A stretch of 64,000 nt of DNA, taken from an uncultured Gammaproteobacteria bacterium. Its GTDB lineage: Bacteria; Pseudomonadota; Gammaproteobacteria; Xanthomonadales; Xanthomonadaceae. Positions 1 to 64,000 of the stretch are shown here, in pieces; positions within the stretch are counted from its first letter, which is position 1, and each line of letters opens with the position of its first letter. The translations under genes and the position numbers were made by a program. The notes beneath the pieces are model-generated. The model saw only the letters and a list, made by a program, of their open reading frames with translations. It was not told the DNA's origin and made no database searches. The DNA is taken from the NCBI GenBank assembly GCA_966096795.1, contig CBHTVR010000011.1:324-64323 (forward strand), written 5' to 3'.

Positions 1-124
1 GGTGGGATTCATACTCACGGCGGCCCCGAGGATAACAAGTGTTGAGAAAGTTCACAGTGCCGAAGCACACGTCTTTGCCCGCGCTGCTATGCTCGTAATC
101 CGTGCCCCCCGTCGAGTCTCGGCC

Positions 125-592
125 ATGCGCATCGTCATTAAAACTGTGTTCGCCATCGCGTTTCTCGCCCTGCTTGCATCGTGCTCCAGCGGACCGCGCA
201 AGCGCATCAATCCGCCCAAGGCCAGCATCCAGCAATTGGCGGTGCAGGCCGATGGCAGCTGGAAGATCAGCTTGCGCTTGCAGAACTTCAGCAACATCGG
301 CACCGACTTCGCCATGGTGGACGCCAAGCTCTTCATCGGCGGGCAGGACGCGGGCCGCGTGCAGGTCAATGCCGGCATCAATATCGGGCCCGAGTCGGCC
401 GATGTGGTGGACGCCAGGCTGACGCCCACGCTGGGCGGCAAGCTGGTGGTGGCCTCGGCGCTGGCGGCGCGCCAGTCCGCCACTTACACACTGACGGGCA
501 GCATCGTTACCACCAAGCCCAAGGGCACCTACAACTTCACCCACGACAGCCAGCTCGACCCCGCGCCCGGCTTGAATGGCGTCATGCGCTAA
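125..592 (+). CDS. putative lipoprotein, LEA_2/LEA14-like domain (155 aa)
   Basis: ORF 2..592 trimmed to the ATG at 125. The N-terminus MRIVIKTVFAIAFLALLASCSS is a signal peptide plus lipobox (LLAS|C). The rest is a ~130 aa beta-rich domain. The family name is from memory only. Confidence 0.55.
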   Translation: MRIVIKTVFAIAFLALLASCSSGPRKRINPPKASIQQLAVQADGSWKISLRLQNFSNIGTDFAMVDAKLFIGGQDAGRVQVNAGINIGPESADVVDARLTPTLGGKLVVASALAARQSATYTLTGSIVTTKPKGTYNFTHDSQLDPAPGLNGVMR

Positions 593-601
593 GGAAGAAC
601 C

Positions 602-2371
602 ATGAACACCTACAAGGCCCCGCTGCAGGACATGCGCTTCGCCCTGTTCGACGTGCTGCAGGGCGAAGCCCTGTTCGCGCGCCTGGGCATTGGCAATGCC
701 CAGCGCGACGTAATGGACGCGGTGCTGGACGAAGGCGCGCGCTTTACCGAAACCGTGCTGGCGCCGCTGAACGCGGTCGGCGATGAAGTGGGCTGCGTGC
801 ACGACAAGGCCACCGGCAATGTTTCCACCCCGCCCGGCTTCAAGCAGGCCTACGCGCAGTTCGTGGATGGCGGCTGGACCGGCCTGACCGCGCCCGAGCA
901 CATGGGCGGCCAGGACTTGCCCGAAGCGCTGGGCGCAGTAGTAAAGGAAATGATCGACGCCGCCAACCTGAGCTGGGGTAACTATCCCCTGCTCTCGCAT
1001 GGCGCCATCGAAGCGCTGAAGCAACACGGCGAAGACTGGCAGAAGGAAGTCTTCCTCAAGCCCATCATCGCCGGAAAGTGGACCGGCACCATGTGCCTGA
1101 CCGAGCCGCATGCCGGTTCCGACCTTGGCATGTTGAAGACGCGCGCGGAACCCGCGGCCGACAATACCTATTCGATTACCGGCACCAAAATCTTCATCAC
1201 CGGCGGCGAGCACGATTTCACCGACAACATCGTGCACCTGGTGCTGGCGCGCCTGCCGGATGCGCCGGCGGGCACCAAGGGCATCTCGCTGTTCATCGTG
1301 CCGAAGATGAAAGTGGCGCGCGATGGCACGGTAGGCGAACGCAATGCCGTGCGCTGCGGTTCCATCGAACACAAGATGGGCATCCACGGTTCGGCCACCT
1401 GCGTGATGAACTTCGACGGCGCGCAGGGCTATCTGATCGGCCAGGCGAACAAGGGCCTGATGGCCATGTTTACCATGATGAATACCGCGCGACTCGCCGT
1501 GGGCCTGCAAGGCCTGGGCCTGATTGATCGCGCGCACCAGAACGCGCTGACGTATGCGCAGGATCGCGTGCAAGGGCGTTCGCTGTCGGGCGCGAAGAAT
1601 CCCGACAAGCCGGCCGACCCGCTGGTGGTGCATCCAGATATCCGGCGCATGCTGCTGACCTGCAAGGCGCTGGGCGAAGGCGGCCGCCTGCTGGCGCTGC
1701 ACGCCGCATCGTTGGTGGATGTGCTGGAACGCAGCAAGGACGAAGCCGAACACAAGGCCGCCGACGAGCTACTCGGTTTCCTGACGCCCATCGTCAAGGG
1801 CATGCTGACCGAGTGGTCGGTGGAGTGCACCTACCACGCCCTGCAATGTTTCGGCGGCCACGGCTATGTGCGCGAATGGGGCATGGAGCAACTGGCGCGC
1901 GACGCCCGCATCACCACCATCTACGAAGGCACCACGCAGATCCAGGCGCTGGACCTGCTTGGTCGCAAGACCTTGCAACTGCAAGGCGCCGGGCTGCGCC
2001 AGTTCATGGGCATGATCCAGAAGTTCTGCGAGCTGCACAGCAAGACCGCCGACATGATCGAGTTCGTCCTGCCCCTGGCCGAAGTGACCAAGCAGTGGAG
2101 CGAACTGACCATGGAGATCGGCCGCAAGTCTGCCGCCAACCCCGAAGAAATGGGCGCCGCCGCCGTGGACTACCTGTTCTATTCCGGCTACGTGGCCCTG
2201 GCCTATTGGTGGGCCATGGCGGTGTCGGTCGCGGACGTTAGCGACTACCCGGAAGAGTTCAAGCAGGCCAAACTCGAGACAGCGCGCTTCTACTTCGCGC
2301 GCATCTTGCCGCGAGTAAATGCGCATTCGGCGGGTGTTCGCGCCGGTGTGGCGAGCCTGGGTGCCGCTTAA
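602..2371 (+). CDS. long-form acyl-CoA dehydrogenase (589 aa)
   Basis: Full ORF with AAGGAAG just upstream of the ATG. ACAD-type motifs are visible: [43 protein letters not shown]. Confidence 0.9.
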
Positions 2372-2673
2372 CGCCAGTTAACGAGTTCCTGCGCGCTCAA
2401 GTAGCCGTTGTGGTTGCTGTCGACCACTTTGAATTCGTACTGCAGCGCATGGCCCACGGGAATTTCCGCGCGTGACAACTGGCCGTCGCCATTGCGGTCC
2501 CAGTCGGCGATGTTCACGTGGTATTCGCTTTCCTTGGCTAGCGCGGGCTGGCCCCAGGTAACGGTAAGCGGGCCAGCCGTGGTGTCGAAGTGGGTGGTGT
2601 TGTTGGTGACGTTGGCGATCGCCAAGGGCGACACCAGGGTCAGGGCGAGGATGAGGGGCTTGCTCAGGTTCAT
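2368..2673 (-). CDS. small secreted EF-hand calcium-binding protein (101 aa)
   Basis: ORF 2368..2841 trimmed to the ATG at 2673, with GGAGG 8 nt upstream on the minus strand. Signal peptide is MNLSKPLILALTLVSPLAIA. Two canonical EF-hand loops are present: DWDRNGDGQLSRAE and DSNHNGYLSAQE. Its stop overlaps the ACAD stop (ttaa at 2368..2371). Confidence 0.75.
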   Translation of the reverse strand: MNLSKPLILALTLVSPLAIANVTNNTTHFDTTAGPLTVTWGQPALAKESEYHVNIADWDRNGDGQLSRAEIPVGHALQYEFKVVDSNHNGYLSAQELVNWR

Positions 2674-2939
2674 GAGGGTGCCTCCTTTTGGGGAGCTTGC
2701 AGCCTGAGCCCATCGGCCAAAACAGGTTATGAATCGGCGCGTTATTCGCCAAACCGGTTCAGCTATTTGAAATGAAGTGTTGCACCGTATGCGGAGCTCA
2801 CGCGGCGGAATGGCCCCGGCAGACGGGGAACGGCAATTCACACAATGGGAGTCTCAAGCGACTAGAGAACCCTAGTTGATTCAGTCTTGACAGAGAATGC
2901 CCAGCTAACAATCCGATGGCTGTTGAAATTCCGGGGTAT

Positions 2940-3386
2940 CTACCATCCGAGCATAAGTCGACTTATGGGCGAGTCGAGCTTGAACTTTCTATATGAGGCC
3001 TTTTGGCATGTAAAACCCAGCGTTTGGCCTTCAAATTCACCTACTACACTTATTTGCAATAAGTTGTTCGCACCTCGCGAAACTGAGAGGTGCTCAACAC
3101 CCATCTGGCGCCCGATTACGATTCCTTTGAGGGTGAGGCATTCAACTAATTCGAAATGCAGCAGGTAAAAGTGAACGAGATCCGGCAGAATTCCAGCCAG
3201 AGTCATCGAATTGGATAGCCTTGTCTCAGCCTCTATCACTACGCCCAGCAGGACAGAATCGTGCAGGCCGTGCGCATCCAATTCCGACGCAACCATTTCA
3301 CCTTGCACTGAAAAGATGTCGCCTTCGCTCGAGAGCGAAAAAGCGATTCCCTTAACTACTTGAGGGACAAAATTCAATGTATCCAT
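2940..3386 (-). CDS. putative immunity protein of orphan Rhs cassette C (148 aa, cytoplasmic, no family recognised)
   Basis: Starts 6 nt after the stop of the Rhs fragment 3393..4406, same strand. It is AT-richer than the surrounding genome (hand count 29/60 G+C at 2941..3000). The call rests on position only. Confidence 0.5.
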   Translation of the reverse strand: MDTLNFVPQVVKGIAFSLSSEGDIFSVQGEMVASELDAHGLHDSVLLGVVIEAETRLSNSMTLAGILPDLVHFYLLHFELVECLTLKGIVIGRQMGVEHLSVSRGANNLLQISVVGEFEGQTLGFTCQKASYRKFKLDSPISRLMLGW

Positions 3387-3392
3387 TGTTCG

Positions 3393-4406
3393 TCAGCAAC
3401 CATCAAAGTCTGGATCCATTGAACACGCTTTGTTAATAGAAAGGTTTTCCATGTACCCGGTAACAATGGTAGCCACTCCCAGGGACTTCCCAAGCGTCTT
3501 TAGCACTTGCAAGGATCCCGATCGTGCCATTCCCGCTCTTATAGCACTCCCAAAGTTAGAACCTTTGATGTCCACAGTTCCCTTGGGGGCTAGCCAACCA
3601 GCCTTGCGAGCCTCCTGAGCCAAAGCACTCTTCAACCTGACATCTGCGGTCAGATTCATGGTTGGCGCCTTGTCATGACCATGCTTTGCCAGCCAATTTC
3701 CATCGGGCCCAACAATACCAACTTCTTGTTTCCTCAGCCCTTTCGAGTCACGGTCGCCAACGGCGCCATCCAAATCGGAGCCCCGCTTGTAGACGTGAAT
3801 TTCATACACTTCAGAATTTGGGACTCTATCTCTGCGCCCGACATAGTCGTCTCCCAAATCTATTTCGTCTTTGCCAAACAGATCTCCGGACGCCCTCCCA
3901 TCAATATCAGTAAAACGCCAAGGATTGTTGTTGGCATACCAATATCGATTGAAGTTATTCCCGTTGGTGAAATCGGCCACCACCGGATCTGTCGATAAGA
4001 ACCGCCCCACCTGCGGATCATAGTATCGCTGCTGCATGTAGGTCAGCCCGGTGCCCACATCGATGAAGTGGCCGGTGTAGCCCACGCCATCCACCGGTGC
4101 CGTCGGTGCGCCGTAGGGAGTGTAGCTGGTGCGGTTCAGCACGGTCTTGCTCGCGTCGGTGGTGACTACCGGGCTGCCCAGGGCGTCGGTGTGTTTGTAG
4201 CGGGCGTTGACGGCGCCGCCGGCCAGCGTGACCTCGTACAGGCCCACCAGGGTGTTGCCCAGGTAGATGTAGCCGTTGCGCACGCCTCTTCGGTTGCTCC
4301 AGTCCTGCAGCAGGCGGCCGTCGGCGCTGTAGCCGAAGTACTCGATGGTGCCGGTGGCTAGGTTCGTGGTGCGCACGCAGCCAGCGGCAGGCCAATGGCT
4401 CGTCAT
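3393..4406 (-). CDS. orphan Rhs core fragment plus C-terminal toxin of unknown type (cassette C, 337 aa)
   Basis: After 10 unrelated residues (MTSHWPAAGC) it matches the end of the Rhs core, VRTTNLATGTIEYFGY...RYKHTDALGSPVVTTD...LTYMQQRYYDPQVGRF...NNNPWRFTDIDGR. The core-end motif lies at 3894..3908. A unique ~166 aa tail follows. Confidence 0.8.
   Translation of the reverse strand: MTSHWPAAGCVRTTNLATGTIEYFGYSADGRLLQDWSNRRGVRNGYIYLGNTLVGLYEVTLAGGAVNARYKHTDALGSPVVTTDASKTVLNRTSYTPYGAPTAPVDGVGYTGHFIDVGTGLTYMQQRYYDPQVGRFLSTDPVVADFTNGNNFNRYWYANNNPWRFTDIDGRASGDLFGKDEIDLGDDYVGRRDRVPNSEVYEIHVYKRGSDLDGAVGDRDSKGLRKQEVGIVGPDGNWLAKHGHDKAPTMNLTADVRLKSALAQEARKAGWLAPKGTVDIKGSNFGSAIRAGMARSGSLQVLKTLGKSLGVATIVTGYMENLSINKACSMDPDFDGC
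4014..4378. repeat. Rhs core handle, copy C (near-identical to 5341..5705 and 7090..7454)
   Basis: Hand alignment of the three DNA stretches shows only scattered mismatches. Homology stops at gcgcacgc (4378). Confidence 0.85.
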
Positions 4407-4432
4407 GACCTGAAGCCCTTTCCCAGAGTCGT

Positions 4433-4627
4433 CTACCGCTTCGGTCCTGCCTTTGCTAGAGCGACCAGAAGAGCGATCGCAAGGACTACGTAGATCACGA
4501 TCGTTGTCCGATTGATTGAGATCAGGCCTATGTCAAGGCGATGTCTCTCTCGAAGGTAGAACAACAAGATCAAACCGGCGAGGACAGCGACAGACACGAG
4601 AAAATTGGTGCACTTTCGCAAATTCAT
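4433..4627 (-). CDS. putative immunity protein of orphan cassette B (64 aa, two predicted TM helices)
   Basis: The first ORF downstream of the Rhs fragment 4750..5703, same strand, 122 nt gap. Two hydrophobic stretches are visible: FLVSVAVLAGLILLFYL and TIVIYVVLAIALLVALA. The call rests on position only. Confidence 0.45.
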   Translation of the reverse strand: MNLRKCTNFLVSVAVLAGLILLFYLRERHRLDIGLISINRTTIVIYVVLAIALLVALAKAGPKR

Positions 4628-5340
4628 GTTCGATGGATCCTTATCATTCAGATAGCCATCTTGGCGTAAGAGGACAGTACGCTCAATCAGTTCGCCATGA
4701 GCGCGTCTCCATTCGCTCTAGATTTTATGAATCGGCCAAGTTCCTTAGCTCAGTTTTCATTCCTAGTTTCTTCCACCGTTCGCTCTCCCGCACAAGTAAA
4801 GAACGCGTTGACGTCGGAGACGATAAAGGCCGCCTTCACAATAGGAATACCTTTCACGAGTGCTCCAAGGCCCGATTCCGACATTTCCTTCGCTCCGTTT
4901 GTCTTGACGATGTGCTCTGCGCCTCTTATCGCCCCCTCTTTCGCAGTATTTTGGGCGATGCTCTTGGCGTCGAGCCCTACAACTGTGGCGACAGCGCAAA
5001 CGCCAATATTGGTGACCACCTGCCCCCCTGCCTTGGCAGCGGACGCGACGGTATTCTTCACGTCAATAGCTGCCGTCTTAGAATCCTGCTTGTCCGGCAC
5101 TTCTGCCGCGGTCTCGCTTCCTAAGCTTTTTGCCGCAGCTCTGGTATCGCCGCTTTCAGTGCCGCCTGCAAATACATTGGTAAGCACTTGGGCCAATGTC
5201 TCCGTCCAGGTTTGCGCCGATCGTCCATCCGGGTCTATAAATCTATAAGGATTGCTACTCGCGTAGCCATATCGATTGAAATTCGCTCCCGCAGCGGTTT
5301 GGACCTTAACAGGATCGACGGTGAGGAAACGGCCAATCTG

Positions 5341-5721
5341 CGGATCGTAGTACCGCTGCTGCATATAGGTCAGGCTGGTGCCCACATCGATGAAGTGGCC
5401 GGTGTAGCCCACGCCATCCACCGGCGCCGTCGGTGCGCCGTAGGGCGTGTAGCTGGTGCGGTTCAGGATTGCCTTGCTGGCGTCGGTGGTGACCACCGGG
5501 CTGCCCAGGGCGTCGGTGTGCTTGTAGCGGGCGTTGACGGCGCCGCCGGCCAGCGTGACCTCGTACAGGCCCACCAGGGTGTTGCCCAGGTAGATGTAGC
5601 CGTTGCGCACGCCGCGTCGGTTGCTCCAGTCCTGCAGCAGGCGGCCGTCCTGGCCGTAGCCGAAGTATTCGATCGTGCCGGTGGCCAGGTTCGTGGTGCG
5701 CACGCGGCGGCCGTTGCCGTC
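5341..5721. repeat. Rhs core handle, copy B (381 bp, nearly identical to 7090..7470)
   Basis: Hand alignment shows identity except a few positions near both ends (for example caggctggtgc vs cagcccagtac). Confidence 0.85.
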
Positions 5722-5772
5722 GGCCGCTCACGGGCATCCTGCCCTCCGCGGCACTCGCACATCCTGTGCAGC
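5722..5772. other. 51-bp insertion relative to the paralogous core sequence at 7470/7471
   Basis: Copy A reads ccgttgccgtc|gtagagatag. Copy B reads ccgttgccgtc + ggccgctcacgggcatcctgccctccgcggcactcgcacatcctgtgcagc + gtagaggtag. On the coding strand the insert translates as AAQDVRVPRRAGCP*AA. Confidence 0.85.
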
Positions 5773-5983
5773 GTAGAGGTAGCTTTCCAGGGTGTTCACC
5801 TGGCTCATGCGGTGGGCCAGGTCGAAGGTGTAGCTCTGGCCGCGGTAAAGGTTGGCGGTGATGTTGCCGCGGGCGTCGGTACTTACGGCTTGGGTCGAGA
5901 AGGTCGGTGCGGACGGGCGCTTGGGCGCTAAATTGCTTGGAGAACAGCAGTCGATCCATCCTACTCCGCAGGCTCGTGCGAAC

Positions 5984-6406
5984 CTAGCCCACCCTCTTTT
6001 GGATGACAAAAACCGTTATCAAGAAAGTCGACGCGCCCATGCACAACCAAGCAATCCAGAAGCTTAGCGGAAACGGATCTGACGCAGACAATGCAAAGAA
6101 TGCGGAATAACCGAGCATGAAGACAGCAGAAATTCCCGCAATTCCCTTGACAGAAGAAACCTTCATCACCGTCAGGCAAAACACGATGAAGGAAAAAACA
6201 GGATACAAGGTGAGAAGAAAGAACATTCCTGAAAATATTAGTCCACCACGCAACGCTCCAGCCACTCCAACATCCGCATAGAAAGCGCCAGGAGCAGAAA
6301 TTATTAGGGCTGTTGCAAGGAATGTGCAGGACACGAATTCCAGCACCTTTGTCAACAGGAATGATGCCGTGTACTTGGTAAACCGCTGCTTCATGTCTTT
6401 CCTCAC
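5984..6406 (-). CDS. putative immunity protein of cassette A (about 136-140 aa, polytopic membrane protein)
   Basis: Its start (GTG at 6406 or ATG at 6394) abuts or overlaps the Rhs stop at 6403. Four hydrophobic segments are visible, and it is AT-richer than the Rhs core. Confidence 0.55.
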   Translation of the reverse strand: MRKDMKQRFTKYTASFLLTKVLEFVSCTFLATALIISAPGAFYADVGVAGALRGGLIFSGMFFLLTLYPVFSFIVFCLTVMKVSSVKGIAGISAVFMLGYSAFFALSASDPFPLSFWIAWLCMGASTFLITVFVIQKRVG

Positions 6407-9012
6407 GGGCTGGATCGGCGCACTTCCGTCATGTACTTGCCCATAACATTCCTGTCGGCCTCACTTCCAAAATTAATCGCCCGTCCAAGTTCGGCGCGAG
6501 CCATATTGGCTGCCCTTGCAATATTCGGGTCCGTCACGGAATTCATCGAGCCAAAAAGATCCGACCTGTTCGCATTCGTGTTCATTGTAGAAATCACGTT
6601 GCGATAGAGCTCGGGATTCGATGCCTGAAGCCCATTAAGCGCCTTTTGGATGTAGCTTTGCTCATCCTTGACGAGACGCAAATCAAGAGCACGGCCGGTC
6701 TCCTTTATCTGACCGCTGTCTATCTTTGCTGCCTGCCCGTCGTTGAAGTCTGCAATTCCCTGGCTCAACGCATTTAAATAGTTGTCCGCTTCTGGATTCA
6801 CCCCGGCGATCGCCTTGCCGCCCGGAAGATCCATGTTGGCCAGATTCTCCGTCATATCAGACACGGCGCCGAAGTAGGTGGTGTCCGTCTTTCCACCACT
6901 GTACTTGGCGTCCAACTCATCATAATGGCCTGATCTGTCACAGTACTCTGATGTTTGCCCGACACATATTCGACCATCAATATCCTTGTTTGTGTTCGGA
7001 TTGTTGTTGGCGTACCAGTATCGATTGAAGTTCGCTCCCGTCGCGTTGTCGGCCGCGACCGGATCGGCGGAAATGAACCGCCCCACAATCGGATCATAAT
7101 AGCGCTGCTGCATATAGGTCAGCCCAGTACCCACATCGATGAAGTGGCCGGTGTAGCCCACGCCATCCACCGGCGCCGTCGGTGCGCCGTAGGGCGTGTA
7201 GCTGGTGCGGTTCAGGATTGCCTTGCTGGCGTCGGTGGTGACCACCGGGCTGCCCAGGGCGTCGGTGTGCTTGTAGCGGGCGTTGACGGCGCCGCCGGCC
7301 AGCGTGACCTCGTACAGGCCCACCAGGGTGTTGCCCAGGTAGATGTAGCCGTTGCGCACGCCGCGTCGGTTGCTCCAGTCCTGCAGCAGGCGGCCGTCCT
7401 GGCCGTAGCCGAAGTATTCAATCGTGCCGGTGTTCAGGTTCGTGGTGCGCACGCGGCGGCCGTTGCCGTCGTAGAGATAGCTTTCCAGGGTGTTGACCTG
7501 GCTCATGCGGTGGGCCAGGTCGAAGGTGTAGCTCTGGCCGCGGTAGGCGTTGGCGGTGATATTGCCGCGGGCGTCGGTGCTCACGGCCTGGGCTGCGCCG
7601 CCGTTGTAGGTCAGGGTGGCGAGCTGGTTGTTGGCGTTGTAGCCGTAGCTCAGCACGCTGGCGCCCAGGCGGTTGCTGCGCAGGTTGTCCAGCGGGTCGT
7701 AGCTGTAGATCGCGTTGTAGTTGCCGGTCAGGCTGCCCCACTGGTTCGTGCTGCGCACGCTGGTCAGGCGGTCCAGGCCGTCGTAGAGCGTGGGCGCCAG
7801 CACGCCCCAGCTGCGGTTGTCGGCCGCGGCGGCGTTGGAGGCATCGCTCAGGCTGAGCACATTGCCGTTGGCGTCATAAGTGTAGCTGTCGTCCAGCACC
7901 TTGGTGGTGATGCCGCCGCTGACGTAGCTGTCCAGACTGCGGGCCGGCAGCTGGCGATAGTTCTGGGTCATGGCGTGGGTGATGCCGTTGCCGTAGGTGA
8001 AGCCGGACATGGCGCCGTTCGGGTAGTAGGTGACGTTGCTGGCGAAGGTGCCGGCCTGCGTGGGCCGGCCCAGGCCATCGGGGGCGTAGCCCACCACCAA
8101 GCTGCCCGGGTAGGTCTGGCTGCTGAGGTGGCCGTTGCTGTTGTAGGCGTAGTCGAAGGTCCAAGGCAAAAGCGTATTGACCTGCAACACTTCCTTGGTC
8201 AACAACCGGCGCTGGTTGTAGGTGTAGGTGGTGGTGACGGTGTTGCTGCCGGGGTTGGTCGTCGTTAGCGTGTTGACCTTGCCGTCGGGGTAATAGCTGG
8301 TGGTGGTGTTGGAGGTGCCGGCGGGCGTGGTGCGCGTGAGCTCGCGGTTCATCGCGTCGTAGGTGCGGCTGATCTGGTCGGCGGCGGCGACATTGCCGCG
8401 GTCGGTGCTGCACACACCGGTGGACACCTGCCCATCGGCGCTCCAGTCGATGTTGCTGGCAGCGTCGTAGGCCAAAATGGTCGTGCCCGACTCGGGTTCA
8501 ATGGTCTCGCACAGGCGCTCGTTCGCGTCGTACACGTAGCTGCGCACGGCCGACAAAGTGTTGCCGGCATAGGTGCCGGCGCGGGTGACGGACTTGGGCT
8601 TGCCGAACACGTCGCGCGCGATCGTGGTCTTCACGCCTTCGGGCAGGAAGATCTCGGTCGGGGCGTCGGTGCCGGGCTGGTCGAAGGCCTGGTAGCTGGT
8701 GGTGGTCTGGAAGCCGCGCGGGTTGGTGACCTGGGTCTGGTAGCCCGCCAGGTACTGGGTGCTGCTGGTGAGCACCGCGCCGCCCGGGCTGGCGGCGTTG
8801 TCCTGCTGCACCTGCATCACCCGGCCCAGGGCGTCGTAGGTCGTGCGGGTGCCGGTGAGGTTGTCGTTGATGGACGTCAGCGTGCCCACCGGATAGCTGG
8901 TAAACACTTGCCGCCCGGACAGGTCGTAGCGCTGCACCACGTAGCTGCGCGTGGCCGCGTTGGCGCTGTCTAGGCTAACGCACCCCGGGAAATACGTTGA
9001 CGTTCCGGCCAA
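6403..9012 (-). CDS. large 5'-truncated (orphan) Rhs protein with C-terminal toxin of unknown type (cassette A)
   Basis: YD/Rhs repeats run throughout. The core end is RYYDPIVGRF...NNNPNTNKDIDGR (motif at 6970..6984), followed by a unique ~188 aa tail. Homology to other Rhs sequence begins at about 8975, exactly at the stop of the upstream immunity gene. The only start in frame is a TTG at 9012 inside that gene, and there is no signal peptide. Confidence 0.85.
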   Translation of the reverse strand: MAGTSTYFPGCVSLDSANAATRSYVVQRYDLSGRQVFTSYPVGTLTSINDNLTGTRTTYDALGRVMQVQQDNAASPGGAVLTSSTQYLAGYQTQVTNPRGFQTTTSYQAFDQPGTDAPTEIFLPEGVKTTIARDVFGKPKSVTRAGTYAGNTLSAVRSYVYDANERLCETIEPESGTTILAYDAASNIDWSADGQVSTGVCSTDRGNVAAADQISRTYDAMNRELTRTTPAGTSNTTTSYYPDGKVNTLTTTNPGSNTVTTTYTYNQRRLLTKEVLQVNTLLPWTFDYAYNSNGHLSSQTYPGSLVVGYAPDGLGRPTQAGTFASNVTYYPNGAMSGFTYGNGITHAMTQNYRQLPARSLDSYVSGGITTKVLDDSYTYDANGNVLSLSDASNAAAADNRSWGVLAPTLYDGLDRLTSVRSTNQWGSLTGNYNAIYSYDPLDNLRSNRLGASVLSYGYNANNQLATLTYNGGAAQAVSTDARGNITANAYRGQSYTFDLAHRMSQVNTLESYLYDGNGRRVRTTNLNTGTIEYFGYGQDGRLLQDWSNRRGVRNGYIYLGNTLVGLYEVTLAGGAVNARYKHTDALGSPVVTTDASKAILNRTSYTPYGAPTAPVDGVGYTGHFIDVGTGLTYMQQRYYDPIVGRFISADPVAADNATGANFNRYWYANNNPNTNKDIDGRICVGQTSEYCDRSGHYDELDAKYSGGKTDTTYFGAVSDMTENLANMDLPGGKAIAGVNPEADNYLNALSQGIADFNDGQAAKIDSGQIKETGRALDLRLVKDEQSYIQKALNGLQASNPELYRNVISTMNTNANRSDLFGSMNSVTDPNIARAANMARAELGRAINFGSEADRNVMGKYMTEVRRSSP
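7090..7591. repeat. Rhs core handle, copy A (7090..7470 matches 5341..5721; 7471..7591 matches 5773..5893; 7090..7454 matches 4014..4378)
   Basis: Hand alignment of the DNA. Confidence 0.85.
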
Positions 9013-9580
9013 AATACAAATCGCGCATATGGCTCTGCCCTGGGTCGCGAAACTGGAATCCAGTTAGTCCGTCTCTAACGACTAACTCAGGAATCATTCG
9101 AGTAACAAACACGGACGCAAAAAACCTGCCTTTCAGCTTGAATATCGGCGGAACAGAACCGATCTCCGTATATCGAAAAGCGTGCTTTCGAATGCTTGTT
9201 ATTTCACCGCTTTCAGATCGCCCACAATCAGATAACGCCTCGTCCAGAATATCTGCACTGGCCAACACATTCATTAGGTAGTACTTTCGTCCGCGCGTTT
9301 CGGTAAAAAACCGATACTCCGCGCAACTTGGGGCGGCCCGATCGAATAATTCTGCCGCGCGTTCCGATAGAAGAGGAAACGGCTCCTTCCAAGCCATCGC
9401 ATCCGCCAGCGTGCTCCGACTAGCGACCACCCTGTGGGGTGGCGCAATCCAATCGATCGGAAGCGGGCTTCCATTAAATATCTGATCAACGTAGCCCCGC
9501 GGGAGCGGAGGATCCGACAGCACATATGGATGACCATTGCTTTCGACAGACAGCTGGAATACGTCTGGAACTGTGTTCAT
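8975..9580 (-). CDS. putative immunity protein of the AHH toxin, DUF1629/Imm11-like (201 aa)
   Basis: Its ATG overlaps the Rhs TGA (ATGA at 9577..9580). The sequence pattern PLLSERAAELF...YYLMNVL...DILDEALS...PPIFKLKG...VFVTRMIPELVVRDGLTGFQFRDP matches my memory of DUF1629. It needs an HMM check. Confidence 0.6.
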   Translation of the reverse strand: MNTVPDVFQLSVESNGHPYVLSDPPLPRGYVDQIFNGSPLPIDWIAPPHRVVASRSTLADAMAWKEPFPLLSERAAELFDRAAPSCAEYRFFTETRGRKYYLMNVLASADILDEALSDCGRSESGEITSIRKHAFRYTEIGSVPPIFKLKGRFFASVFVTRMIPELVVRDGLTGFQFRDPGQSHMRDLYFGRNVNVFPGVR

Positions 9581-12489
9581 TTATTCTCCAAATCCGACGC
9601 AATCGCACGAAGCTCCTTCCTGATCTCGGCGGAACTAGAAGCCGCGTCCGTACCTCTTCTCTCAGCAGCCTCGACTCTCACTTGAACCTCCTGGTGATAT
9701 TGGAATGTGTGAACGCGCTGGTGGGCTGAAGTTGTCATCGCTGCGCCGTTATCTGCCTCATGAACGCTTACGCCGTTGCGCTCCAGAATAGCCCTAGATT
9801 CTGCGGCGCGCTTATCGCTTTGGGCAACAATATGGTGCGCGTGCTCCTCTCCTTTTATCACACCGCGATCAGCCGCGGCCATATTTCTGGCAAGCTTTGA
9901 TCCTTTGGCGATTTCTGCGCCGGCTTGCTCCACCTTCTTGGCAGTTTCAAGCACATGCGCCACCTCACTTATTCCTGGAATCGGAGACGCCACGCCCACC
10001 GCATCGATGGCCACCATCGCTACCGCCATTCCGATGCCCTGTCCGGATCGGCATGCGTGCACTAGCTCTCCAACGTCTGCTAGGAAAAATCCTATCTCTA
10101 GCGGACTTCTTCCATCGGGATCTTTGAATTCGTATGGCGAGCTGTTGGCATACCAAAATCTATTTCCGTTTAAACCGTCCCGAGTACTTACAGCTATCGG
10201 GTCTACACTGATGAATCTGGCAATCTGCGGGTCGTAGTACCGCTGCTGCATGTACGTCAGCCCAGTCGCCCGATCCATCACGTGGCCGGTGTAGCCGGTG
10301 CCGTCGATGACGGTGGCGCCGAAGGTTTCGCCGTAGGGGGTGTAGCTGTTGCGCTTGACGATGTTGCGGTTGGCATCGGTCTCCGCGACTGGGCTGCCCA
10401 GGGCGTCGGTGTGTTGGTAGCGGATGGCAGTGGCGCCTGTGCCCCAGGCCACTGCGCGCGTTGCCACCTGGGTGTTGCCGAGGTAGATGTAGCTGAGGTT
10501 TTGGGAACGACGAGCCTCTGAGGTGTAGAGCACCTGCCCACTTTGGCTATAGATCCAGAACGTGGTCTTGCCGTCGGCATCGGTGGTCTGCACGCGCCGG
10601 CCCTGACCGTCGTAGCGGTAGGTTTGCAGGCCGGTCACCTGGCTCATGCGGTTGACGCTGTCGAAGGCGTAGGCCTGGCTGTTCTTGCTGGTGGTGTTTC
10701 CGTGGCTGTCGTAGGCCAGGGTGATCAGCGTTGTGCCAGTCGGGTTCTTGATGTTCGCCAGGCGATTCGCGGCGTCGTAGTTGTATCGGTACTGGCGACT
10801 GCCCTGGTCGGCAACCCGCAGGTTGTCCAGCGCGTCATAGCCAAATACGGCGTTTCCCCACTGCTGCGGCGATACCGCTGCTGTCAGGCGATCGGCGCCG
10901 TCATAAGCCATTCCACGCGTGGTCAGGCCGTTCTGGGCCTGGTCGACGATATCGGTGACATTTCCGTTGGCGTCGTACAGGTAGGTGTCGTCGATTACCT
11001 TGGTGACTGAGCTGCCGTTGATGTAACTGTCCTGGCTACGTGTCGGCAGCAGGCGTGTATTCGCCTGCATGGCATGGGTAATCCCGTTGCCGTAGTTGAA
11101 CCCGATGATCGCGCCGTTTGCCGCGTACCGGATCGCGCTGGCATAGGTCACGCCACCACTTCCGCTAACCTGGGTCGTGCGCCCAAGCGCGTCCGGCGCG
11201 AAGCTGACAACGTGGTTGTCCGGATAGGTAAGCTGCGAGAGACTGCCGTTGGCATCGTAGCCATAGAGCAGGCCGAACAACGTTGAGGCATTGGTGGAGG
11301 TCTCCGACACCAGCAGACGGCGCTTGTTGTAGCCGTAGGTCGTGGTGACGGCATTTCCGCCTGGGTTGTTCACCGTCAGTGATTTCGTTGCTCCGTCTAG
11401 AAAATAGGTCTGGGCAAGGTCAGCGCTGCCGCCCGGCGTGATTACCGCCTGCAGGCGGTTAAGCGCGTCGTATTGCCGCCGCACCTTCTGGGCTTCGGAC
11501 ACGCTGGAGCGATCGCAGGTGGCGCCTGTGAGGCTGGTGCCTTCCGCGACCCAGACGACATTACCTGCCGCGTCATAGTCCACCAGGGTCGCGCCAGACT
11601 CCGGATTGATCGTCTTGCACAGTCGCTCGTAGGCGTCGTAGACGTAGGTCCGCGTTGCGGACACGGCGGCGGCGGGCGCTTTGACCGTGTAACTGCTGAT
11701 GGTGGATGTAGTGCTGGCCCCGGCGTTGTCGGTAGCTATGGCCTTGAATTGGTAGCTGCCTGCCGCTGCCGAGCTCAACTGCCAGGAATACGGCGCGCTG
11801 GTATCGGTACCCAACAGTGCTCCGTTCGACCAGAATGAAACGGAAGCCACGCTGCCGCCGGCATCGGAGGCATTCGCCGCCAGCGAAATCGTGGCGGGCG
11901 CGAAGCTTGAGCCGCCGTTGACCGGAGATGTGAGCTGGACCGTGGGCGGAGTGTTGGGCCCTGACACCGTGATGGTTAGGTTCGGCGATTGAGCACCGAC
12001 CCAGGCGACGCCTTCTTGCAGCATTTGCCACTGGAAGTTGTAAGTCCCCGCGACCGCTGGCGCCTTGACGGTGAAATTGAAGACCGCCGTCTGCCCGGTA
12101 GCGATTGACGTTGGCACTGCGACTCTGTTCAGGCCCCAGACGCTGTTGTCGGCAGGATTCTGTGAACCAAGCTTGTAGCCCTGGCTGGCAGACCATGTCT
12201 TGGAACCCAGATTGGTCATCTGCAGACTGACCGCGTAGCTCTGCCCCGTTGCCATGCTCAGGGGCACGGTCTGCGATGCGAACTGTGCGTCCTGAGCTGG
12301 CAGCGGCGAAGGATCACAGGTTCCACAGATACTGGCCGTTCCGCCGGTACTCGAGCCGCCGCCTGATTTGCCGCCGCCCGATTGCGCGAACGCGGTCGGG
12401 GACAGCACCAGGGCGATGGCAGCGACGAGCGCCGCAATACTGCGCAGGAGCGCCGGCTTGATGTGCAGTTGCTCATTCACGAACCACAT
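9577..12489 (-). CDS. Rhs protein, distal shell half: signal peptide, NBR1-like Ig domain, bacterial Ig-like domain, YD repeats, AHH-family nuclease toxin (970 aa)
   Basis: ORF 9577..12540 trimmed to the ATG at 12489 (AGGGGA 7 nt upstream). Signal peptide is MWFVNEQLHIKPALLRSIAALVAAIALVLSPTAFA. The NBR1-like stretch is FASQTVPLSMATGQSYAVSLQMTNLGSKTWS...GTYNFQWQMLQEGVAWVG. The Ig-like stretch is PPTVQLTSPVNG...YQFKAIATDNAG. YD repeats begin at RTYVYDAYERLC. The core end is NSSPYEFKDPDGR (10108..10122). The toxin tail contains GEEHAHHIVAQ...NGVSVHEADNGAAMTTSAHQRVH. Confidence 0.9.
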   Translation of the reverse strand: MWFVNEQLHIKPALLRSIAALVAAIALVLSPTAFAQSGGGKSGGGSSTGGTASICGTCDPSPLPAQDAQFASQTVPLSMATGQSYAVSLQMTNLGSKTWSASQGYKLGSQNPADNSVWGLNRVAVPTSIATGQTAVFNFTVKAPAVAGTYNFQWQMLQEGVAWVGAQSPNLTITVSGPNTPPTVQLTSPVNGGSSFAPATISLAANASDAGGSVASVSFWSNGALLGTDTSAPYSWQLSSAAAGSYQFKAIATDNAGASTTSTISSYTVKAPAAAVSATRTYVYDAYERLCKTINPESGATLVDYDAAGNVVWVAEGTSLTGATCDRSSVSEAQKVRRQYDALNRLQAVITPGGSADLAQTYFLDGATKSLTVNNPGGNAVTTTYGYNKRRLLVSETSTNASTLFGLLYGYDANGSLSQLTYPDNHVVSFAPDALGRTTQVSGSGGVTYASAIRYAANGAIIGFNYGNGITHAMQANTRLLPTRSQDSYINGSSVTKVIDDTYLYDANGNVTDIVDQAQNGLTTRGMAYDGADRLTAAVSPQQWGNAVFGYDALDNLRVADQGSRQYRYNYDAANRLANIKNPTGTTLITLAYDSHGNTTSKNSQAYAFDSVNRMSQVTGLQTYRYDGQGRRVQTTDADGKTTFWIYSQSGQVLYTSEARRSQNLSYIYLGNTQVATRAVAWGTGATAIRYQHTDALGSPVAETDANRNIVKRNSYTPYGETFGATVIDGTGYTGHVMDRATGLTYMQQRYYDPQIARFISVDPIAVSTRDGLNGNRFWYANSSPYEFKDPDGRSPLEIGFFLADVGELVHACRSGQGIGMAVAMVAIDAVGVASPIPGISEVAHVLETAKKVEQAGAEIAKGSKLARNMAAADRGVIKGEEHAHHIVAQSDKRAAESRAILERNGVSVHEADNGAAMTTSAHQRVHTFQYHQEVQVRVEAAERRGTDAASSSAEIRKELRAIASDLENK

Positions 12490-12582
12490 GAGGAATCCCC
12501 TAGGCTGGTATTGCAGCGGCGCTGGGCCCGACCTTGGCACCGCACTTGGTCGAGTGATTGCGCAAAAGTTTTTGCTCGGCCG

Positions 12583-15429
12583 CTAGCCGCCGGGTCCCGA
12601 GCGCGTAATCGAGCGCGGCTTGCCGAACAGGTCGCGGTCGATGGTTGTAGTGATGCCCTCGGGTGCTTCGATCAATCGAGGCAACTCCTCGCTGGGTGTA
12701 TCGTAGATCTGGAAACTTGTGGTGGTCTGGAACTGCCGTGGATTGGTTACCCGCGTCCGGAACGCGGTCAGGTACTCGCGGGTGCTTGCCAATACGCCCT
12801 GCTCGGAGTCCTGCCTGACCGCGACCACCCTGCCGAGTGCGTCGTACTCGGTGGACACGCCCTGCAACGCCTGGCTGATCAGGCTTAGCTGCGCAACGGG
12901 ATAGGAGCTGAAGATCTCCCGGCCATCTTCGTCATAGCGGTGGACGACGAAGCTGCGGGACTCGGCATTCGAAGTGTCCTCGGTCAGCGTCAGGCGCGGC
13001 CGCCACATGACATCGTAGAAGTTGGTGACCCGGGCGTTGCCCGTGTCCACCGTTTGCTTCCAGTGGCCTGGCGGTAGCCCGTACTCGTCGACCGCAATCT
13101 GTACAAAATTGCGATTGACCGGATTCCACGCAACCGTGTCGCCCGCGGGAAAGTCAATCCGCGACATGCGGCCGAGGCTGTCATAGCGATATGCGGTACT
13201 GTCGCCTAGTTGATTGCGGACGCTGGATATCTGACCGAAATCATCCACGCTCGGTGCCACCGTGCTCAGGTCGGCAAACTTGATAGTTTGCGGAATGCCG
13301 CGCTTGTGATCGCTCAGGGTGGTGACGTTGCCATTAGGATCAGTGATGCTCGCGAGCATCCCGCTGGCCGTGTAGCCATAGGTGGCGACGAGCAGCCCGA
13401 AGTTGTATGTCCGCTGCGGAAGAATGTGCGGGTCATAGTCCGTCTGGCTGACCAGGCGGCCGCCAACCGTGATCTTCCACGGTTGGCCGAGCACCCATTG
13501 GCCGTCTGCTGGCCAGTACAAGGTGGTATCGGACTTGCTCGTACCAGTGGAGTTGGACCGCACAACGGTTTCAGGCTGCCCGAAGCGGTCGAAGCTCTGG
13601 GTTTGCCTATTGAACGTGACGCCCTGAAGGGTCAGCTGGTGCAGCACTTCCGGCGTCAGGCGTTCGGTGGGCTCATCATTGGTAAACGTGAGCGGGTCGG
13701 CCATCGCCTGCCCGAGGCGCGAGGGATAGGCCCAGGGGGCAGTCGGGTCTGCGTAGGCGAATGCTTCGGTCTGCAGCCCGTCAGGCGTGTCCAGACCGGT
13801 CTGGGAAACCGCGTCCACCTTGGAGAGCAGCTTGCCTTCGAACGCGCCCCACTTGGTGCTGTACGTGTAGTGACTTGTGCGCTGGGACGGATCCGTTACC
13901 TCGACCCATTGCGTGGTCTTGCATGGCGAGGCCAGGCACTCGGACTCCGTGCTACCGGCGGCCGCGGAGTAACGATAGACCCAAGTGATCGGGTCCACGC
14001 CAGGCCCCGAGAAGATCTTGCTGGTCAATGACAGGGAGATATAAACCGGAGGAAGATCCTCGCTGGGTGGATTCTCTACGCCATCGTGATAGACGCAGGC
14101 GGTCGGAACCCAAGATCGCGCATGCCCGCGGATCGACAGGTTGAAGCGGCCAACGAGCCCACTCGGATGCACGATCTGGATGGGAACAAAATTCTCGGCT
14201 TCCGGCGCGCTGGTGTAGGTGCGAACGCCACAGGGATTCATACCCTGCGGACTTCCGAGCTTGACCACCGATCCCGAGGCCATGGACAACTGCCAGCGGC
14301 TGGCATCGGGCTGTACAACCGCGACCAGGGATCGGGTAGCGGGGTCGGTGGGATTGAGGTACTGGTAGCTCCAGGTCCGCGCATCCGCCTGGCCCGGTTG
14401 CAGGGTGATGCTGTCGATCAACGGTGCGTCGGTTCGCCATTGCACCTGGACCTTGCGGCCATCGCTGGCATTTACCTCGCGCAGCTGGTCGCCAACATAG
14501 CGGTAGCTCACCCAGTTGCCGAATCGATCCTCGACCCGCGATGCATACAGGTGTGCGACCCGGCGAGGCATGAACTCCTCGTCCATGCCCCAGTACACCG
14601 ACGGATCGTTGGTGCCGTCCAGCGCCGCTACTGTTGAATCGTCGGTTCCACTGGTGCCGGCCGTCGTCGTCAAGGAAGGGTGAGGGGTCCAAGGAATCTG
14701 CTCGACAAGGGTGGATACCGCCGGGCCGTAGGAGAGATTGTCGAACCAGTATCGTGTGCCATCCGGCGCAGTCGCCAGGAAGCCCTCCCCCGGCATGCCG
14801 TTGGATGTGGTGGGCAAGCAGGACAGCACCCAGTGTGCCGGCGTCAGCGCCGGATAGTCCGCTGCACTACCGGATGGGACCAATGAATTTTCCGCGGTGC
14901 GCTTGAGCAGCGGCTGGCTGCTTCCGTCGCCGGTGATCAGCTGGTAGCCGTGCCACCAGGCGAGGCCAAACACGAAACTGCCTTCGCTGATCGGCCCGAA
15001 CTGGCTGCAGCGCGCCGGGCTGCCGGCGACCTCGGCGCTTTCAACGTTCCAGGCGCCCTGCATGCCCATGCGCGAGCCCGGCACCAGCGTGGAGATTCGT
15101 GGTGCCGCCAGGTCCCAATCGCCCATCGGCAGATCGAAACTCAGCGATAGCGGAGAACCACTGACTTCATAGGTCCGGGTCAGCGCAATGGTTGGGCCTA
15201 TGCCCGGAAAGCTGATGTCCGTCTGGCGAAAACTGATGCCGCCGGTATACAGGCTGACGGACTCTCCGAACGGGGTCTCGCCCAGCGGCTGTATGGTCTC
15301 CCCGACCTTGATGCGGTTGAGATATTCGGTCGACGGATCGTTGATGGCGATGTCAGCATGGGCGACACCTATCGCCGTGGCCAGGAAGAAGGCAGCGGAA
15401 ACCGCGGCTGAGTGGCGCTTGCTTTGCAT
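12583..15429 (-). CDS. Rhs protein, proximal shell half: signal peptide then Rhs-type N-terminal region and YD repeats, no toxin domain (948 aa)
   Basis: ORF 12583..15480 trimmed to the ATG at 15429. Signal peptide is MQSKRHSAAVSAAFFLATAIGVAHA|D. The Rhs opening motif is SVSLYTGGISFRQTDISFPGIGPTIALTRTYEV. YD repeats include YGYTASGMLASITDPNGN and YRYDSLGRMSRIDFPAGD. Its last ~125 aa align to residues ~20-150 of ORF 6403..9012. Confidence 0.85.
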   Translation of the reverse strand: MQSKRHSAAVSAAFFLATAIGVAHADIAINDPSTEYLNRIKVGETIQPLGETPFGESVSLYTGGISFRQTDISFPGIGPTIALTRTYEVSGSPLSLSFDLPMGDWDLAAPRISTLVPGSRMGMQGAWNVESAEVAGSPARCSQFGPISEGSFVFGLAWWHGYQLITGDGSSQPLLKRTAENSLVPSGSAADYPALTPAHWVLSCLPTTSNGMPGEGFLATAPDGTRYWFDNLSYGPAVSTLVEQIPWTPHPSLTTTAGTSGTDDSTVAALDGTNDPSVYWGMDEEFMPRRVAHLYASRVEDRFGNWVSYRYVGDQLREVNASDGRKVQVQWRTDAPLIDSITLQPGQADARTWSYQYLNPTDPATRSLVAVVQPDASRWQLSMASGSVVKLGSPQGMNPCGVRTYTSAPEAENFVPIQIVHPSGLVGRFNLSIRGHARSWVPTACVYHDGVENPPSEDLPPVYISLSLTSKIFSGPGVDPITWVYRYSAAAGSTESECLASPCKTTQWVEVTDPSQRTSHYTYSTKWGAFEGKLLSKVDAVSQTGLDTPDGLQTEAFAYADPTAPWAYPSRLGQAMADPLTFTNDEPTERLTPEVLHQLTLQGVTFNRQTQSFDRFGQPETVVRSNSTGTSKSDTTLYWPADGQWVLGQPWKITVGGRLVSQTDYDPHILPQRTYNFGLLVATYGYTASGMLASITDPNGNVTTLSDHKRGIPQTIKFADLSTVAPSVDDFGQISSVRNQLGDSTAYRYDSLGRMSRIDFPAGDTVAWNPVNRNFVQIAVDEYGLPPGHWKQTVDTGNARVTNFYDVMWRPRLTLTEDTSNAESRSFVVHRYDEDGREIFSSYPVAQLSLISQALQGVSTEYDALGRVVAVRQDSEQGVLASTREYLTAFRTRVTNPRQFQTTTSFQIYDTPSEELPRLIEAPEGITTTIDRDLFGKPRSITRSGPGG

Positions 15430-15569
15430 GGAACCCCCTGCGATCGGGCCCCATCGGAGGATGGGACGCCAGGGATCCATGCTGCCGCCCGAGATTCAGG
15501 CGGCACTGTCGGCGCAAGCCGGGATCGCGTGTGGGAAAAATCCGAACGCGATCGGGCCCGACGCCTAGA

Positions 15570-16958
15570 CTACTTCTTGTCGTCGGGCTTGCTTAGCTTG
15601 TCCAGCAACTTCCGCCCCTCATCCGACTGCGCCAAGCCTTCCAACATGCTCGCCACCGCCGTACCGCCGCCGGCCGAGAACAGGTCCATCACGCTGGCCA
15701 AACCCTTGCCCGGCGTGCCGGCATTGGCGATGACCTTTACCTGCGCGGTCTTCAGCGCGCCGGCCTGGGCCTCGCCCACGGCCTGGCTGGCTTCGATATT
15801 GCGGATGCCCAGCAGGTATTCCTGGTAGCCCTTGTCGGCGCCGATCTTCTCGGCCAGGGTGATCTGCGCGGTAACGGGCGCCATAAGAATGGCGGTTTCG
15901 GCCGAGCCCTTCGCCGCACCCTCCACCGCAATACCTTCGGCATTGCGCTTGGCCGCTTCCAGCTTGCCTTCGGCCGTCAGCACCGTCTGCGTCTTGCTGC
16001 CCTCGGCTTCCACGATGGCGACTTGCTTGGTCGCTTCGGCGTCCACAATGGCCACCTGCTTGGCCTGGCCGGCGGCGATCACCGCCACCTCGCGGGCGAT
16101 TTCAGCGCCGCGCACGTTCTTCACCTGCACCACGTCCATTTCCTTCACCGCGGTTTCGCGCTGCTGCACTTTCACCTGCTGGCTGGCCTGCTCGTTGGCC
16201 ACGCCCACGTTCTTGTCTTTCTCGGCGGTGCGCAGGCCCACTTGCTCGGCGGCCAACTGCTTGGCCATTTCGATTTCGCGCTTCGCGGCAATTTCGGCCA
16301 TCTCGGCCTGGCGTGTATTGTCGGCCACCACCAGGCGCGACTCGCGCTCGATGCCCGAGGTGCGCTTGGCCATGATGTTGTGGATGACTTCGCTTTCCTT
16401 GGAATCGCGGATATCCATCAGCTCGATGTTCTTGATCGCTTCCACGCCCCAGCTGCCCAACTGCGGCTGCACTTCCTTGGTGAAGGCCTCGCCGAAGCGG
16501 CTGCGGTCGAGCATGATCTGGTCGATCTCGTGCGCAGCCAGCACGGTACGCACCGCGCCTTGCACGATCGAGGTCAGCTGCACCTGCAGTTCGTTGAAGC
16601 TGGCCACGCGCTGCGCCGCCGTGTTCGAGTCGCTGATGCGAAAGAAGGCCATGACATGTACCAGGAACGGCACCCGCTCCTTGTCATAGGCGGCGTAGTC
16701 CGGAAGGTCTATGGCGAAGTTCGACACCGGCAGCATGATCTTGGTCAGGCCGATCAGCGGAATCCAGCTGGGCCATTCGTAGTAGGTGTTGCTTTCGAAG
16801 CCCTTGCCGTAGGAAATCGTGGTTTTCCGGCTCTGCACGATGTGCACTTCGTTTACCGGCACCACGCGGCGCAGCGAAACCACCCAGAAAAACAGCATGG
16901 TCGCGATGACCAACACCACGACTGCCACCAGGGTATAAACCAGCGAATAGCCAAACAT
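15570..16958 (-). CDS. flotillin / SPFH (band 7) family membrane protein (462 aa)
   Basis: N-terminal TM helix, SPFH-like region, and a long Ala/Glu/Gln-rich coiled-coil region (AIVDAEATKQVAIVEAEGSK) typical of YqiK-like flotillins. Confidence 0.85.
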   Translation of the reverse strand: MFGYSLVYTLVAVVVLVIATMLFFWVVSLRRVVPVNEVHIVQSRKTTISYGKGFESNTYYEWPSWIPLIGLTKIMLPVSNFAIDLPDYAAYDKERVPFLVHVMAFFRISDSNTAAQRVASFNELQVQLTSIVQGAVRTVLAAHEIDQIMLDRSRFGEAFTKEVQPQLGSWGVEAIKNIELMDIRDSKESEVIHNIMAKRTSGIERESRLVVADNTRQAEMAEIAAKREIEMAKQLAAEQVGLRTAEKDKNVGVANEQASQQVKVQQRETAVKEMDVVQVKNVRGAEIAREVAVIAAGQAKQVAIVDAEATKQVAIVEAEGSKTQTVLTAEGKLEAAKRNAEGIAVEGAAKGSAETAILMAPVTAQITLAEKIGADKGYQEYLLGIRNIEASQAVGEAQAGALKTAQVKVIANAGTPGKGLASVMDLFSAGGGTAVASMLEGLAQSDEGRKLLDKLSKPDDKK

Positions 16959-17095
16959 GGGTAACCCACCAGCAAGGGAACGGACAGCCAGTATATGCGC
17001 CGCCGGTGACCGGGCCAGCCCTGGGGTATGCGTTGCAACTCTGCGACAAAACTCCTGCTACGATGTTCTGGTACGGCCCACCAGGGGGAGGCGCC

Positions 17096-19273
17096 ATGCC
17101 ACAAGTTCCTGGGCTGCCCATCGAACGCTTGCGGGCCGCCCTCGCTGATTCCTACGTGATCGACCGGGAACTGGGTCGAGGCGGAATGTCCGCCGTCTTT
17201 CTCGCGCAAGACCTGAAGCACGACCGCTCGGTCGCCATCAAGGTGCTGCATCCCGAGCTCGCTGCCAATCTCGGCCCTGATCGATTCCTCCAGGAAATCC
17301 GGGTCGCGGCGCGCCTGAACCATCCGCACATCCTGCCGCTGTTCGACTCTGGCAATGCCGACGGCATGCTGTTCTACGCCATGCCCTACGTCGAAGGCGA
17401 ATCCTTGCGCGAACGCCTCGACCGCGAACAACAGCTCGGTGTCGAAGAAGCCGTGCGCCACGGCCATGCCATCGCCTCGGCACTCGACTACGCCTCGCGC
17501 CAGGGCGTGATCCACCGCGATGTGAAGCCCGAAAACGTGATGCTTTACGAAGGCGAGGCGATGGTGATGGATTTCGGCATCGCCAAGGCCGTCAGCTCCG
17601 CCGATTCCGAGACGCTTACGCAGACCGGCATGATGGTGGGCACGCCCGCCTACGTCAGCCCCGAGCAAGCCGCTGGCGAAGTGCAGTTGGACGGCCGCAG
17701 CGACCAATACAGCCTGGCCTGCATGGTCTACGAGATGCTGGCCGGCGAACGGCCGTTCTCGGGCGCCAATGCCCAGGCCGTGATGAGCAAGCGCTTCACG
17801 GAGACCGCGCGGCCACTGCGCACCATTCGTTCCGGCGTGCCCGAGTTCATCGAACATGCGGTGGCCAAGGCCATGGCCACCAGCCCCGCCGGCCGCTTCG
17901 CGACCACGGCGCAGTTCGGCAAGGCGCTGGTTTCCGGGTCCATGAGCACGCCGAGCAACACCATGGTGCTTCCCGCGCCGGTGGTGTCGGCCGCAAAATC
18001 CGTGGCGGTGCTGCCGTTCTCCAACATGAGTACTGACGCCGACAGCGAGTACTTCACCGACGGCATGGCCGAAGAGATCATCAATGCCCTGTCCAAGGTG
18101 CAATCCCTGCGCGTGGCCTCGCGCACTTCGTCCTTCGCCTTCAAGGGCAAGAACGAGGACATCGGCGAGATCGGCAAGAAGCTCAAGGTGTCCACGGTTC
18201 TTGAAGGCAGCGTGCGCAAGATGGGCAACCGCCTGCGCATCACCGCGCAATTGGTCAACGTGGCCGACGGTTACCACTTGTGGTCGGAGCGTTACGACCG
18301 CGAGATGGAGGATGTGTTCGCCATCCAGGACGACATCTCCCAAGCCATCGTGAAGGCGCTGCGGGTCATCCTGAGCGATGACGAGAAGAAACAGATCGAG
18401 AAGCAGCGCGCCGGCAACGTCGAAGCCTACGAGTTCTACCTGCGCGGGCGCCTGAACTTCCACCAGCTCAAGCGTTCCAGCCTGGAAAGCGCGCGACTGA
18501 TGTTCAACAAGGCCATCGAAGTGGACCCGGGCTATGCGCTTGCCCACGCCGGCGTGGCCGACTGCTATTCCCTGCTGTACACGTATTTCGATGCCCGCGA
18601 GTTCAACCTGCGCCAGGCCGAAGCGGCCAGTGCCCGGGCGCTGGAGCTGGAACCGGATTTGGCCGAGGCACACTTGTCACGCGGACTGGCGGTGTCGCTG
18701 AGCAAGCACTTCGACGAGGCCGAGCGCGAGTTCGAGCAGGCCATCGTCCTGGGACCGCAGTTGTTCGAAGCCTTCTACTGGTACGGGCAGGCCAAGCTGT
18801 CGCAGGGCAAATTCGCCGAAGCGGTGAAGATGTTCGAGCGCGCGGCATCTTTGCGGCCCGAGGACTACCAGGTGTCCAACTTCATCGGCCTGGCCCTGAA
18901 ATCGCTCGGACGCAACGACGAGGCCATCGCCAGCTACCGCAAGCAACTCAAGCTCGGCGAAGAACATCTGGAACGCCATCCGGACGATTCCCGCGCCTGC
19001 ATCATGGCGGCCAATGCGTACGCCAACCTGCAGGACGCCGATCGCTCGGCCCACTTCGCAGCGCGCGCCATCGCGATGGATCCGGAAGACCCGATGCTGC
19101 TGTACAACGTGGCCTGCCTGTACGGCGTGCTCGGCCGTGCCGATGACTGCCTGACCGCGCTGGAGCAAGCGGTGAACAAGGGTTGGGGCGACAAGGCCTG
19201 GCTGGAGCACGACAGCGACTTCGACACCGTCCGCAACCAACCGCGCTACCTCGCGCTTATTCGGGCGATGTAA
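17096..19273 (+). CDS. Ser/Thr protein kinase with central TolB-N-like domain and C-terminal TPR repeats (725 aa)
   Basis: Trimmed to the ATG at 17096 (GGGGGAG upstream). Hanks kinase motifs are present: GRGGMSAVF, VAIKVL, HRDVKPENVML, DFGIAK, GTPAYVSPEQ. The central stretch is KSVAVLPFSNMS...YFTDGMAEEIINALS. No TM segment is seen. Confidence 0.9.
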   Translation: MPQVPGLPIERLRAALADSYVIDRELGRGGMSAVFLAQDLKHDRSVAIKVLHPELAANLGPDRFLQEIRVAARLNHPHILPLFDSGNADGMLFYAMPYVEGESLRERLDREQQLGVEEAVRHGHAIASALDYASRQGVIHRDVKPENVMLYEGEAMVMDFGIAKAVSSADSETLTQTGMMVGTPAYVSPEQAAGEVQLDGRSDQYSLACMVYEMLAGERPFSGANAQAVMSKRFTETARPLRTIRSGVPEFIEHAVAKAMATSPAGRFATTAQFGKALVSGSMSTPSNTMVLPAPVVSAAKSVAVLPFSNMSTDADSEYFTDGMAEEIINALSKVQSLRVASRTSSFAFKGKNEDIGEIGKKLKVSTVLEGSVRKMGNRLRITAQLVNVADGYHLWSERYDREMEDVFAIQDDISQAIVKALRVILSDDEKKQIEKQRAGNVEAYEFYLRGRLNFHQLKRSSLESARLMFNKAIEVDPGYALAHAGVADCYSLLYTYFDAREFNLRQAEAASARALELEPDLAEAHLSRGLAVSLSKHFDEAEREFEQAIVLGPQLFEAFYWYGQAKLSQGKFAEAVKMFERAASLRPEDYQVSNFIGLALKSLGRNDEAIASYRKQLKLGEEHLERHPDDSRACIMAANAYANLQDADRSAHFAARAIAMDPEDPMLLYNVACLYGVLGRADDCLTALEQAVNKGWGDKAWLEHDSDFDTVRNQPRYLALIRAM

Positions 19274-19275
19274 CC

Positions 19276-21450
19276 ATGGCCGCGCCGGCGATGCCCATCG
19301 ACAAGCTGCGCAAGGCCCTTGCCAAGCACTACACGATTGACCGCGAACTGGGTCGCGGCGGCATGGCGGCGGTGTTCCTGGCCCAGGACAATCGCCACGA
19401 CCGTTCGGTCGCCATCAAGGTCTTGCATCCGGAATTGGCCGCAAGCCTCGGCCCGGATCGGTTCTTGCAGGAGATCAAGCTCGCCGCGCGCCTGAACCAC
19501 CCGCACATCCTGCCGCTGTTCGAGTCCGGCGATGCCAAGGGCATGCTGTATTACGTCATGCCCTATGTGGAGGGCGAATCGCTGCGCCAGCGCCTGGACC
19601 GCGAGCAGCAACTCAGCGTGGACGAAGCGGTGCGCCACGGCCAGGCCATCGCTTCCGCGCTCGACTACGCTTCAAGGCAGGGCGTGGTGCATCGCGATGT
19701 GAAGCCCGAGAACGTGATGCTGTACGAAGGCGAAGCGATGGTGATGGACTTCGGTATCGCCAAGGCCGTCAGCAGCGCCGGCTCGGCCACGCTGACCCAG
19801 ACCGGCATGATGGTCGGCACGCCTGCCTATGTCAGCCCCGAACAGGCTGCCGGCGAACTGCGCCTCGACGGCCGCAGCGACCAGTACAGCCTGGCCTGCA
19901 TGGTCTACGAGATGCTGGCGGGCGAGCGCCCCTTCGCCGGCGAAAATGCGCAGGCCGTGATGTCGCGCCGCTTCACCGAAACCGCAAGGCCCCTGCGCAC
20001 CGTGCGCGAAGCCGTGCCCGAGTATGTGGAGCGCGCCATTGCCAAGGCCATGGCGATCGATCCGAACGCGCGCTTCAACACCACCGCGCAATTCGGCCAG
20101 GCCCTGGGCACCGGCAGCCTGAGCACGCCCAGCGACACCATGGTGCTGCCGCAGCCTACGGTGTCGGCGGCGAAGTCGGTGGCGGTACTCCCCTTTGCCA
20201 ACATGAGCAATGACCCGGAGAACGAATACTTCACCGACGGCATGGCCGAGGAAATCATCAACGCCCTGTCCAAGATCCAGGCCCTGCGCGTGGCTTCGCG
20301 CACCTCGTCGTTTTCCTGCAAGGGCAAGAACGAGGACATCGCCGAGATCGGCCGCAAGTTGAAGGTGTCCACCGTGCTCGAGGGCAGCGTGCGCAAGATG
20401 GGCAATCGCCTGCGCATCACCGCCCAGTTGGTGAATGTGGCCGACGGCTACCACCTGTGGTCGGAACGCTACGACCGCGAGATGGAAGACGTCTTCGCCA
20501 TCCAGGACGATATCTCCCAGGCCATCGTGAAGGCGCTACGGGTGATCCTGAGCGAGGGCGAGAAGAAGCAGATCGAGAAGGTGCGCGCCGTCAATATCGA
20601 GGCGTATGACTTCTACCTGCGCGGCATGCAGCACACGCACCAGCTGCGCCGCAAGAGCATTGAGTACGCGCGGCAGATGTTCGACCAGGCTATCGAGATC
20701 GATCCGACCTACGCCCGGGCCTACGCCGGCATCGCCAATTGCCATTCGTCCATGTACGCCTTCTTCGACTCGCGCGACTACAACCTGCGCCAGGCCGACG
20801 AAGCCAGCGCCCGCGCACTTGAACTCGCGCCCGACCTGGCCGAATCGCACGTGGCCCGCGGTGTGGCCTTCTCGCTGAGCAAGCGATGGGACGAAGCCTC
20901 CCGCGAATTCGAAGAAGCGATGCGCCTGGACCCGAACTTGTTCGAAGCGCCCTACCAGTATGCGCAAACCCAGCTGTCACAGGGCAAGTACGAGGACGCC
21001 GTGAAGTTGGGCGAGCGCGCTGCCCTGCTCCGCCCTGAGGACTACCAGGTGCTGGCCTTCGTCGGACTCGCACTGAAATCCATGGGCCGCCATGACGAAG
21101 CGCTGATCTACTATCGTCGCCAGGCCAAGCTGATCGAAGAGCACCTCGAGCGCCATCCCGACGACGCCCGTGCCTGCATCATGGGCGCCAGCGCCAGCGC
21201 GAACGTCGGTGATTCCGAACGCTCCGCCTACTACGCCGCGCGCGCGATGGCGGTGGATCCCGAGGATCCGATGGTGCTGTACAACGTGGCCTGCGCGTTT
21301 GGCATCCTGGGCAAGAACAAGGAATGCCTCGACGCGCTCGAGCGCGCGGTCAACCGCGGCTGGGGCGACAAAGCCTGGCTGGAGCACGACAGCGACCTGG
21401 ATTCGGTCCGCAAGGAAGCACGCTACCTCAAGCTGATCCGGGCGATGTAG
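19276..21450 (+). CDS. Ser/Thr protein kinase paralogue, same architecture (724 aa)
   Basis: Its ATG lies 2 nt after the TAA of the upstream kinase. It is colinear with the upstream kinase over the full length. Confidence 0.9.
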   Translation: MAAPAMPIDKLRKALAKHYTIDRELGRGGMAAVFLAQDNRHDRSVAIKVLHPELAASLGPDRFLQEIKLAARLNHPHILPLFESGDAKGMLYYVMPYVEGESLRQRLDREQQLSVDEAVRHGQAIASALDYASRQGVVHRDVKPENVMLYEGEAMVMDFGIAKAVSSAGSATLTQTGMMVGTPAYVSPEQAAGELRLDGRSDQYSLACMVYEMLAGERPFAGENAQAVMSRRFTETARPLRTVREAVPEYVERAIAKAMAIDPNARFNTTAQFGQALGTGSLSTPSDTMVLPQPTVSAAKSVAVLPFANMSNDPENEYFTDGMAEEIINALSKIQALRVASRTSSFSCKGKNEDIAEIGRKLKVSTVLEGSVRKMGNRLRITAQLVNVADGYHLWSERYDREMEDVFAIQDDISQAIVKALRVILSEGEKKQIEKVRAVNIEAYDFYLRGMQHTHQLRRKSIEYARQMFDQAIEIDPTYARAYAGIANCHSSMYAFFDSRDYNLRQADEASARALELAPDLAESHVARGVAFSLSKRWDEASREFEEAMRLDPNLFEAPYQYAQTQLSQGKYEDAVKLGERAALLRPEDYQVLAFVGLALKSMGRHDEALIYYRRQAKLIEEHLERHPDDARACIMGASASANVGDSERSAYYAARAMAVDPEDPMVLYNVACAFGILGKNKECLDALERAVNRGWGDKAWLEHDSDLDSVRKEARYLKLIRAM

Positions 21451-21525
21451 CGGGCACAAGCCGCAGCCGCGCATCCTTTTGCCTCCTGCCCTGCTCTGTT
21501 GGGTAGACCCGTACGGAGCGCCCCC

Positions 21526-22299
21526 ATGAAACCCCTGCTGATCGCCGCCCTCGCCGTTCTGCTGGCGGCCGCCCCACGCCGCGTCAACGCGGCCATGTCC
21601 TGCGAAGCGTCCAGCGGCGAAACCACCGCAGCGCTGGTGGAGCTGTATACCTCCGAAGGCTGCAGCAGCTGTCCGCCGGCCGATCGCTGGTTCTCCGCGC
21701 TGGCGGCGAAGTCCGACCCGCGCAAGCTGAACCTGCTCTCCTTCCACGTGGACTATTGGGACAGCCTGGGCTGGTCGGACCGCTTCGCCCAGCACGCATT
21801 TTCGCAGCGCCAGTCCGCGCGCGTGGATGCCACCGGCAGCCGCGCCATCTACACGCCGCAGGTGATGTTGTCTGCGCGACCCGACCTGCGCTGGTACCGG
21901 CCAGACGACGTCGCGCAGGCCATTGCCGCCGAGCAGGCGCGCCCCAGTGCTGCGGACCTGCAACTTCGCGTCGAACCGGGCAGCAAGGGCCTGCGCATCA
22001 GCGTGAACGGCAAGATGCGCGCGGCTGCGGCAGGAAAGTTGTACCTCGCCCTGTATCAGGATCGCGCCAACACGCGTGTGGCCGCCGGCGAAAATTCCGG
22101 CTCGGTGCTGACGCATGCGCACGTGGTGCGCAGGTTGTGGGGCCCTTGGACAGTGGGCGCACACGAGGTGGTGACAACGCTTCCCGAAGGGGCCAAGGCA
22201 GGCTCCTTCGGACTCACCGCGTTTGTCCAGGACGCGTCGGGGGCGCGGACGCTGCAGGCGCTGGGGTTGGGGCTGGGTGGGTGTGGGTTTGGAATCTAG
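21526..22299 (+). CDS. DUF1223 family secreted thioredoxin-like protein (257 aa)
   Basis: Trimmed to the ATG at 21526. It has a signal peptide, then ELYTSEGCSSCPPAD and SFHVDYWDSLGWSDRFA, which are characteristic of DUF1223. Confidence 0.8.
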   Translation: MKPLLIAALAVLLAAAPRRVNAAMSCEASSGETTAALVELYTSEGCSSCPPADRWFSALAAKSDPRKLNLLSFHVDYWDSLGWSDRFAQHAFSQRQSARVDATGSRAIYTPQVMLSARPDLRWYRPDDVAQAIAAEQARPSAADLQLRVEPGSKGLRISVNGKMRAAAAGKLYLALYQDRANTRVAAGENSGSVLTHAHVVRRLWGPWTVGAHEVVTTLPEGAKAGSFGLTAFVQDASGARTLQALGLGLGGCGFGI

Positions 22300-22351
22300 A
22301 GCGTAGAAGCGGTTAACGACAGAGCGCGTCGCGGCTATCGGCTCGGCAATG

Positions 22352-22380
22352 AAAAAGGCCCGCTGTTGGCGGGCCTTTTC
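22352..22380. terminator. bidirectional intrinsic terminator
   Basis: aaaaaggcccgc-tgtt-ggcgggccttttc: a GC-rich stem flanked by an A run and a T run, between the DUF1223 gene and tRNA-Pro. Confidence 0.8.
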
Positions 22381-22402
22381 CTGAGCAACTTTCGCAACTT
22401 TT

Positions 22403-22479
22403 TGGTCGGGACGGCGGGATTCGAACCCACGACCCTTTGCCCCCCAGGCAAATGCGCTACCAGGCTGCGCTACGCCCCG
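22403..22479 (-). tRNA. tRNA-Pro (anticodon GGG)
   Basis: The reverse complement CGGGGCGTAGCGCAGCCTGGTAGCGCATTTGCCTGGGGGGCAAAGGGTCGTGGGTTCGAATCCCGCCGTCCCGACCA folds as a cloverleaf. The anticodon loop is CTGGGGG and the CCA is encoded. Confidence 0.93.
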
Positions 22480-22539
22480 ACTTGAAGTGGCGATTATACG
22501 GGATTTGGACGGCGGCGGCTCGGGCCGCCGGACCGGGGC

Positions 22540-22902
22540 TTACTGCGAGCGACGCAGCAGGATCAGCACTTCTTCCAGCTCCTGGCGGACCTGGCGGATG
22601 ATCTGCACGCTCATGCTGGCTTCCTGGCGGCCACCCTCGCCTTCCAGGCGCTGGCGCGCGCCGGAGATGGTGTAGCCCTCTTCATACAGCAGGCCGCGGA
22701 TCTGGCGGATCATCAGCACGTCGTGGCGCTGGTAATAGCGGCGATTGCCGCGGCGCTTCACCGGGCTGAGGCTTTCGAATTCCGTTTCCCAATAGCGCAG
22801 CACGTGCGGCTTGACGTCGCACAACTCGCTGACCTCACCGATGGTGAAGTAGCGCTTGGCCGGGATCGGCGGAAGCTCGCGATTACTGCCCGGATCCAGC
22901 AT
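22540..22902 (-). CDS. MerR-family transcriptional regulator (120 aa)
   Basis: The helix-turn-helix stretch [25 protein letters not shown] is visible. The gene overlaps the ihfA 3' end by 20 nt, a conserved position after ihfA. Confidence 0.85.
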
Positions 22903-23182
22903 AGGCCTCCACGCGCTCTTTCAGCTTCTGGCCCGGACGGAAGGTCACCACCGTGCGCGCGGAGATCGGAATCTCTTCGCCGGTCTTGGGGTTGCGCCCG
23001 GGGCGCTGGTTCTTTTCACGCAAGTCGAAGTTGCCGAAACCGGAAAGCTTGATGCCCTGGCCGCGCTCGAGCGATTCCCGCAAGGCATCGAAGAACGCAT
23101 CCACGAATTCCTTCGCTTCGCGTTTGTTGAGCCCCACTTCCTCGAACAGTCGCTCGGCCATTTCGGCCTTGGTCAGTGCCAT
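22883..23182 (-). CDS. ihfA: integration host factor subunit alpha
   Basis: [31 protein letters not shown]...[41 protein letters not shown]. Confidence 0.95.
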
Positions 23183-23215
23183 GTCGTTTCCCGTGCCGAG
23201 CCCGGCCCGCTTCCC

Positions 23216-25588
23216 TTATTTGCGCAAGAACGCGCCGCAATCCCGAGCCAGTCCGGACAAGGCGTCCTGGACCGCCTGGTCGGCGTCCGTGTCAGTTAGG
23301 GTGCGGGAAACATCCTGCAAGATCAAGCCCATAGCGAGACTTTTGGTCCCGATTTCTAGGCCCGGACCGCGGTACTGGTCGAAAAGTACTACATCGCGTA
23401 GTCGGCCTTGCAGGGTCGCGAAAAGCGAATTGCGCAATGCATCCCAAGGCGTGGCTTCCGGCAGCGCCACGGCAAGATCACGACGCAAGGAAGGGAAGCG
23501 CGAAATCTCGCCCGCCTTTGCCACCTCGCGCAGCGCAAGCGCTTCGACGTCGAGCTCGAAACCCACCACTTCGCCTTCCAGATCCAGCGCCTTTACAAGC
23601 CGCGGGTGCAGGTGGCCGATCCAGCCGATGCGCACATCATCAACCCACACGCTGGCGCTGCGGCCGGGGTGGCCAAACGCCGCATCGCCGCTGCGGAACT
23701 GCGCGCTGCGATTGGACAAGGCGACCAGCGCTTCCACTTCGGCCTTGAGGTCGAAGAAATCCACTTCGGTGGCTTTCGTGCTCCATTGTTCGGACTGCGC
23801 GCTGCCGCAAGCCAGCGCGGCAATGCGCTGCGTTTCGCGCGGCGCGTCCGCGCCCGCGTGGAAAACGCGGCCGAGTTCGAACAGGCGGACACGCGAATGC
23901 TGGCGCGCGCGGTTGCGGCCGAGCGCCGCGGCAAGCCCTGGCAACAGCGACGTGCGCATGACGCCGAGTTCGGAGCTGAGCGGATTGGCCAGCGGCACGG
24001 AACCGTCCAGCACGCCCCAGGTCGCGAGCCAATCGGCATCGACGAAGGCGTAGTTGATCGCTTCCACGAAGTCGTGCCCGGCGAGCAGGCGGCGCATGGT
24101 GCCCTCAGGCACGCGCGTTTCACTCGGCGCGGCCAGCGGGAACTCGCCCGCCGGCAGGCGCACGGGAATCGTCTCGTAGCCGTGGATGCGGGCGATCTCC
24201 TCGATCAGGTCTTCTTCGATGGCGATATCGAAGCGGCGCGTCGGCGGCGTAACCTGCCAGCCTTCGCCGTCGCTGGCGACCTGCATGCCCAGGGCGCGCA
24301 GGATGCGCTCGACTTCGCTGTCGGCCACGCGGATGCCCAACACGCGCGCGAGGCGCGCGCGGCGCAGGCCAACCGCAGTCGGCTGCGGCAGGAATTCGGG
24401 CAGTACCGCTTCGGTGATCGGACCGGCCTTGCCGCCCATGATCTCCAGCACCAGCGCAGTCGCGCGTTCAATGGCGAAGCGCGGCATCTGCGGGTCCACG
24501 CCGCGCTCATAGCGGTGCGAGGCATCGGTATGCATGCCCAGCTTGCGGGCACGGCCGATGATGGCGGCAGGCGCGAAATGCGCGCACTCCAGGAACACGC
24601 GCGTCGTTGCATCGGTGACGCGGGTATCGAAGCCGCCCATCACGCCGCCGAGCGCCACCGGGCGATCGGCATCGGTAATCACCAGGAAGCCTTCGTCCAG
24701 CGCGCAGTCGCGCTCGTCCAGAGTCTTGACCACTTCGCCCGCGCGGGCGCGACGCACGGCAATCGGGCCCTTCAGCGTATCGGCATCAAAGGCATGCAGG
24801 GGCTGGCCCAACTCGAGCATCACGAAATTGGTCACGTCCACCAGCGGGCTGATCGGGCGCAGGCCGGCACGCTTGAGCTTCTCGGTCAGCCACAGCGGCG
24901 AACGTGCGCTCGCGTCCAAGCCCTCGATGACGCGGCCGCAGTAGCGCGGGCAATCGGCGCCAGCCTGCAACTGCACGTCGAACGTCGAAGCCGAAGCGAC
25001 AGCGGCCTCGGCAATCTGCATGGGCGTGACCTGCGCGCCCATCACCGCCGCCACGTCGAAGGCCACGCCACGAATGGAGAAGCAATCTGCGCGATTGGGC
25101 GTGAGCTTGAGCTCGAACGCAGTGTCGGGCAGACCAAGATACGCGGCCAACGCGCGGCCCACGGGCGCATCGGCCGGCAATTCCAGCAAGCCGGAGGCAT
25201 CGGGATCGATCGCCAGTTCCTTGGCGGAGCACAGCATGCCTGCCGACTCGACACCGCGCAGCTTGGCGGCCTTGATGCTGATGCCGCCAGGAATCACGGA
25301 ACCAACGGTTGCCAGCGGCGCCTTCAAACCCGGGCGTGCATTCGGAGCACCGCAGACAATCTGCACCGCTGCCGCGCCACCGAAGGCGACTTGGCAAACC
25401 TGCAGGCGATCAGCTTCAGGATGACGTTTGCAGCTGAGGATCTCGGCGACGACCACGCCCGCCAGCGCGGCGCCGATCGGCTCGGCCGATTCAACTTCAA
25501 GGCCAATGGCGGTCAGTCGCTCGGCGAGCTGCTCGCTCGAGGCGGAAACGGCGACGTGTTCGCGCAGCCAGCTTTCGGGGAATTTCAT
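23216..25588 (-). CDS. pheT: phenylalanine--tRNA ligase beta subunit
   Basis: 790 aa, beginning MKFPESWLREHV... It sits directly after pheS. Confidence 0.95.
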   Translation of the reverse strand: MKFPESWLREHVAVSASSEQLAERLTAIGLEVESAEPIGAALAGVVVAEILSCKRHPEADRLQVCQVAFGGAAAVQIVCGAPNARPGLKAPLATVGSVIPGGISIKAAKLRGVESAGMLCSAKELAIDPDASGLLELPADAPVGRALAAYLGLPDTAFELKLTPNRADCFSIRGVAFDVAAVMGAQVTPMQIAEAAVASASTFDVQLQAGADCPRYCGRVIEGLDASARSPLWLTEKLKRAGLRPISPLVDVTNFVMLELGQPLHAFDADTLKGPIAVRRARAGEVVKTLDERDCALDEGFLVITDADRPVALGGVMGGFDTRVTDATTRVFLECAHFAPAAIIGRARKLGMHTDASHRYERGVDPQMPRFAIERATALVLEIMGGKAGPITEAVLPEFLPQPTAVGLRRARLARVLGIRVADSEVERILRALGMQVASDGEGWQVTPPTRRFDIAIEEDLIEEIARIHGYETIPVRLPAGEFPLAAPSETRVPEGTMRRLLAGHDFVEAINYAFVDADWLATWGVLDGSVPLANPLSSELGVMRTSLLPGLAAALGRNRARQHSRVRLFELGRVFHAGADAPRETQRIAALACGSAQSEQWSTKATEVDFFDLKAEVEALVALSNRSAQFRSGDAAFGHPGRSASVWVDDVRIGWIGHLHPRLVKALDLEGEVVGFELDVEALALREVAKAGEISRFPSLRRDLAVALPEATPWDALRNSLFATLQGRLRDVVLFDQYRGPGLEIGTKSLAMGLILQDVSRTLTDTDADQAVQDALSGLARDCGAFLRK

Positions 25589-25604
25589 GCGTGGGCGTCC
25601 CGGG

Positions 25605-26690
<1,086 letters not shown>

Positions 26691-26733
26691 TTACCGGCGC
26701 GATCTGCTCGCAGCCGGCAGGGGACGAAGAGGC

Positions 26734-27093
26734 TTACGCAGCGAGAGCCTGCTTGGCCTGCTCGGCGATCTTGCCAAACGCCGCGATGTCATGCACCGCG
26801 ATGTCGGCCAGGGCCTTGCGGTCCAGCTTGATGTTGGCCTTCAGCAGGCCATTCATGAAGCGGCTGTAGCTCAGGCCGTACATGCGGGCCGCGGCATTGA
26901 TGCGCACGATCCACAGCGAACGGAACTGGCGCTTGCGCTGCTTGCGGCCGATATAGGCGTACTGGGCAGCCTTGGTAACGGCCTGCTTGGCGACGCGATA
27001 AACCTTGCGACGGGCGCCGTAGTAGCCCTTCGCCATCTTGAGAAGCTTCTTGTGGCGCGCATGCGCCGTTACACCACGTTTAACACGAGCCAT
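26734..27093 (-). CDS. rplT: 50S ribosomal protein L20
   Basis: [39 protein letters not shown]... Confidence 0.95.
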
Positions 27094-27105
27094 TTTTCAC
27101 TCTCC

Positions 27106-27303
27106 TCAAAGGTAGGGAAGCATGCGATCCAGACGGCCGGCGTCTTCGTCACGGACATGGTTGCCCTGGCGGAGATTGCGCTTACGCGTGGTCGACTTCT
27201 TGGTGAGGATGTGGCTGCGGTTGGCGTGACCGCACTTGTACTTGCCGGAAGCGGTCTTCCGGAAGCGCTTGGCGGCAGCGCGATTGGTCTTGATCTTAGG
27301 CAT
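27106..27303 (-). CDS. rpmI: 50S ribosomal protein L35 (65 aa)
   Basis: Trimmed to the ATG at 27303: [36 protein letters not shown]... Confidence 0.95.
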
Positions 27304-27546
27304 TTGGAAAATCCCTGCGGTTTTTTGATTTACGGACCTGGGCGGTGGTCTTGAAACCACGCTTGCCGACTTGCCCTGGGCCTGCTTGTAAGTCATTGAT
27401 CCGGTTAAGGTTCAATGCTTGGTGCAGCGCGGTTTCGCCCAGTGGATCGGGCCCGGATGCCGTGCCGGGGCTCCTGGCCTGCGCCAAGAACCGGGAATTA
27501 TGCCGTAAAACCAGCGACTTGGGCAACCAGGCGGTCGCCCGGCGGC

Positions 27547-28074
27547 TTATTTGCGCTTGGGCGCGACCATCATGATCATCTGCCGGCCTTCCAGGCGCGG
27601 CCGCTGCTCGATCACCACTTCGTCGGCCAGGTCCTTCTCGATGCGGGCCGCCATCTGCATGCCCAGCTCCTGGTGGGCCATCTCGCGGCCCTTGAAGCGG
27701 ATGTTGACCTTGACCTTGTCGCCCTCTTCCAGGAAACGACGCAGGTTGCGCAGCTTGATGTTGTAGTCGCCGTCGTCGGTGGTCGGGCGGAACTTGAGTT
27801 CCTTGATCTCGACGATCTTCTGCTTCTTCTTGGCCGCATTGGCCTTCTTTTGCGCTTCGAACTTGAACTTGCCGTAGTCCATGATGCGGCAGACCGGCGG
27901 ATCCGCCGTCGGCTGGATCTCGACCAGGTCCATGCCCGACTCTTCGGCCAGGGCGATGGCTTCATCGCGCGACAACACGCCAACCATCTCTCCGTCGGCC
28001 CCGATCACGCGTACGCGGGGGACCCGGATCTCATTGTTCTTGCGGTTACCTTTTTCGGTGGCTGGCGTATTGAT
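27547..28074 (-). CDS. infC: translation initiation factor IF-3, non-AUG start (ATC at 28074 or ATT at 28083)
   Basis: The ORF-track entry starts at an internal GTG (28008). The open frame continues upstream as [35 protein letters not shown] with no ATG/GTG/TTG. GAGG lies at 28084..28087, 9 nt before the ATC. IF-3 is known to use AUU in many bacteria. Confidence 0.85.
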
Positions 28075-28113
28075 TCGAAAAATCCTCTGGGTGGGACAGC
28101 TTTACCGGGGACC

Positions 28114-30021
28114 TCAGGCCCCCGGGGCATACTCGGCGCGGAGCCGTTCGGCGAAGGCCTCGGGCGTCATTGTGCCCAAATCCTCGCCACTGCGGGAGCG
28201 CACGGCCACCAGGCCCTGTTCGCGCTCCCGGTCACCGGCCACCAGCAGATACGGAACCCGCTGCAGGGTGTGTTCGCGGATTTTATAGCCGATCTTCTCG
28301 TTGCGCAAATCGCTGGCGACCCGGAAGCCTTGATTTGCAAGGGATTTCTGGACGGAAGCGACGTATTCGGCCTGGGCGTCGGTGATGTTCATGGCCACCG
28401 CCTGCACCGGCGCCAGCCAGCTCGGCAGGCTGCCGGCGTGGGATTCGATAAGAATGCCGATGAAGCGCTCCATCGAGCCGACGATGGCCCGGTGCAGCAT
28501 GACCGGGTGCTTTCGCGCGGAATGCTCGTCCACGTACTCGGCACCCAGGCGCTCGGGCATCATGAAATCGACCTGCATCGTGCCCACCTGCCAGCTGCGG
28601 CCGATGGAATCGCGCATGTGGTATTCGATTTTCGGACCGTAAAAGGCACCCTCGCCCGGCAGCTCCTGCCATTCGACATCGCAGGCCTTCAAGGCGGCGC
28701 GCAGCGCGCCTTCGGCCTTGTCCCAGGTTTCGTCGGCGCCGAGGCGCTTTTCCGGGCGCAGCGCGATCTTCAGCGAGATGTCGCTGAAACCGAAGTCCGA
28801 ATAGACCTTCATCGCCTGCTTGTGGAAGGCCGTCACCTCGGATTCGATCTGGTCTTCGGTGCAGAAGATGTGGCCGTCGTCCTGCGTGAACGAACGCACG
28901 CGCATGATGCCGTGCAGCGCGCCGCTGGGCTCATTGCGATGGCAGCTGCCAAACTCGCCGTAGCGGATCGGCAGGTCGCGGTAGCTGTGCAGGCCGTGGT
29001 TGTACACCTGCACGTGGCCTGGGCAGTTCATCGGCTTCACCGCGTACGTGCGCTTCTCCGATTCGGTGAAGAACATGTTTTCCTGGTAGTTGTCCCAGTG
29101 GCCGGACTTCTTCCACAGCGACACGTCCAGAATCTGCGGGCAGCGCACTTCCTGGTAGCCGGACTCGCGGTACACCTTGCGCATGTACTGCTCGACCACC
29201 TGCCACAGCGCCCAGCCCTTCGGGTGCCAGAACACCATGCCCGGGGCTTCTTCCTGCTGGTGGAACAGGTCCAGGGCCTTGCCGATCTTGCGGTGGTCGC
29301 GCTTCTCGGCTTCCTCGATCTGGAACAGGTAGGCCTTCAGGTCCTTGTCGTTCAACCAGGCCGTGCCGTAGATGCGGCTGAGCATGGCGTTGTCGGAATT
29401 GCCGCGCCAATAGGCGCCGGCCACCTTCATCAGCTTGAAGGCGCGCAGCTTGTCGGTGCCTGGCACGTGCGGGCCGCGGCAGAGGTCGGTGAACTCGCCC
29501 TGCGTGTACAGCGACAGTTCTTCGTTGGCAGGAATCGATTCGATGATTTCCGCCTTGTAGTGCTCGCCCCAGGACTTGAACAGGGCCACGGCGTCATCGC
29601 GCGACTTCACCCAGCGCGTCACCGGCAGCGCTTCCTTGACGATCTTCTGCATCTCTTCCTCGATGCGCGCCAGGTCGTCCACCGTGAACTGCCGCTCGTA
29701 GGCGAAGTCGTAGTAGAAGCCGTTGTCGATCACCGGGCCGATGGTGACCTGCGCGCCGGGAAACAGGCGCTGCACGGCCTGGGCCAGCAGGTGGGCGGTG
29801 GAGTGGCGCAGGATTTCCAGCGCGTCGGGATGCTTCTCGGTGACGATTTCCAGCGCGCTGTCGTGGCCGATGCGGTAGCTGGTGTCCACCAGCTTGCCGT
29901 CCACCTTGCCGGCGAGCGCGGCTTTCGCCAGGCCCGGGCCAATGGACGCAGCCACTTCGGCCACGGAAACGGGAAGTTCGAACGGGCGCTGGCTGCCGTC
30001 GGGAAGCGTGATGTTGACCAT
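28114..30021 (-). CDS. thrS: threonine--tRNA ligase (635 aa)
   Basis: Trimmed to the ATG at 30021 ([46 protein letters not shown]), which matches the canonical ThrRS TGS-domain N-terminus. Confidence 0.95.
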
Positions 30022-30052
30022 GGTCTGGGCTTCGATGCTCGGATTCGGGGCG

Positions 30053-30077
30053 AAAAAAAAGGACGCCATGCGTCCTT
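30053..30077 (-). terminator. intrinsic terminator-like hairpin between tRNA-Val and thrS
   Basis: The minus-strand RNA AAGGACGC-AUG-GCGUCCUU is followed by U8. The U run ends 31 nt before the thrS ATG. Confidence 0.75.
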
Positions 30078-30204
30078 CGCGGGTGCGAGGCGCTGGCAGT
30101 CTTAGCGGCGGCGAGTGCTAGTGCTCATGTCGCACACGTGGCGGCGGTTTCCCGACGCATCCTTCTGCCTGAAACGAAATTCCGGGTCACGCCGTGGTAA
30201 GGCG

Positions 30205-30279
30205 TGGTGGGCGGTACAGGTTTCGAACCTGTGACCCCTACCATGTCAAGGTAGTGCTCTACCGCTGAGCTAACCGCCC
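30205..30279 (-). tRNA. tRNA-Val (anticodon GAC)
   Basis: The reverse complement GGGCGGTTAGCTCAGCGGTAGAGCACTACCTTGACATGGTAGGGGTCACAGGTTCGAAACCTGTACCGCCCACCA gives a 75-nt cloverleaf. The anticodon loop is TTGACAT. Confidence 0.93.
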
Positions 30280-30377
30280 GGTAGGGGGCGAATTGTAGGC
30301 GGACGGCGGCCGCGAGGCAATCCTGCACCCGGGGCGCGGGCCGGCGTTATCATGCGCGCAGACCCTTCGGACTGCCC

Positions 30378-31022
30378 ATGCTCTCGCTTCCAGACCACCC
30401 GGCGATCGACAAACAGGCCCTCATCGGCGGCTGCACGCGCCTGGGCCTGCGCGTGGACGCGGAGCGGCTGCGGGCCGAGATTGAAGCGCTTCCCGCCGAA
30501 GCCTGGGGCGACCGGGGCGGCGGCAGGATAGGCGTGCACAAGCCGGCCGAAGCGATTTTCCTGCGCGGACATGCGCCCGCTGACGGCGAACTGCCGGTCG
30601 AAGACCGTCCCGTGCTGGACCAGCTTCCCTACGCCCGGGAGTTGATCGAGCAGCTCGTACCGGCGACGCCGCTGCGTTGCCTCGTCGCCCGGCTGGCGGC
30701 CGGCGCCCTGATCTATCCGCATCGCGACGAGCCCGACTACTTCGCGAAGACCATTCGCCTGCACATCCCTGTCATCACCGATCCTTCGGTCGCCATGATG
30801 GCCCAGGGCCTGGCCTATACGATGCGGCCAGGCGAAGTTTGGGCGCTCAACAATTCCAATGTGCATGCCGTGCTCAATGGCTGGGATCGCCCGCGAACCC
30901 ATCTGATCTGCGATTTCCTTCCCTCGCCGGACCTGTGCGCGCTGCTGCAGGCGGGCGAGAGAAACCTCGGCCGGCACGATGTCGCGGTGCTGGCGCGCAT
31001 CGGCGCCAGCCTGGCGGGATGA
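30378..31022 (+). CDS. aspartyl/asparaginyl beta-hydroxylase-family (cupin) protein (214 aa)
   Basis: IYPHRDEPDYFAKTIRLHIPVITD and WALNNSNVHAVLN fit the Asp_Arg_Hydrox pattern (H-x-D ... H). Confidence 0.8.
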   Translation: MLSLPDHPAIDKQALIGGCTRLGLRVDAERLRAEIEALPAEAWGDRGGGRIGVHKPAEAIFLRGHAPADGELPVEDRPVLDQLPYARELIEQLVPATPLRCLVARLAAGALIYPHRDEPDYFAKTIRLHIPVITDPSVAMMAQGLAYTMRPGEVWALNNSNVHAVLNGWDRPRTHLICDFLPSPDLCALLQAGERNLGRHDVAVLARIGASLAG

Positions 31023-31723
31023 TCCTCACCGAACGCTTCGCCTTCCTGCATCTGCACAAGTCGGGTGGGACCTTCGTCAACCGCGCGCTGCTCGAACACG
31101 TGCCGGGCGCGCGTCGCGTGGGCTATCACCTGCCGCGCGCGGATATTCCGGTGGAGTCGCGTTCGCTACCGGTGCTCGGTACGGTGCGCAATCCCTGGGA
31201 CTACTACGTGTCCTGGTGTGCCTTTCAATCGGGCCTTCCGCAACCGAATGCGGTGTTTCGAGTCGTCAGCCACGGTGGCCGGCTCGGGTTCGAAGCCACA
31301 CTTTCCAACCTCGTGCGCCTGGGCGAAGACGCGTCCCTGTTCGATGCCGTGCAGTCGGCGCTTCCGGAGACCCGGCCGGGCAACGGTCTGAATCTCTCGC
31401 GAGCGGACCTGGCCCCGCTGCGGGGCAGTGGCGTCGGCTTCTATTCGTTCCTGTACGCCAGGCTGTTCCGCCCGGGCGACAGCCTGGTGAAGGTTGATGC
31501 GCTGCGTGAGCGCTTGCCGGCGGCACTGGAGTCGCTCGGCGAGCCGTTGACCCCGGCACTACGCCAATACATCGCCACCGCGCCACCGGTGAACGCCAGT
31601 GCCCACGGCCACTACAGCGGCTATTACGGACCTGCTGCGCGCGATCTCGTTGGACGCCTGGACTCGGCGCTGATCGCGGCGCACCAATTCAGCTTTGCAG
31701 CGGGCACACCCGCCAAAAACTAA
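31019..31723 (+). CDS. sulfotransferase-family protein (234 aa)
   Basis: ORF 30677..31723 trimmed to the ATG at 31019, which overlaps the upstream TGA (ATGA). The 5'-PSB-like motif is [12 protein letters not shown], followed by [11 protein letters not shown]. Confidence 0.7.
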
Positions 31724-33741
31724 CCCGCGATGGACTGGGATCGAACCCGGACGAGTTCGTCGCGGACCTGTGCCGCCTGTTCGAATTCTAGGTCACGGGC
31801 GTGCTGGTACATCTTCGCCTCGAGCTGCTTTATTCGTGCCGCGAGCTTGGCCGGATCGAGCAAGGAGTAGTCGCCGCCCTCCTCCGCCACCACGCCCAGG
31901 CGACCACGCCCGCGCTTGCCTGGCTCGGGCGCGCTGCTGCGGGCACCCTCCATCACGTCCATCACTTCGCGTCGGACACTGGTCGGCACGATGCCGTGCT
32001 TGAGGTTGTAGTCCACCTGGATCTGCCGGCGGCGGTCGGTTTCATCAATCGCCGCGCGCATCGAATTGGTGATGCGGTCGGCGTACAGGATGGCCCTGCC
32101 GCGGACATTGCGGGCGCAACGGCCGATGGTCTGGATAAGCGAGCCGGTCGAGCGCAGGAAGCCTTCCTTGTCGGCATCCAGGATCGCCACCAGCGACACC
32201 TCGGGCATGTCCAGGCCTTCGCGCAGCAGGTTGATGCCCACCAGCACGTCGAACTTGCCCAGGCGCAGGTCGCGGATGATTTCGACACGCTCGACGGTTT
32301 CGATATCCGAGTGCAGGTAGCGCACCCGGATGCCGTGCTCGCCGAGGTAGTCGGTGAGGTTTTCGGCCATGCGCTTGGTCAGCGTGGTCACCAGCACGCG
32401 GTCGCCCATGGCGGTGCGCAGGTTGATCTCGGACAACAGGTCGTCCACCTGCGTGCCGACCGGGCGGATTTCCACTTCCGGATCCACCAGGCCGGTCGGG
32501 CGCACCAGCAGCTCGACGATTTCGCCGGCGGAATGCTCGTATTCGTACTTGCCCGGCGTGGCGGAGACGAAAATCGCGCGCGGCGAGCGGCGTTCCCATT
32601 CCTCGAACTTCAGCGGCCGGTTGTCCAGGGCGCTGGGCAGGCGAAAGCCGAATTGCACCAGGGTTTCCTTGCGCGAACGGTCGCCCTTGTACATGGCGCC
32701 GAGCTGCGGAATGGTCACGTGCGATTCGTCCACGACCAATAGCGCATCTGGCGGCAGGTAGTCGTACAGGCAGGGCGGCGGCTCGCCGGGCATGTGTCCG
32801 GTCAGGTGGCGCGAGTAGTTTTCGATGCCGCTGCAGAAACCCACCTCGGCCATCATCTCGATGTCGAACTGGGTGCGCTGGGCCAGGCGCTGGGCTTCGA
32901 CCAGCTTGTTCTCGCGGTAGAAGTATTCCAGGCGCTCGCGCAGCTCGTCCTTGATGGTATTGATGGCGTCGAGCACGGTGCGCCGCGTGGTCACGTAGTG
33001 CGACTTCGGGTACAGGGTGTAGCGCGGCAGTTTGCGGTAGACCTCGCCAGTCAGCGGGTCGAACAGCGACAGGTTCTCGATCTCGCCGTCGAACAGCTCG
33101 ATGCGCAGGGCCTCGATCTCGGACTCGGCCGGGTGCACGTCAATCACCTCGCCGCGCACGCGGTAGGTGGCGCGCCGCAGCTCGGTGTCGTTGCGGGTGT
33201 ACTGCATCTCGGTGAGGCGGCGCAGCAACTCGCGCTGGTCGAGCTTGTCGCCGCGCACCAGGTGCAGGACCATGCGGAAATATTCGTTCGGGTCGCCCAG
33301 GCCGTAAATGGACGAAACCGTGGCCACGATGATGGCATCGCGGCGCTCGAGCAGGGCCTTGGTGGCCGACATGCGCATCTGCTCGATGTGCTCGTTGATG
33401 CTCGAGTCCTTCTCGATGAAGGTGTCGCTGGCCGCGACATAGGCTTCGGGCTGGTAGTAGTCGTAGTAGCTGACGAAATATTCCACCGCGTTGTGCGGGA
33501 AGAAGCTCTTGAACTCGCCGTACAGCTGCGCCGCCAGGGTCTTGTTCGGCGCCAGCACCAGGGTCGGCTTCTGCACCTGCTGGATGACGTTAGCGATGGT
33601 GTAGGTCTTGCCGGAGCCGGTCACGCCCAGCAGGGTCTGGTGCGCAATGCCGGACTCGAACCCGGCCACCAGGCGGCGAATCGCCTCCGGCTGGTCGCCG
33701 GCGGGCTCGAAGGGGGCAGCAATCTCGAAACGGTCGGCCAT
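31720..33741 (-). CDS. uvrB: excinuclease ABC subunit B (673 aa)
   Basis: Trimmed to the ATG at 33741 ([21 protein letters not shown]...). Walker A is [10 protein letters not shown], and the C-terminal UVR domain is [24 protein letters not shown]. Confidence 0.95.
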
Positions 33742-33896
33742 GGGGGGCGGCTGGGCTCCGTGCAATCTTCCAGTATAGCGCCGCCGGATTTTCCCGACCC
33801 CGGGTTGCGGCTTGGATGACGGCAGAACCGGCTGCTTTCGGATGCCTGCGCAGACCCTGGCCTGCAAGTCTTGAGCCTCCCCCTGGAGCTGCCAGC

Positions 33897-34430
33897 ATGA
33901 ACCCCGCGCGCGGATGGACCCTGATCGAGTTGCTCATTGCGCTGGCGATTGCCAGCCTGCTATTCGGCCTGGCCCTGCCTGCCTTCAGCGGGGGGCTCGA
34001 GGCGGCGCGGGCCAGCGATGCCCGCGCGCAGCTGGAGCTCAGCCTGGCCTCTGCGAGCAACCACGCGGCGATCACCGGCGTGCGGGGTGTGCTCTGCCCC
34101 AGCAGTGATGGCCGGCGTTGCGATGCAAGCCCGGACTGGAGCGCAGGCTGGCTGGTGTTCCTCGATAACAATGCCAATCGCGAAATAGAGGGTGGCGAGC
34201 GCGTGCTGAAGGTTCAGCCCGCCCTGGAAGGCCGTGTCCGCCTCCGCACCACGGCCGGTCGTACCCGGATCGTGTTCCAGGGCAATGGCGGCAATGCCGG
34301 GAGCAATGCCACTTTCACGCTTTGCGATGGACGCGGGCCGGCCAAGGCCCGGGCGCTGATCATGGGCAATGCCGGCACATTGCGCGATGGCGCGGCTACC
34401 GCAGCGAACCTCGCACTGACCTGCCCTTAG
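33897..34430 (+). CDS. fimT: GspH/FimT-family type IV minor pilin (177 aa)
   Basis: Trimmed to the ATG at 33897. The prepilin N-terminus is [30 protein letters not shown], with W at +1 instead of the usual F/M. A GspH-like body follows. Confidence 0.7.
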
Positions 34431-34510
34431 CGATCTGATGCCGATTTCGACAAGAGAGTCTGGAATTCGCGGTTGACGGGGGCCGGGTGGTAGCCGAAAA
34501 TGCGCGTCCC

Positions 34511-34587
34511 GCCCGAATAGCTCAGCCGGTTAGAGCACTTGACTGTTAATCAGGGGGTCGTTGGTTCGAGTCCAACTTCGGGCGCCA
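34511..34587 (+). tRNA. tRNA-Asn (anticodon GTT)
   Basis: GCCCGAATAGCTCAGCCGGTTAGAGCACTTGACTGTTAATCAGGGGGTCGTTGGTTCGAGTCCAACTTCGGGCGCCA, 77 nt. The anticodon loop is CTGTTAA. Confidence 0.93.
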
Positions 34588-34595
34588 GAAATATC

Positions 34596-34630
34596 AAGGG
34601 CTTGCGAGAAATCGCAGGCCCTTTGTTTTT
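34596..34630 (+). terminator. intrinsic terminator after tRNA-Asn
   Basis: 12-bp stem aagggcttgcga/tcgcaggccctt with a gaaa loop, followed by tgttttt. Confidence 0.8.
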
Positions 34631-34715
34631 GGCCTGGCCCGAGGGCCAGATCCCGCCACGGATGGCGGGTGAAAGAGACTTTCAGCGGCGCGGGCTGGGA
34701 ATTGGGTGGCGCTGG

Positions 34716-34746
34716 TAAAACAAGGCCCGCCGAAGCGGGCCTTGTC
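34716..34746 (-). terminator. intrinsic terminator after the giant PilV-like gene
   Basis: Stem caaggcccgc/gcgggccttg with a cgaa loop. A short T run follows on the minus strand, 22 nt after the stop at 34768. Confidence 0.65.
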
Positions 34747-34767
34747 CGGATGCAAAAGCCTCCGCCC

Positions 34768-37260
34768 TCAGGGCACGGTAGACGGGCACGAGGTGGTGTA
34801 GGTCGAGCTCCACTTCGGCGTCTTCGGCGTGCCGCTGTTGCAGCTGCCGTTGCCCGGATACGCCTTCGCCGTGCCATTGGCATTCAGGTATGTTGCCCAG
34901 TTCGTGGGGCAGCGGTAAGTCGGACCAGTAAAGGTAACCGCAACCGTCGTCGCATTGGCAACGCCTGCCACAGTGAATGTGGTGCACTCGCCGCCATTGT
35001 TGGCACAGCTGGCACCCGCCTGGTCCGCGTTCACAACGGTGAATCCGGTGGTGATGGGCGATCCCCCGTTGACCGTGTAACTGGCCACGTCGTAGTTCAG
35101 CACGTACGACATCGGCGTGTTCGAGCTGCCGTTGTCACAGGCGTTGGGCACCGACTTGTCCGGGCTACCAGCGCGGTTGTAGTTGGACAGGCGGAGTGGC
35201 ACCCCGGCCGGGAGGGTAATGTCGGCCGCAGGTGGCGAACAATCGAAGTTGCCAGTGTTGGTGCTGGTCGTGTGGTCGCCGCACGCCGGGTTGGCACTTC
35301 CGCCGTTACCGATCAGCATATTGGTCGCGACCTTGTTGCCGCCGCTCCCGTTCGAGGCGCTCGGGAACACTCCACCGACCAACGGGGCAACCCAATTTAC
35401 GTAGAACGTACCGTTGCCGACGACCGCCGCGTTGAGGCCGACGATGAACGGTTGCGTATCGACCATCGAGTACATGCTTCCGGAGTAGGCATTGGCCGGC
35501 ATCACCGGCTTGGCAATGGCCAGACCAGCGCTCGTGCCCTGGATGGTGGTCGTTCCGGTCACCGGCGATCCAGCGATGCCCGCGACGTAGTTGGCCTTGC
35601 CGGACGCCGGGAATGAATAGTCGATCGACTCGGACAGGTCAGTCAGTTCGTGGACATCAATCTTGGTTGCGTCACTCGAGGTCCACTTTGCCAGTTCGGT
35701 GGCGTTGATCGACGTAAAGGGAAGCAACTTGAGCACGTTCGTCTGCAAGGTGGCGGCCGGGCAGCTATTGGCCACCAGCGCATTCTGCGCGGCGCACTCT
35801 GCCTTGGCCTGGGCAATTGCAGCGATCGCATCGGCGCTCAGGTAGTCGATAAGCAGGCCGCGGCTATGCAGGTACTGCGGGCGCGTAGCTGTATCGATGG
35901 TCGCTGTCGTTGGTGTCTGCAGTGCCGAATACCCGGTGATCGTGGTGGGATCGACGACCGTATTGTAGGCGGTGTTATCGACAAACCGGTTCTTCAAATA
36001 GTTCAGCACAAAGGTCTGGTAGGCGGTCTGGGTAGCGGTGCCGGGGACCATGTCGGTGACTACAGCGGCCGCAGTAGAGTTCGCGATGCTTGGGGTCGCA
36101 AGCAGCCCATAGTGGTCGTCATACGGCTCGGATGCGACGTGAAAGACGCCATCCACGCGAATCAGGCGGCAGGCCTCATTGTAGTCGCCAGTGGTCACTG
36201 CATTGGCCAGGTCGCTATTGAGATAGTGGCTGTGCGTGGACCGGCGTGGGTCGAACTTCTCACCCGCCACACCGGAGGGATCCTGATGGTCGCGGCAGCA
36301 GATGGTGCACTGGTCGCTTTGCGTCACGTTCTTTGCGGTCGATACCGGAATGTTCGCCGACGTGGTGGGAACAGTGTATTGGAACCCGTTCCAGAAGGTC
36401 GGTCGCGCCGCGGACTGCGTACCCGTGCCGAAGGTGCAGGTGCAGCCAACCACGGATGTCTCGACGCGGGACTGGGCAATGGCGGAGGTTTGGGTGAGGC
36501 CCACATAAGTGTAGACGTCGAAACGCGTCTCGACCGTTGTCGAGTTCTGCCCTTGGCTGACAATAATCGGTCGCGGGTTGGTCGCGGCCGTGTCGCTGCC
36601 GTTACCGATCGCAATCGGAATCACGCCAGCAACACTGGCAGGATTGGTGACGATGGCCTGCGCCTTGCGTGCCGTGGCGCCCTTGGTGGTCTTCGCCACC
36701 GCAGCGCTGTCTGCAGGATTGATCGCGGCGACCGCGTCCTCCAGATAGACATTCCGATCCGTACCGGTGGGATCGACCCAGTGCACGGTCACTTCGATGC
36801 GCTTGAATTCCTTGCCCGCCAGGTAAGTGACGGGCGAGGTCAGCAGGGTGGAGTCAAGTGCAGTATCGGTACCCTGAAGCCAGAAACCCTGGTGCAAGGC
36901 TGACTTGTCATACACATAGCGCCTGACCACCGCACTTCGTTCAAAACTCACGCCGCCGACCACGATGGTCTGGGCCGCGACATCCGTAATCGCCCGATAG
37001 CAGGTATTGGTGGTGTTCCCGAACGGTGTCACGCACGCGCTGTCGTCACCACCGGTCTTCTGGAAAGACAACATCTGCTCGATCATCTGCTTGCCCAAGC
37101 CGGCCGCAACCGACTGGGCTTTCGTGTCCGCCGAAGACCGGTACAGGCTCAGCTGCAGGGAGGCAAGCGCCAACAAGCCAACCGACATGATGACGACGGC
37201 AACGAGGACCTCGATCAGGCTGAACCCTCGGGGCGAAAGGCGTGAAGTGCGAAAATTCAT
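34768..37260 (-). CDS. giant PilV-like type IV minor pilin (830 aa)
   Basis: Trimmed to the ATG at 37260. The N-terminus MNFRTSRLSPRG|FSLIEVLVAVVIMSVGLLALASLQ is a class III (prepilin) signal of PilV type. About 790 further residues are Thr/Ala/Gly/Asn-rich with Cys clusters (CTCTFGTG, QCTICCRDHQD, C-terminal CANNGGEC...CPTNW...CNSG...CPS). Confidence 0.75.
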   Translation of the reverse strand: MNFRTSRLSPRGFSLIEVLVAVVIMSVGLLALASLQLSLYRSSADTKAQSVAAGLGKQMIEQMLSFQKTGGDDSACVTPFGNTTNTCYRAITDVAAQTIVVGGVSFERSAVVRRYVYDKSALHQGFWLQGTDTALDSTLLTSPVTYLAGKEFKRIEVTVHWVDPTGTDRNVYLEDAVAAINPADSAAVAKTTKGATARKAQAIVTNPASVAGVIPIAIGNGSDTAATNPRPIIVSQGQNSTTVETRFDVYTYVGLTQTSAIAQSRVETSVVGCTCTFGTGTQSAARPTFWNGFQYTVPTTSANIPVSTAKNVTQSDQCTICCRDHQDPSGVAGEKFDPRRSTHSHYLNSDLANAVTTGDYNEACRLIRVDGVFHVASEPYDDHYGLLATPSIANSTAAAVVTDMVPGTATQTAYQTFVLNYLKNRFVDNTAYNTVVDPTTITGYSALQTPTTATIDTATRPQYLHSRGLLIDYLSADAIAAIAQAKAECAAQNALVANSCPAATLQTNVLKLLPFTSINATELAKWTSSDATKIDVHELTDLSESIDYSFPASGKANYVAGIAGSPVTGTTTIQGTSAGLAIAKPVMPANAYSGSMYSMVDTQPFIVGLNAAVVGNGTFYVNWVAPLVGGVFPSASNGSGGNKVATNMLIGNGGSANPACGDHTTSTNTGNFDCSPPAADITLPAGVPLRLSNYNRAGSPDKSVPNACDNGSSNTPMSYVLNYDVASYTVNGGSPITTGFTVVNADQAGASCANNGGECTTFTVAGVANATTVAVTFTGPTYRCPTNWATYLNANGTAKAYPGNGSCNSGTPKTPKWSSTYTTSCPSTVP

Positions 37261-37270
37261 GGGAAGGTCC

Positions 37271-39091
37271 TCAGAATCCAGCGCGGCTATTGTCAAGCCA
37301 GCTGCCAGGCACCAGTCCGAAACGCGTGGTCTCCGGCAAGTCCTTGCCCGGCCTCGAGATCTGGACGTTCGAATAGACGATGGTAAATCCACCCGCCATC
37401 GTCTTCACTTCGCCTTCGACAACGACTGAACCAAATACTTGGGCATGGCCAACGCCCGAAAGTTCAGCGGTGTCGTTGCTGCTCCGGACGAACAGCAGGC
37501 CATACAACAAAGTGCTGTTCATCTTCGCCTTGTTATTCACCACCACGATGGCCGGAGCGTCAGGAGATCCGACCTGGGCCGGCAAAGTACAAAGCGGATC
37601 GTCGTCGGGATTGGTATCACCTGCGGTCTCAACGACGTAATACAAGCCGGATGCCGACGAACCGAGCGCGTTTAGCTGGGTGCAAGTAACCTGTTGCGCG
37701 TTGAGCTCGCTCGCCGATGTCAGATAGTTGACCGCGCAATTGGCGACCGGCGTGCAATTTGTGAGCGTTGGGCCTTGCTGCCCGTAGTGGGACAAGTCGG
37801 CCTGCGAAGTTTTGGTCGTATTGCTCTCGCCACTTACGTTGAACACCCATTCGAACAGGGAATCATCGGAGAGCGCCGACGCATCCCACGCCGCGATAGC
37901 CGCGGCACTGGATCCACCCGGCGCCCCACCGACGACATTGTCCATGCCGCGACCAGGGAAGAAGGTGATGTCGGGGCTGACGCCCTTGCTCAGGTTGCCG
38001 GAGGCCTCCGCACTGGTCGGCGTCGGCCTGTCGACGTCCAGGATGTCGATGTTCTCACAGCAGTTGGAGGCACCCGGCACGTGCCCCGAGAGCATGTTGG
38101 GGTTCTTGGCGTAAACAATTTCCTTGGTGGCACCGTTGCCGATCGACGGACAGCCACAGGCGTTGTTGACCGTAGCGCAGGTGGTCAACAACTGTGATTC
38201 GGGCGTTGCCTTCAGGTATTCACCAACCTGACAAGTCGACACGCTGGCACAGCTGCCGCCGCCCGTGCAGTCAATGTCCGCATCGGCAGCCGACCAGATC
38301 GAGACCGGGATACCGGTTCCGCCGCCATTGGAGGCAGTTACGATTTCAGCATTACCCACGCCGTTGATGGTGCCCGATGCTACCAGTGGCACCGAGGCGC
38401 CCACGGCAAACGTATCGAAATTTCCAACGGTCGCCTTCATCTCGCTGGCGGCGCCCTCGCCGGGCAAGGTAGCCTTCGAAATAAGGGTTACTGCGATGCG
38501 ATTGTTCGAGTCGGAACTTGGCGTCGCCCGGCACTGCGTCGGCTGCAGCACGCCACCAACCTTGTACGCGGTGTCGAGACGACAAAGCAGTGCCGTCACC
38601 GTCGTGCCCGTTGTCGAAAACACCTTGCCAACGGTGGTGAGTTGACCGGATGCGTCCTGGACCAAGCTGTCAAACGGCAGGCTGGTCGAACCGTTCAGAC
38701 TTCCGTCAACGGTCCAGAAATACATCTGGCTTCGGCGGCTTGCCGTGGGCTCGGACATGCAAGGATGGGTCGCTCCCATGGAGGTCACGTCAGAGCACTT
38801 CACCCAATGCGGGGCGCTGCCTGCAGGCAGCCAGCCCAGTGTCTGCTCAGACGCGATCTTGACGACGTTGGCCTTTAGATACTCGATGCCGAGATTCAGG
38901 GAGTATTGGGCAGCATCATCGGCGAGCTTTTGCCGATTCTCGTTGGTCGCCGTCTTCTGCTCGAACAGGGCAACGCTTGACGAACTCAGCACGATCACGG
39001 TCAGGATGGCCAGGATGATCAGTGTCACGACAAGCGTGGCAACGCCTCGCTGCGTGCGCCCACTGGAAGGAGATTGGCGGATGGCATTCAT
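37271..39091 (-). CDS. PilX-N-domain minor pilin-like protein, extended (606 aa)
   Basis: The N-terminus QRGVATLVVTLIILAILTVIVLSSSSVALFEQKTATNENRQKLADDAAQ matches the PilX_N pattern. A large Cys-containing body follows, and the C-terminus is LLYGLLFV...AQVFGSVVVEGEV...GGFTIVY. Confidence 0.7.
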   Translation of the reverse strand: MNAIRQSPSSGRTQRGVATLVVTLIILAILTVIVLSSSSVALFEQKTATNENRQKLADDAAQYSLNLGIEYLKANVVKIASEQTLGWLPAGSAPHWVKCSDVTSMGATHPCMSEPTASRRSQMYFWTVDGSLNGSTSLPFDSLVQDASGQLTTVGKVFSTTGTTVTALLCRLDTAYKVGGVLQPTQCRATPSSDSNNRIAVTLISKATLPGEGAASEMKATVGNFDTFAVGASVPLVASGTINGVGNAEIVTASNGGGTGIPVSIWSAADADIDCTGGGSCASVSTCQVGEYLKATPESQLLTTCATVNNACGCPSIGNGATKEIVYAKNPNMLSGHVPGASNCCENIDILDVDRPTPTSAEASGNLSKGVSPDITFFPGRGMDNVVGGAPGGSSAAAIAAWDASALSDDSLFEWVFNVSGESNTTKTSQADLSHYGQQGPTLTNCTPVANCAVNYLTSASELNAQQVTCTQLNALGSSASGLYYVVETAGDTNPDDDPLCTLPAQVGSPDAPAIVVVNNKAKMNSTLLYGLLFVRSSNDTAELSGVGHAQVFGSVVVEGEVKTMAGGFTIVYSNVQISRPGKDLPETTRFGLVPGSWLDNSRAGF

Positions 39092-39109
39092 GGTCTGGCC
39101 TGGTAGGGA

Positions 39110-39976
39110 TCAGGGACGAGCGTTGCAGTCGGTGATGAGTTCACGCATGCAGTCGCTGCGGATCTTGATGCTGGACTGGAGGCTGCGGGAATAGTCTGAG
39201 AATGTAGTACCGGTGTTGGCGCGAAGGCGACCGGTAATGGTTATGTCAAACTGGCGGGAGATCTGCGCGCTTGGATTTGCGCCAATCGTGCTGCTGCGGT
39301 TGACCACCGTGAGGGCCGTGACGTCAATCCGGTTGGGGTCACTGAGCGGGCACCAGCCAGTCGTCGTGTTGCAGCCCGGATACAAGCTGGTGGCCGAATA
39401 CGCCGGGCCAGCATCCGAGCATACCGGCCGCGCAGAGTTGATCGAACTGTCGAAGTACTCGATAACACCGATGTTCGACATGGGGCCGACGGTCCGGGGG
39501 CGAAGTCGAATCGCCCGCACCTCACCGTTTGACAGGTCCAGCGTGCCCTCGGTCCCCACCTTGGTGGTCCCATTATTTGGATAGCTGCGGTCGTAGCTGT
39601 AAATGATGCAGTCGCCCGTACTATTGGCAGCGCTACCGGTAATAGCAACTTCCTGCAGGCAGGTCGTCGGCGCGCCCGTGGCGGACAAGCACAACGGAGT
39701 GAACGGCGAAACATTCTTGTTGCCAACGTATTTCAGCCCATCGTCGTCGTAGCCGGCACGCCGAAGATCCCGGGTGATCAGATCCATCGAGTTGCGCAAC
39801 TCCTGGCTGAGCCGGGTCGACTGCACGTACTCTCCACTGCTCTTCATGGTGGACATGAAGAAAGAAAGTACTGCCCCCGAGACGATCAGGCCGGCGACAA
39901 CTGCGAGCATCATCTCCACGAGGGTGAAGCCCCGCACACCGCCTGTCGCCAGCATCGGTTGCCGCGCCCGGCGCAT
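39110..39976 (-). CDS. pilW: PilW-like type IV minor pilin (288 aa)
   Basis: The ATG at 39976 overlaps the upstream TGA (TGATG). The prepilin signal is ...GGVRG|FTLVEMMLAVVAGLIVSG, followed by SQELRNSMDLITRDLRRAGY, typical of PilW. Confidence 0.75.
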   Translation of the reverse strand: MRRARQPMLATGGVRGFTLVEMMLAVVAGLIVSGAVLSFFMSTMKSSGEYVQSTRLSQELRNSMDLITRDLRRAGYDDDGLKYVGNKNVSPFTPLCLSATGAPTTCLQEVAITGSAANSTGDCIIYSYDRSYPNNGTTKVGTEGTLDLSNGEVRAIRLRPRTVGPMSNIGVIEYFDSSINSARPVCSDAGPAYSATSLYPGCNTTTGWCPLSDPNRIDVTALTVVNRSSTIGANPSAQISRQFDITITGRLRANTGTTFSDYSRSLQSSIKIRSDCMRELITDCNARP

Positions 39977-40593
39977 CACGGCGAGCACCGCTGGTTGCTG
40001 TAATCGGTCATCTTGTCTACCGCCGAACTTGGTTCACAAAGAACTCCGCGACCCAGACGATCCACGAGCAGGCGCAGCTGGTAGGCCTTTGGGCCAGAGG
40101 GGCCCTTCAAGGTCACTACGCCCGCAGTACTTCCGTCAATCAGGGCCGTGCGCTTGGGATCCACCACAGCGGTGGCAATGGTGCCGCTGGGCCACGCCAC
40201 CCCGCCAAGCGTCACCGCGCTCAGCGTGACTCCGTTCCATTCAGCCTGGGCCGCCGGATACTGAGCGACATTGCAGGCTCCGGCAGTGAAGCAATCGCAA
40301 GGAGTGGCGATGTCGGTGGCGTCGATGGTCGTCGTGGCGGCGCCAAGGCAGAAATTCGCACCGCTTGAGGACTGTGCTACCCCCACTTTGACCAAGGAGT
40401 TGCGTTTGGCGGCTTCAAGCCTCGCTTGGTTCCAGAAGCTCTGGGTCTGATCTGCAGCACCGCGAAGCGCGGCACGCTGCTGCGTAGCCTGGAACATCGG
40501 AAGCGCCAGCAGGGAGAGGATCAACAACACCGCAAGCGTGACCATGAGCTCGATCAACGTGAAACCGCTGGGAAACCTTGGCCCCGATGACAT
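39976..40593 (-). CDS. GspH/FimU-like type IV minor pilin (205 aa)
   Basis: ORF 39976..40773 trimmed to the ATG at 40593: MSSGPRFPSG|FTLIELMVTLAVLLILSLLALPMF. It is the first gene of the minus-strand operon. Confidence 0.7.
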   Translation of the reverse strand: MSSGPRFPSGFTLIELMVTLAVLLILSLLALPMFQATQQRAALRGAADQTQSFWNQARLEAAKRNSLVKVGVAQSSSGANFCLGAATTTIDATDIATPCDCFTAGACNVAQYPAAQAEWNGVTLSAVTLGGVAWPSGTIATAVVDPKRTALIDGSTAGVVTLKGPSGPKAYQLRLLVDRLGRGVLCEPSSAVDKMTDYSNQRCSP

Positions 40594-40750
40594 TGTTGAC
40601 CCCTGTGCTGTACTTGGGCATGAGACTCCACGATCTGCCCGGCAGGCAAGGGCAGACCGATGAGCGGCGGCGTTTGGCAGATGAGCCGGGGGCGGTACCA
40701 CTCCCAGCCGCAGGGTGCTAGGATCGCGGCGAAAGCCAAGGGACCTGGTC

Positions 40751-41164
40751 ATGAAATCACGGCGCGGATTCACACTGCTGGAACTGATGATCGTGGTGCT
40801 GGTTATCGCTGTGCTTGCCGGGCTGGCGTTCTCGGCCTACAACAAGCAGGTGCGCAAGAGCCGTCGCGCCGAGGCCAAGCAGGCTTTGTCGGATGTCGCG
40901 CTCCGCCAGGAGAAATGGCGGTCGGATCACGTCAAGTACCTCGGAACCGACTCTACTGCCGCCAACAAGACGTTGTTTGGCGCGCTGGCGACCAGCAGCT
41001 ACTACAACATTTCGATCTCCACCGCCGAAAGTGCTACCGCCTGGACAGCAACGGCGGTGCCGAAGTCGGGCTCGGACCAGGCGAAGGATACCTGCGGAAC
41101 CCTCAGTCTCCAGATGTCATCTGGCGTGGTCAGCAAGCTGCCAACGACCAACGGCTGCTGGTAA
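40751..41164 (+). CDS. pilE: PilE-like type IV pilin (137 aa)
   Basis: Trimmed to the ATG at 40751: MKSRRG|FTLLELMIVVLVIAVLAGLAFSAYNKQVRKSRRAEAKQAL. A C-terminal Cys pair is present (DTCGTL...TNGCW). It is divergent from the minor-pilin operon. Confidence 0.8.
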   Translation: MKSRRGFTLLELMIVVLVIAVLAGLAFSAYNKQVRKSRRAEAKQALSDVALRQEKWRSDHVKYLGTDSTAANKTLFGALATSSYYNISISTAESATAWTATAVPKSGSDQAKDTCGTLSLQMSSGVVSKLPTTNGCW

Positions 41165-41180
41165 CTCGCGCCCCGGGGCC

Positions 41181-42596
41181 TCAGCCCCGGACCTGGTAAC
41201 AGGGCTGGTACTCGCCCACCATCTTCATTCGCCGCTGCTCCACGAAGGCGCGCAGCAGGCCGTCTAGCGCCTGCATGATTTCCGGGTCGCCGTGGATCTG
41301 GAAGGGGCCGCGTTGCTCGATGCAGCGCATGCCCTCCTCCTTCACGTTGCCGGCGACGATGCCCGAGAAGGCCCGGCGCAGGTTCGCCGCCAGCCGGTGC
41401 ACGGGCTGGTCGCGGTGCAGGTTCAGCGCCGCCATCGCTTCATGGTCGGGGCGGAACGGCAACTGGAATTCCGCCGGAATGCGCAGCGACCAGTTGAAGA
41501 AGAAGGCGTCCTTGTTGTCCAGCCGCTGCTCGCGCACCTTGCGCACGCCGTGGGTCATGGTGGTGGCCACGCGGCCGGCATCGTCCACGATGATCTGGTA
41601 GAAGGCGGTGGCCGACTCGCCCAGGGTCAGGCGCAGGAACTGATCAATCTGCTCGAAGTAAGCCGCCGACGCGCGCGGACCCGTCAGGATCAGCGGCAGC
41701 GCGATGCCGGCATTGTCCGGATGCATCAGCAAGCCGAGCAGGTAGAGGATTTCCTCGGCAGTGCCGACGCCGCCGGGAAACACGATGATGCCGTGGCCCA
41801 GGCGCACGAACGCCTCAAGCCGCTTTTCGATATCCGGCATGATCACCAGGTGGTTGACGATCGGGTTCGGCGATTCGGCGGCGATGATGCCCGGCTCGGT
41901 GATGCCGATGTAGCGGTTGCCGCCGCGGCGTTGCTTGGCGTGGGCGATGGTGGCGCCCTTCATCGGGCCCTTCATGGCGCCCGGGCCGCAGCCGGTGCAG
42001 ATGTCCAGGCGGCGCAGGCCCAGTTCGTAGCCGACCTTCTTGGTGTAGTCGTACTCGTCGCGGCCGATGGAATGGCCGCCCCAGCAGACCACCAGATTCG
42101 GGTCCTGGTGCGGGCGCAGCACGCGCGCGTTGCGCAGGATCTCGAACACCGCGCCGGTCAGGCCTTCGCTGGTGTGCAGGTCGAACTTGTGGCTGCCCTG
42201 GATCTCGATGGCGACATAGGCGATATCGCGCACCACCGCGTACAGCAACTCGGCCACGCCGCGGATGATCTCGCCGTCCACGAACGCCAATGCCGGCGCC
42301 TGAACCAGTTCGATCTTGATGCCACGGTCCTGCTGATGCACGTGGATGTCGAAATTCGGGTAGCGCTGCTGGGCGGCGCGCGGATCGTCGGAGTCGCTGC
42401 CGGTGGTCAGCACGGCCAAGGCGCAGCGGCGCAGCAGTTCATGCAGTCCGCCAGAGGAGGCGTCGCGCAGGCGCGCGATTTCATCGCGCGACAGGATATC
42501 CAGGCCGCCACGCGGCGAGATGCGGGCATTGACGGTGGGCAGGGGGCCGGGCGCCGGGGGCAGCGGGTCGGTGATGCCGGAATCTGGGTCGCTCAT
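41181..42596 (-). CDS. ppnN: nucleotide 5'-monophosphate nucleosidase PpnN / LOG-family protein (471 aa)
   Basis: The LOG core is TGCGPGAMKGPMKGA...VIMPDIEKRLEAFVRLGHGIIVFPGGVGTAEEI, with the N- and C-terminal extensions typical of YgdH/PpnN. Confidence 0.85.
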   Translation of the reverse strand: MSDPDSGITDPLPPAPGPLPTVNARISPRGGLDILSRDEIARLRDASSGGLHELLRRCALAVLTTGSDSDDPRAAQQRYPNFDIHVHQQDRGIKIELVQAPALAFVDGEIIRGVAELLYAVVRDIAYVAIEIQGSHKFDLHTSEGLTGAVFEILRNARVLRPHQDPNLVVCWGGHSIGRDEYDYTKKVGYELGLRRLDICTGCGPGAMKGPMKGATIAHAKQRRGGNRYIGITEPGIIAAESPNPIVNHLVIMPDIEKRLEAFVRLGHGIIVFPGGVGTAEEILYLLGLLMHPDNAGIALPLILTGPRASAAYFEQIDQFLRLTLGESATAFYQIIVDDAGRVATTMTHGVRKVREQRLDNKDAFFFNWSLRIPAEFQLPFRPDHEAMAALNLHRDQPVHRLAANLRRAFSGIVAGNVKEEGMRCIEQRGPFQIHGDPEIMQALDGLLRAFVEQRRMKMVGEYQPCYQVRG

Positions 42597-42705
42597 TGGG
42601 TGTGCTTTTCGCCATCGCTTTCTTGGCCGATGACTTTAACACCCGGAGCAAACTGCCGATGCAATCCGGGCGGCCCGGGGGTGAACCGGGCCGCGCCGTG
42701 CCGCC

Positions 42706-42945
42706 CTACTTCTTGCAGGACACGAACTTGCCGGCGGCATCGCGGCAGGGTGCCGGCTTGGCCTTCACCGGGCACTTGATGAACTTGCCGGTCGCGTCAT
42801 GGCAACGGACCGCAGCGGGCTTCGCCGGCGTTGTGCGGGTCGCCGGCGCGGCAGCGGGCTGCGCCTGGCCTGCGGCGAACGCCGGCGAGCCAGCCAAGGC
42901 CAGCGAAAGCGCAAGGGCGAGGGAAAGAAGGGGTCGCATGGTCAT
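42706..42945 (-). CDS. small secreted protein with duplicated C-x-D-A-x-G-K-F-x-x-C motif (about 77-79 aa)
   Basis: Trimmed to the ATG at 42945 (or 42939). AGGAG lies upstream. The signal peptide is MRPLLSLALALSLALAGSPAFA. The mature part contains CHDATGKFIKC and CRDAAGKFVSC. Confidence 0.55.
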   Translation of the reverse strand: MTMRPLLSLALALSLALAGSPAFAAGQAQPAAAPATRTTPAKPAAVRCHDATGKFIKCPVKAKPAPCRDAAGKFVSCKK

Positions 42946-43071
42946 CGCTCCTGGAGTGGGCCCGGGAAGGGGCAGCCTCATCCTGGCGCCGACCGCCTGC
43001 GCGATTGCTGGATGGCACATTACCGGGCGTTAATCCAGGAAGAAAAGCACTGGTCGGCGCCGCCCCGGAAA

Positions 43072-43107
43072 CAAAAAAACGGCCGGGTTTCCCCGGCCGT
43101 CTCTTTT
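43072..43107 (-). terminator. intrinsic terminator after the TonB-dependent receptor gene
   Basis: aaaaaaacggccggg-tttc-cccggccgtctcttttt: a perfect 9-bp GC stem with A and T runs on both sides. Confidence 0.85.
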
Positions 43108-43126
43108 TACAGCTGTTACGTCGGAA

Positions 43127-46100
43127 TCAGAAGCTGTACCTGACGGTGAACAGCGCCTGCCAGCGGGACACGACGCGACCCGGGTTGGCCGAGCTGTCGC
43201 GCACGGTGGGGTCGGTCCACGACGGGGTGGTCAGCGAACCGAGGTCGTAAACGTACTTGCCGCCAGTCACGTCGGAGATGTTGGCCAGGCGACGGCTGCC
43301 GAAGAAGCCCAGTCCGCGCTGGTCACCCCAATCCTTGTTGAGCATGTTCAGGAAGTTGTAGATGTCCAGGCGCACGACGAACTTGTTGCCGTCGACGAAG
43401 CCCGGCAGCTCCTGCTGCAAGCCGATATCGAGCTGGTTGACCCAGGGCTGGTGCATCGCGTTGCGGCCGGCGATCTGGCCGCGGTGCGAACGCAGGTAAC
43501 GGTCGCTCTCGATCAGGGCCTGGAAGGCCGCGATGCGCTCCGGCGTGGCAGCGGTCACCACGCCATTCGTGACTTGGACATAGCTCCCCACGATCGGATC
43601 GTTGATCATCGGGATGTAGGCCAGGTCCACGTCGGTGGCCACGGCGTCGCCGTTCACGTCACCGCCGAACACCCAGCTGTACGGCTGGCCGGTATGACCG
43701 TTGTAGTACGCGGTCAGCGTGGTCTTGTAGTCACCGAAGAAGGCGTGATCCCAAGCCACCGACGCCTTCACCGAGAGCGGGATATCGAAGCGGGAAGCCG
43801 CCTCGACGATCTCGTTCGGGTTGGTGCGCGCAACGAAGTTGTAGTTCGAGTAAGCCTGCGAGCTGGAGCCCGGGTTGACCTCGGTGGCGTGGGTGCCGGT
43901 GATGCTGAAGTTGCCGCTGAAGCCGTGCGACATCGCCTTGGCCAGCGCGAAGGTCACGGAGTTCGAAACACCCTTGTCGGTGTTGGTCAGCAAGGTCGAA
44001 CGCGTGTTGAGCTCCGGGAAGGCGCCGTTGTTGGTGCCCGTGCCAATGCCGGCGCCCGGCGTCGGGAAGGTCTTCCAGTACGAGTCACGACCGTCCGGCA
44101 GCTTGCCCTTCGGCGTGCCGATGTTCGGCAGCAGATAGGCGATCGCGTCCTTGGCCTTGATGTGGGTGTATTCCACGGAACCGGTCAGGCCCCAGGGCAT
44201 CTCGACATCGAAGCCCAGGCTGAGCTTCCAGGCGGACGGCAGCTTGAAGTCCGGGTCCAGCACGTCGATCTGGCAGGTGGCAGCGGCGGTGCAGAAGCCG
44301 GGCTGAAGCGAAGCAGACGTCGGGCCGGGCTGGGCATTAGGATCGGAGCTGAAGGGGTTGGCGAGCGAGGGATTGGCGGTCGTGTTGGTGAAAGTGAATT
44401 GCTTGGCCGAAACATAGCCGTTGTTGATGTACGGATTGGACAGCCACACGGTCGGCGGCGTCGTCTGGAACAGGCCCACGCCACCACGCAGCTGCATCTT
44501 GCGCTCGGTGTCGAAGGTGTAGTTGAAGGCGAAGCGCGGCTCGACGACCTTGTTCTTCGAGCCCAGCGTGGTGTTGCTGGGATAGCCAAAGCGCGTTTCC
44601 CAGACCGGCGCGCCTGCGGTCGTACCCGAAGCCGGAACCGGCGGAGTGCCCGACGTGCCCTCGACGGCGACCGGCGGAGCATGGTCGGACTTCGGAATGT
44701 TCACGCGCACACCCAGGACAACGGACAGATTGTCCGTGACCTGCCAGGTGTCCTGCAGGAAGGGGCTGACTTGGCTGTACTTCCAAGCGCCGCCGGCATC
44801 AGCCAGGCTCACGCCATCAGGCAGGTAGTTCTTGACGAAGGTGCCGTAGTTTCCGGCGGCGATTTCGTCCGCGGGAGTGCCGTTGTTGTTCTTGTCGTAG
44901 AAGCCGTAGGACCCGTGCAGCAACTGCCCGAAGATATCGAGCGATTCGTTGCTCATGAAGTCAACGCCGCCCTTGATCACGTGGTCGCCAGCATAGTAAG
45001 TGCCGGACAAGGAGGCGGTGATGCGCTTGCTGTTGATCGCATTCTCGTGGCGGAAACGATCTTCGCCCGCGATGACCCACCCGGTGGAGGACGAAATGCT
45101 GGTGGGGTTGTTGCTGCAGACCGTGGAGCTGAAGCAGGCGAACACTTCAGGCTGGTCGATGGCGGCGCCATTGACGTTGTCGTACTTCTGGTAACCGACC
45201 TTCAACTCGGTGCTGAAGTTCTCGGTCCAGTCGCTGAACAACTGGAACGAGTAATTGTCGGTCTTGCTGGCGCTGGTGTAGAAGTTGCTGGGCAGGATGA
45301 CGCTCCAGTCCTTCACATAGCCGCTGTACGGGCCGGGACGGGCTTCTTCCGTGCGCTGGTAGGTGAAGGTGGCGCGCTGGCTGTCGGTGATGTTCCAGTC
45401 GAGCTTGGCCAGGGTGCGCTTGTTTTCAAGGGCGAACGTATTGCCACCGCCGGAGGCGCCGGTGTCGATGCCGATGCTCTCGAAGGCCGCAGCCACGGCG
45501 TCAACCTGCGCCTGGGTCAGCTTGCCGGTGGTGGTGGCATCGGCGCCCACGCCGGTGATGCCGTCGATCTTCTGGTCTTCATAGGACACGAAGAAGTACA
45601 GCTTGTCCTTCACCAGCGGGCCGCCGAAGGTGAAGCCCGCGGTCTTGTTCTTGTCGAACACGGTGAAGTCCGAACCCGGACGGTCGCCGACCATGTTGCT
45701 GCCATCGGTCAGGGCGTAATACACCGAGCCGTGGAAGTTGTTGGTACCGGACTTGGTGACGGCGTTGATGTTGGCGCCGACGGCGTCGGAGGTGACGTCG
45801 TAGTCAGTCACCTTGATGTCGTAGGCGGCAATCGTGTCGGGCGAGATCGGCGAACCGGTGAAGCCCAGGCCATTGGCATTCAGGCCGAACGGGTCGGTCA
45901 CCGACAGGCCGTCAACGCTGATGTTGTTGTAGCGGTTGTTCTGGCCGGCCACCGAGATGGAACCATCGCTCTGGTCAGTCACGGTGATGCGCGGATCCAG
46001 GCGAGCGATGTCGTCCAGCGCGCGGTTGCCGCTGACGGCGGTTTCCAGGGCGCGTCCGCTGATGTTGGTGCCGACGCCCTTGTTGTCACTCGAGAAGACG

Positions 46101-46498
46101 CTGGACGCCGCGCCGGTAACGACGACGGTGTCGAGCGTGGTGTCGGCGCCGGCATGCAGCTTGGCGTCGACGTTGTTGACCTGGTTCAAGTTCAGGAAGA
46201 TGCCCTGCTCGGTATCGGTACCGACGCCGGACTTGTTCACCGTGATGGTGTACGGGCCACCCACGCGCAGGCCGCGGGCGATGTAGCGGCCGTTGGCATC
46301 GGTAACGGCACGGCTGACAGTGCCGGACTCGACGTGGGTGATGCTGACTTCTGCGCCAGCGACAGGCTGGCCGTCGGCACCGACAACCTGGCCGCCGACA
46401 CCGGCGGAGGTGCTCTGCGCGAAGGCCGGGGCCGCGGCAAGCGCGACAGCGAGGCCGAGGGCGAGCTTGGAGAGCCGGACCCGATTGCGATTCATCAT
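43127..46498 (-). CDS. TonB-dependent receptor, Oar-like, with N-terminal carboxypeptidase-regulatory-like domain (1123 aa)
   Basis: Trimmed to the ATG at 46498 (MMNRNRVRLSKLALGLAVALAAAPAFA). The N-terminal domain stretch is GGQVVGADGQPVAGAEVSITHVESGTVSRAVTDANGRYIARGLRVGGPYTI. The C-terminal residue is F (TVRYSF), as expected for a terminal barrel strand. Confidence 0.9.
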   Translation of the reverse strand: MMNRNRVRLSKLALGLAVALAAAPAFAQSTSAGVGGQVVGADGQPVAGAEVSITHVESGTVSRAVTDANGRYIARGLRVGGPYTITVNKSGVGTDTEQGIFLNLNQVNNVDAKLHAGADTTLDTVVVTGAASSVFSSDNKGVGTNISGRALETAVSGNRALDDIARLDPRITVTDQSDGSISVAGQNNRYNNISVDGLSVTDPFGLNANGLGFTGSPISPDTIAAYDIKVTDYDVTSDAVGANINAVTKSGTNNFHGSVYYALTDGSNMVGDRPGSDFTVFDKNKTAGFTFGGPLVKDKLYFFVSYEDQKIDGITGVGADATTTGKLTQAQVDAVAAAFESIGIDTGASGGGNTFALENKRTLAKLDWNITDSQRATFTYQRTEEARPGPYSGYVKDWSVILPSNFYTSASKTDNYSFQLFSDWTENFSTELKVGYQKYDNVNGAAIDQPEVFACFSSTVCSNNPTSISSSTGWVIAGEDRFRHENAINSKRITASLSGTYYAGDHVIKGGVDFMSNESLDIFGQLLHGSYGFYDKNNNGTPADEIAAGNYGTFVKNYLPDGVSLADAGGAWKYSQVSPFLQDTWQVTDNLSVVLGVRVNIPKSDHAPPVAVEGTSGTPPVPASGTTAGAPVWETRFGYPSNTTLGSKNKVVEPRFAFNYTFDTERKMQLRGGVGLFQTTPPTVWLSNPYINNGYVSAKQFTFTNTTANPSLANPFSSDPNAQPGPTSASLQPGFCTAAATCQIDVLDPDFKLPSAWKLSLGFDVEMPWGLTGSVEYTHIKAKDAIAYLLPNIGTPKGKLPDGRDSYWKTFPTPGAGIGTGTNNGAFPELNTRSTLLTNTDKGVSNSVTFALAKAMSHGFSGNFSITGTHATEVNPGSSSQAYSNYNFVARTNPNEIVEAASRFDIPLSVKASVAWDHAFFGDYKTTLTAYYNGHTGQPYSWVFGGDVNGDAVATDVDLAYIPMINDPIVGSYVQVTNGVVTAATPERIAAFQALIESDRYLRSHRGQIAGRNAMHQPWVNQLDIGLQQELPGFVDGNKFVVRLDIYNFLNMLNKDWGDQRGLGFFGSRRLANISDVTGGKYVYDLGSLTTPSWTDPTVRDSSANPGRVVSRWQALFTVRYSF

Positions 46499-46757
46499 GG
46501 TGATTACCCTGCGTGTTGGTTGTTTTGGAAACCCGACGGTCACGTCCGGCGTATCGGTGCAGCATCCTTGCGCGGCGTCCTGCCGCACTCTTTCACAATG
46601 CCGATCCCGGCATTCTTGGGAAGCCACAGCGCAACGCTCGGTCCCATCCCCAGGCGACCCTGAGCGGTAACGAGAGTTTAACACCATAGGCGCAGCCCAT
46701 GACAGCCGGATGACCGTCACGGAAGCAGGTTTCCGGCGCCGGCTGAATGGGGCCGCG

Positions 46758-47363
46758 CTAGCCCGCGAGGTGGGGCGACCTGAGCGTCGCCGCGACGCCA
46801 TCCATCAGCATCTGCACCGAAATGGCCACCAAAAGCATGCCCATCAGGCGCTCCACCGCGACCAGGAAAGCCTGGCCCAGGACCTTGTACAGGCGGGTGG
46901 CGGCAAACAGGATGGCCGCCGTGCCCAGCCAGGCCAGCAACAGGGCCAAACTCCAGTCGCCCATGCGCCCCGGATCCTGGCTGCCGAGCAGCATCACCGA
47001 GGCCATGCCCGAGGGACCGGCCACCAGGGGAATGGCCATGGGCACGATGAAGGGTTCGCCGCCGCCGGTCTCGCCGAACATGCCTTCCGGGCTCGGGAAG
47101 ATCATCTTCAGGCCGATCAGGAACAGCACGATGCCGCCGGCGATCGACACCGACTCCTGGCGCAGGTGCATCAGCTCAAGCACGTACTTGCCGCCCCAGA
47201 GGAAGGCGAACAACACGCCGAGTGCGATCAGCAACTCGCGCGCCAGCACAATGCGCCGGCGCGCCGGCGCCAGCGGCTTGAGCAAACTCAGGAACACGGG
47301 GATGTTGCCAAGCGGATCCAGGATCAGGAACAACAGCAAGGCGGTGGAGATGGTGCTGGTCAC
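46758..47363 (-). CDS. MarC-family (UPF0056) membrane protein
   Basis: 201 aa, polytopic. It begins LLFLILDPLGNIPVFLSLL, typical of the MarC family. Confidence 0.85.
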   Translation of the reverse strand: MTSTISTALLLFLILDPLGNIPVFLSLLKPLAPARRRIVLARELLIALGVLFAFLWGGKYVLELMHLRQESVSIAGGIVLFLIGLKMIFPSPEGMFGETGGGEPFIVPMAIPLVAGPSGMASVMLLGSQDPGRMGDWSLALLLAWLGTAAILFAATRLYKVLGQAFLVAVERLMGMLLVAISVQMLMDGVAATLRSPHLAG

Positions 47364-48085
47364 GCCGGCAGGCCCGGCGTCAGCACCTGGCCGCGCGCGA
47401 TGATGCCTGCGGGCGACAGCAGGTGTACGCAGTGGTCGGCGTAAGCGGCCGGCGAAGGCACGCGCGTGGCGGCTTCTTCGACAAAGGCGCGGGCGCGGAT
47501 ATTGCTGCGCATCGGCCCCGGCTGCAGCGCGCTGACGCGTACCGAACTGTTGTCGGTTTCGTCGTGCAGGATGCGCACGAGACCAGCGAGACCAGCCTTG
47601 GCCACGCCATAAGTGCCCCAGTAGGCGCGATTCACCCGCGACAGGTCTTCACCGACGAATACCACCGCGCTGTCATCGGCCTTGCGCAGCAGCGGCAGGC
47701 AGGCCTGCGTGAGCAGCCAGGGCGCGGTGAGGTTGACATGCAACTGGCGCACGAACTCTTCAGGCGGCGTGGCTTCCAGCGGCTTGAGTCCGGTGAATTC
47801 GGCGGCGCAATGCAGGATGCCGTGCAGGCCGCCGAGCTCGCGTTCGATGGTTTGGGCCATGGCTTCGTAGTCGGCGGGATCGGCACCTGCCAGGTCGAGC
47901 GGATACATGGCCGGCAACGGGCCGATGGCCTTGATGGCATCGTAGGTGCGACTGAGCTTGGGCACCTTGCGACCGAGCAAGACCAGGGTCGCGCCGGCTT
48001 GCGCACAAGCCTTGGCGGCCGCCTCGCCGAGGCCGCCGTAAGCGCCCGTGACCAGGATCACCCGGCCGTCGAGCACGCCGCTCAT
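47360..48085 (-). CDS. SDR-family oxidoreductase, YciK-like (241 aa)
   Basis: Trimmed to the ATG at 48085, overlapping the grxD stop. The sequence is VILVTGAYGGLGEAAAK...YGVAKAGLAGLVRIL. Confidence 0.85.
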   Translation of the reverse strand: MSGVLDGRVILVTGAYGGLGEAAAKACAQAGATLVLLGRKVPKLSRTYDAIKAIGPLPAMYPLDLAGADPADYEAMAQTIERELGGLHGILHCAAEFTGLKPLEATPPEEFVRQLHVNLTAPWLLTQACLPLLRKADDSAVVFVGEDLSRVNRAYWGTYGVAKAGLAGLVRILHDETDNSSVRVSALQPGPMRSNIRARAFVEEAATRVPSPAAYADHCVHLLSPAGIIARGQVLTPGLPA

Positions 48086-48405
48086 GCGGCCTTCTGCGCC
48101 TCGGCCACCATGCGCGCCAACTCGCCGCTCTCGAACAACTCGACGGTGATGTCGCAGCCGCCGATGAACTCGCCATTGATGAAAAGCTGCGGGAAGGTCG
48201 GCCAGTCGGAGAAGCGCGGCAGGTCCGCGCGGATCTCGGGATCTTGCAGCACGTTCACGCTGTGGATCGTGGCGCCGGCCTGCTTGAGCACCTGGCTGGC
48301 GCGGCTGGAGAAGCCGCACATTGGGAATTGCGGCGTGCCCTTCATGAAAAGAACCACCGGGTGGCCTTCGACCTCGGCCCGGATGCGGTCAAGTGTTGCG
48401 CTCAT
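48082..48405 (-). CDS. grxD: monothiol glutaredoxin Grx4 family (107 aa)
   Basis: Trimmed to the ATG at 48405. The CGFS active site lies in VVLFMKGTPQFPMCGFSSRA, and WPTFPQLFINGEFIGGCD is also present. Confidence 0.9.
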   Translation of the reverse strand: MSATLDRIRAEVEGHPVVLFMKGTPQFPMCGFSSRASQVLKQAGATIHSVNVLQDPEIRADLPRFSDWPTFPQLFINGEFIGGCDITVELFESGELARMVAEAQKAA

Positions 48406-48518
48406 CGTGATACTCCGTTCACGCCAGGCCAAGGTGCCGGGCGCTCGTTCAGGCTAGAATTATAAGGCCTCGACCGCGCCCGGCGCGGTCCACCCCTCGC
48501 AAACGCAAAGGAACGCCC

Positions 48519-49097
48519 ATGGCCATCGAACTGCCTCCCCTGCCCTACGACCGCACCGCCCTGGCGCCGCACATCTCGGCCGAGACCATCGACTTCCACT
48601 ACGGCAAGCACCACCAGACCTATGTCACCAACCTCAACAACCTGATCAAGGGTACCGAGTTCGAGGACATGGACCTCGAAGCGATCGTGCGCAAGTCGCA
48701 GGGCGGCATGTTCAACAATGCCGCGCAGATCTGGAACCACAGCTTCTACTGGAACTGCCTCAAGCCCGAAGGCGGTGGTGAACCCGGCGGCGCGCTGGGC
48801 GAGGCCATCACCAAGACCTTCGGCAGCTTTGCTGCGTTCAAGGAAGAATTCACCAAGACCGCCATCGGCACCTTCGGTTCCGGTTGGGCCTGGCTGGTGC
48901 AGCGCCCGGACGGCAGCCTGGCCCTGGTCAGCACGCCGAACGCGGCCACGCCGCTGACCGGCAATGACAAGCCGCTGCTGACCTGCGATGTCTGGGAACA
49001 CGCCTACTACATCGACTACCGCAACGCCCGCGCAAAGTACGTGGAAGCGTTCTGGAGCCTGGTGAACTGGGACTTTGCCGCCAGCCAGATGGCCTGA
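48519..49097 (+). CDS. sodB: superoxide dismutase (Fe/Mn family, Fe-type likely)
   Basis: [36 protein letters not shown]...[13 protein letters not shown]. Confidence 0.93.
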
Positions 49098-49118
49098 GGC
49101 CATCGAGGTTCCACGAAA

Positions 49119-49150
49119 GAACGGCCGGGGCGACCCGGCCGTTTGCTTTT
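49119..49150. terminator. intrinsic terminator between convergent sodB and purK
   Basis: acggccggg-gcga-cccggccgt followed by ttgctttt. Confidence 0.8.
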
Positions 49151-50289
49151 CAGCGCAGGCGCGCCAGTACCGGCGCGACCTGCGCATCGCGGCCCAGGGC
49201 CTTGCCTGCCGCTGCCAGTGCATCGGCCAGCTCAGCGGCCGTGTCCGCGCGGAAAGTGGCGTGACCGACCTTGCGGCCTTCGCGCGGGCTCTTGCCGTAG
49301 TCATGCCAGTGGCCGCAGGCCTGCGCCAGCACCGGCAGCGAATCGGGGAGCGTACCGATCCAGTTGAGCATGCAGGCATGGCCGAGCATGCGCGTGCTGC
49401 CCAAGGGCAGGCCGAGCACGGCGCGCAGGTGGTTCTGGAATTGCGAAGTCTCGGCGCCCTCGATGGTCCAGTGCCCGGAGTTATGCACGCGCGGCGCCAT
49501 TTCATTCGCCAGCAGCCGGCCTTCGCGCACGAACAGCTCGAGCGCGAACACGCCAACGTAGTCCAGTGATTCGGCGACCCGGCGCGCATGCGCGACTGCG
49601 GCCTGTTCCAGCGCGGCAGCAACATTCGCCGGCGCCAGGCTGGCGGCAAGCACGCCATGATCGTGCCAATTTTCGGTGAGTGGCCAGGTGCGGAATTCGC
49701 CATCGCGACCGCGTACCGCGACCACCGACAGTTCGCGCTCGAAGGGCACGAAGGCCTCGAGGATCAAGCCGACCGAAGCGGCCTGCGCACCCAGCGCATC
49801 CCAGGCGGCTTCAGCATCCGCCGTGCTGCGGATGCGGAACTGGCCCTTGCCGTCATAACCCAGGCGCCGCGTCTTCAGAATGGCGGGCGCGCCGATGCGC
49901 GCAAGCGCCGCATCAAGGTCTGCGCGCGAAGCAATGTCGGCAAAGTCGGGAACCTCGATGCCCAGTTCGCGGAAAAGTGTCTTCTCGGCGAGACGATCCT
50001 GCGCAACCTGCAGCGCGCGAGGATTGGGGAACACCGGAACGCGCTCGGCCAGCCACTGCGCGGACTCGGCCGGCACGTTCTCGAAATCGAAGGTCGCCAC
50101 ATCCACCTGCGCCGCAAACGCCGCCAGCGCGTCTTCGTCGCGGTAGTCGGCCTGCATGCTCGGCGCATATTGCGCAGCGCAGGCATCGGCCGTGGTGTCC
50201 AGCACCAGGAAGCGCAGGCCGAGCGGCGCGCCGGAAAGCGCGAGCATGCGGGCCAGTTGCCCGCCGCCAAGGATGCCGACGGTGATCAC
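49150..50289 (-). CDS. purK: 5-(carboxyamino)imidazole ribonucleotide synthase
   Basis: 379 aa, beginning [17 protein letters not shown], with an ATP-grasp body. It lies directly after purE. Confidence 0.93.
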
Positions 50290-50789
50290 GCCGGACGCGG
50301 GTCCAGCTGGTCGAGCACGTCCTGCGTTTGTTTGTTGCGGAACGCGGCCAGGGCATGGGCCACTTCGCGATCATGCAGGGCCAGGATGGCGGCGGCGAAC
50401 AAGCCTGCGTTCGCGGCACCGGCCGGACCGATGGCAAACGTGGCGACCGGCACGCCGGCAGGCATCTGCACGATCGACAGCAGGGAATCCAGGCCGTTGA
50501 GCGCCTTGCTCTGCACTGGCACGCCGAGGATGGGCAGCGAGGTCTTTGCCGCCAGCATGCCCGGCAGGTGGGCAGCGCCACCGGCACCGGCGATGATCAC
50601 GCGCAGTCCTCGCGTGGCCGCCGTTTCGGCATAGCGAAACAGCAGGTCGGGGGTTCGGTGCGCGGAAACCACCTGCACTTCGCAAGCCACGCCAAGTTGC
50701 TCCAGACGGGCGACGGCGTGCTGCATGGTGTCCCAGTCGTTGCGCGACCCCATGACGATTCCGACGGTGGGCGCAGCGCTCGTGCTCAT
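50286..50789 (-). CDS. purE: 5-(carboxyamino)imidazole ribonucleotide mutase (167 aa)
   Basis: Trimmed to the ATG at 50789. The sequence is [17 protein letters not shown]...VVSAHRTPD...[14 protein letters not shown]. Confidence 0.93.
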
Positions 50790-50861
50790 GGCAGGTCCAT
50801 GGTCCAGCGGACGGGGGAGGGCGTATTCTAGACGCATCCCGCCACCGACTCCACGATTCCC

Positions 50862-51128
50862 ATGGACCGCAAGCTGCTCGACATCCTCTGCTGCCCCGTC
50901 ACCAAGCAGCCCCTGGCCCTGCTGCAAGCCAACGAGCTGGAGGCCTTGAACACCGCCATCGCCGCCGGCGGTGTGTTGCGCCAGGACGGCAGCGCCCAGT
51001 CGGAGCCGGTCCGCGAAGGCCTGATCACCCGCGACCACCAGACCTTGTACCGCGTGGACGATGGCATTCCGGTGCTGCTGGCCGACGAGTCCATCGCTAC
51101 CGCCAGCCTGCCCGGCTTCCCGCGCTAG
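50862..51128 (+). CDS. Trm112/YcaR-family small protein
   Basis: 88 aa. The sequence is [18 protein letters not shown]...[16 protein letters not shown]. Confidence 0.8.
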
Positions 51129-51130
51129 GC

Positions 51131-51964
51131 ATGTTCGCTGCGCCGCCACAGGCCCAGATCGAGGCCGATGTCGCCCACGCCCTGGCCGAAGATCTCGGCA
51201 GCGGCGATGTCACCGCCTCGCTGCTGCCCGACAAGGCGCAGCGCGGCCACATCCTCTTGAAGGAAGATGCGATCGTCGCGGGCCGGCCCTGGTTCGACGC
51301 CTGCTTCCTGGTACTGGATTCGAATTGGCAAGTGGACTGGCTCGTGGCCGAAGGGCAACGCGTTGCCGCCGGCACCGTCGTCTGCCGCTTCGAAGGCCGC
51401 TCGCGCGCCCTCGTGAGCGCCGAGCGCTGTGCATTGAATTTCCTGGAGACACTGTCGGCCACTGCCACCCGCACCGCCCAATTCGTCGCCGAAACCGAAG
51501 GCACGCGCACGCGCATCCTCGACACCCGCAAGACCCTGCCCGGCCTGCGCCTGGCGCAGAAATACGCCGTGCGCGTGGGTGGCGGCAGCAACCACCGCAT
51601 GGGCCTGTACGACACGGTGATGCTCAAGGAAAACCACATCCGCGCCGCCGGCTCCATCGCCGCGGCCGCTGCGCTTGCGAAATCGCGCTACCCCGACATC
51701 CCGCTGATCATCGAGGTCGAGAACCTCGATGAGCTCGAGCAGGCGCTGGCCGCTGGCTGCACTCGCATCCTGGTCGACGATTTTTCCGAAGCCGACCTGC
51801 GTGAAGCCGTGCAGCGCGCGGCCGGGCGCATTCCGCTCGAGGTGTCCGGTGGCGTAAGCCTGGGGCGCGTGCGTGCCATCGCCGCAACCGGCGTGGACTG
51901 CATTTCAGTCGGCGCCCTGACCAAGCACATCCAGGCCATCGACTTTTCGATGCGCCTGGACTGA
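51131..51964 (+). CDS. nadC: nicotinate-nucleotide diphosphorylase (carboxylating)
   Basis: 277 aa. The sequence includes [33 protein letters not shown] and MLKENH. Confidence 0.93.
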
Positions 51965-51974
51965 GTTCGCGAAT

Positions 51975-52757
51975 CTAGCGGCGCATCACCAGCACGGCGA
52001 TTACCGTCAGTGCCGCGAGGATCAGCAGGACCGAGGCCCCCATCTGCATCTTCTGCGCGCGCGTCATCGCCGGCGCCGCCGGCGCGGCCGTGGGCGCAGG
52101 CGCGGGCATTTCCATGCCGGGCGCCACCAGCATGAAACGCACCGCGTCGAGCTTGAGTTCGTCACCCGGGCGCAGGAAGCCCTGCTGGATGCGCTTGTTG
52201 TTGATGAAGCTGCCATTGGCCGAGCCGAGGTCTTCCACCGCCAGGCCTTCCTGGGTGGGCTTGACCAGGGCGTGGCGGCGCGACATTTCATCGGCAGGCA
52301 CGGAAATGTCGCACTCGGCTGCACGGCCGATGACCACCGGGCCGGTAATCGGATAGACCTTGCCGAACACCGCGCCGGACACGCCGCGCAGGACGAATTT
52401 CGGCAGCACCAGGCGCACCCGGGTAGCGTGGCCGTCGTCTTCCTCGACATCGGCCGCCGACTGGGAGCGCGCCTCTTCGACCACGACATAGCGGGCAATC
52501 ACCGGCCCGATGGCGAGAATATCGCCGGAACGCAGGCCCATGATGTCGGTGACGGCCTTGCCATTCACCGAGACCGGCCCGGCGCCGGCCGGCACCTGAA
52601 GGTTGGCACCGCTGCTGGTCAGGTGGATGACGCAATGCACGGGCAGGATGCCGGGCAGGTGCAGCACGGCCGCGCTGTGGGCGTCCGAGCCGAACCGGTT
52701 GGGCCCCGGGTTGAGCAATACCTGGCCATGCTCGCCGTTGGGAAACACCAGCTTCAT
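51975..52757 (-). CDS. tandem-FHA-domain protein with C-terminal TM anchor (260 aa)
   Basis: Two FHA-like units are present: ...NRFGSDAHSAAV...VSVNGKAV... and ...VVIGRAAECDISVPADEMSRRHALV...GSANGSFINNKRI... The C-terminus is GASVLLILAALTVIAVLVMRR. Confidence 0.8.
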   Translation of the reverse strand: MKLVFPNGEHGQVLLNPGPNRFGSDAHSAAVLHLPGILPVHCVIHLTSSGANLQVPAGAGPVSVNGKAVTDIMGLRSGDILAIGPVIARYVVVEEARSQSAADVEEDDGHATRVRLVLPKFVLRGVSGAVFGKVYPITGPVVIGRAAECDISVPADEMSRRHALVKPTQEGLAVEDLGSANGSFINNKRIQQGFLRPGDELKLDAVRFMLVAPGMEMPAPAPTAAPAAPAMTRAQKMQMGASVLLILAALTVIAVLVMRR

Positions 52758-52880
52758 TTTCGCCCTCCCGCGAAAACCGGCCGCATCCAGACGATGCGCC
52801 CGGCCCTATCTTAGCGGCCCGGCGCGGGAATAGAAGCTACCCGTGCACAGCTTGAGGCTTCCGTTGAACGCCCCCACACT

Positions 52881-53210
52881 GTGCGGATGAGCTTTTCCCT
52901 GATTGTCCTCGCACTGGGTGTTGCCGCTGCCGCGTTCTGGTTCAGCGGCCGCGCGGCCGCTGAACGCGCCACCGAACATGGTCGACGCGCCTGCAAGCAT
53001 GCCGGCGTGCAGTGGCTGGACCAGAGCGTGCACCAGGTGCGCGTTCGCCTGGGCCGGGATTTTGAGGGCCGATTGCGCTGGGAGCGCCAGTTTCGTTTCG
53101 AGTATTCCGACGGCGGCGAAGATCGCCATGCCGGCCTGGTCACGATGATCGGTTCGGATTTGAGCAGCCTGGTCGGCCCCATGCCGCGGACCGTCGACAC
53201 CGTTCACTGA
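52881..53210 (+). CDS. DUF3301-family small membrane protein
   Basis: 109 aa with an N-terminal TM helix. The stretch RRACKHAGVQWLDQSV...RFEYSDGG fits the DUF3301 pattern, from memory. Confidence 0.65.
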   Translation: MRMSFSLIVLALGVAAAAFWFSGRAAAERATEHGRRACKHAGVQWLDQSVHQVRVRLGRDFEGRLRWERQFRFEYSDGGEDRHAGLVTMIGSDLSSLVGPMPRTVDTVH

Positions 53211-53216
53211 GGCGGC

Positions 53217-53636
53217 TTACTTCACCACGCGCAGGTGGCCGCCGCGACGTGGGCCGTCGCCGGGCGGTTCCGGCTCGTCGGTGGGGCCTTCGGCCGGCAG
53301 CGTGCCGACGCCGTCCTCGGGCAGCATCATGCCCTGCCCGGTTTCCTGCGCGTAAATGGCGAGCACTGCCGACACCGGCACCACCACGTGCTGGCTGATG
53401 CCACCGAAGCGCGCTTTGAAGCGCACCTCGCGATTGCCAAGGTCCAGCCCCGCCACCGCGCGCGCGGCGATATTGAGCACCACGCGGCCGTCCTTGATCG
53501 TCGCCGGTGGTACCAGCACGCCTTCGCGGCCGGCATCAACCAGCAGGTAGGGAGTCATGGAGTTGTCGCCGATCCACTGGTACAGCGCCCGCAGCAGGTA
53601 CGGGCGGTTGGAACTCATGGGTGTTGCCTCGCTCAC
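53217..53636 (-). CDS. sspB: ClpXP adaptor / stringent starvation protein B
   Basis: RPYLLRALYQWIGDNSMTPYLLVDA...VVLNIAARAV, with an acidic tail and ...GGHLRVVK. Confidence 0.9.
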   Translation of the reverse strand: MSEATPMSSNRPYLLRALYQWIGDNSMTPYLLVDAGREGVLVPPATIKDGRVVLNIAARAVAGLDLGNREVRFKARFGGISQHVVVPVSAVLAIYAQETGQGMMLPEDGVGTLPAEGPTDEPEPPGDGPRRGGHLRVVK

Positions 53637-54268
53637 GCAGGCAGTTCCCGCAGCAGTTTCTCTTCAGGCGTCAGGCTGCGCAGGAAGCCGGGGTTGCGGA
53701 AGATGCGCTGGCCGTAGTCTTCGATCAGCTTGGCTTCCTTGGGCAGCACGATGCCCAGTGCCGGCAGGCGATAGACGATGGGCGCAACCGCGCAATCGGC
53801 CAGGCTCATTTCCGGATTCAAGAAGAAGCGCGCGGCCTTGAACAGCGGCAGCGCACCCAGCAGTTGGTCCTTCAGGCGCTTGCGGGCCGCTTCAGCCTGC
53901 ACTTTGTTGCCGCTTTGGATGGCCTGCACCTGTGGCACCCACTCCAGTTCGACGCGAAGCATCGCCAGGCGCAGGCGCGCGCGCGACAGCGGATCCACCG
54001 GCATCAGCGGCGGATGCGGATAGCGTTCGTCGAGGTATTCGCTGACCACCGAAGCGGCGTACAGGACCAAGTCGCGATCGACCAGGGTCGGCACCGAGTG
54101 GTAGGGATTGAGATCGAGCAGGTCTTCGGGCGGGTTTGCGGTGTCCACCGGCACCAGCTCGTAGCTGACGCCCTTGGCCGCCAGGACCAGGCGCACCCGA
54201 TGACAGACCACGCAGTCGGGCGAAGAAAAAAGGGTCAGTGCGTTGCGGATGCGCGGGCTGGCTGCCAT
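53633..54268 (-). CDS. sspA: stringent starvation protein A (GST-like, 211 aa)
   Basis: Trimmed to the ATG at 54268. The stop overlaps the sspB start. The sequence is LTLFSSPDCVVCHRVRLVLAAKGVSYE. Confidence 0.9.
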   Translation of the reverse strand: MAASPRIRNALTLFSSPDCVVCHRVRLVLAAKGVSYELVPVDTANPPEDLLDLNPYHSVPTLVDRDLVLYAASVVSEYLDERYPHPPLMPVDPLSRARLRLAMLRVELEWVPQVQAIQSGNKVQAEAARKRLKDQLLGALPLFKAARFFLNPEMSLADCAVAPIVYRLPALGIVLPKEAKLIEDYGQRIFRNPGFLRSLTPEEKLLRELPA

Positions 54269-54377
54269 CAAGGACACCTCGAGGGGACACCCCGGCCCCC
54301 TGCCGCGGTTGTCCAAGCCCTACCCTGCCGAAACGGCCGGAAATCCGCAAGGGCTCCGGCCGTCGCGAAAGCGTGAC

Positions 54378-55169
54378 TCAGTGCACGTCGCGCCAGTACT
54401 CGGACTTGAGCAGGTAGGCGAGGAAGGTGAAGAAGGCCAGGAACAGGACGACCCAAACGCCCATCGACTCGCGCTTCATGGCCGCCGGCTCGCCGACATA
54501 GGCCAGGAAGGCGCTGATGTCGCGGGCCACGCGGTCGTACTGCTCGGCGTCCATCGTGCCCTTCTGCGCATCCGGAATGACGAAGCCGGTAATGCACTTG
54601 CCTTCGAACTCGCCCTTGGCGCAGGGCTCTTCCTCACCCGCGGCATTCTTGTGCTTGGGCTCGGTCACCGCATGCTGCACGCCCTGCATTTCCCAGAGCA
54701 CATGCGGCATGTTGGCGCCGGGGAACACGGTGTTGTTCCAGCCCATCGGGCGGGCTTCGTCCACGTAGAAGGACTTGAGGTAGTTGTAGATCCAGTCGGC
54801 GCCCTCGGCCTTGGTGCGTGCGACCACGCTCAGGTCCGGCGGAGCCTTGCCGAGCCAAGTGTTGGCCTTGGCCGCGTCCATGCCGGTGACCATGTTCTCG
54901 CCGATCTTGGCGTCGGTGAAGATCAGGTTCTGCTCGACCTGCTCCTTGCTCAGGCCCAGGTCTTCGCCCATGCGCGAATAGCGCATGTAGCTCAGCGAAT
55001 GGCAGCCGGAGCAGTAGCTGGTGTACAGGGCGGCGCCGCGCTGCAGCGACGCCTTGTCGTTCAGGTCGATCTGGGCCGACTCCATCGCCGCGCCTTCCGA
55101 GGCCAGCGACAGGACGGGAGCCAGCGCAAAGGCCAGCGCCAGGAACGAGTTCAGTCGGAACTTAGTCAT
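54378..55169 (-). CDS. petC: cytochrome c1
   Basis: The haem motif is CSGCHS, and there is a C-terminal TM helix. It is the third gene of the bc1 operon. Confidence 0.9.
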   Translation of the reverse strand: MTKFRLNSFLALAFALAPVLSLASEGAAMESAQIDLNDKASLQRGAALYTSYCSGCHSLSYMRYSRMGEDLGLSKEQVEQNLIFTDAKIGENMVTGMDAAKANTWLGKAPPDLSVVARTKAEGADWIYNYLKSFYVDEARPMGWNNTVFPGANMPHVLWEMQGVQHAVTEPKHKNAAGEEEPCAKGEFEGKCITGFVIPDAQKGTMDAEQYDRVARDISAFLAYVGEPAAMKRESMGVWVVLFLAFFTFLAYLLKSEYWRDVH

Positions 55170-56406
55170 GCATGGTCACCCGCTCAGGCACCGGCTTGGT
55201 CGCGCCCAGGCGCGTCCAGATCGGCATGGTGATGAAGAAAGCGAAGTAGAAGAAGGTCAGGCAACGGGCCACCAGGGTCTGGGTCGTGCTGCCAGCCTGC
55301 ATGCCCATCCAGCCCAGGGTGATGAACACCACGCAGAACAGCGCGATCATCACCTTGGAGAGGGTGCTGCGGTAGCGAATCGACTTCACCGGGCTACGGT
55401 CCAGCCAAGGCAGCAGGAACAGGATCATCACCGCGCCGCCCATCGTCATGACACCGAACAGCTTGTCGGGCACGGCGCGCAACATGGCGTAGTACGGGGT
55501 GAAGTACCAGACCGGCTTGATGTGCAGCGGCGTGACCAGCGGATTGGCGACCACGAAGTTGTCGTGTTCCAGGAACAGGCCACCCATCGTCGGCACGAAG
55601 AAGATGATGAAGGCGGCGATGGTCATGAAGAAGCCGGCGCCGAACAGGTCCTTCACCGTGTAGTACGGGTGGAAGGGAATACCGTCCTTCGGGATGCCGG
55701 TTTCCTTGTCCTTGAGCTTCTTGATGTCCACGCCGTCGGGGTTGTTCGAGCCGACTTCGTGCAGGGCGCCCAGGTGCAGCACCACCAGCAGCAGGATCAC
55801 CAGCGGCAGGGCCACCACGTGCAGGGCGAAGAAGCGGTTCAGCGTCGCGTCGGAGACCAGGTAGTCGCCGCGGATCCATTCGGTCAGGTCACCACCGACG
55901 AAGGGAATCGCGCCGAACAGGTTGATGATCACCTGCGCGCCCCAGTACGACATCTGGCCCCAGGGCAGCACATAGCCCATGAAGGCTTCCGCCATCAGGG
56001 TCAGGAAGATCAGCATGCCCAGGATCCACACCAGCTCGCGCGGCTTCTGGTGCGACCCGTAGATCAGCGCGCGGAACATGTGCAGGTAGATGACGATGAA
56101 GAACAGCGAGGCGCCGGTGGAGTGCATGTAGCGGATCAGCCAGCCGCCATCCACGTCACGCATGATGTATTCGACCGAGGCGAAGGCTTCCGCCGCGCTC
56201 GGCTTGTAGTGCATGGTCAGGAAGATGCCGGTGACGATCTGGTTGACCAGCACCAGCAGGGACAGCGCGCCGAAGTAGTACCAGAGGTTGAAGTTCTTGG
56301 GCGCGTAGTACTCGCTCATGTGCTTGCGGTACACGGGCATCAGGCCCGGGGCGCGCTCGTTCACCCAGGCCATGCCGCCATTGATGGCGCGTTCGATGAT
56401 GTTCAT
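55162..56406 (-). CDS. petB: cytochrome b
   Basis: 414 aa. NFNLWYYFGALSLLVLVNQIVTGIFLTMHY is typical of cytochrome b. Confidence 0.95.
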   Translation of the reverse strand: MNIIERAINGGMAWVNERAPGLMPVYRKHMSEYYAPKNFNLWYYFGALSLLVLVNQIVTGIFLTMHYKPSAAEAFASVEYIMRDVDGGWLIRYMHSTGASLFFIVIYLHMFRALIYGSHQKPRELVWILGMLIFLTLMAEAFMGYVLPWGQMSYWGAQVIINLFGAIPFVGGDLTEWIRGDYLVSDATLNRFFALHVVALPLVILLLVVLHLGALHEVGSNNPDGVDIKKLKDKETGIPKDGIPFHPYYTVKDLFGAGFFMTIAAFIIFFVPTMGGLFLEHDNFVVANPLVTPLHIKPVWYFTPYYAMLRAVPDKLFGVMTMGGAVMILFLLPWLDRSPVKSIRYRSTLSKVMIALFCVVFITLGWMGMQAGSTTQTLVARCLTFFYFAFFITMPIWTRLGATKPVPERVTMHD

Positions 56407-57011
56407 GCGGCGGCTCCCTGCGGGGCGACGCCGATGACCAGGTGGGTGTCATCGACGAAGTGGTAGGGCGGGATTTCCAGGTTCGCGGGCGCCGGGACGC
56501 CGTCGAACACGCGGCCGGCCAGGTCGAAACGCGACTGGTGGCAGGGGCAGAAGAAACCGCCTTTCCAGGAGGCATCGTAGGGCTGCGGCAGCATTTCCGG
56601 CACATAGCCCGGCACGCAGCCCAGGTGGGTGCAGATGCCGACGATGACCGCGATGTCCGGCTTGATCGCGCGGGCCTCGTTCTTGGCAAATTCCGGAGTC
56701 TGGTCGGCGTTGTCGGACTTGGGGTCCTTCAGGCGCACATCCAGGCTCGGCAGCGCGGCCAGCTGTTCCGGCGAGCGCTTGAAGATCCAGACCGGCTTGC
56801 CGCGCCACTGCACGATCATGCGCATGCCCGGCTCGTTCTCGAGCTTGGAAATATTCACGTCCACCGGCGCACCGGCGACCTGCGCGCGGGCGCTGGGCTT
56901 CCAGGACGTGACGAACGGAACTGCGGCGAATCCGACTCCGACCGCACCGACCACCGCAGTGGTGGCCGTCAGGAACCGGCGCCGGCCGGTGTTGACTTCT
57001 TCGTTAGCCAT
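56403..57011 (-). CDS. petA: ubiquinol-cytochrome c reductase Rieske iron-sulfur subunit (202 aa)
   Basis: Trimmed to the ATG at 57011. The Tat-type signal is GRRRFLTATTA. The Rieske motifs are CTHLGC and CPCHQS. Confidence 0.93.
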   Translation of the reverse strand: MANEEVNTGRRRFLTATTAVVGAVGVGFAAVPFVTSWKPSARAQVAGAPVDVNISKLENEPGMRMIVQWRGKPVWIFKRSPEQLAALPSLDVRLKDPKSDNADQTPEFAKNEARAIKPDIAVIVGICTHLGCVPGYVPEMLPQPYDASWKGGFFCPCHQSRFDLAGRVFDGVPAPANLEIPPYHFVDDTHLVIGVAPQGAAA

Positions 57012-57164
57012 CCGGCTCTCCGAAACTTGCTTATTGATGGGCTTGGCGGACCTTCCCGTCCGTCCAAAGACCGCCAATTGTAGCGGATGCGCTCGGCGCC
57101 AAACAACGTGGCCGGATGCTGCAGGGCAATGCGGCGGGGGCGCGAACCGCCCCGGAGCGCTGGT

Positions 57165-58073
57165 TCAGTGCGCCGCCAGGGCGCTGCGATAACGGTCGGC
57201 GAGCTGGCCTACGCGCTGGACATAGCGCTGGGTCTCGGAGTAGGGCGGCACGCCACCGTTGCGGTCCACCGCGCCTTCACCGGCGTTGTAGGCGGCCGCG
57301 ACCAGGGTCAGGTTCGAGCTGTAGCGCTTCATCAGCCAGGCCAGGTAACGCACCCCGCCGCGAATGTTCTGGCTCGGGTCGAAGGGATCGGCAACCCCGA
57401 AGCGCGAGGCCGTTGCCGGAATCAGCTGCATCAGGCCCTGGGCGCCGGCATGGGAAATGGCATTGGGCCGGTAGGCGGACTCGGCGTGGATGATGGCGCG
57501 CACGATCGCTTCCTCCACGCCGAACTCGCTGGAGGCCGTGCGGATCTCGCTCGTGTACGCCGAGGTATTCAGGCTGATCCTGCCGAAATCCACGCCGGGC
57601 AGCAGGCCGCAGGCGTAGCAGGTTTCGACGTAACTGAAGAGCAGTTGCGCAGCGCCCGCCCCGCGCGGCTTCACATTGGTGTAGTGGGTGACGCCGTCCC
57701 GCTCGAAGCGATAGACCGCCCCGCGCAACACGCGCGTGCCACCCGGGGCGCTGGCCGGAGGCGTGGCCGTGGCCGAGGTGTTGAACACGACATTCGCGCT
57801 GGCGGGGAGGCTGGCGGCTCCGGCAGCGGGCGCGGCGGCCGGCGTGGTCGCCGCAGACTGCGCGGCCACTGCGGGCACGGCACGGGCCGGGCTGGAGCCG
57901 GAAACACGGCTCGGGGTCGCACTGGTCGCCACCGCCTTGCAGACGGCATTGGCCACGCGCTTGCTGCTGTAGTTGGGGATTCCGTCCACGCCCACGCAGC
58001 GGTAAACCGTGCCCGCCGCGACCGGCGCGGCGAACATCAGACAGGCCAGGACCGCTGCAAGCTGTCTCCCCAT
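57165..58073 (-). CDS. lytic transglycosylase (SLT domain) with N-terminal DUF4124-like segment
   Basis: Signal peptide, then [16 protein letters not shown]. The SLT catalytic region is [32 protein letters not shown]...[10 protein letters not shown]. Confidence 0.85.
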
Positions 58074-58187
58074 GCCGGCAGTTTTACTCCTTCTTCCAGC
58101 AATTCCAAGTACTTAGGTCACGAAACCATGGCCCCGGCGGCTTTGGGGGCCTACAATTGGTCCTCAATCCCGACCGGAATAAGCGCC

Positions 58188-59594
58188 ATGACCGGGAAAC
58201 CCGAGGTTTCCACCCCGCCCGCAGCGGGTGCTGCCCCCGCCCGCCCGGCGGCCGGCAAGCTCTACATCAAGACCCAGGGCTGCCAGATGAATGTGTACGA
58301 CTCGGCCCGCATGGCCGACGTGCTGGCGGCCGAGCACGGCCTGGAACTGACCGAACTCGAGTCCGAGGCCGACGTCATCCTGATCAACACCTGCTCGATC
58401 CGCGAGAAGGCGCAGGAAAAAGTCTTCTCGCAACTCGGCCGCTGGAAGGCCCTGAAGACTGCGAACCCGAAGCTGCTGATTGGCGTCGGCGGCTGCGTAG
58501 CCTCGCAGGAGGGCGAAGCGCTGCTGCGGCGCGCGCCGCAGGTGGACCTGGTGTTCGGCCCGCAGACCCTGCATCGCCTGCCCGGCATGATTGATGCCCG
58601 CCGCGACAGCGGCCAGGCCCAGGTGGATATCAGCTTCCCGGAGATCGAGAAATTCGACGCCCTGCCTGCGCCGCGCGCCGAAGGCCCGACCGCCTTCGTC
58701 TCGATCATGGAAGGCTGCTCGAAATATTGCTCGTTCTGCGTGGTGCCCTACACGCGTGGCGAGGAAGTCTCGCGGCCCTTCGACGACGTGCTGGCCGAAG
58801 TGGCGCAGCTCGCCGCGCAAGGCGTGCGCGAAGTGAACCTGCTCGGCCAGAACGTCAACGCCTACCGCGGCGCGCTGCACGATGACGACGGCCACGCCGA
58901 CCTGGCGGTGCTGATCCGCGCCATCGCCCGTATTCCCGGCATCGGCCGCATCCGCTACACCACCTCGCATCCGCTGGAGTTCAGCGACTCGCTGATCGCC
59001 GCCCACCGCGACGTGCCGCAGCTGGCCAGCTACCTGCACCTGCCCGTGCAATCGGGCTCGGACCGCATCCTGCAGGCGATGAAACGCAACCACACCGCGC
59101 TCGAGTACAAGGCCAAGCTGCGCCGCCTGCGCGAGGCCAAGCCGGGCATCTGCATCAGTTCGGACTTCATCGTCGGCTTCCCGGGTGAAACCGAAGCCGA
59201 CTTCGAAGCGACCATGAAACTGGTCGCCGACGTCGGCTTCGACCAGAGCTTTTCCTTCGTGTACTCGCGCCGCCCGGGCACGCCGGCCGCGAACCTGCAC
59301 GACGACACGCCGGAAGCCGTGAAAGTGGCCCGCCTGCACCGCCTGCAGGCCTTGCTCAACGACAACGCCAGGCGCATCGCCGATGCCATGGTCGGCACCG
59401 TGCAGAAAGTGCTGGTGGAAAAAACCAGCACGCGCAACCCGGGCGAATTCACCGGGCGCACCGAGAACATGCGCTACGTGAACTTCGACGGCGACGCGCG
59501 CATGGTCGGGCGCTTCGTGGACGTGCTGATCACCGAGGTGATGGCCAATTCCCTGCGCGGCCGGGTCGTGGTCGCCGATGAAGTGGAAGCCTGA
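58188..59594 (+). CDS. miaB: tRNA-i6A37 methylthiotransferase (468 aa)
   Basis: ORF 57087..59594 trimmed to the in-frame ATG at 58188. The sequence is [16 protein letters not shown], and the radical-SAM motif is [15 protein letters not shown]. Confidence 0.93.
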
Positions 59595-59607
59595 GCCGGC
59601 ACGCGCC

Positions 59608-60597
59608 ATGTCCCACGGCAGCCTGCACCGCGACTTTACGCTCTTGCCCGACGACTCGGAGCGGCTGGCCAACCTCGCCGGCCCCTTCGACGAACACCTG
59701 CGCCTGATCGAGTCTCGCCTGGGCGTGGAGATCGCCAATCGCGCCAATGTCTTCCGCGTCAGTGGCGAAGGCGATTCCGCGCACGCGGCCGAAGCCCTTC
59801 TGCGCAGCCTCTACCAGGACGCCGGCAGCGAAGCGCTCGATCCGCACAAGATCCACTTGCGCATGAATGCCGCCAATGTTGCGCGCCTGCGCGCCGCCGG
59901 TGGCCAGGACTTCGAGCCGCAGGAAATCAGCATCCGGGTCAAGCGCGGCACCGTGCGCGGCCGCGGCGACAACCAGGCGCGCTACCTGCACGCCATCGCC
60001 ACCCACGACATCAATTTCGGCATCGGCCCGGCCGGCACTGGCAAGACCTACCTCGCGGTCGCCAGCGCAGTCGAAGCGCTGAACGAATCGCGCGTGCAGC
60101 GCCTGCTGCTGGTGCGCCCGGCGGTGGAAGCCGGCGAGAAGCTGGGCTTCCTCCCGGGCGACCTCAGCCAGAAAGTGGATCCGTATTTGCGCCCGCTTTA
60201 CGACGCCCTGTTCGAAATGCTCGGCGTGGAGAAGGTCGCCAAGCTGATCGAACGCAACGTCATCGAGATCGCGCCGCTGGCCTATATGCGCGGGCGCACG
60301 CTCAACGACGCCTACGTCATCCTCGACGAAGCGCAGAACACCACCATCGAACAGATGAAGATGTTCCTGACCCGCATCGGCTACGGCTCGACCGCAGTGA
60401 TCACCGGCGATCTTTCCCAGGTGGATCTGCCCAAGCACCAGAAGTCCGGCCTGAATGACGCCCTCGACGTGCTGCGCGGCGTGGCCGGCATCAGTTTCAC
60501 TTTCTTCACTGCCCGCGACGTGGTGCGCCATCCACTGGTGGCGCGCATCGTCGAAGCCTACGATGCCCGCGACGGGCGCCAGAACCACGAAAGTTGA
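59608..60597 (+). CDS. ybeZ: PhoH-family ATPase (YbeZ-like)
   Basis: Walker A is GPAGTGKTY, and ILDEAQNTT is also present. An alternative ATG at 59578 overlaps the miaB end. Confidence 0.9.
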
Positions 60598-60613
60598 GCA
60601 CAGGAGACAGGCC

Positions 60614-61096
60614 ATGACCCGTGGACCGATCCAACTGGAAGTCGGCGTCAGCTACGGCCTGCCGCGCGCGGGCATTCCCGCCGCCGCCAGCTTCCGGCGT
60701 TGGGCCGCCGCTGCCTGCGAAGGCCGCATCCTGCGCGCGGACCTCGCCATCCGCGTCGTCGACAGCAAGGAAGGCCAGTCGCTGAACCGCCACTATCGCG
60801 GCAAGGACTACGCCACCAATGTGCTCAGCTTTCCGGCCGAGCTTCCGCCCGGCGTGGACATGCCCCTGCCCCTGCTCGGCGACCTGGTGATCTGTGCCCC
60901 GGTGGTCGCCCGCGAGGCGGAAGAACAGGGCAAGCCGATCAATGCCCACTACGCCCACCTGACCGTGCATGGCGTGCTGCACCTGCTGGGCCTGGACCAC
61001 GAAAACCCGCTGGAAGCGGAGGCCATGGAGCGCTTCGAGCGCGAAATACTGGCCGGCCTGGGCTTCGGCGACCCCTACGCCGGCGAAGAGCGCTAG
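60614..61096 (+). CDS. ybeY: rRNA maturation endoribonuclease YbeY (160 aa)
   Basis: AGGAG lies 8 nt upstream of the ATG at 60614. The zinc motif is [15 protein letters not shown]. Confidence 0.9.
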
Positions 61097-61164
61097 CCGC
61101 CAGACCCCGCGCGCCAAGCTGTTAAACTGGCCTCCCGCCGACTTCCGGCGACCTTCGCCCACCC

Positions 61165-62013
61165 ATGTCCGAAGACCCCGACAGTCACCCGCCCGAGCGC
61201 CGCTCCTGGCTTGAACGCCTGAGCCTGGCGTTCTCGGGCGAACCGCAAACCCGCGAAGACCTGACCGAAATCCTGCGCGACGCCCGCGAAAACGGGCTTA
61301 TCGGCAGCGACACCCTGAAGATGCTCGAAGGCGCCCTGGCGGTGTCCGAGTTGCAGGTCGCCGACATCATGATCAACCGCTCGCAGGTGGTCTCGCTGCC
61401 GGCGGATGCGCCCTTCATGGAACTGATGAAGCTGGTGGTCGAATCCGGCCACTCACGCTTCCCCGTGCACGGCGAAGACAAGGACGACATCCTCGGCATC
61501 CTGCTGGCCAAGGACTTGCTGCGCGGCATCGTCGCCGACGGCGGCCCCGGCCAGGTGCGCGAATTGTTGCGTCCGGCGGTGCTGATTCCCGAGTCCAAGC
61601 GCCTGAACGTCTTGCTGAAAGAGTTCCGGCTCTCGCGCAACCACATGGCCATCGTGGTGGATGAACACGGCGGCGTCGCCGGTCTCGTCACCATTGAGGA
61701 CGTGCTCGAGCAGATCGTCGGCCAGATTGACGACGAGCACGACGAGGCCGAGGAAAGCACGCTCATCTCGGCCCAGCCGGACGGCCAGTTCGTGGTGGAC
61801 GCACTGACGCCGATCGCCGACTTCAACGAGCGCTTCGGCGCCGACTTCCCCGATGACGAGTACGACACCGTCGGCGGCCTGGTGAATTCCGCGATCGGCC
61901 ACTTGCCGGAAGCAGGCGAAGAGCTGGCCCTGGGCCGTTTTCATTTCCGCGTGGGCCGCGCCGATCGCCGCCGCGTGCACAGCTTCGTGGTCAGCCTCAA
62001 TGCGGCCGAATAG
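61165..62013 (+). CDS. corC: CorC/HlyC-family protein (CBS pair plus CorC_HlyC domain)
   Basis: 282 aa, in the conserved position after ybeY. The sequence includes HMAIVVDEHGGVAGLVTIEDVLEQIVG. Confidence 0.9.
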   Translation: MSEDPDSHPPERRSWLERLSLAFSGEPQTREDLTEILRDARENGLIGSDTLKMLEGALAVSELQVADIMINRSQVVSLPADAPFMELMKLVVESGHSRFPVHGEDKDDILGILLAKDLLRGIVADGGPGQVRELLRPAVLIPESKRLNVLLKEFRLSRNHMAIVVDEHGGVAGLVTIEDVLEQIVGQIDDEHDEAEESTLISAQPDGQFVVDALTPIADFNERFGADFPDDEYDTVGGLVNSAIGHLPEAGEELALGRFHFRVGRADRRRVHSFVVSLNAAE

Positions 62014-63202
62014 CCAGCCCGCCCGGGGCTGGTGCCGCACCCTCCTCCTGCTGCTCGCGCTGGCCTGGGCCGGCGTGTGCGCGGCGCAGTCGAACGCATC
62101 GCAGTCGCCGCTGCGCATCGGCGTGATGACGATGGAACCGGGCGAGGAATTCTGGGAACGCTTCGGCCACGACGCCCTGGTCGTGCAAGGTCCGGACGGG
62201 GCCATCTCCTACAACTTCGGCTTCTTCGACATGGACGAACCGGGCTTCGTGCCCAACTTCATCCGTGGCCGCATGCGCTACGCCCTGGTCGCGCTGCCGA
62301 TGGAGCAGGACCTGGCGTACTACCGCGAGGAAGGCCGCGGCGTGACCATGCAATGGCTCGATCTCGACCCCACGCAGGCGCGTGCGCTGTCGGCCGCGCT
62401 GGCCGTGAACGCGCGTCCCGAGAACATGTACTACCGCTACGACTACTACCGCGACAATTGCAGCACGCGCGTTCGTGACGCGCTTGATCGCGCCCTGGAC
62501 GGCGGCCTGAAGGCGCAGCTGAGCGGGCGCTCGCAAGGCAACACCTGGCGCAGTGAATCGGTGCGCCTGGCCTGGCCGGCGAAGTGGATGGCCTTCGGCT
62601 TCCATCTCGGCCTGGCCGGTTCAGCCGACAGCCCGCTGTCGCGCTGGGAGGAGAGCTTCATCCCGATGCGCCTGCGGGACGCCCTGCGCGAAGTAAAGCG
62701 CGCGGATGGCAAGCCCCTGGTCGCTTCCGAGCAGCAGCTGCTGCCGCACAAGATTTCAATGCCGCCGGAAGAAACACCACGCTGGCGAGTGCCCGCGCTC
62801 TTCCTCGGACTCGCCGCCGGCCTGTTGCTGGCCTGGACCGGCCGCCGCCATCCACGCGCGCTGGCCGCGTTCGCCCTGCCTTTCTGGTTTGCTGCGGGCC
62901 TGCTGGGCCTGGTGATGGCCTACCTGTGGATCGGCAGCGAACACCTGGCTGCGCACGGCAATGAAAACCTGCTGCTGCTCAGCCCGCTGTGCTGGTTGCT
63001 GCTGCCGGGCGGATGGAGCGCCTTGCGCGGGAAGGCGGTGTCGCCGCGTTTCCGGCAACTGCTGTGGATCCTGGCCGGCAGCGCCGCCATTGCCGGCTTC
63101 CTGAAGTTCCTGCCCTTCCGCCCGCAGGAAAACGTCGAGTGGGTGTTGCTGCTGTTGCCGGTGCACCTGGCCCTGGCGCGCAGCTTCGACCCCAAGCGCT
63201 GA
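62000..63202 (+). CDS. DUF4105-domain (Lnb N-terminal-like) protein with C-terminal membrane region
   Basis: 400 aa with a signal peptide. FWERFGHDALVV...YNFGFFD...YDYYRDNCSTRVRDALD fits the DUF4105 pattern, from memory. Four or more hydrophobic helices lie at the C-terminus. Confidence 0.7.
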   Translation: MRPNSQPARGWCRTLLLLLALAWAGVCAAQSNASQSPLRIGVMTMEPGEEFWERFGHDALVVQGPDGAISYNFGFFDMDEPGFVPNFIRGRMRYALVALPMEQDLAYYREEGRGVTMQWLDLDPTQARALSAALAVNARPENMYYRYDYYRDNCSTRVRDALDRALDGGLKAQLSGRSQGNTWRSESVRLAWPAKWMAFGFHLGLAGSADSPLSRWEESFIPMRLRDALREVKRADGKPLVASEQQLLPHKISMPPEETPRWRVPALFLGLAAGLLLAWTGRRHPRALAAFALPFWFAAGLLGLVMAYLWIGSEHLAAHGNENLLLLSPLCWLLLPGGWSALRGKAVSPRFRQLLWILAGSAAIAGFLKFLPFRPQENVEWVLLLLPVHLALARSFDPKR

Positions 63203-63250
63203 ATGCCGCCCGGCTTGCAGCGGCAGCCGGGGCCGGACCATGATGCCGGC

Positions 63251-64000
63251 ATGAACCTTCCCCCCGATGAAAAGCCGGTCAGCGCCGTGCGAAACCTGGC
63301 GGCGTATTCGCGCCAAGGCCAGCGCCTGCGCGACATCAGCCTGGAAGAGATCAGCGATGCCCTGGACGCGCCGGAAACCGGATTCGTCTGGGTCGGCCTG
63401 TACGCGCCGGACGAGCCGCTGCTGCTGAAGATGCAGGAGGAATTCGGCCTGCACCCGCTGGCGGTGGAGGACGCGTTGAAAGCGCACCAGCGGCCGAAGA
63501 TCGAGCTCTATGGCGATTCCCTGTTCCTGGTGCTGCAAACCGCGCAGGTAGTGAAGGGTCATATCCAGTTCGGCGAGACGCATGTCTTCATCGGCCCGCG
63601 TTACCTGCTGACGGTGCGCCACGGCGCCTCGCTGCCGTTCACGCCGGCGCGCGAGCGCTGTGAACGCAATGCCATGCAGATGAAGCTCGGCCCCAGCTAC
63701 GGCCTGTACGCGGTGCTCGATGCCGTGGTGGACAACTACTTCCCGATCGTCGAAGAGTTCAAGGAAGAGCTCAACGAACTGGAGAAGGACATCTTCGCCG
63801 AGGACTACCGGCGCGACACCATCCACCGCCTGTACGAGCTCAAGCGCGACCTCACCCAGATGCGCCTGGCCGTCTCGCCGATGCAGGACATGCTCAACCA
63901 GCTGATGCAGTTCCATCCCGCGCTGATCAACGACGAAGTCCGCCCCTACCTGCGCGACGTCTACGACCACGTGGTGCGGGTGAACGAAGCCACCGACACG
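63251..64000 (+). CDS. corA: magnesium/cobalt transporter CorA, 5' partial (runs off the window)
   Basis: It is absent from the ORF track because no stop is reached. My own translation from the ATG at 63251 gives MNLPPDEKPVSAVRNLAAYSRQGQRL...GLHPLAVEDALKAHQRPKIELYGDS...YGLYAVLDAVVDNYFPIV...LKRDLTQMRLAVSPMQ. It is open to position 64000. Confidence 0.85.
   Translation, partial: MNLPPDEKPVSAVRNLAAYSRQGQRLRDISLEEISDALDAPETGFVWVGLYAPDEPLLLKMQEEFGLHPLAVEDALKAHQRPKIELYGDSLFLVLQTAQVVKGHIQFGETHVFIGPRYLLTVRHGASLPFTPARERCERNAMQMKLGPSYGLYAVLDAVVDNYFPIVEEFKEELNELEKDIFAEDYRRDTIHRLYELKRDLTQMRLAVSPMQDMLNQLMQFHPALINDEVRPYLRDVYDHVVRVNEATDT

What the first reader, a model, noticed from the sequence alone, without database searches (positions are those of the whole stretch)
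9577..15429. Rhs shell encoded as two consecutive Sec-signal proteins, split by a signal peptide + NBR1-like + Ig-like module that a neighbouring paralogue lacks
Seen in the sequence:
- Gene 12583..15429 (948 aa) has a cleavable signal peptide (..ATAIGVAHA|DIAIND). It then runs straight into Rhs sequence (SVSLYTGGISFRQTDISFPGIGPTIALTRTYEV, later YRYDSLGRMSRIDFPAGD). It stops at ..FGKPRSITRSGPGG without any toxin domain.
- 93 nt later, gene 9577..12489 starts with its own signal peptide (..LVLSPTAFA|QS). This is followed by a Gly/Ser linker, an NBR1-like Ig domain and a bacterial Ig-like domain. YD repeats resume only at ATRTYVYDAYERLCKTINPESG.
- The downstream paralogue 6403..9012 aligns colinearly to both genes. 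TRSYVVQRYDLSGRQVFTSYP...TNPRGFQTTTSYQ...FGKPKSVTRAG matches the last ~125 aa of the first gene. Ten residues later, SAVRSYVYDANERLCETIEPESG matches the second gene after its Ig module.
- So, relative to a continuous core, about 0.93 kb (11653..12582: stop, spacer, RBS, signal peptide, NBR1-like, Ig-like) is an insertion. It cuts the shell into two separately exported chains.

Established knowledge: Rhs/YD shells are normally single-chain. The known two-chain case is TcB/TcC of ABC toxins. T6SS-delivered Rhs proteins carry PAAR or VgrG-binding N-termini rather than Sec signals.

Inference: this may be a bipartite Rhs cocoon assembled after Sec export, with a possible surface- or glycan-binding module at the seam. 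That would be a delivery architecture I do not recognise as described for Gram-negative Rhs toxins.
Basis: partly seen in the sequence, partly recalled or inferred. Interest (0 to 1): 0.8.

Follow-up and report, generated by a model that had tools for sequence, protein, structure and literature searches.

The report
Secreted Rhs toxin shell split across genes
This bacterium encodes the protective shell of an Rhs toxin as two neighbouring genes, each with its own export signal; the same split recurs in many related soil, plant and clinical bacteria, which suggests the shell is put together from separate pieces after they leave the cytoplasm.

Summary
Gene A (12583..15429, minus strand) encodes a signal peptide plus about two thirds of an Rhs shell and no toxin. 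Gene B starts 93 nt later (9577..12489). It encodes its own signal peptide, a Gly/Ser linker, two Ig-like domains, the rest of the shell, the Rhs core and an AHH nuclease. An Imm11 immunity gene and three orphan rhs modules follow.

The split is not an artefact. Of 77 related loci, 14 stop at the same residue and restart with a signal peptide plus Ig-like domains. The other 63 read straight through. Some genomes divide the shell into three genes, each with its own signal peptide.

A fused, toxin-less relative appears to be Bcn-A of Xanthomonas perforans. Bcn-A is a bacteriocin active in cell-free supernatant, and its activity is lost in a type II secretion (T2SS) mutant.

Most likely reading: this is a Sec-exported, probably T2SS-secreted Rhs bacteriocin whose cocoon assembles from separately exported chains, as TcB/TcC does. 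Assembly itself was not tested. Sec/T2SS-type Rhs toxins were already known. I found no paper describing a shell split over several genes. Verdict: new variant of a known kind.

The parts
12583..15429 (-). Gene A (948 aa): signal peptide plus the N-terminal two thirds of the Rhs/YD shell. No Rhs core and no toxin.
   Evidence: Translation. RHS_repeat E 3e-12, weak DUF6531 at residues 55-89. YD_repeat_2x. AlphaFold2 pLDDT 88.6, pTM 0.85, almost all beta. Foldseek matches Rhs, teneurin and TcB shells; the best TM-scores (query-normalised) are 0.47-0.51, to TcB chains.
15355..15429 (-). Signal peptide of A (residues 1-25, ..GVAHA|DIA).
   Evidence: Sequence and Shine-Dalgarno site. The equivalent N-terminal signal peptide is present in almost all fused and split relatives.
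13537..13548 (-). Position in A (residues 628-631, after FDRFGQPETVVRSNS) that corresponds to the second chain break in three-gene relatives.
   Evidence: Y-type proteins end here and X-type proteins begin here with a new signal peptide. In the AlphaFold2 model it is a turn between strands 619-626 and 631-638.
12490..12582 (-). 93-nt A-B spacer carrying the Shine-Dalgarno sequence of B.
   Evidence: Sequence. No promoter-like or terminator-like site. In relatives the spacing runs from a 4-nt ATGA overlap to about 150 nt.
9577..12489 (-). Gene B (970 aa): signal peptide, linker, two Ig-like domains, the C-terminal third of the shell, the Rhs core and an AHH nuclease.
12385..12489 (-). Signal peptide of B (residues 1-35, ..PTAFA|QS).
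   Evidence: Conserved in all 14 split loci and in 44 of 52 B-type proteins. The AlphaFold2 model has a helix at residues 12-28.
12289..12384 (-). Gly/Ser-rich linker with a CGTCDP motif (residues 36-67).
   Evidence: pLDDT is about 30 for most of this stretch. The same CxxCDP motif occurs in L001 and L002.
11962..12288 (-). Ig-like domain 1, NBR1-like (residues 68-176).
   Evidence: Pfam N_BRCA1_IG E 7.8e-5, below the curated cut-off. PF16158 recurs in many B-type homologues. Predicted beta-sandwich, pLDDT mostly 80-93.
11680..11946 (-). Ig-like domain 2, Big_7 (residues 182-270).
   Evidence: Pfam Big_7 E 8.6e-17. PDB sequence hits include chitodextrinase 9x9r, the CelAly B1 domain 9kvu and CbhA modules 3pdd. 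Foldseek against 9kvu gives a target-normalised TM-score of 0.95. A Big_7 domain is present in every split locus.
10345..11664 (-). C-terminal part of the YD shell in B (residues 276-715).
   Evidence: Aligns to orphan residues 153 onward and to RhsA 7Q97 residues 778-1278. pLDDT above 90. Best target-normalised TM-scores 0.51-0.56, to TcC chains.
10111..10344 (-). Rhs-associated core (residues 716-793), with RYYDP..RFISVDP and ..KDPDGR|S.
   Evidence: TIGR03696 E 1.4e-18. Sequence. Low confidence when B is modelled alone.
9577..10107 (-). Variable C-terminal toxin region. The AHH (HNH/EndoVII) nuclease lies at residues 869-966 (9592..9885).
   Evidence: Pfam AHH E 3.8e-15.
8975..9580 (-). Immunity gene (Imm11), overlapping the stop codon of B by 4 nt.
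   Evidence: Pfam Imm11 E 1.9e-6. Tox-AHH with Imm11 is a listed toxin/immunity pair (PMC3482391).
6403..9012 (-). Orphan rhs module 1. It is 5'-truncated and has a continuous (unsplit) junction, its own core and a different C-terminal toxin.
5984..6406 (-). Small, largely hydrophobic (probably multi-pass membrane) protein; candidate immunity gene for orphan 1.
   Evidence: Translation. No Pfam hit. Assigned by position only.
4750..5703 (-). Orphan rhs module 2 (core plus a new C-terminal toxin). The upstream RHS homology continues in another reading frame at 5728..6009.
3393..4406 (-). Orphan rhs module 3 (core plus a new C-terminal toxin).
2940..3386 (-). Candidate immunity gene for orphan 3.
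   Evidence: Position only.

Best explanation
This is a polymorphic Rhs toxin locus of the signal-peptide (Sec/T2SS-type) Rhs family that is common in Lysobacterales. Here the beta-cocoon is encoded in two co-transcribed genes.

Proposed mechanism, step by step:
1. Chain A (plug plus the first two thirds of the shell) and chain B (Ig-like domains, the last third of the shell, the core and the AHH nuclease) are each carried across the inner membrane unfolded by Sec. Each loses its signal peptide to signal peptidase I. This rests directly on the sequence and its conservation.
2. Outside the cytoplasm the two chains dock edge to edge into one closed cocoon around the toxin, as TcB and TcC do. B's Ig-like domains hang from the seam on the outside. 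This step is inferred.
3. The particle leaves the cell through the type II secretion system and acts as a diffusible, bacteriocin-like toxin. This is inferred from Bcn-A, which appears to be a relative.
4. The Ig-like domains probably bind a surface structure of the target or of the producer. This is a weak inference.
5. Imm11 protects the producer. The three orphan modules are a reserve of alternative toxins.
For: (1) Conserved split. 14 of 77 related loci, and over 35 protein clusters of 890-960 aa, stop at the same residue (..FGKPxxIxRSGxx*). They restart 0-150 nt later with a signal peptide and 1-2 kb of Ig-like domains. Five of the 14 show an ATGA stop/start overlap, and X. arboricola L084 does too. 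Eight more A/B pairs appear to share contigs, judged from matching contig lengths.

(2) One fold. 63 of 77 loci, and the window's own orphan, read through the junction.

(3) A second, independent break. In three-gene relatives (Y, X and B), each chain has its own signal peptide. The gene order varies but the genes stay linked: Pseudoxanthomonas winnipegensis L085 is collinear, while S. maltophilia L082 and metagenome locus L086 are rearranged. X-type proteins form more than 40 clusters of about 340 aa.

(4) Structure predictions. A is modelled with confidence (pTM 0.85) and is closest in shape to TcB. B's shell is closest to TcC. B's core and toxin are poorly placed when B is modelled alone.

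(5) Export route. Nearly every family member has an N-terminal signal peptide. There is no PAAR, VgrG or TcA, and no conserved accessory gene within 7 kb. Bcn-A is 1,398 aa and its 3' primer encodes LYQLLL, matching the fused relatives P0073, P0057 and P0047. Its activity is found in supernatant and is lost in an xpsD mutant (PMC7259588).

(6) Age of the insertion. Big_7 identity to the window tracks the identity of the junction flanks (r 0.88-0.93).
Against: - No experiment and no multimer model shows that A binds B; I could not run either.
- B modelled alone still gives a confident half shell, so a stand-alone role cannot be excluded.
- The T2SS step is borrowed from Bcn-A. Bcn-A is fused and toxin-less. 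Its membership in the family was inferred from its length and a primer-encoded C-terminus, not from an alignment.
- No T2SS genes flank the locus, and a folded cocoon may be large for a secretin channel.
- Whether the split arose once is unresolved. In my crude trees the split loci fall into 3-5 groups mixed with fused ones.
- Signal peptides were judged by rule, not with SignalP.
Confidence: 0.6

Rival explanations
1. B alone is the working toxin: a short, secreted Rhs with an incomplete shell and Ig-like binding domains. A is a separate secreted shell-like protein with its own role, for example as an adhesin or helper, and does not form a common cocoon with B.
For: B alone is modelled with a confident half shell. 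Small Rhs proteins with incomplete containers are mentioned by Kielkopf et al. (bioRxiv 10.1101/2024.02.26.582050). Toxin-less shells exist in the same family (Bcn-A type). XadM of X. oryzae is described as a surface Rhs-like adhesin (cited in PMC3911176). In S. maltophilia the A pieces lie on the opposite strand from B.
Against: In the 14 split loci, L081 and L084, every A-type gene sits directly upstream of a B-type gene, often with overlapping stop and start codons. No A-type gene was found alone; only a lone Y-like gene was seen, in L078. The break point is a hairpin turn inside a fold that is continuous in 63 loci. The core and toxin of B are not placed confidently without the rest of the shell. 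The Y and X pieces of three-gene loci make little sense as independent proteins.
Confidence: 0.2
2. The split is damage. A frameshift, an assembly error or an insertion broke a single rhs gene, so A or B is a pseudogene.
For: Rhs loci are rich in fragments; three orphans lie just downstream. One related locus from a metagenome-assembled genome (L056) has an in-frame stop near the 5' end of A.
Against: The same stop position recurs, with full-length intact A and B reading frames and a signal peptide on B, in proteins only 33-60% identical across several genera. No simple frameshift could join the two frames, because about 0.93 kb of folded domains and a signal peptide lie between them.
Confidence: 0.02
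3. A and B are the B and C subunits of an ABC (Tc) toxin, or a T6SS Rhs effector with an unusual N-terminus.
For: A is closest in shape to TcB and B to TcC. Weak PDB sequence hits fall on T6SS Rhs cores.
Against: There are no SpvB or TcdB mid domains and no TcA-sized gene in 64 kb. There is no PAAR, VgrG or Eag-type chaperone. Both chains carry Sec signal peptides, which cytoplasmically loaded Tc and T6SS cargo lack.
Confidence: 0.04
4. The two chains do form one cocoon, but it leaves the cell in outer-membrane vesicles or stays on the cell surface or in the periplasm, rather than passing through the T2SS.
For: No T2SS genes are linked to the 77 loci. A folded Rhs cocoon is large. XadM is reported as surface-located.
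Against: Bcn-A activity is in cell-free supernatant and depends on xpsD.
Confidence: 0.14

Closest known systems
TcB/TcC subunits of ABC (Tc) toxin complexes (e.g. YenB/YenC2 4IGL, TcdB2-TccC3 4O9X)
   Same: The Rhs cocoon is built from two polypeptides encoded by adjacent genes. The second chain carries the Rhs core and the variable toxin. Predicted A is most similar in shape to TcB (query-normalised TM-score about 0.5) and B's shell to TcC (target-normalised TM-score 0.51-0.56).
   Different: There is no TcA partner and no SpvB or beta-propeller domains in A. Both chains here have Sec signal peptides. B carries Ig-like domains at the seam. A rough estimate suggests the break is not at the TcB/TcC boundary. 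Three-chain versions exist. Sequence identity to Tc proteins is only 8-19% in the Foldseek alignments.
Bcn-A bacteriocin of Xanthomonas perforans, and the T2SS-linked Xanthomonas Rhs family XRhs F VIII (PMC7259588; bioRxiv 10.1101/2025.05.08.652813)
   Same: It appears to belong to the same protein family. Fused relatives of 1,398-1,403 aa align with A residues 32-943 at about 35% identity and with B's shell. Their C-terminus, LYQLLL, matches the 3' primer used to clone Bcn-A. They have an N-terminal signal peptide. The toxin works without cell contact, and Bcn-A activity depends on xpsD.
   Different: Bcn-A is one chain. It has no Rhs core or fused toxin, ends in an fn3-like domain, and needs small accessory ORFs. 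The window's system is split in two, has Ig-like domains at the seam, and has a classical core, AHH toxin and Imm11 immunity gene.
T6SS Rhs effectors (RhsA 7Q97, Tre23 7PQ5, TseI)
   Same: YD shell, Rhs core with autoproteolysis motifs, encapsulated C-terminal toxin, immunity gene and orphan modules. After self-cleavage these effectors also exist as several associated fragments.
   Different: Those fragments come from one polypeptide that is made and loaded in the cytoplasm. They have PAAR or VgrG-binding N-termini and no signal peptides.
WapA of Bacillus subtilis and other Sec-dependent YD toxins
   Same: An N-terminal Sec signal peptide on an Rhs/YD polymorphic toxin, with delivery that does not use T6SS.
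   Different: WapA is a single chain in a bacterium with one membrane. There is no outer membrane to cross.
AB5 toxins such as cholera toxin (a comparison of mechanism only)
   Same: The subunits are exported separately by Sec, assembled in the periplasm, and then secreted by the T2SS. This part is from my own knowledge.
   Different: The fold is unrelated. No homology is claimed.

Membership tests
Rhs/YD-repeat polymorphic toxin | YD/RHS repeats | tested here: met
   RHS_repeat: A E 3e-12, B E 8.3e-29. TIGR01643 in both.
Rhs/YD-repeat polymorphic toxin | Rhs-associated core with autoproteolysis motifs before the toxin | tested here: met
   TIGR03696 at B residues 716-793, E 1.4e-18. Motifs RYYDP..RFISVDP and DPDGR are present. 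Cleavage itself was not tested.
Rhs/YD-repeat polymorphic toxin | Variable C-terminal toxin followed by a cognate immunity gene | tested here: met
   AHH E 3.8e-15 and Imm11 E 1.9e-6. The pair is listed in PMC3482391.
Rhs/YD-repeat polymorphic toxin | Beta-cocoon fold | tested here: met
   The AlphaFold2 models of A and B match Rhs, teneurin and Tc shells with Foldseek E-values down to 1e-25. This is in silico evidence only.
Rhs/YD-repeat polymorphic toxin | Shell encoded as one polypeptide (usual, not strictly defining) | tested here: not met
   Two genes, separated by a stop codon, a 93-nt spacer and a second signal peptide.
Sec/T2SS-type Rhs toxins (Zhang 2012 class; Bcn-A / XRhs F VIII) | N-terminal Sec signal peptide and no PAAR, WXG or TPS leader | tested here: met
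   Rule-based signal peptides on A and B, conserved across the family. No other leader domain was found.
Sec/T2SS-type Rhs toxins (Zhang 2012 class; Bcn-A / XRhs F VIII) | Homology to Bcn-A | tested here: inconclusive
   P0073 (1,398 aa) aligns with A 32-943 at 35% identity and with B 248-685. Its C-terminus, LLYQLLLN, matches the Bcn-A 3' primer. The Bcn-A sequence itself was not available. The N-terminus encoded by the 5' primer (MRHPS) differs from that of P0073.
Sec/T2SS-type Rhs toxins (Zhang 2012 class; Bcn-A / XRhs F VIII) | Secretion dependent on the T2SS | not testable with these tools
   Known only for Bcn-A, through the xpsD mutant (PMC7259588). No T2SS genes are linked to the loci.
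Tc (ABC) toxin B/C pair | TcB with an SpvB N-terminal domain and TcdB mid (beta-propeller) domains | tested here: not met
   No such Pfam hits in A at E 0.01 or better.
Tc (ABC) toxin B/C pair | TcA partner gene in the locus | tested here: not met
   No ORF above 1,224 aa in the window. The flanking genes are housekeeping genes, kinases and pilin-like genes.
Tc (ABC) toxin B/C pair | Cocoon formed by two chains | not testable with these tools
   Inferred from fused relatives and from fold similarity. No multimer prediction was available.
T6SS Rhs effector | PAAR, prePAAR or VgrG-binding N-terminus, with VgrG or chaperone genes adjacent | tested here: not met
   None in A or B or in the neighbouring genes that were searched. 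No conserved accessory gene in the flanks of 77 loci.

The most novel reading that the evidence does not exclude
Lysobacterales make a free-standing, secreted Rhs toxin particle whose cocoon is assembled outside the cytoplasm from two or three separately Sec-exported chains. A variable Ig-like module at the seam serves as its targeting domain. This would be a self-contained delivery system, like a bacteriocin, that needs neither T6SS nor TcA.
Probability: 0.35. Interest if true: 0.8.

Novelty: new variant of a known kind. Interest (0 to 1): 0.6.

Why it matters
Rhs cocoons are thought of as single chains, or as TcB/TcC pairs, that fold in the cytoplasm around their toxin. If two or three chains that cross the inner membrane separately can still build a closed shell around an unfolded toxin, three things follow.

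- Encapsulation must be able to happen in the periplasm or outside the cell, and this can be tested directly.
- It gives a concrete handle on the poorly understood T6SS-independent Rhs route, in organisms that matter: Stenotrophomonas maltophilia, Xanthomonas and Lysobacter biocontrol strains.
- The variable Ig-like module is a candidate for the part that decides which cells are attacked.

There is also a practical consequence. Surveys that sort Rhs genes by length would count the 340-aa and 600-aa shell pieces as 'orphans' or 'pseudogenes', as in bioRxiv 10.1101/2025.05.08.652813.

Tried and rejected
- Looking up the window's own A protein in the contig index found nothing.
- A PDB sequence search with A gave only marginal repeat hits.
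- Neighbour-joining trees of the A part and of the junction flanks did not settle whether the split arose once. Branches are long. Split loci fall into 3-5 groups. The window's fused orphan and the fused locus L046 nest beside the window's split group. Loci such as L039 are mosaics, so I make no claim about monophyly.
- A search for conserved accessory genes within 7 kb of 77 loci found only further rhs copies and antisense ORF artefacts. The Band_7 gene upstream of A is therefore not part of the system.
- The promoter and terminator scan was uninformative, apart from showing no site in the A-B spacer and a terminator-like hairpin upstream of A.
- Seven literature searches found no description of an Rhs shell split over two or three genes.
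- Rejected explanations: frameshift or assembly artefact, programmed recoding (spacing and frame vary between loci), Tc toxin, and T6SS effector.
- A lipoprotein signal and a Tat signal were considered. Lipobox-like and twin-arginine motifs occur only sporadically.
- SignalP and AlphaFold-Multimer were not available. Both structure-prediction jobs went on the single chains.

Full report
**What is in the window.** On the minus strand, gene A (12583..15429, 948 aa) starts with a typical Sec signal peptide (MQSKRHSAAVSAAFFLATAIGVAHA|DIA) behind an AGGGGG ribosome-binding site. It ends ..FGKPRSITRSGPGG*. Pfam and NCBIfam find only YD/RHS repeats and a weak DUF6531 hit in it, with no Rhs core and no toxin.

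After a 93-nt spacer with its own ribosome-binding site, gene B (9577..12489, 970 aa) begins with a second signal peptide (..LVLSPTAFA|QS). Then follow, in order:
- a Gly/Ser linker containing CGTCDP;
- an NBR1-like Ig domain (Pfam E 7.8e-5, below the curated cut-off);
- a Big_7 domain (E 8.6e-17);
- YD repeats;
- the Rhs-associated core (E 1.4e-18);
- an AHH nuclease (E 3.8e-15).

An Imm11 gene (8975..9580) overlaps B's stop codon. The A-B spacer contains no promoter-like or terminator-like site, and a terminator-like hairpin lies just upstream of A. This fits one transcript covering A, B and the immunity gene.

**The colinearity claim holds.** The downstream ORF 6403..9012 matches A 818-945 (53% identity, E 1e-39). 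Six residues later it matches B 276-794 (49% identity, E 7e-152). Relative to that copy, 11665..12594 (930 nt) is extra. The ORF is not a complete paralogue. It is a 5'-truncated orphan rhs module, the first of three. Orphans 2 (4750..5703) and 3 (3393..4406) each have the same core followed by a different C-terminal region. Small candidate immunity genes follow orphans 1 and 3, and the whole stretch has lower GC content.

**The split is conserved, not damage.** Homologues of A fall into two length classes. Over 35 clusters are 890-960 aa, at 34-62% identity. Many others are about 1,600 aa, from Rhodanobacter, Lysobacter, Xanthomonas, Arenimonas and relatives.

A genome scan returned 80 loci, of which 77 could be scored. 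In 63 of them one reading frame runs through the junction, with less than 45 nt between the two homology blocks. In the other 14, A stops at the homologous residue and a new gene starts 0-150 nt later. These 14 include two loci in Lysobacter enzymogenes Lj46, and loci in L. koreensis, Lysobacter spp. Root76, TAF61 and CCNWLW3, S. maltophilia Sm46PAILV and Stenotrophomonas PUT21.

In all 14, the new gene opens with a signal peptide. It is followed by 1.0-2.1 kb of Ig-like domains, always including a Big_7 domain. Five of the 14 have an ATGA stop/start overlap. No fused locus carries the insert, and no split locus lacks it.

Further evidence points the same way:
- B-type proteins (signal peptide, Ig-like domains, C-terminal shell, core and a variable toxin) are numerous. 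They occur in cultured S. maltophilia, X. arboricola, L. enzymogenes and Dyella.
- 44 of 52 B-type proteins pass a simple signal-peptide rule. The other 8 look like miscalled starts.
- Gene tables for Lysobacter sp. Hz 25 and X. arboricola show A directly followed by B and an immunity gene.
- Big_7 identity to the window tracks the identity of the junction flanks (r 0.88-0.93). The module is therefore old and has diverged together with its surroundings.
- Crude trees could not decide whether the split arose once. Loci such as L039 are clearly mosaic.

**A second break, also with a signal peptide.** In S. maltophilia, the gene next to a B-type gene is not a normal A. Two genes on the opposite strand encode A residues 631-943 (X, 341 aa) and A residues 2-562 (Y, 585 aa). 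Both have signal peptides. Y ends after the motif FD..ARPxSIxxSS. This is the internal counterpart of A's own C-terminal FGKPRSITRSG.

X-type proteins of about 340 aa form more than 40 clusters at 43-98% identity. In Pseudoxanthomonas winnipegensis the three genes lie in the order Y, X, B and then the immunity gene. In a metagenome contig they are arranged differently again. In every case each chain has its own signal peptide. The Y|X break carries a signal peptide only, with no Ig-like domains.

So the constant companion of every break in this shell is an export signal. That is what one expects if each chain crosses the inner membrane on its own and the shell forms afterwards.

**Structure predictions.** A is predicted with high confidence (pLDDT 88.6, pTM 0.85) as an almost all-beta protein. 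Foldseek matches Rhs, teneurin and Tc shells. The highest query-normalised TM-scores (0.47-0.51) are to TcB chains.

In B, the two Ig-like domains and the shell at residues 281-713 are confident. The core and toxin are not (pLDDT about 30-60). B's shell is closest to TcC chains (target-normalised TM-score 0.51-0.56). I could not run a multimer prediction, so the interface itself remains untested.

**Export route and what is already known.** Nearly every member of the family, fused or split, has an N-terminal signal peptide. There is no PAAR, VgrG or TcA, and the flanks of 77 loci contain no conserved accessory gene.

The literature already covers parts of this:
- Signal-peptide RHS toxins are catalogued as 'T2SS/Sec-dependent', and Tox-AHH with Imm11 is a listed pair (PMC3482391).
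- A 2025 preprint predicts T2SS-linked Rhs families in Xanthomonas and Ralstonia. It sorts Rhs genes by length, so shell pieces would be filed as pseudogenes or orphans.
- Bcn-A of X. perforans is a 1,398-aa RHS protein. Its activity is found in cell-free supernatant and disappears in an xpsD mutant (PMC7259588).

Fused, toxin-less relatives of the window's genes (P0073, 1,398 aa; P0057; P0047) end in ..LLYQLLLN. The Bcn-A 3' primer encodes LYQLLL. Bcn-A therefore very probably belongs to this family, although I had no Bcn-A sequence to align.

I found no paper that describes an Rhs shell divided over two or three genes with separate signal peptides.

**Conclusion.** Shown here: two (elsewhere three) conserved, separately signal-tagged chains that together equal one fold. 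Inferred: docking after export, secretion by the T2SS, and a binding role for the Ig-like module. The Sec signal on a Gram-negative Rhs toxin is not new, but I could find no description of the multi-gene shell. I rate it a new variant of a known kind, with interest 0.6.

Noticed in passing
window 2940..9012 (minus strand): An array of three orphan rhs modules lies downstream of the Imm11 gene. Their cores are nearly identical to one another but not to gene B. Each has a different C-terminal region. Small candidate immunity genes lie at 5984..6406 and 2940..3386. Orphan 2 is frameshifted upstream (5728..6009). GC content falls to 49-58% across 2500..7000.
   Followed up: partly
L082/L083 (S. 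maltophilia), L085 (Pseudoxanthomonas winnipegensis CP095475), L086/L087 (metagenome): Three-gene versions of the shell: Y (about 575-645 aa), X (about 340 aa) and B, each with its own signal peptide. The gene order and strand differ between genomes, but the genes stay linked.
   Followed up: yes
P0073, P0057, P0047 (Xanthomonas, about 1,400 aa); P0051, P0055, P0082: Fused family members that lack the Rhs core and toxin. They end in an fn3- or Big-like domain plus ..LLYQLLLN (or ..LNLLLQ). P0073 has the same length as Bcn-A of X. perforans and the C-terminus encoded by its 3' primer. XadM of X. oryzae may also be of this type, but I could not check that.
   Followed up: partly
L078 365..2071: A lone Y-like gene (A residues 8-626, 25% identity) sits directly upstream of a complete fused rhs gene in a Pseudoxanthomonas metagenome-assembled genome.
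   Followed up: no
L015 (Solimonas flava), N-terminus of the fused gene; window 12289..12384: The leader of a fused relative (signal peptide, then CPGCDP, then a GGGGSSGGGS linker) resembles the leader of the window's gene B (signal peptide, Gly/Ser linker, CGTCDP). B's leader may therefore derive from an rhs 5' end.
   Followed up: no
window 34768..40773 (minus strand): A cluster of four genes with prepilin-type N-methylation motifs or a PilX_N domain, one of them 874 aa. They look like type IV pilus minor pilins or pseudopilins. The cluster lies about 20 kb from the rhs locus. No secretin or ATPase was seen among the ORFs I searched.
   Followed up: partly
window 17006..21450 (plus strand): Two tandem 755-aa paralogues, each with a Ser/Thr protein kinase domain followed by TPR repeats.
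   Followed up: no
window 27415..30105 (plus strand), 48402..49703 (minus strand) and 59530..60615 (minus strand): Long ORFs (896, 433 and 361 aa) with no Pfam match.
   Followed up: no
window 6955..8268 (plus strand) and other long ORFs antisense to the rhs genes: Long antisense ORFs inside the GC-rich rhs genes. Similar ones recur opposite orphans in 12 related loci. They are most likely composition artefacts, not genes.
   Followed up: partly
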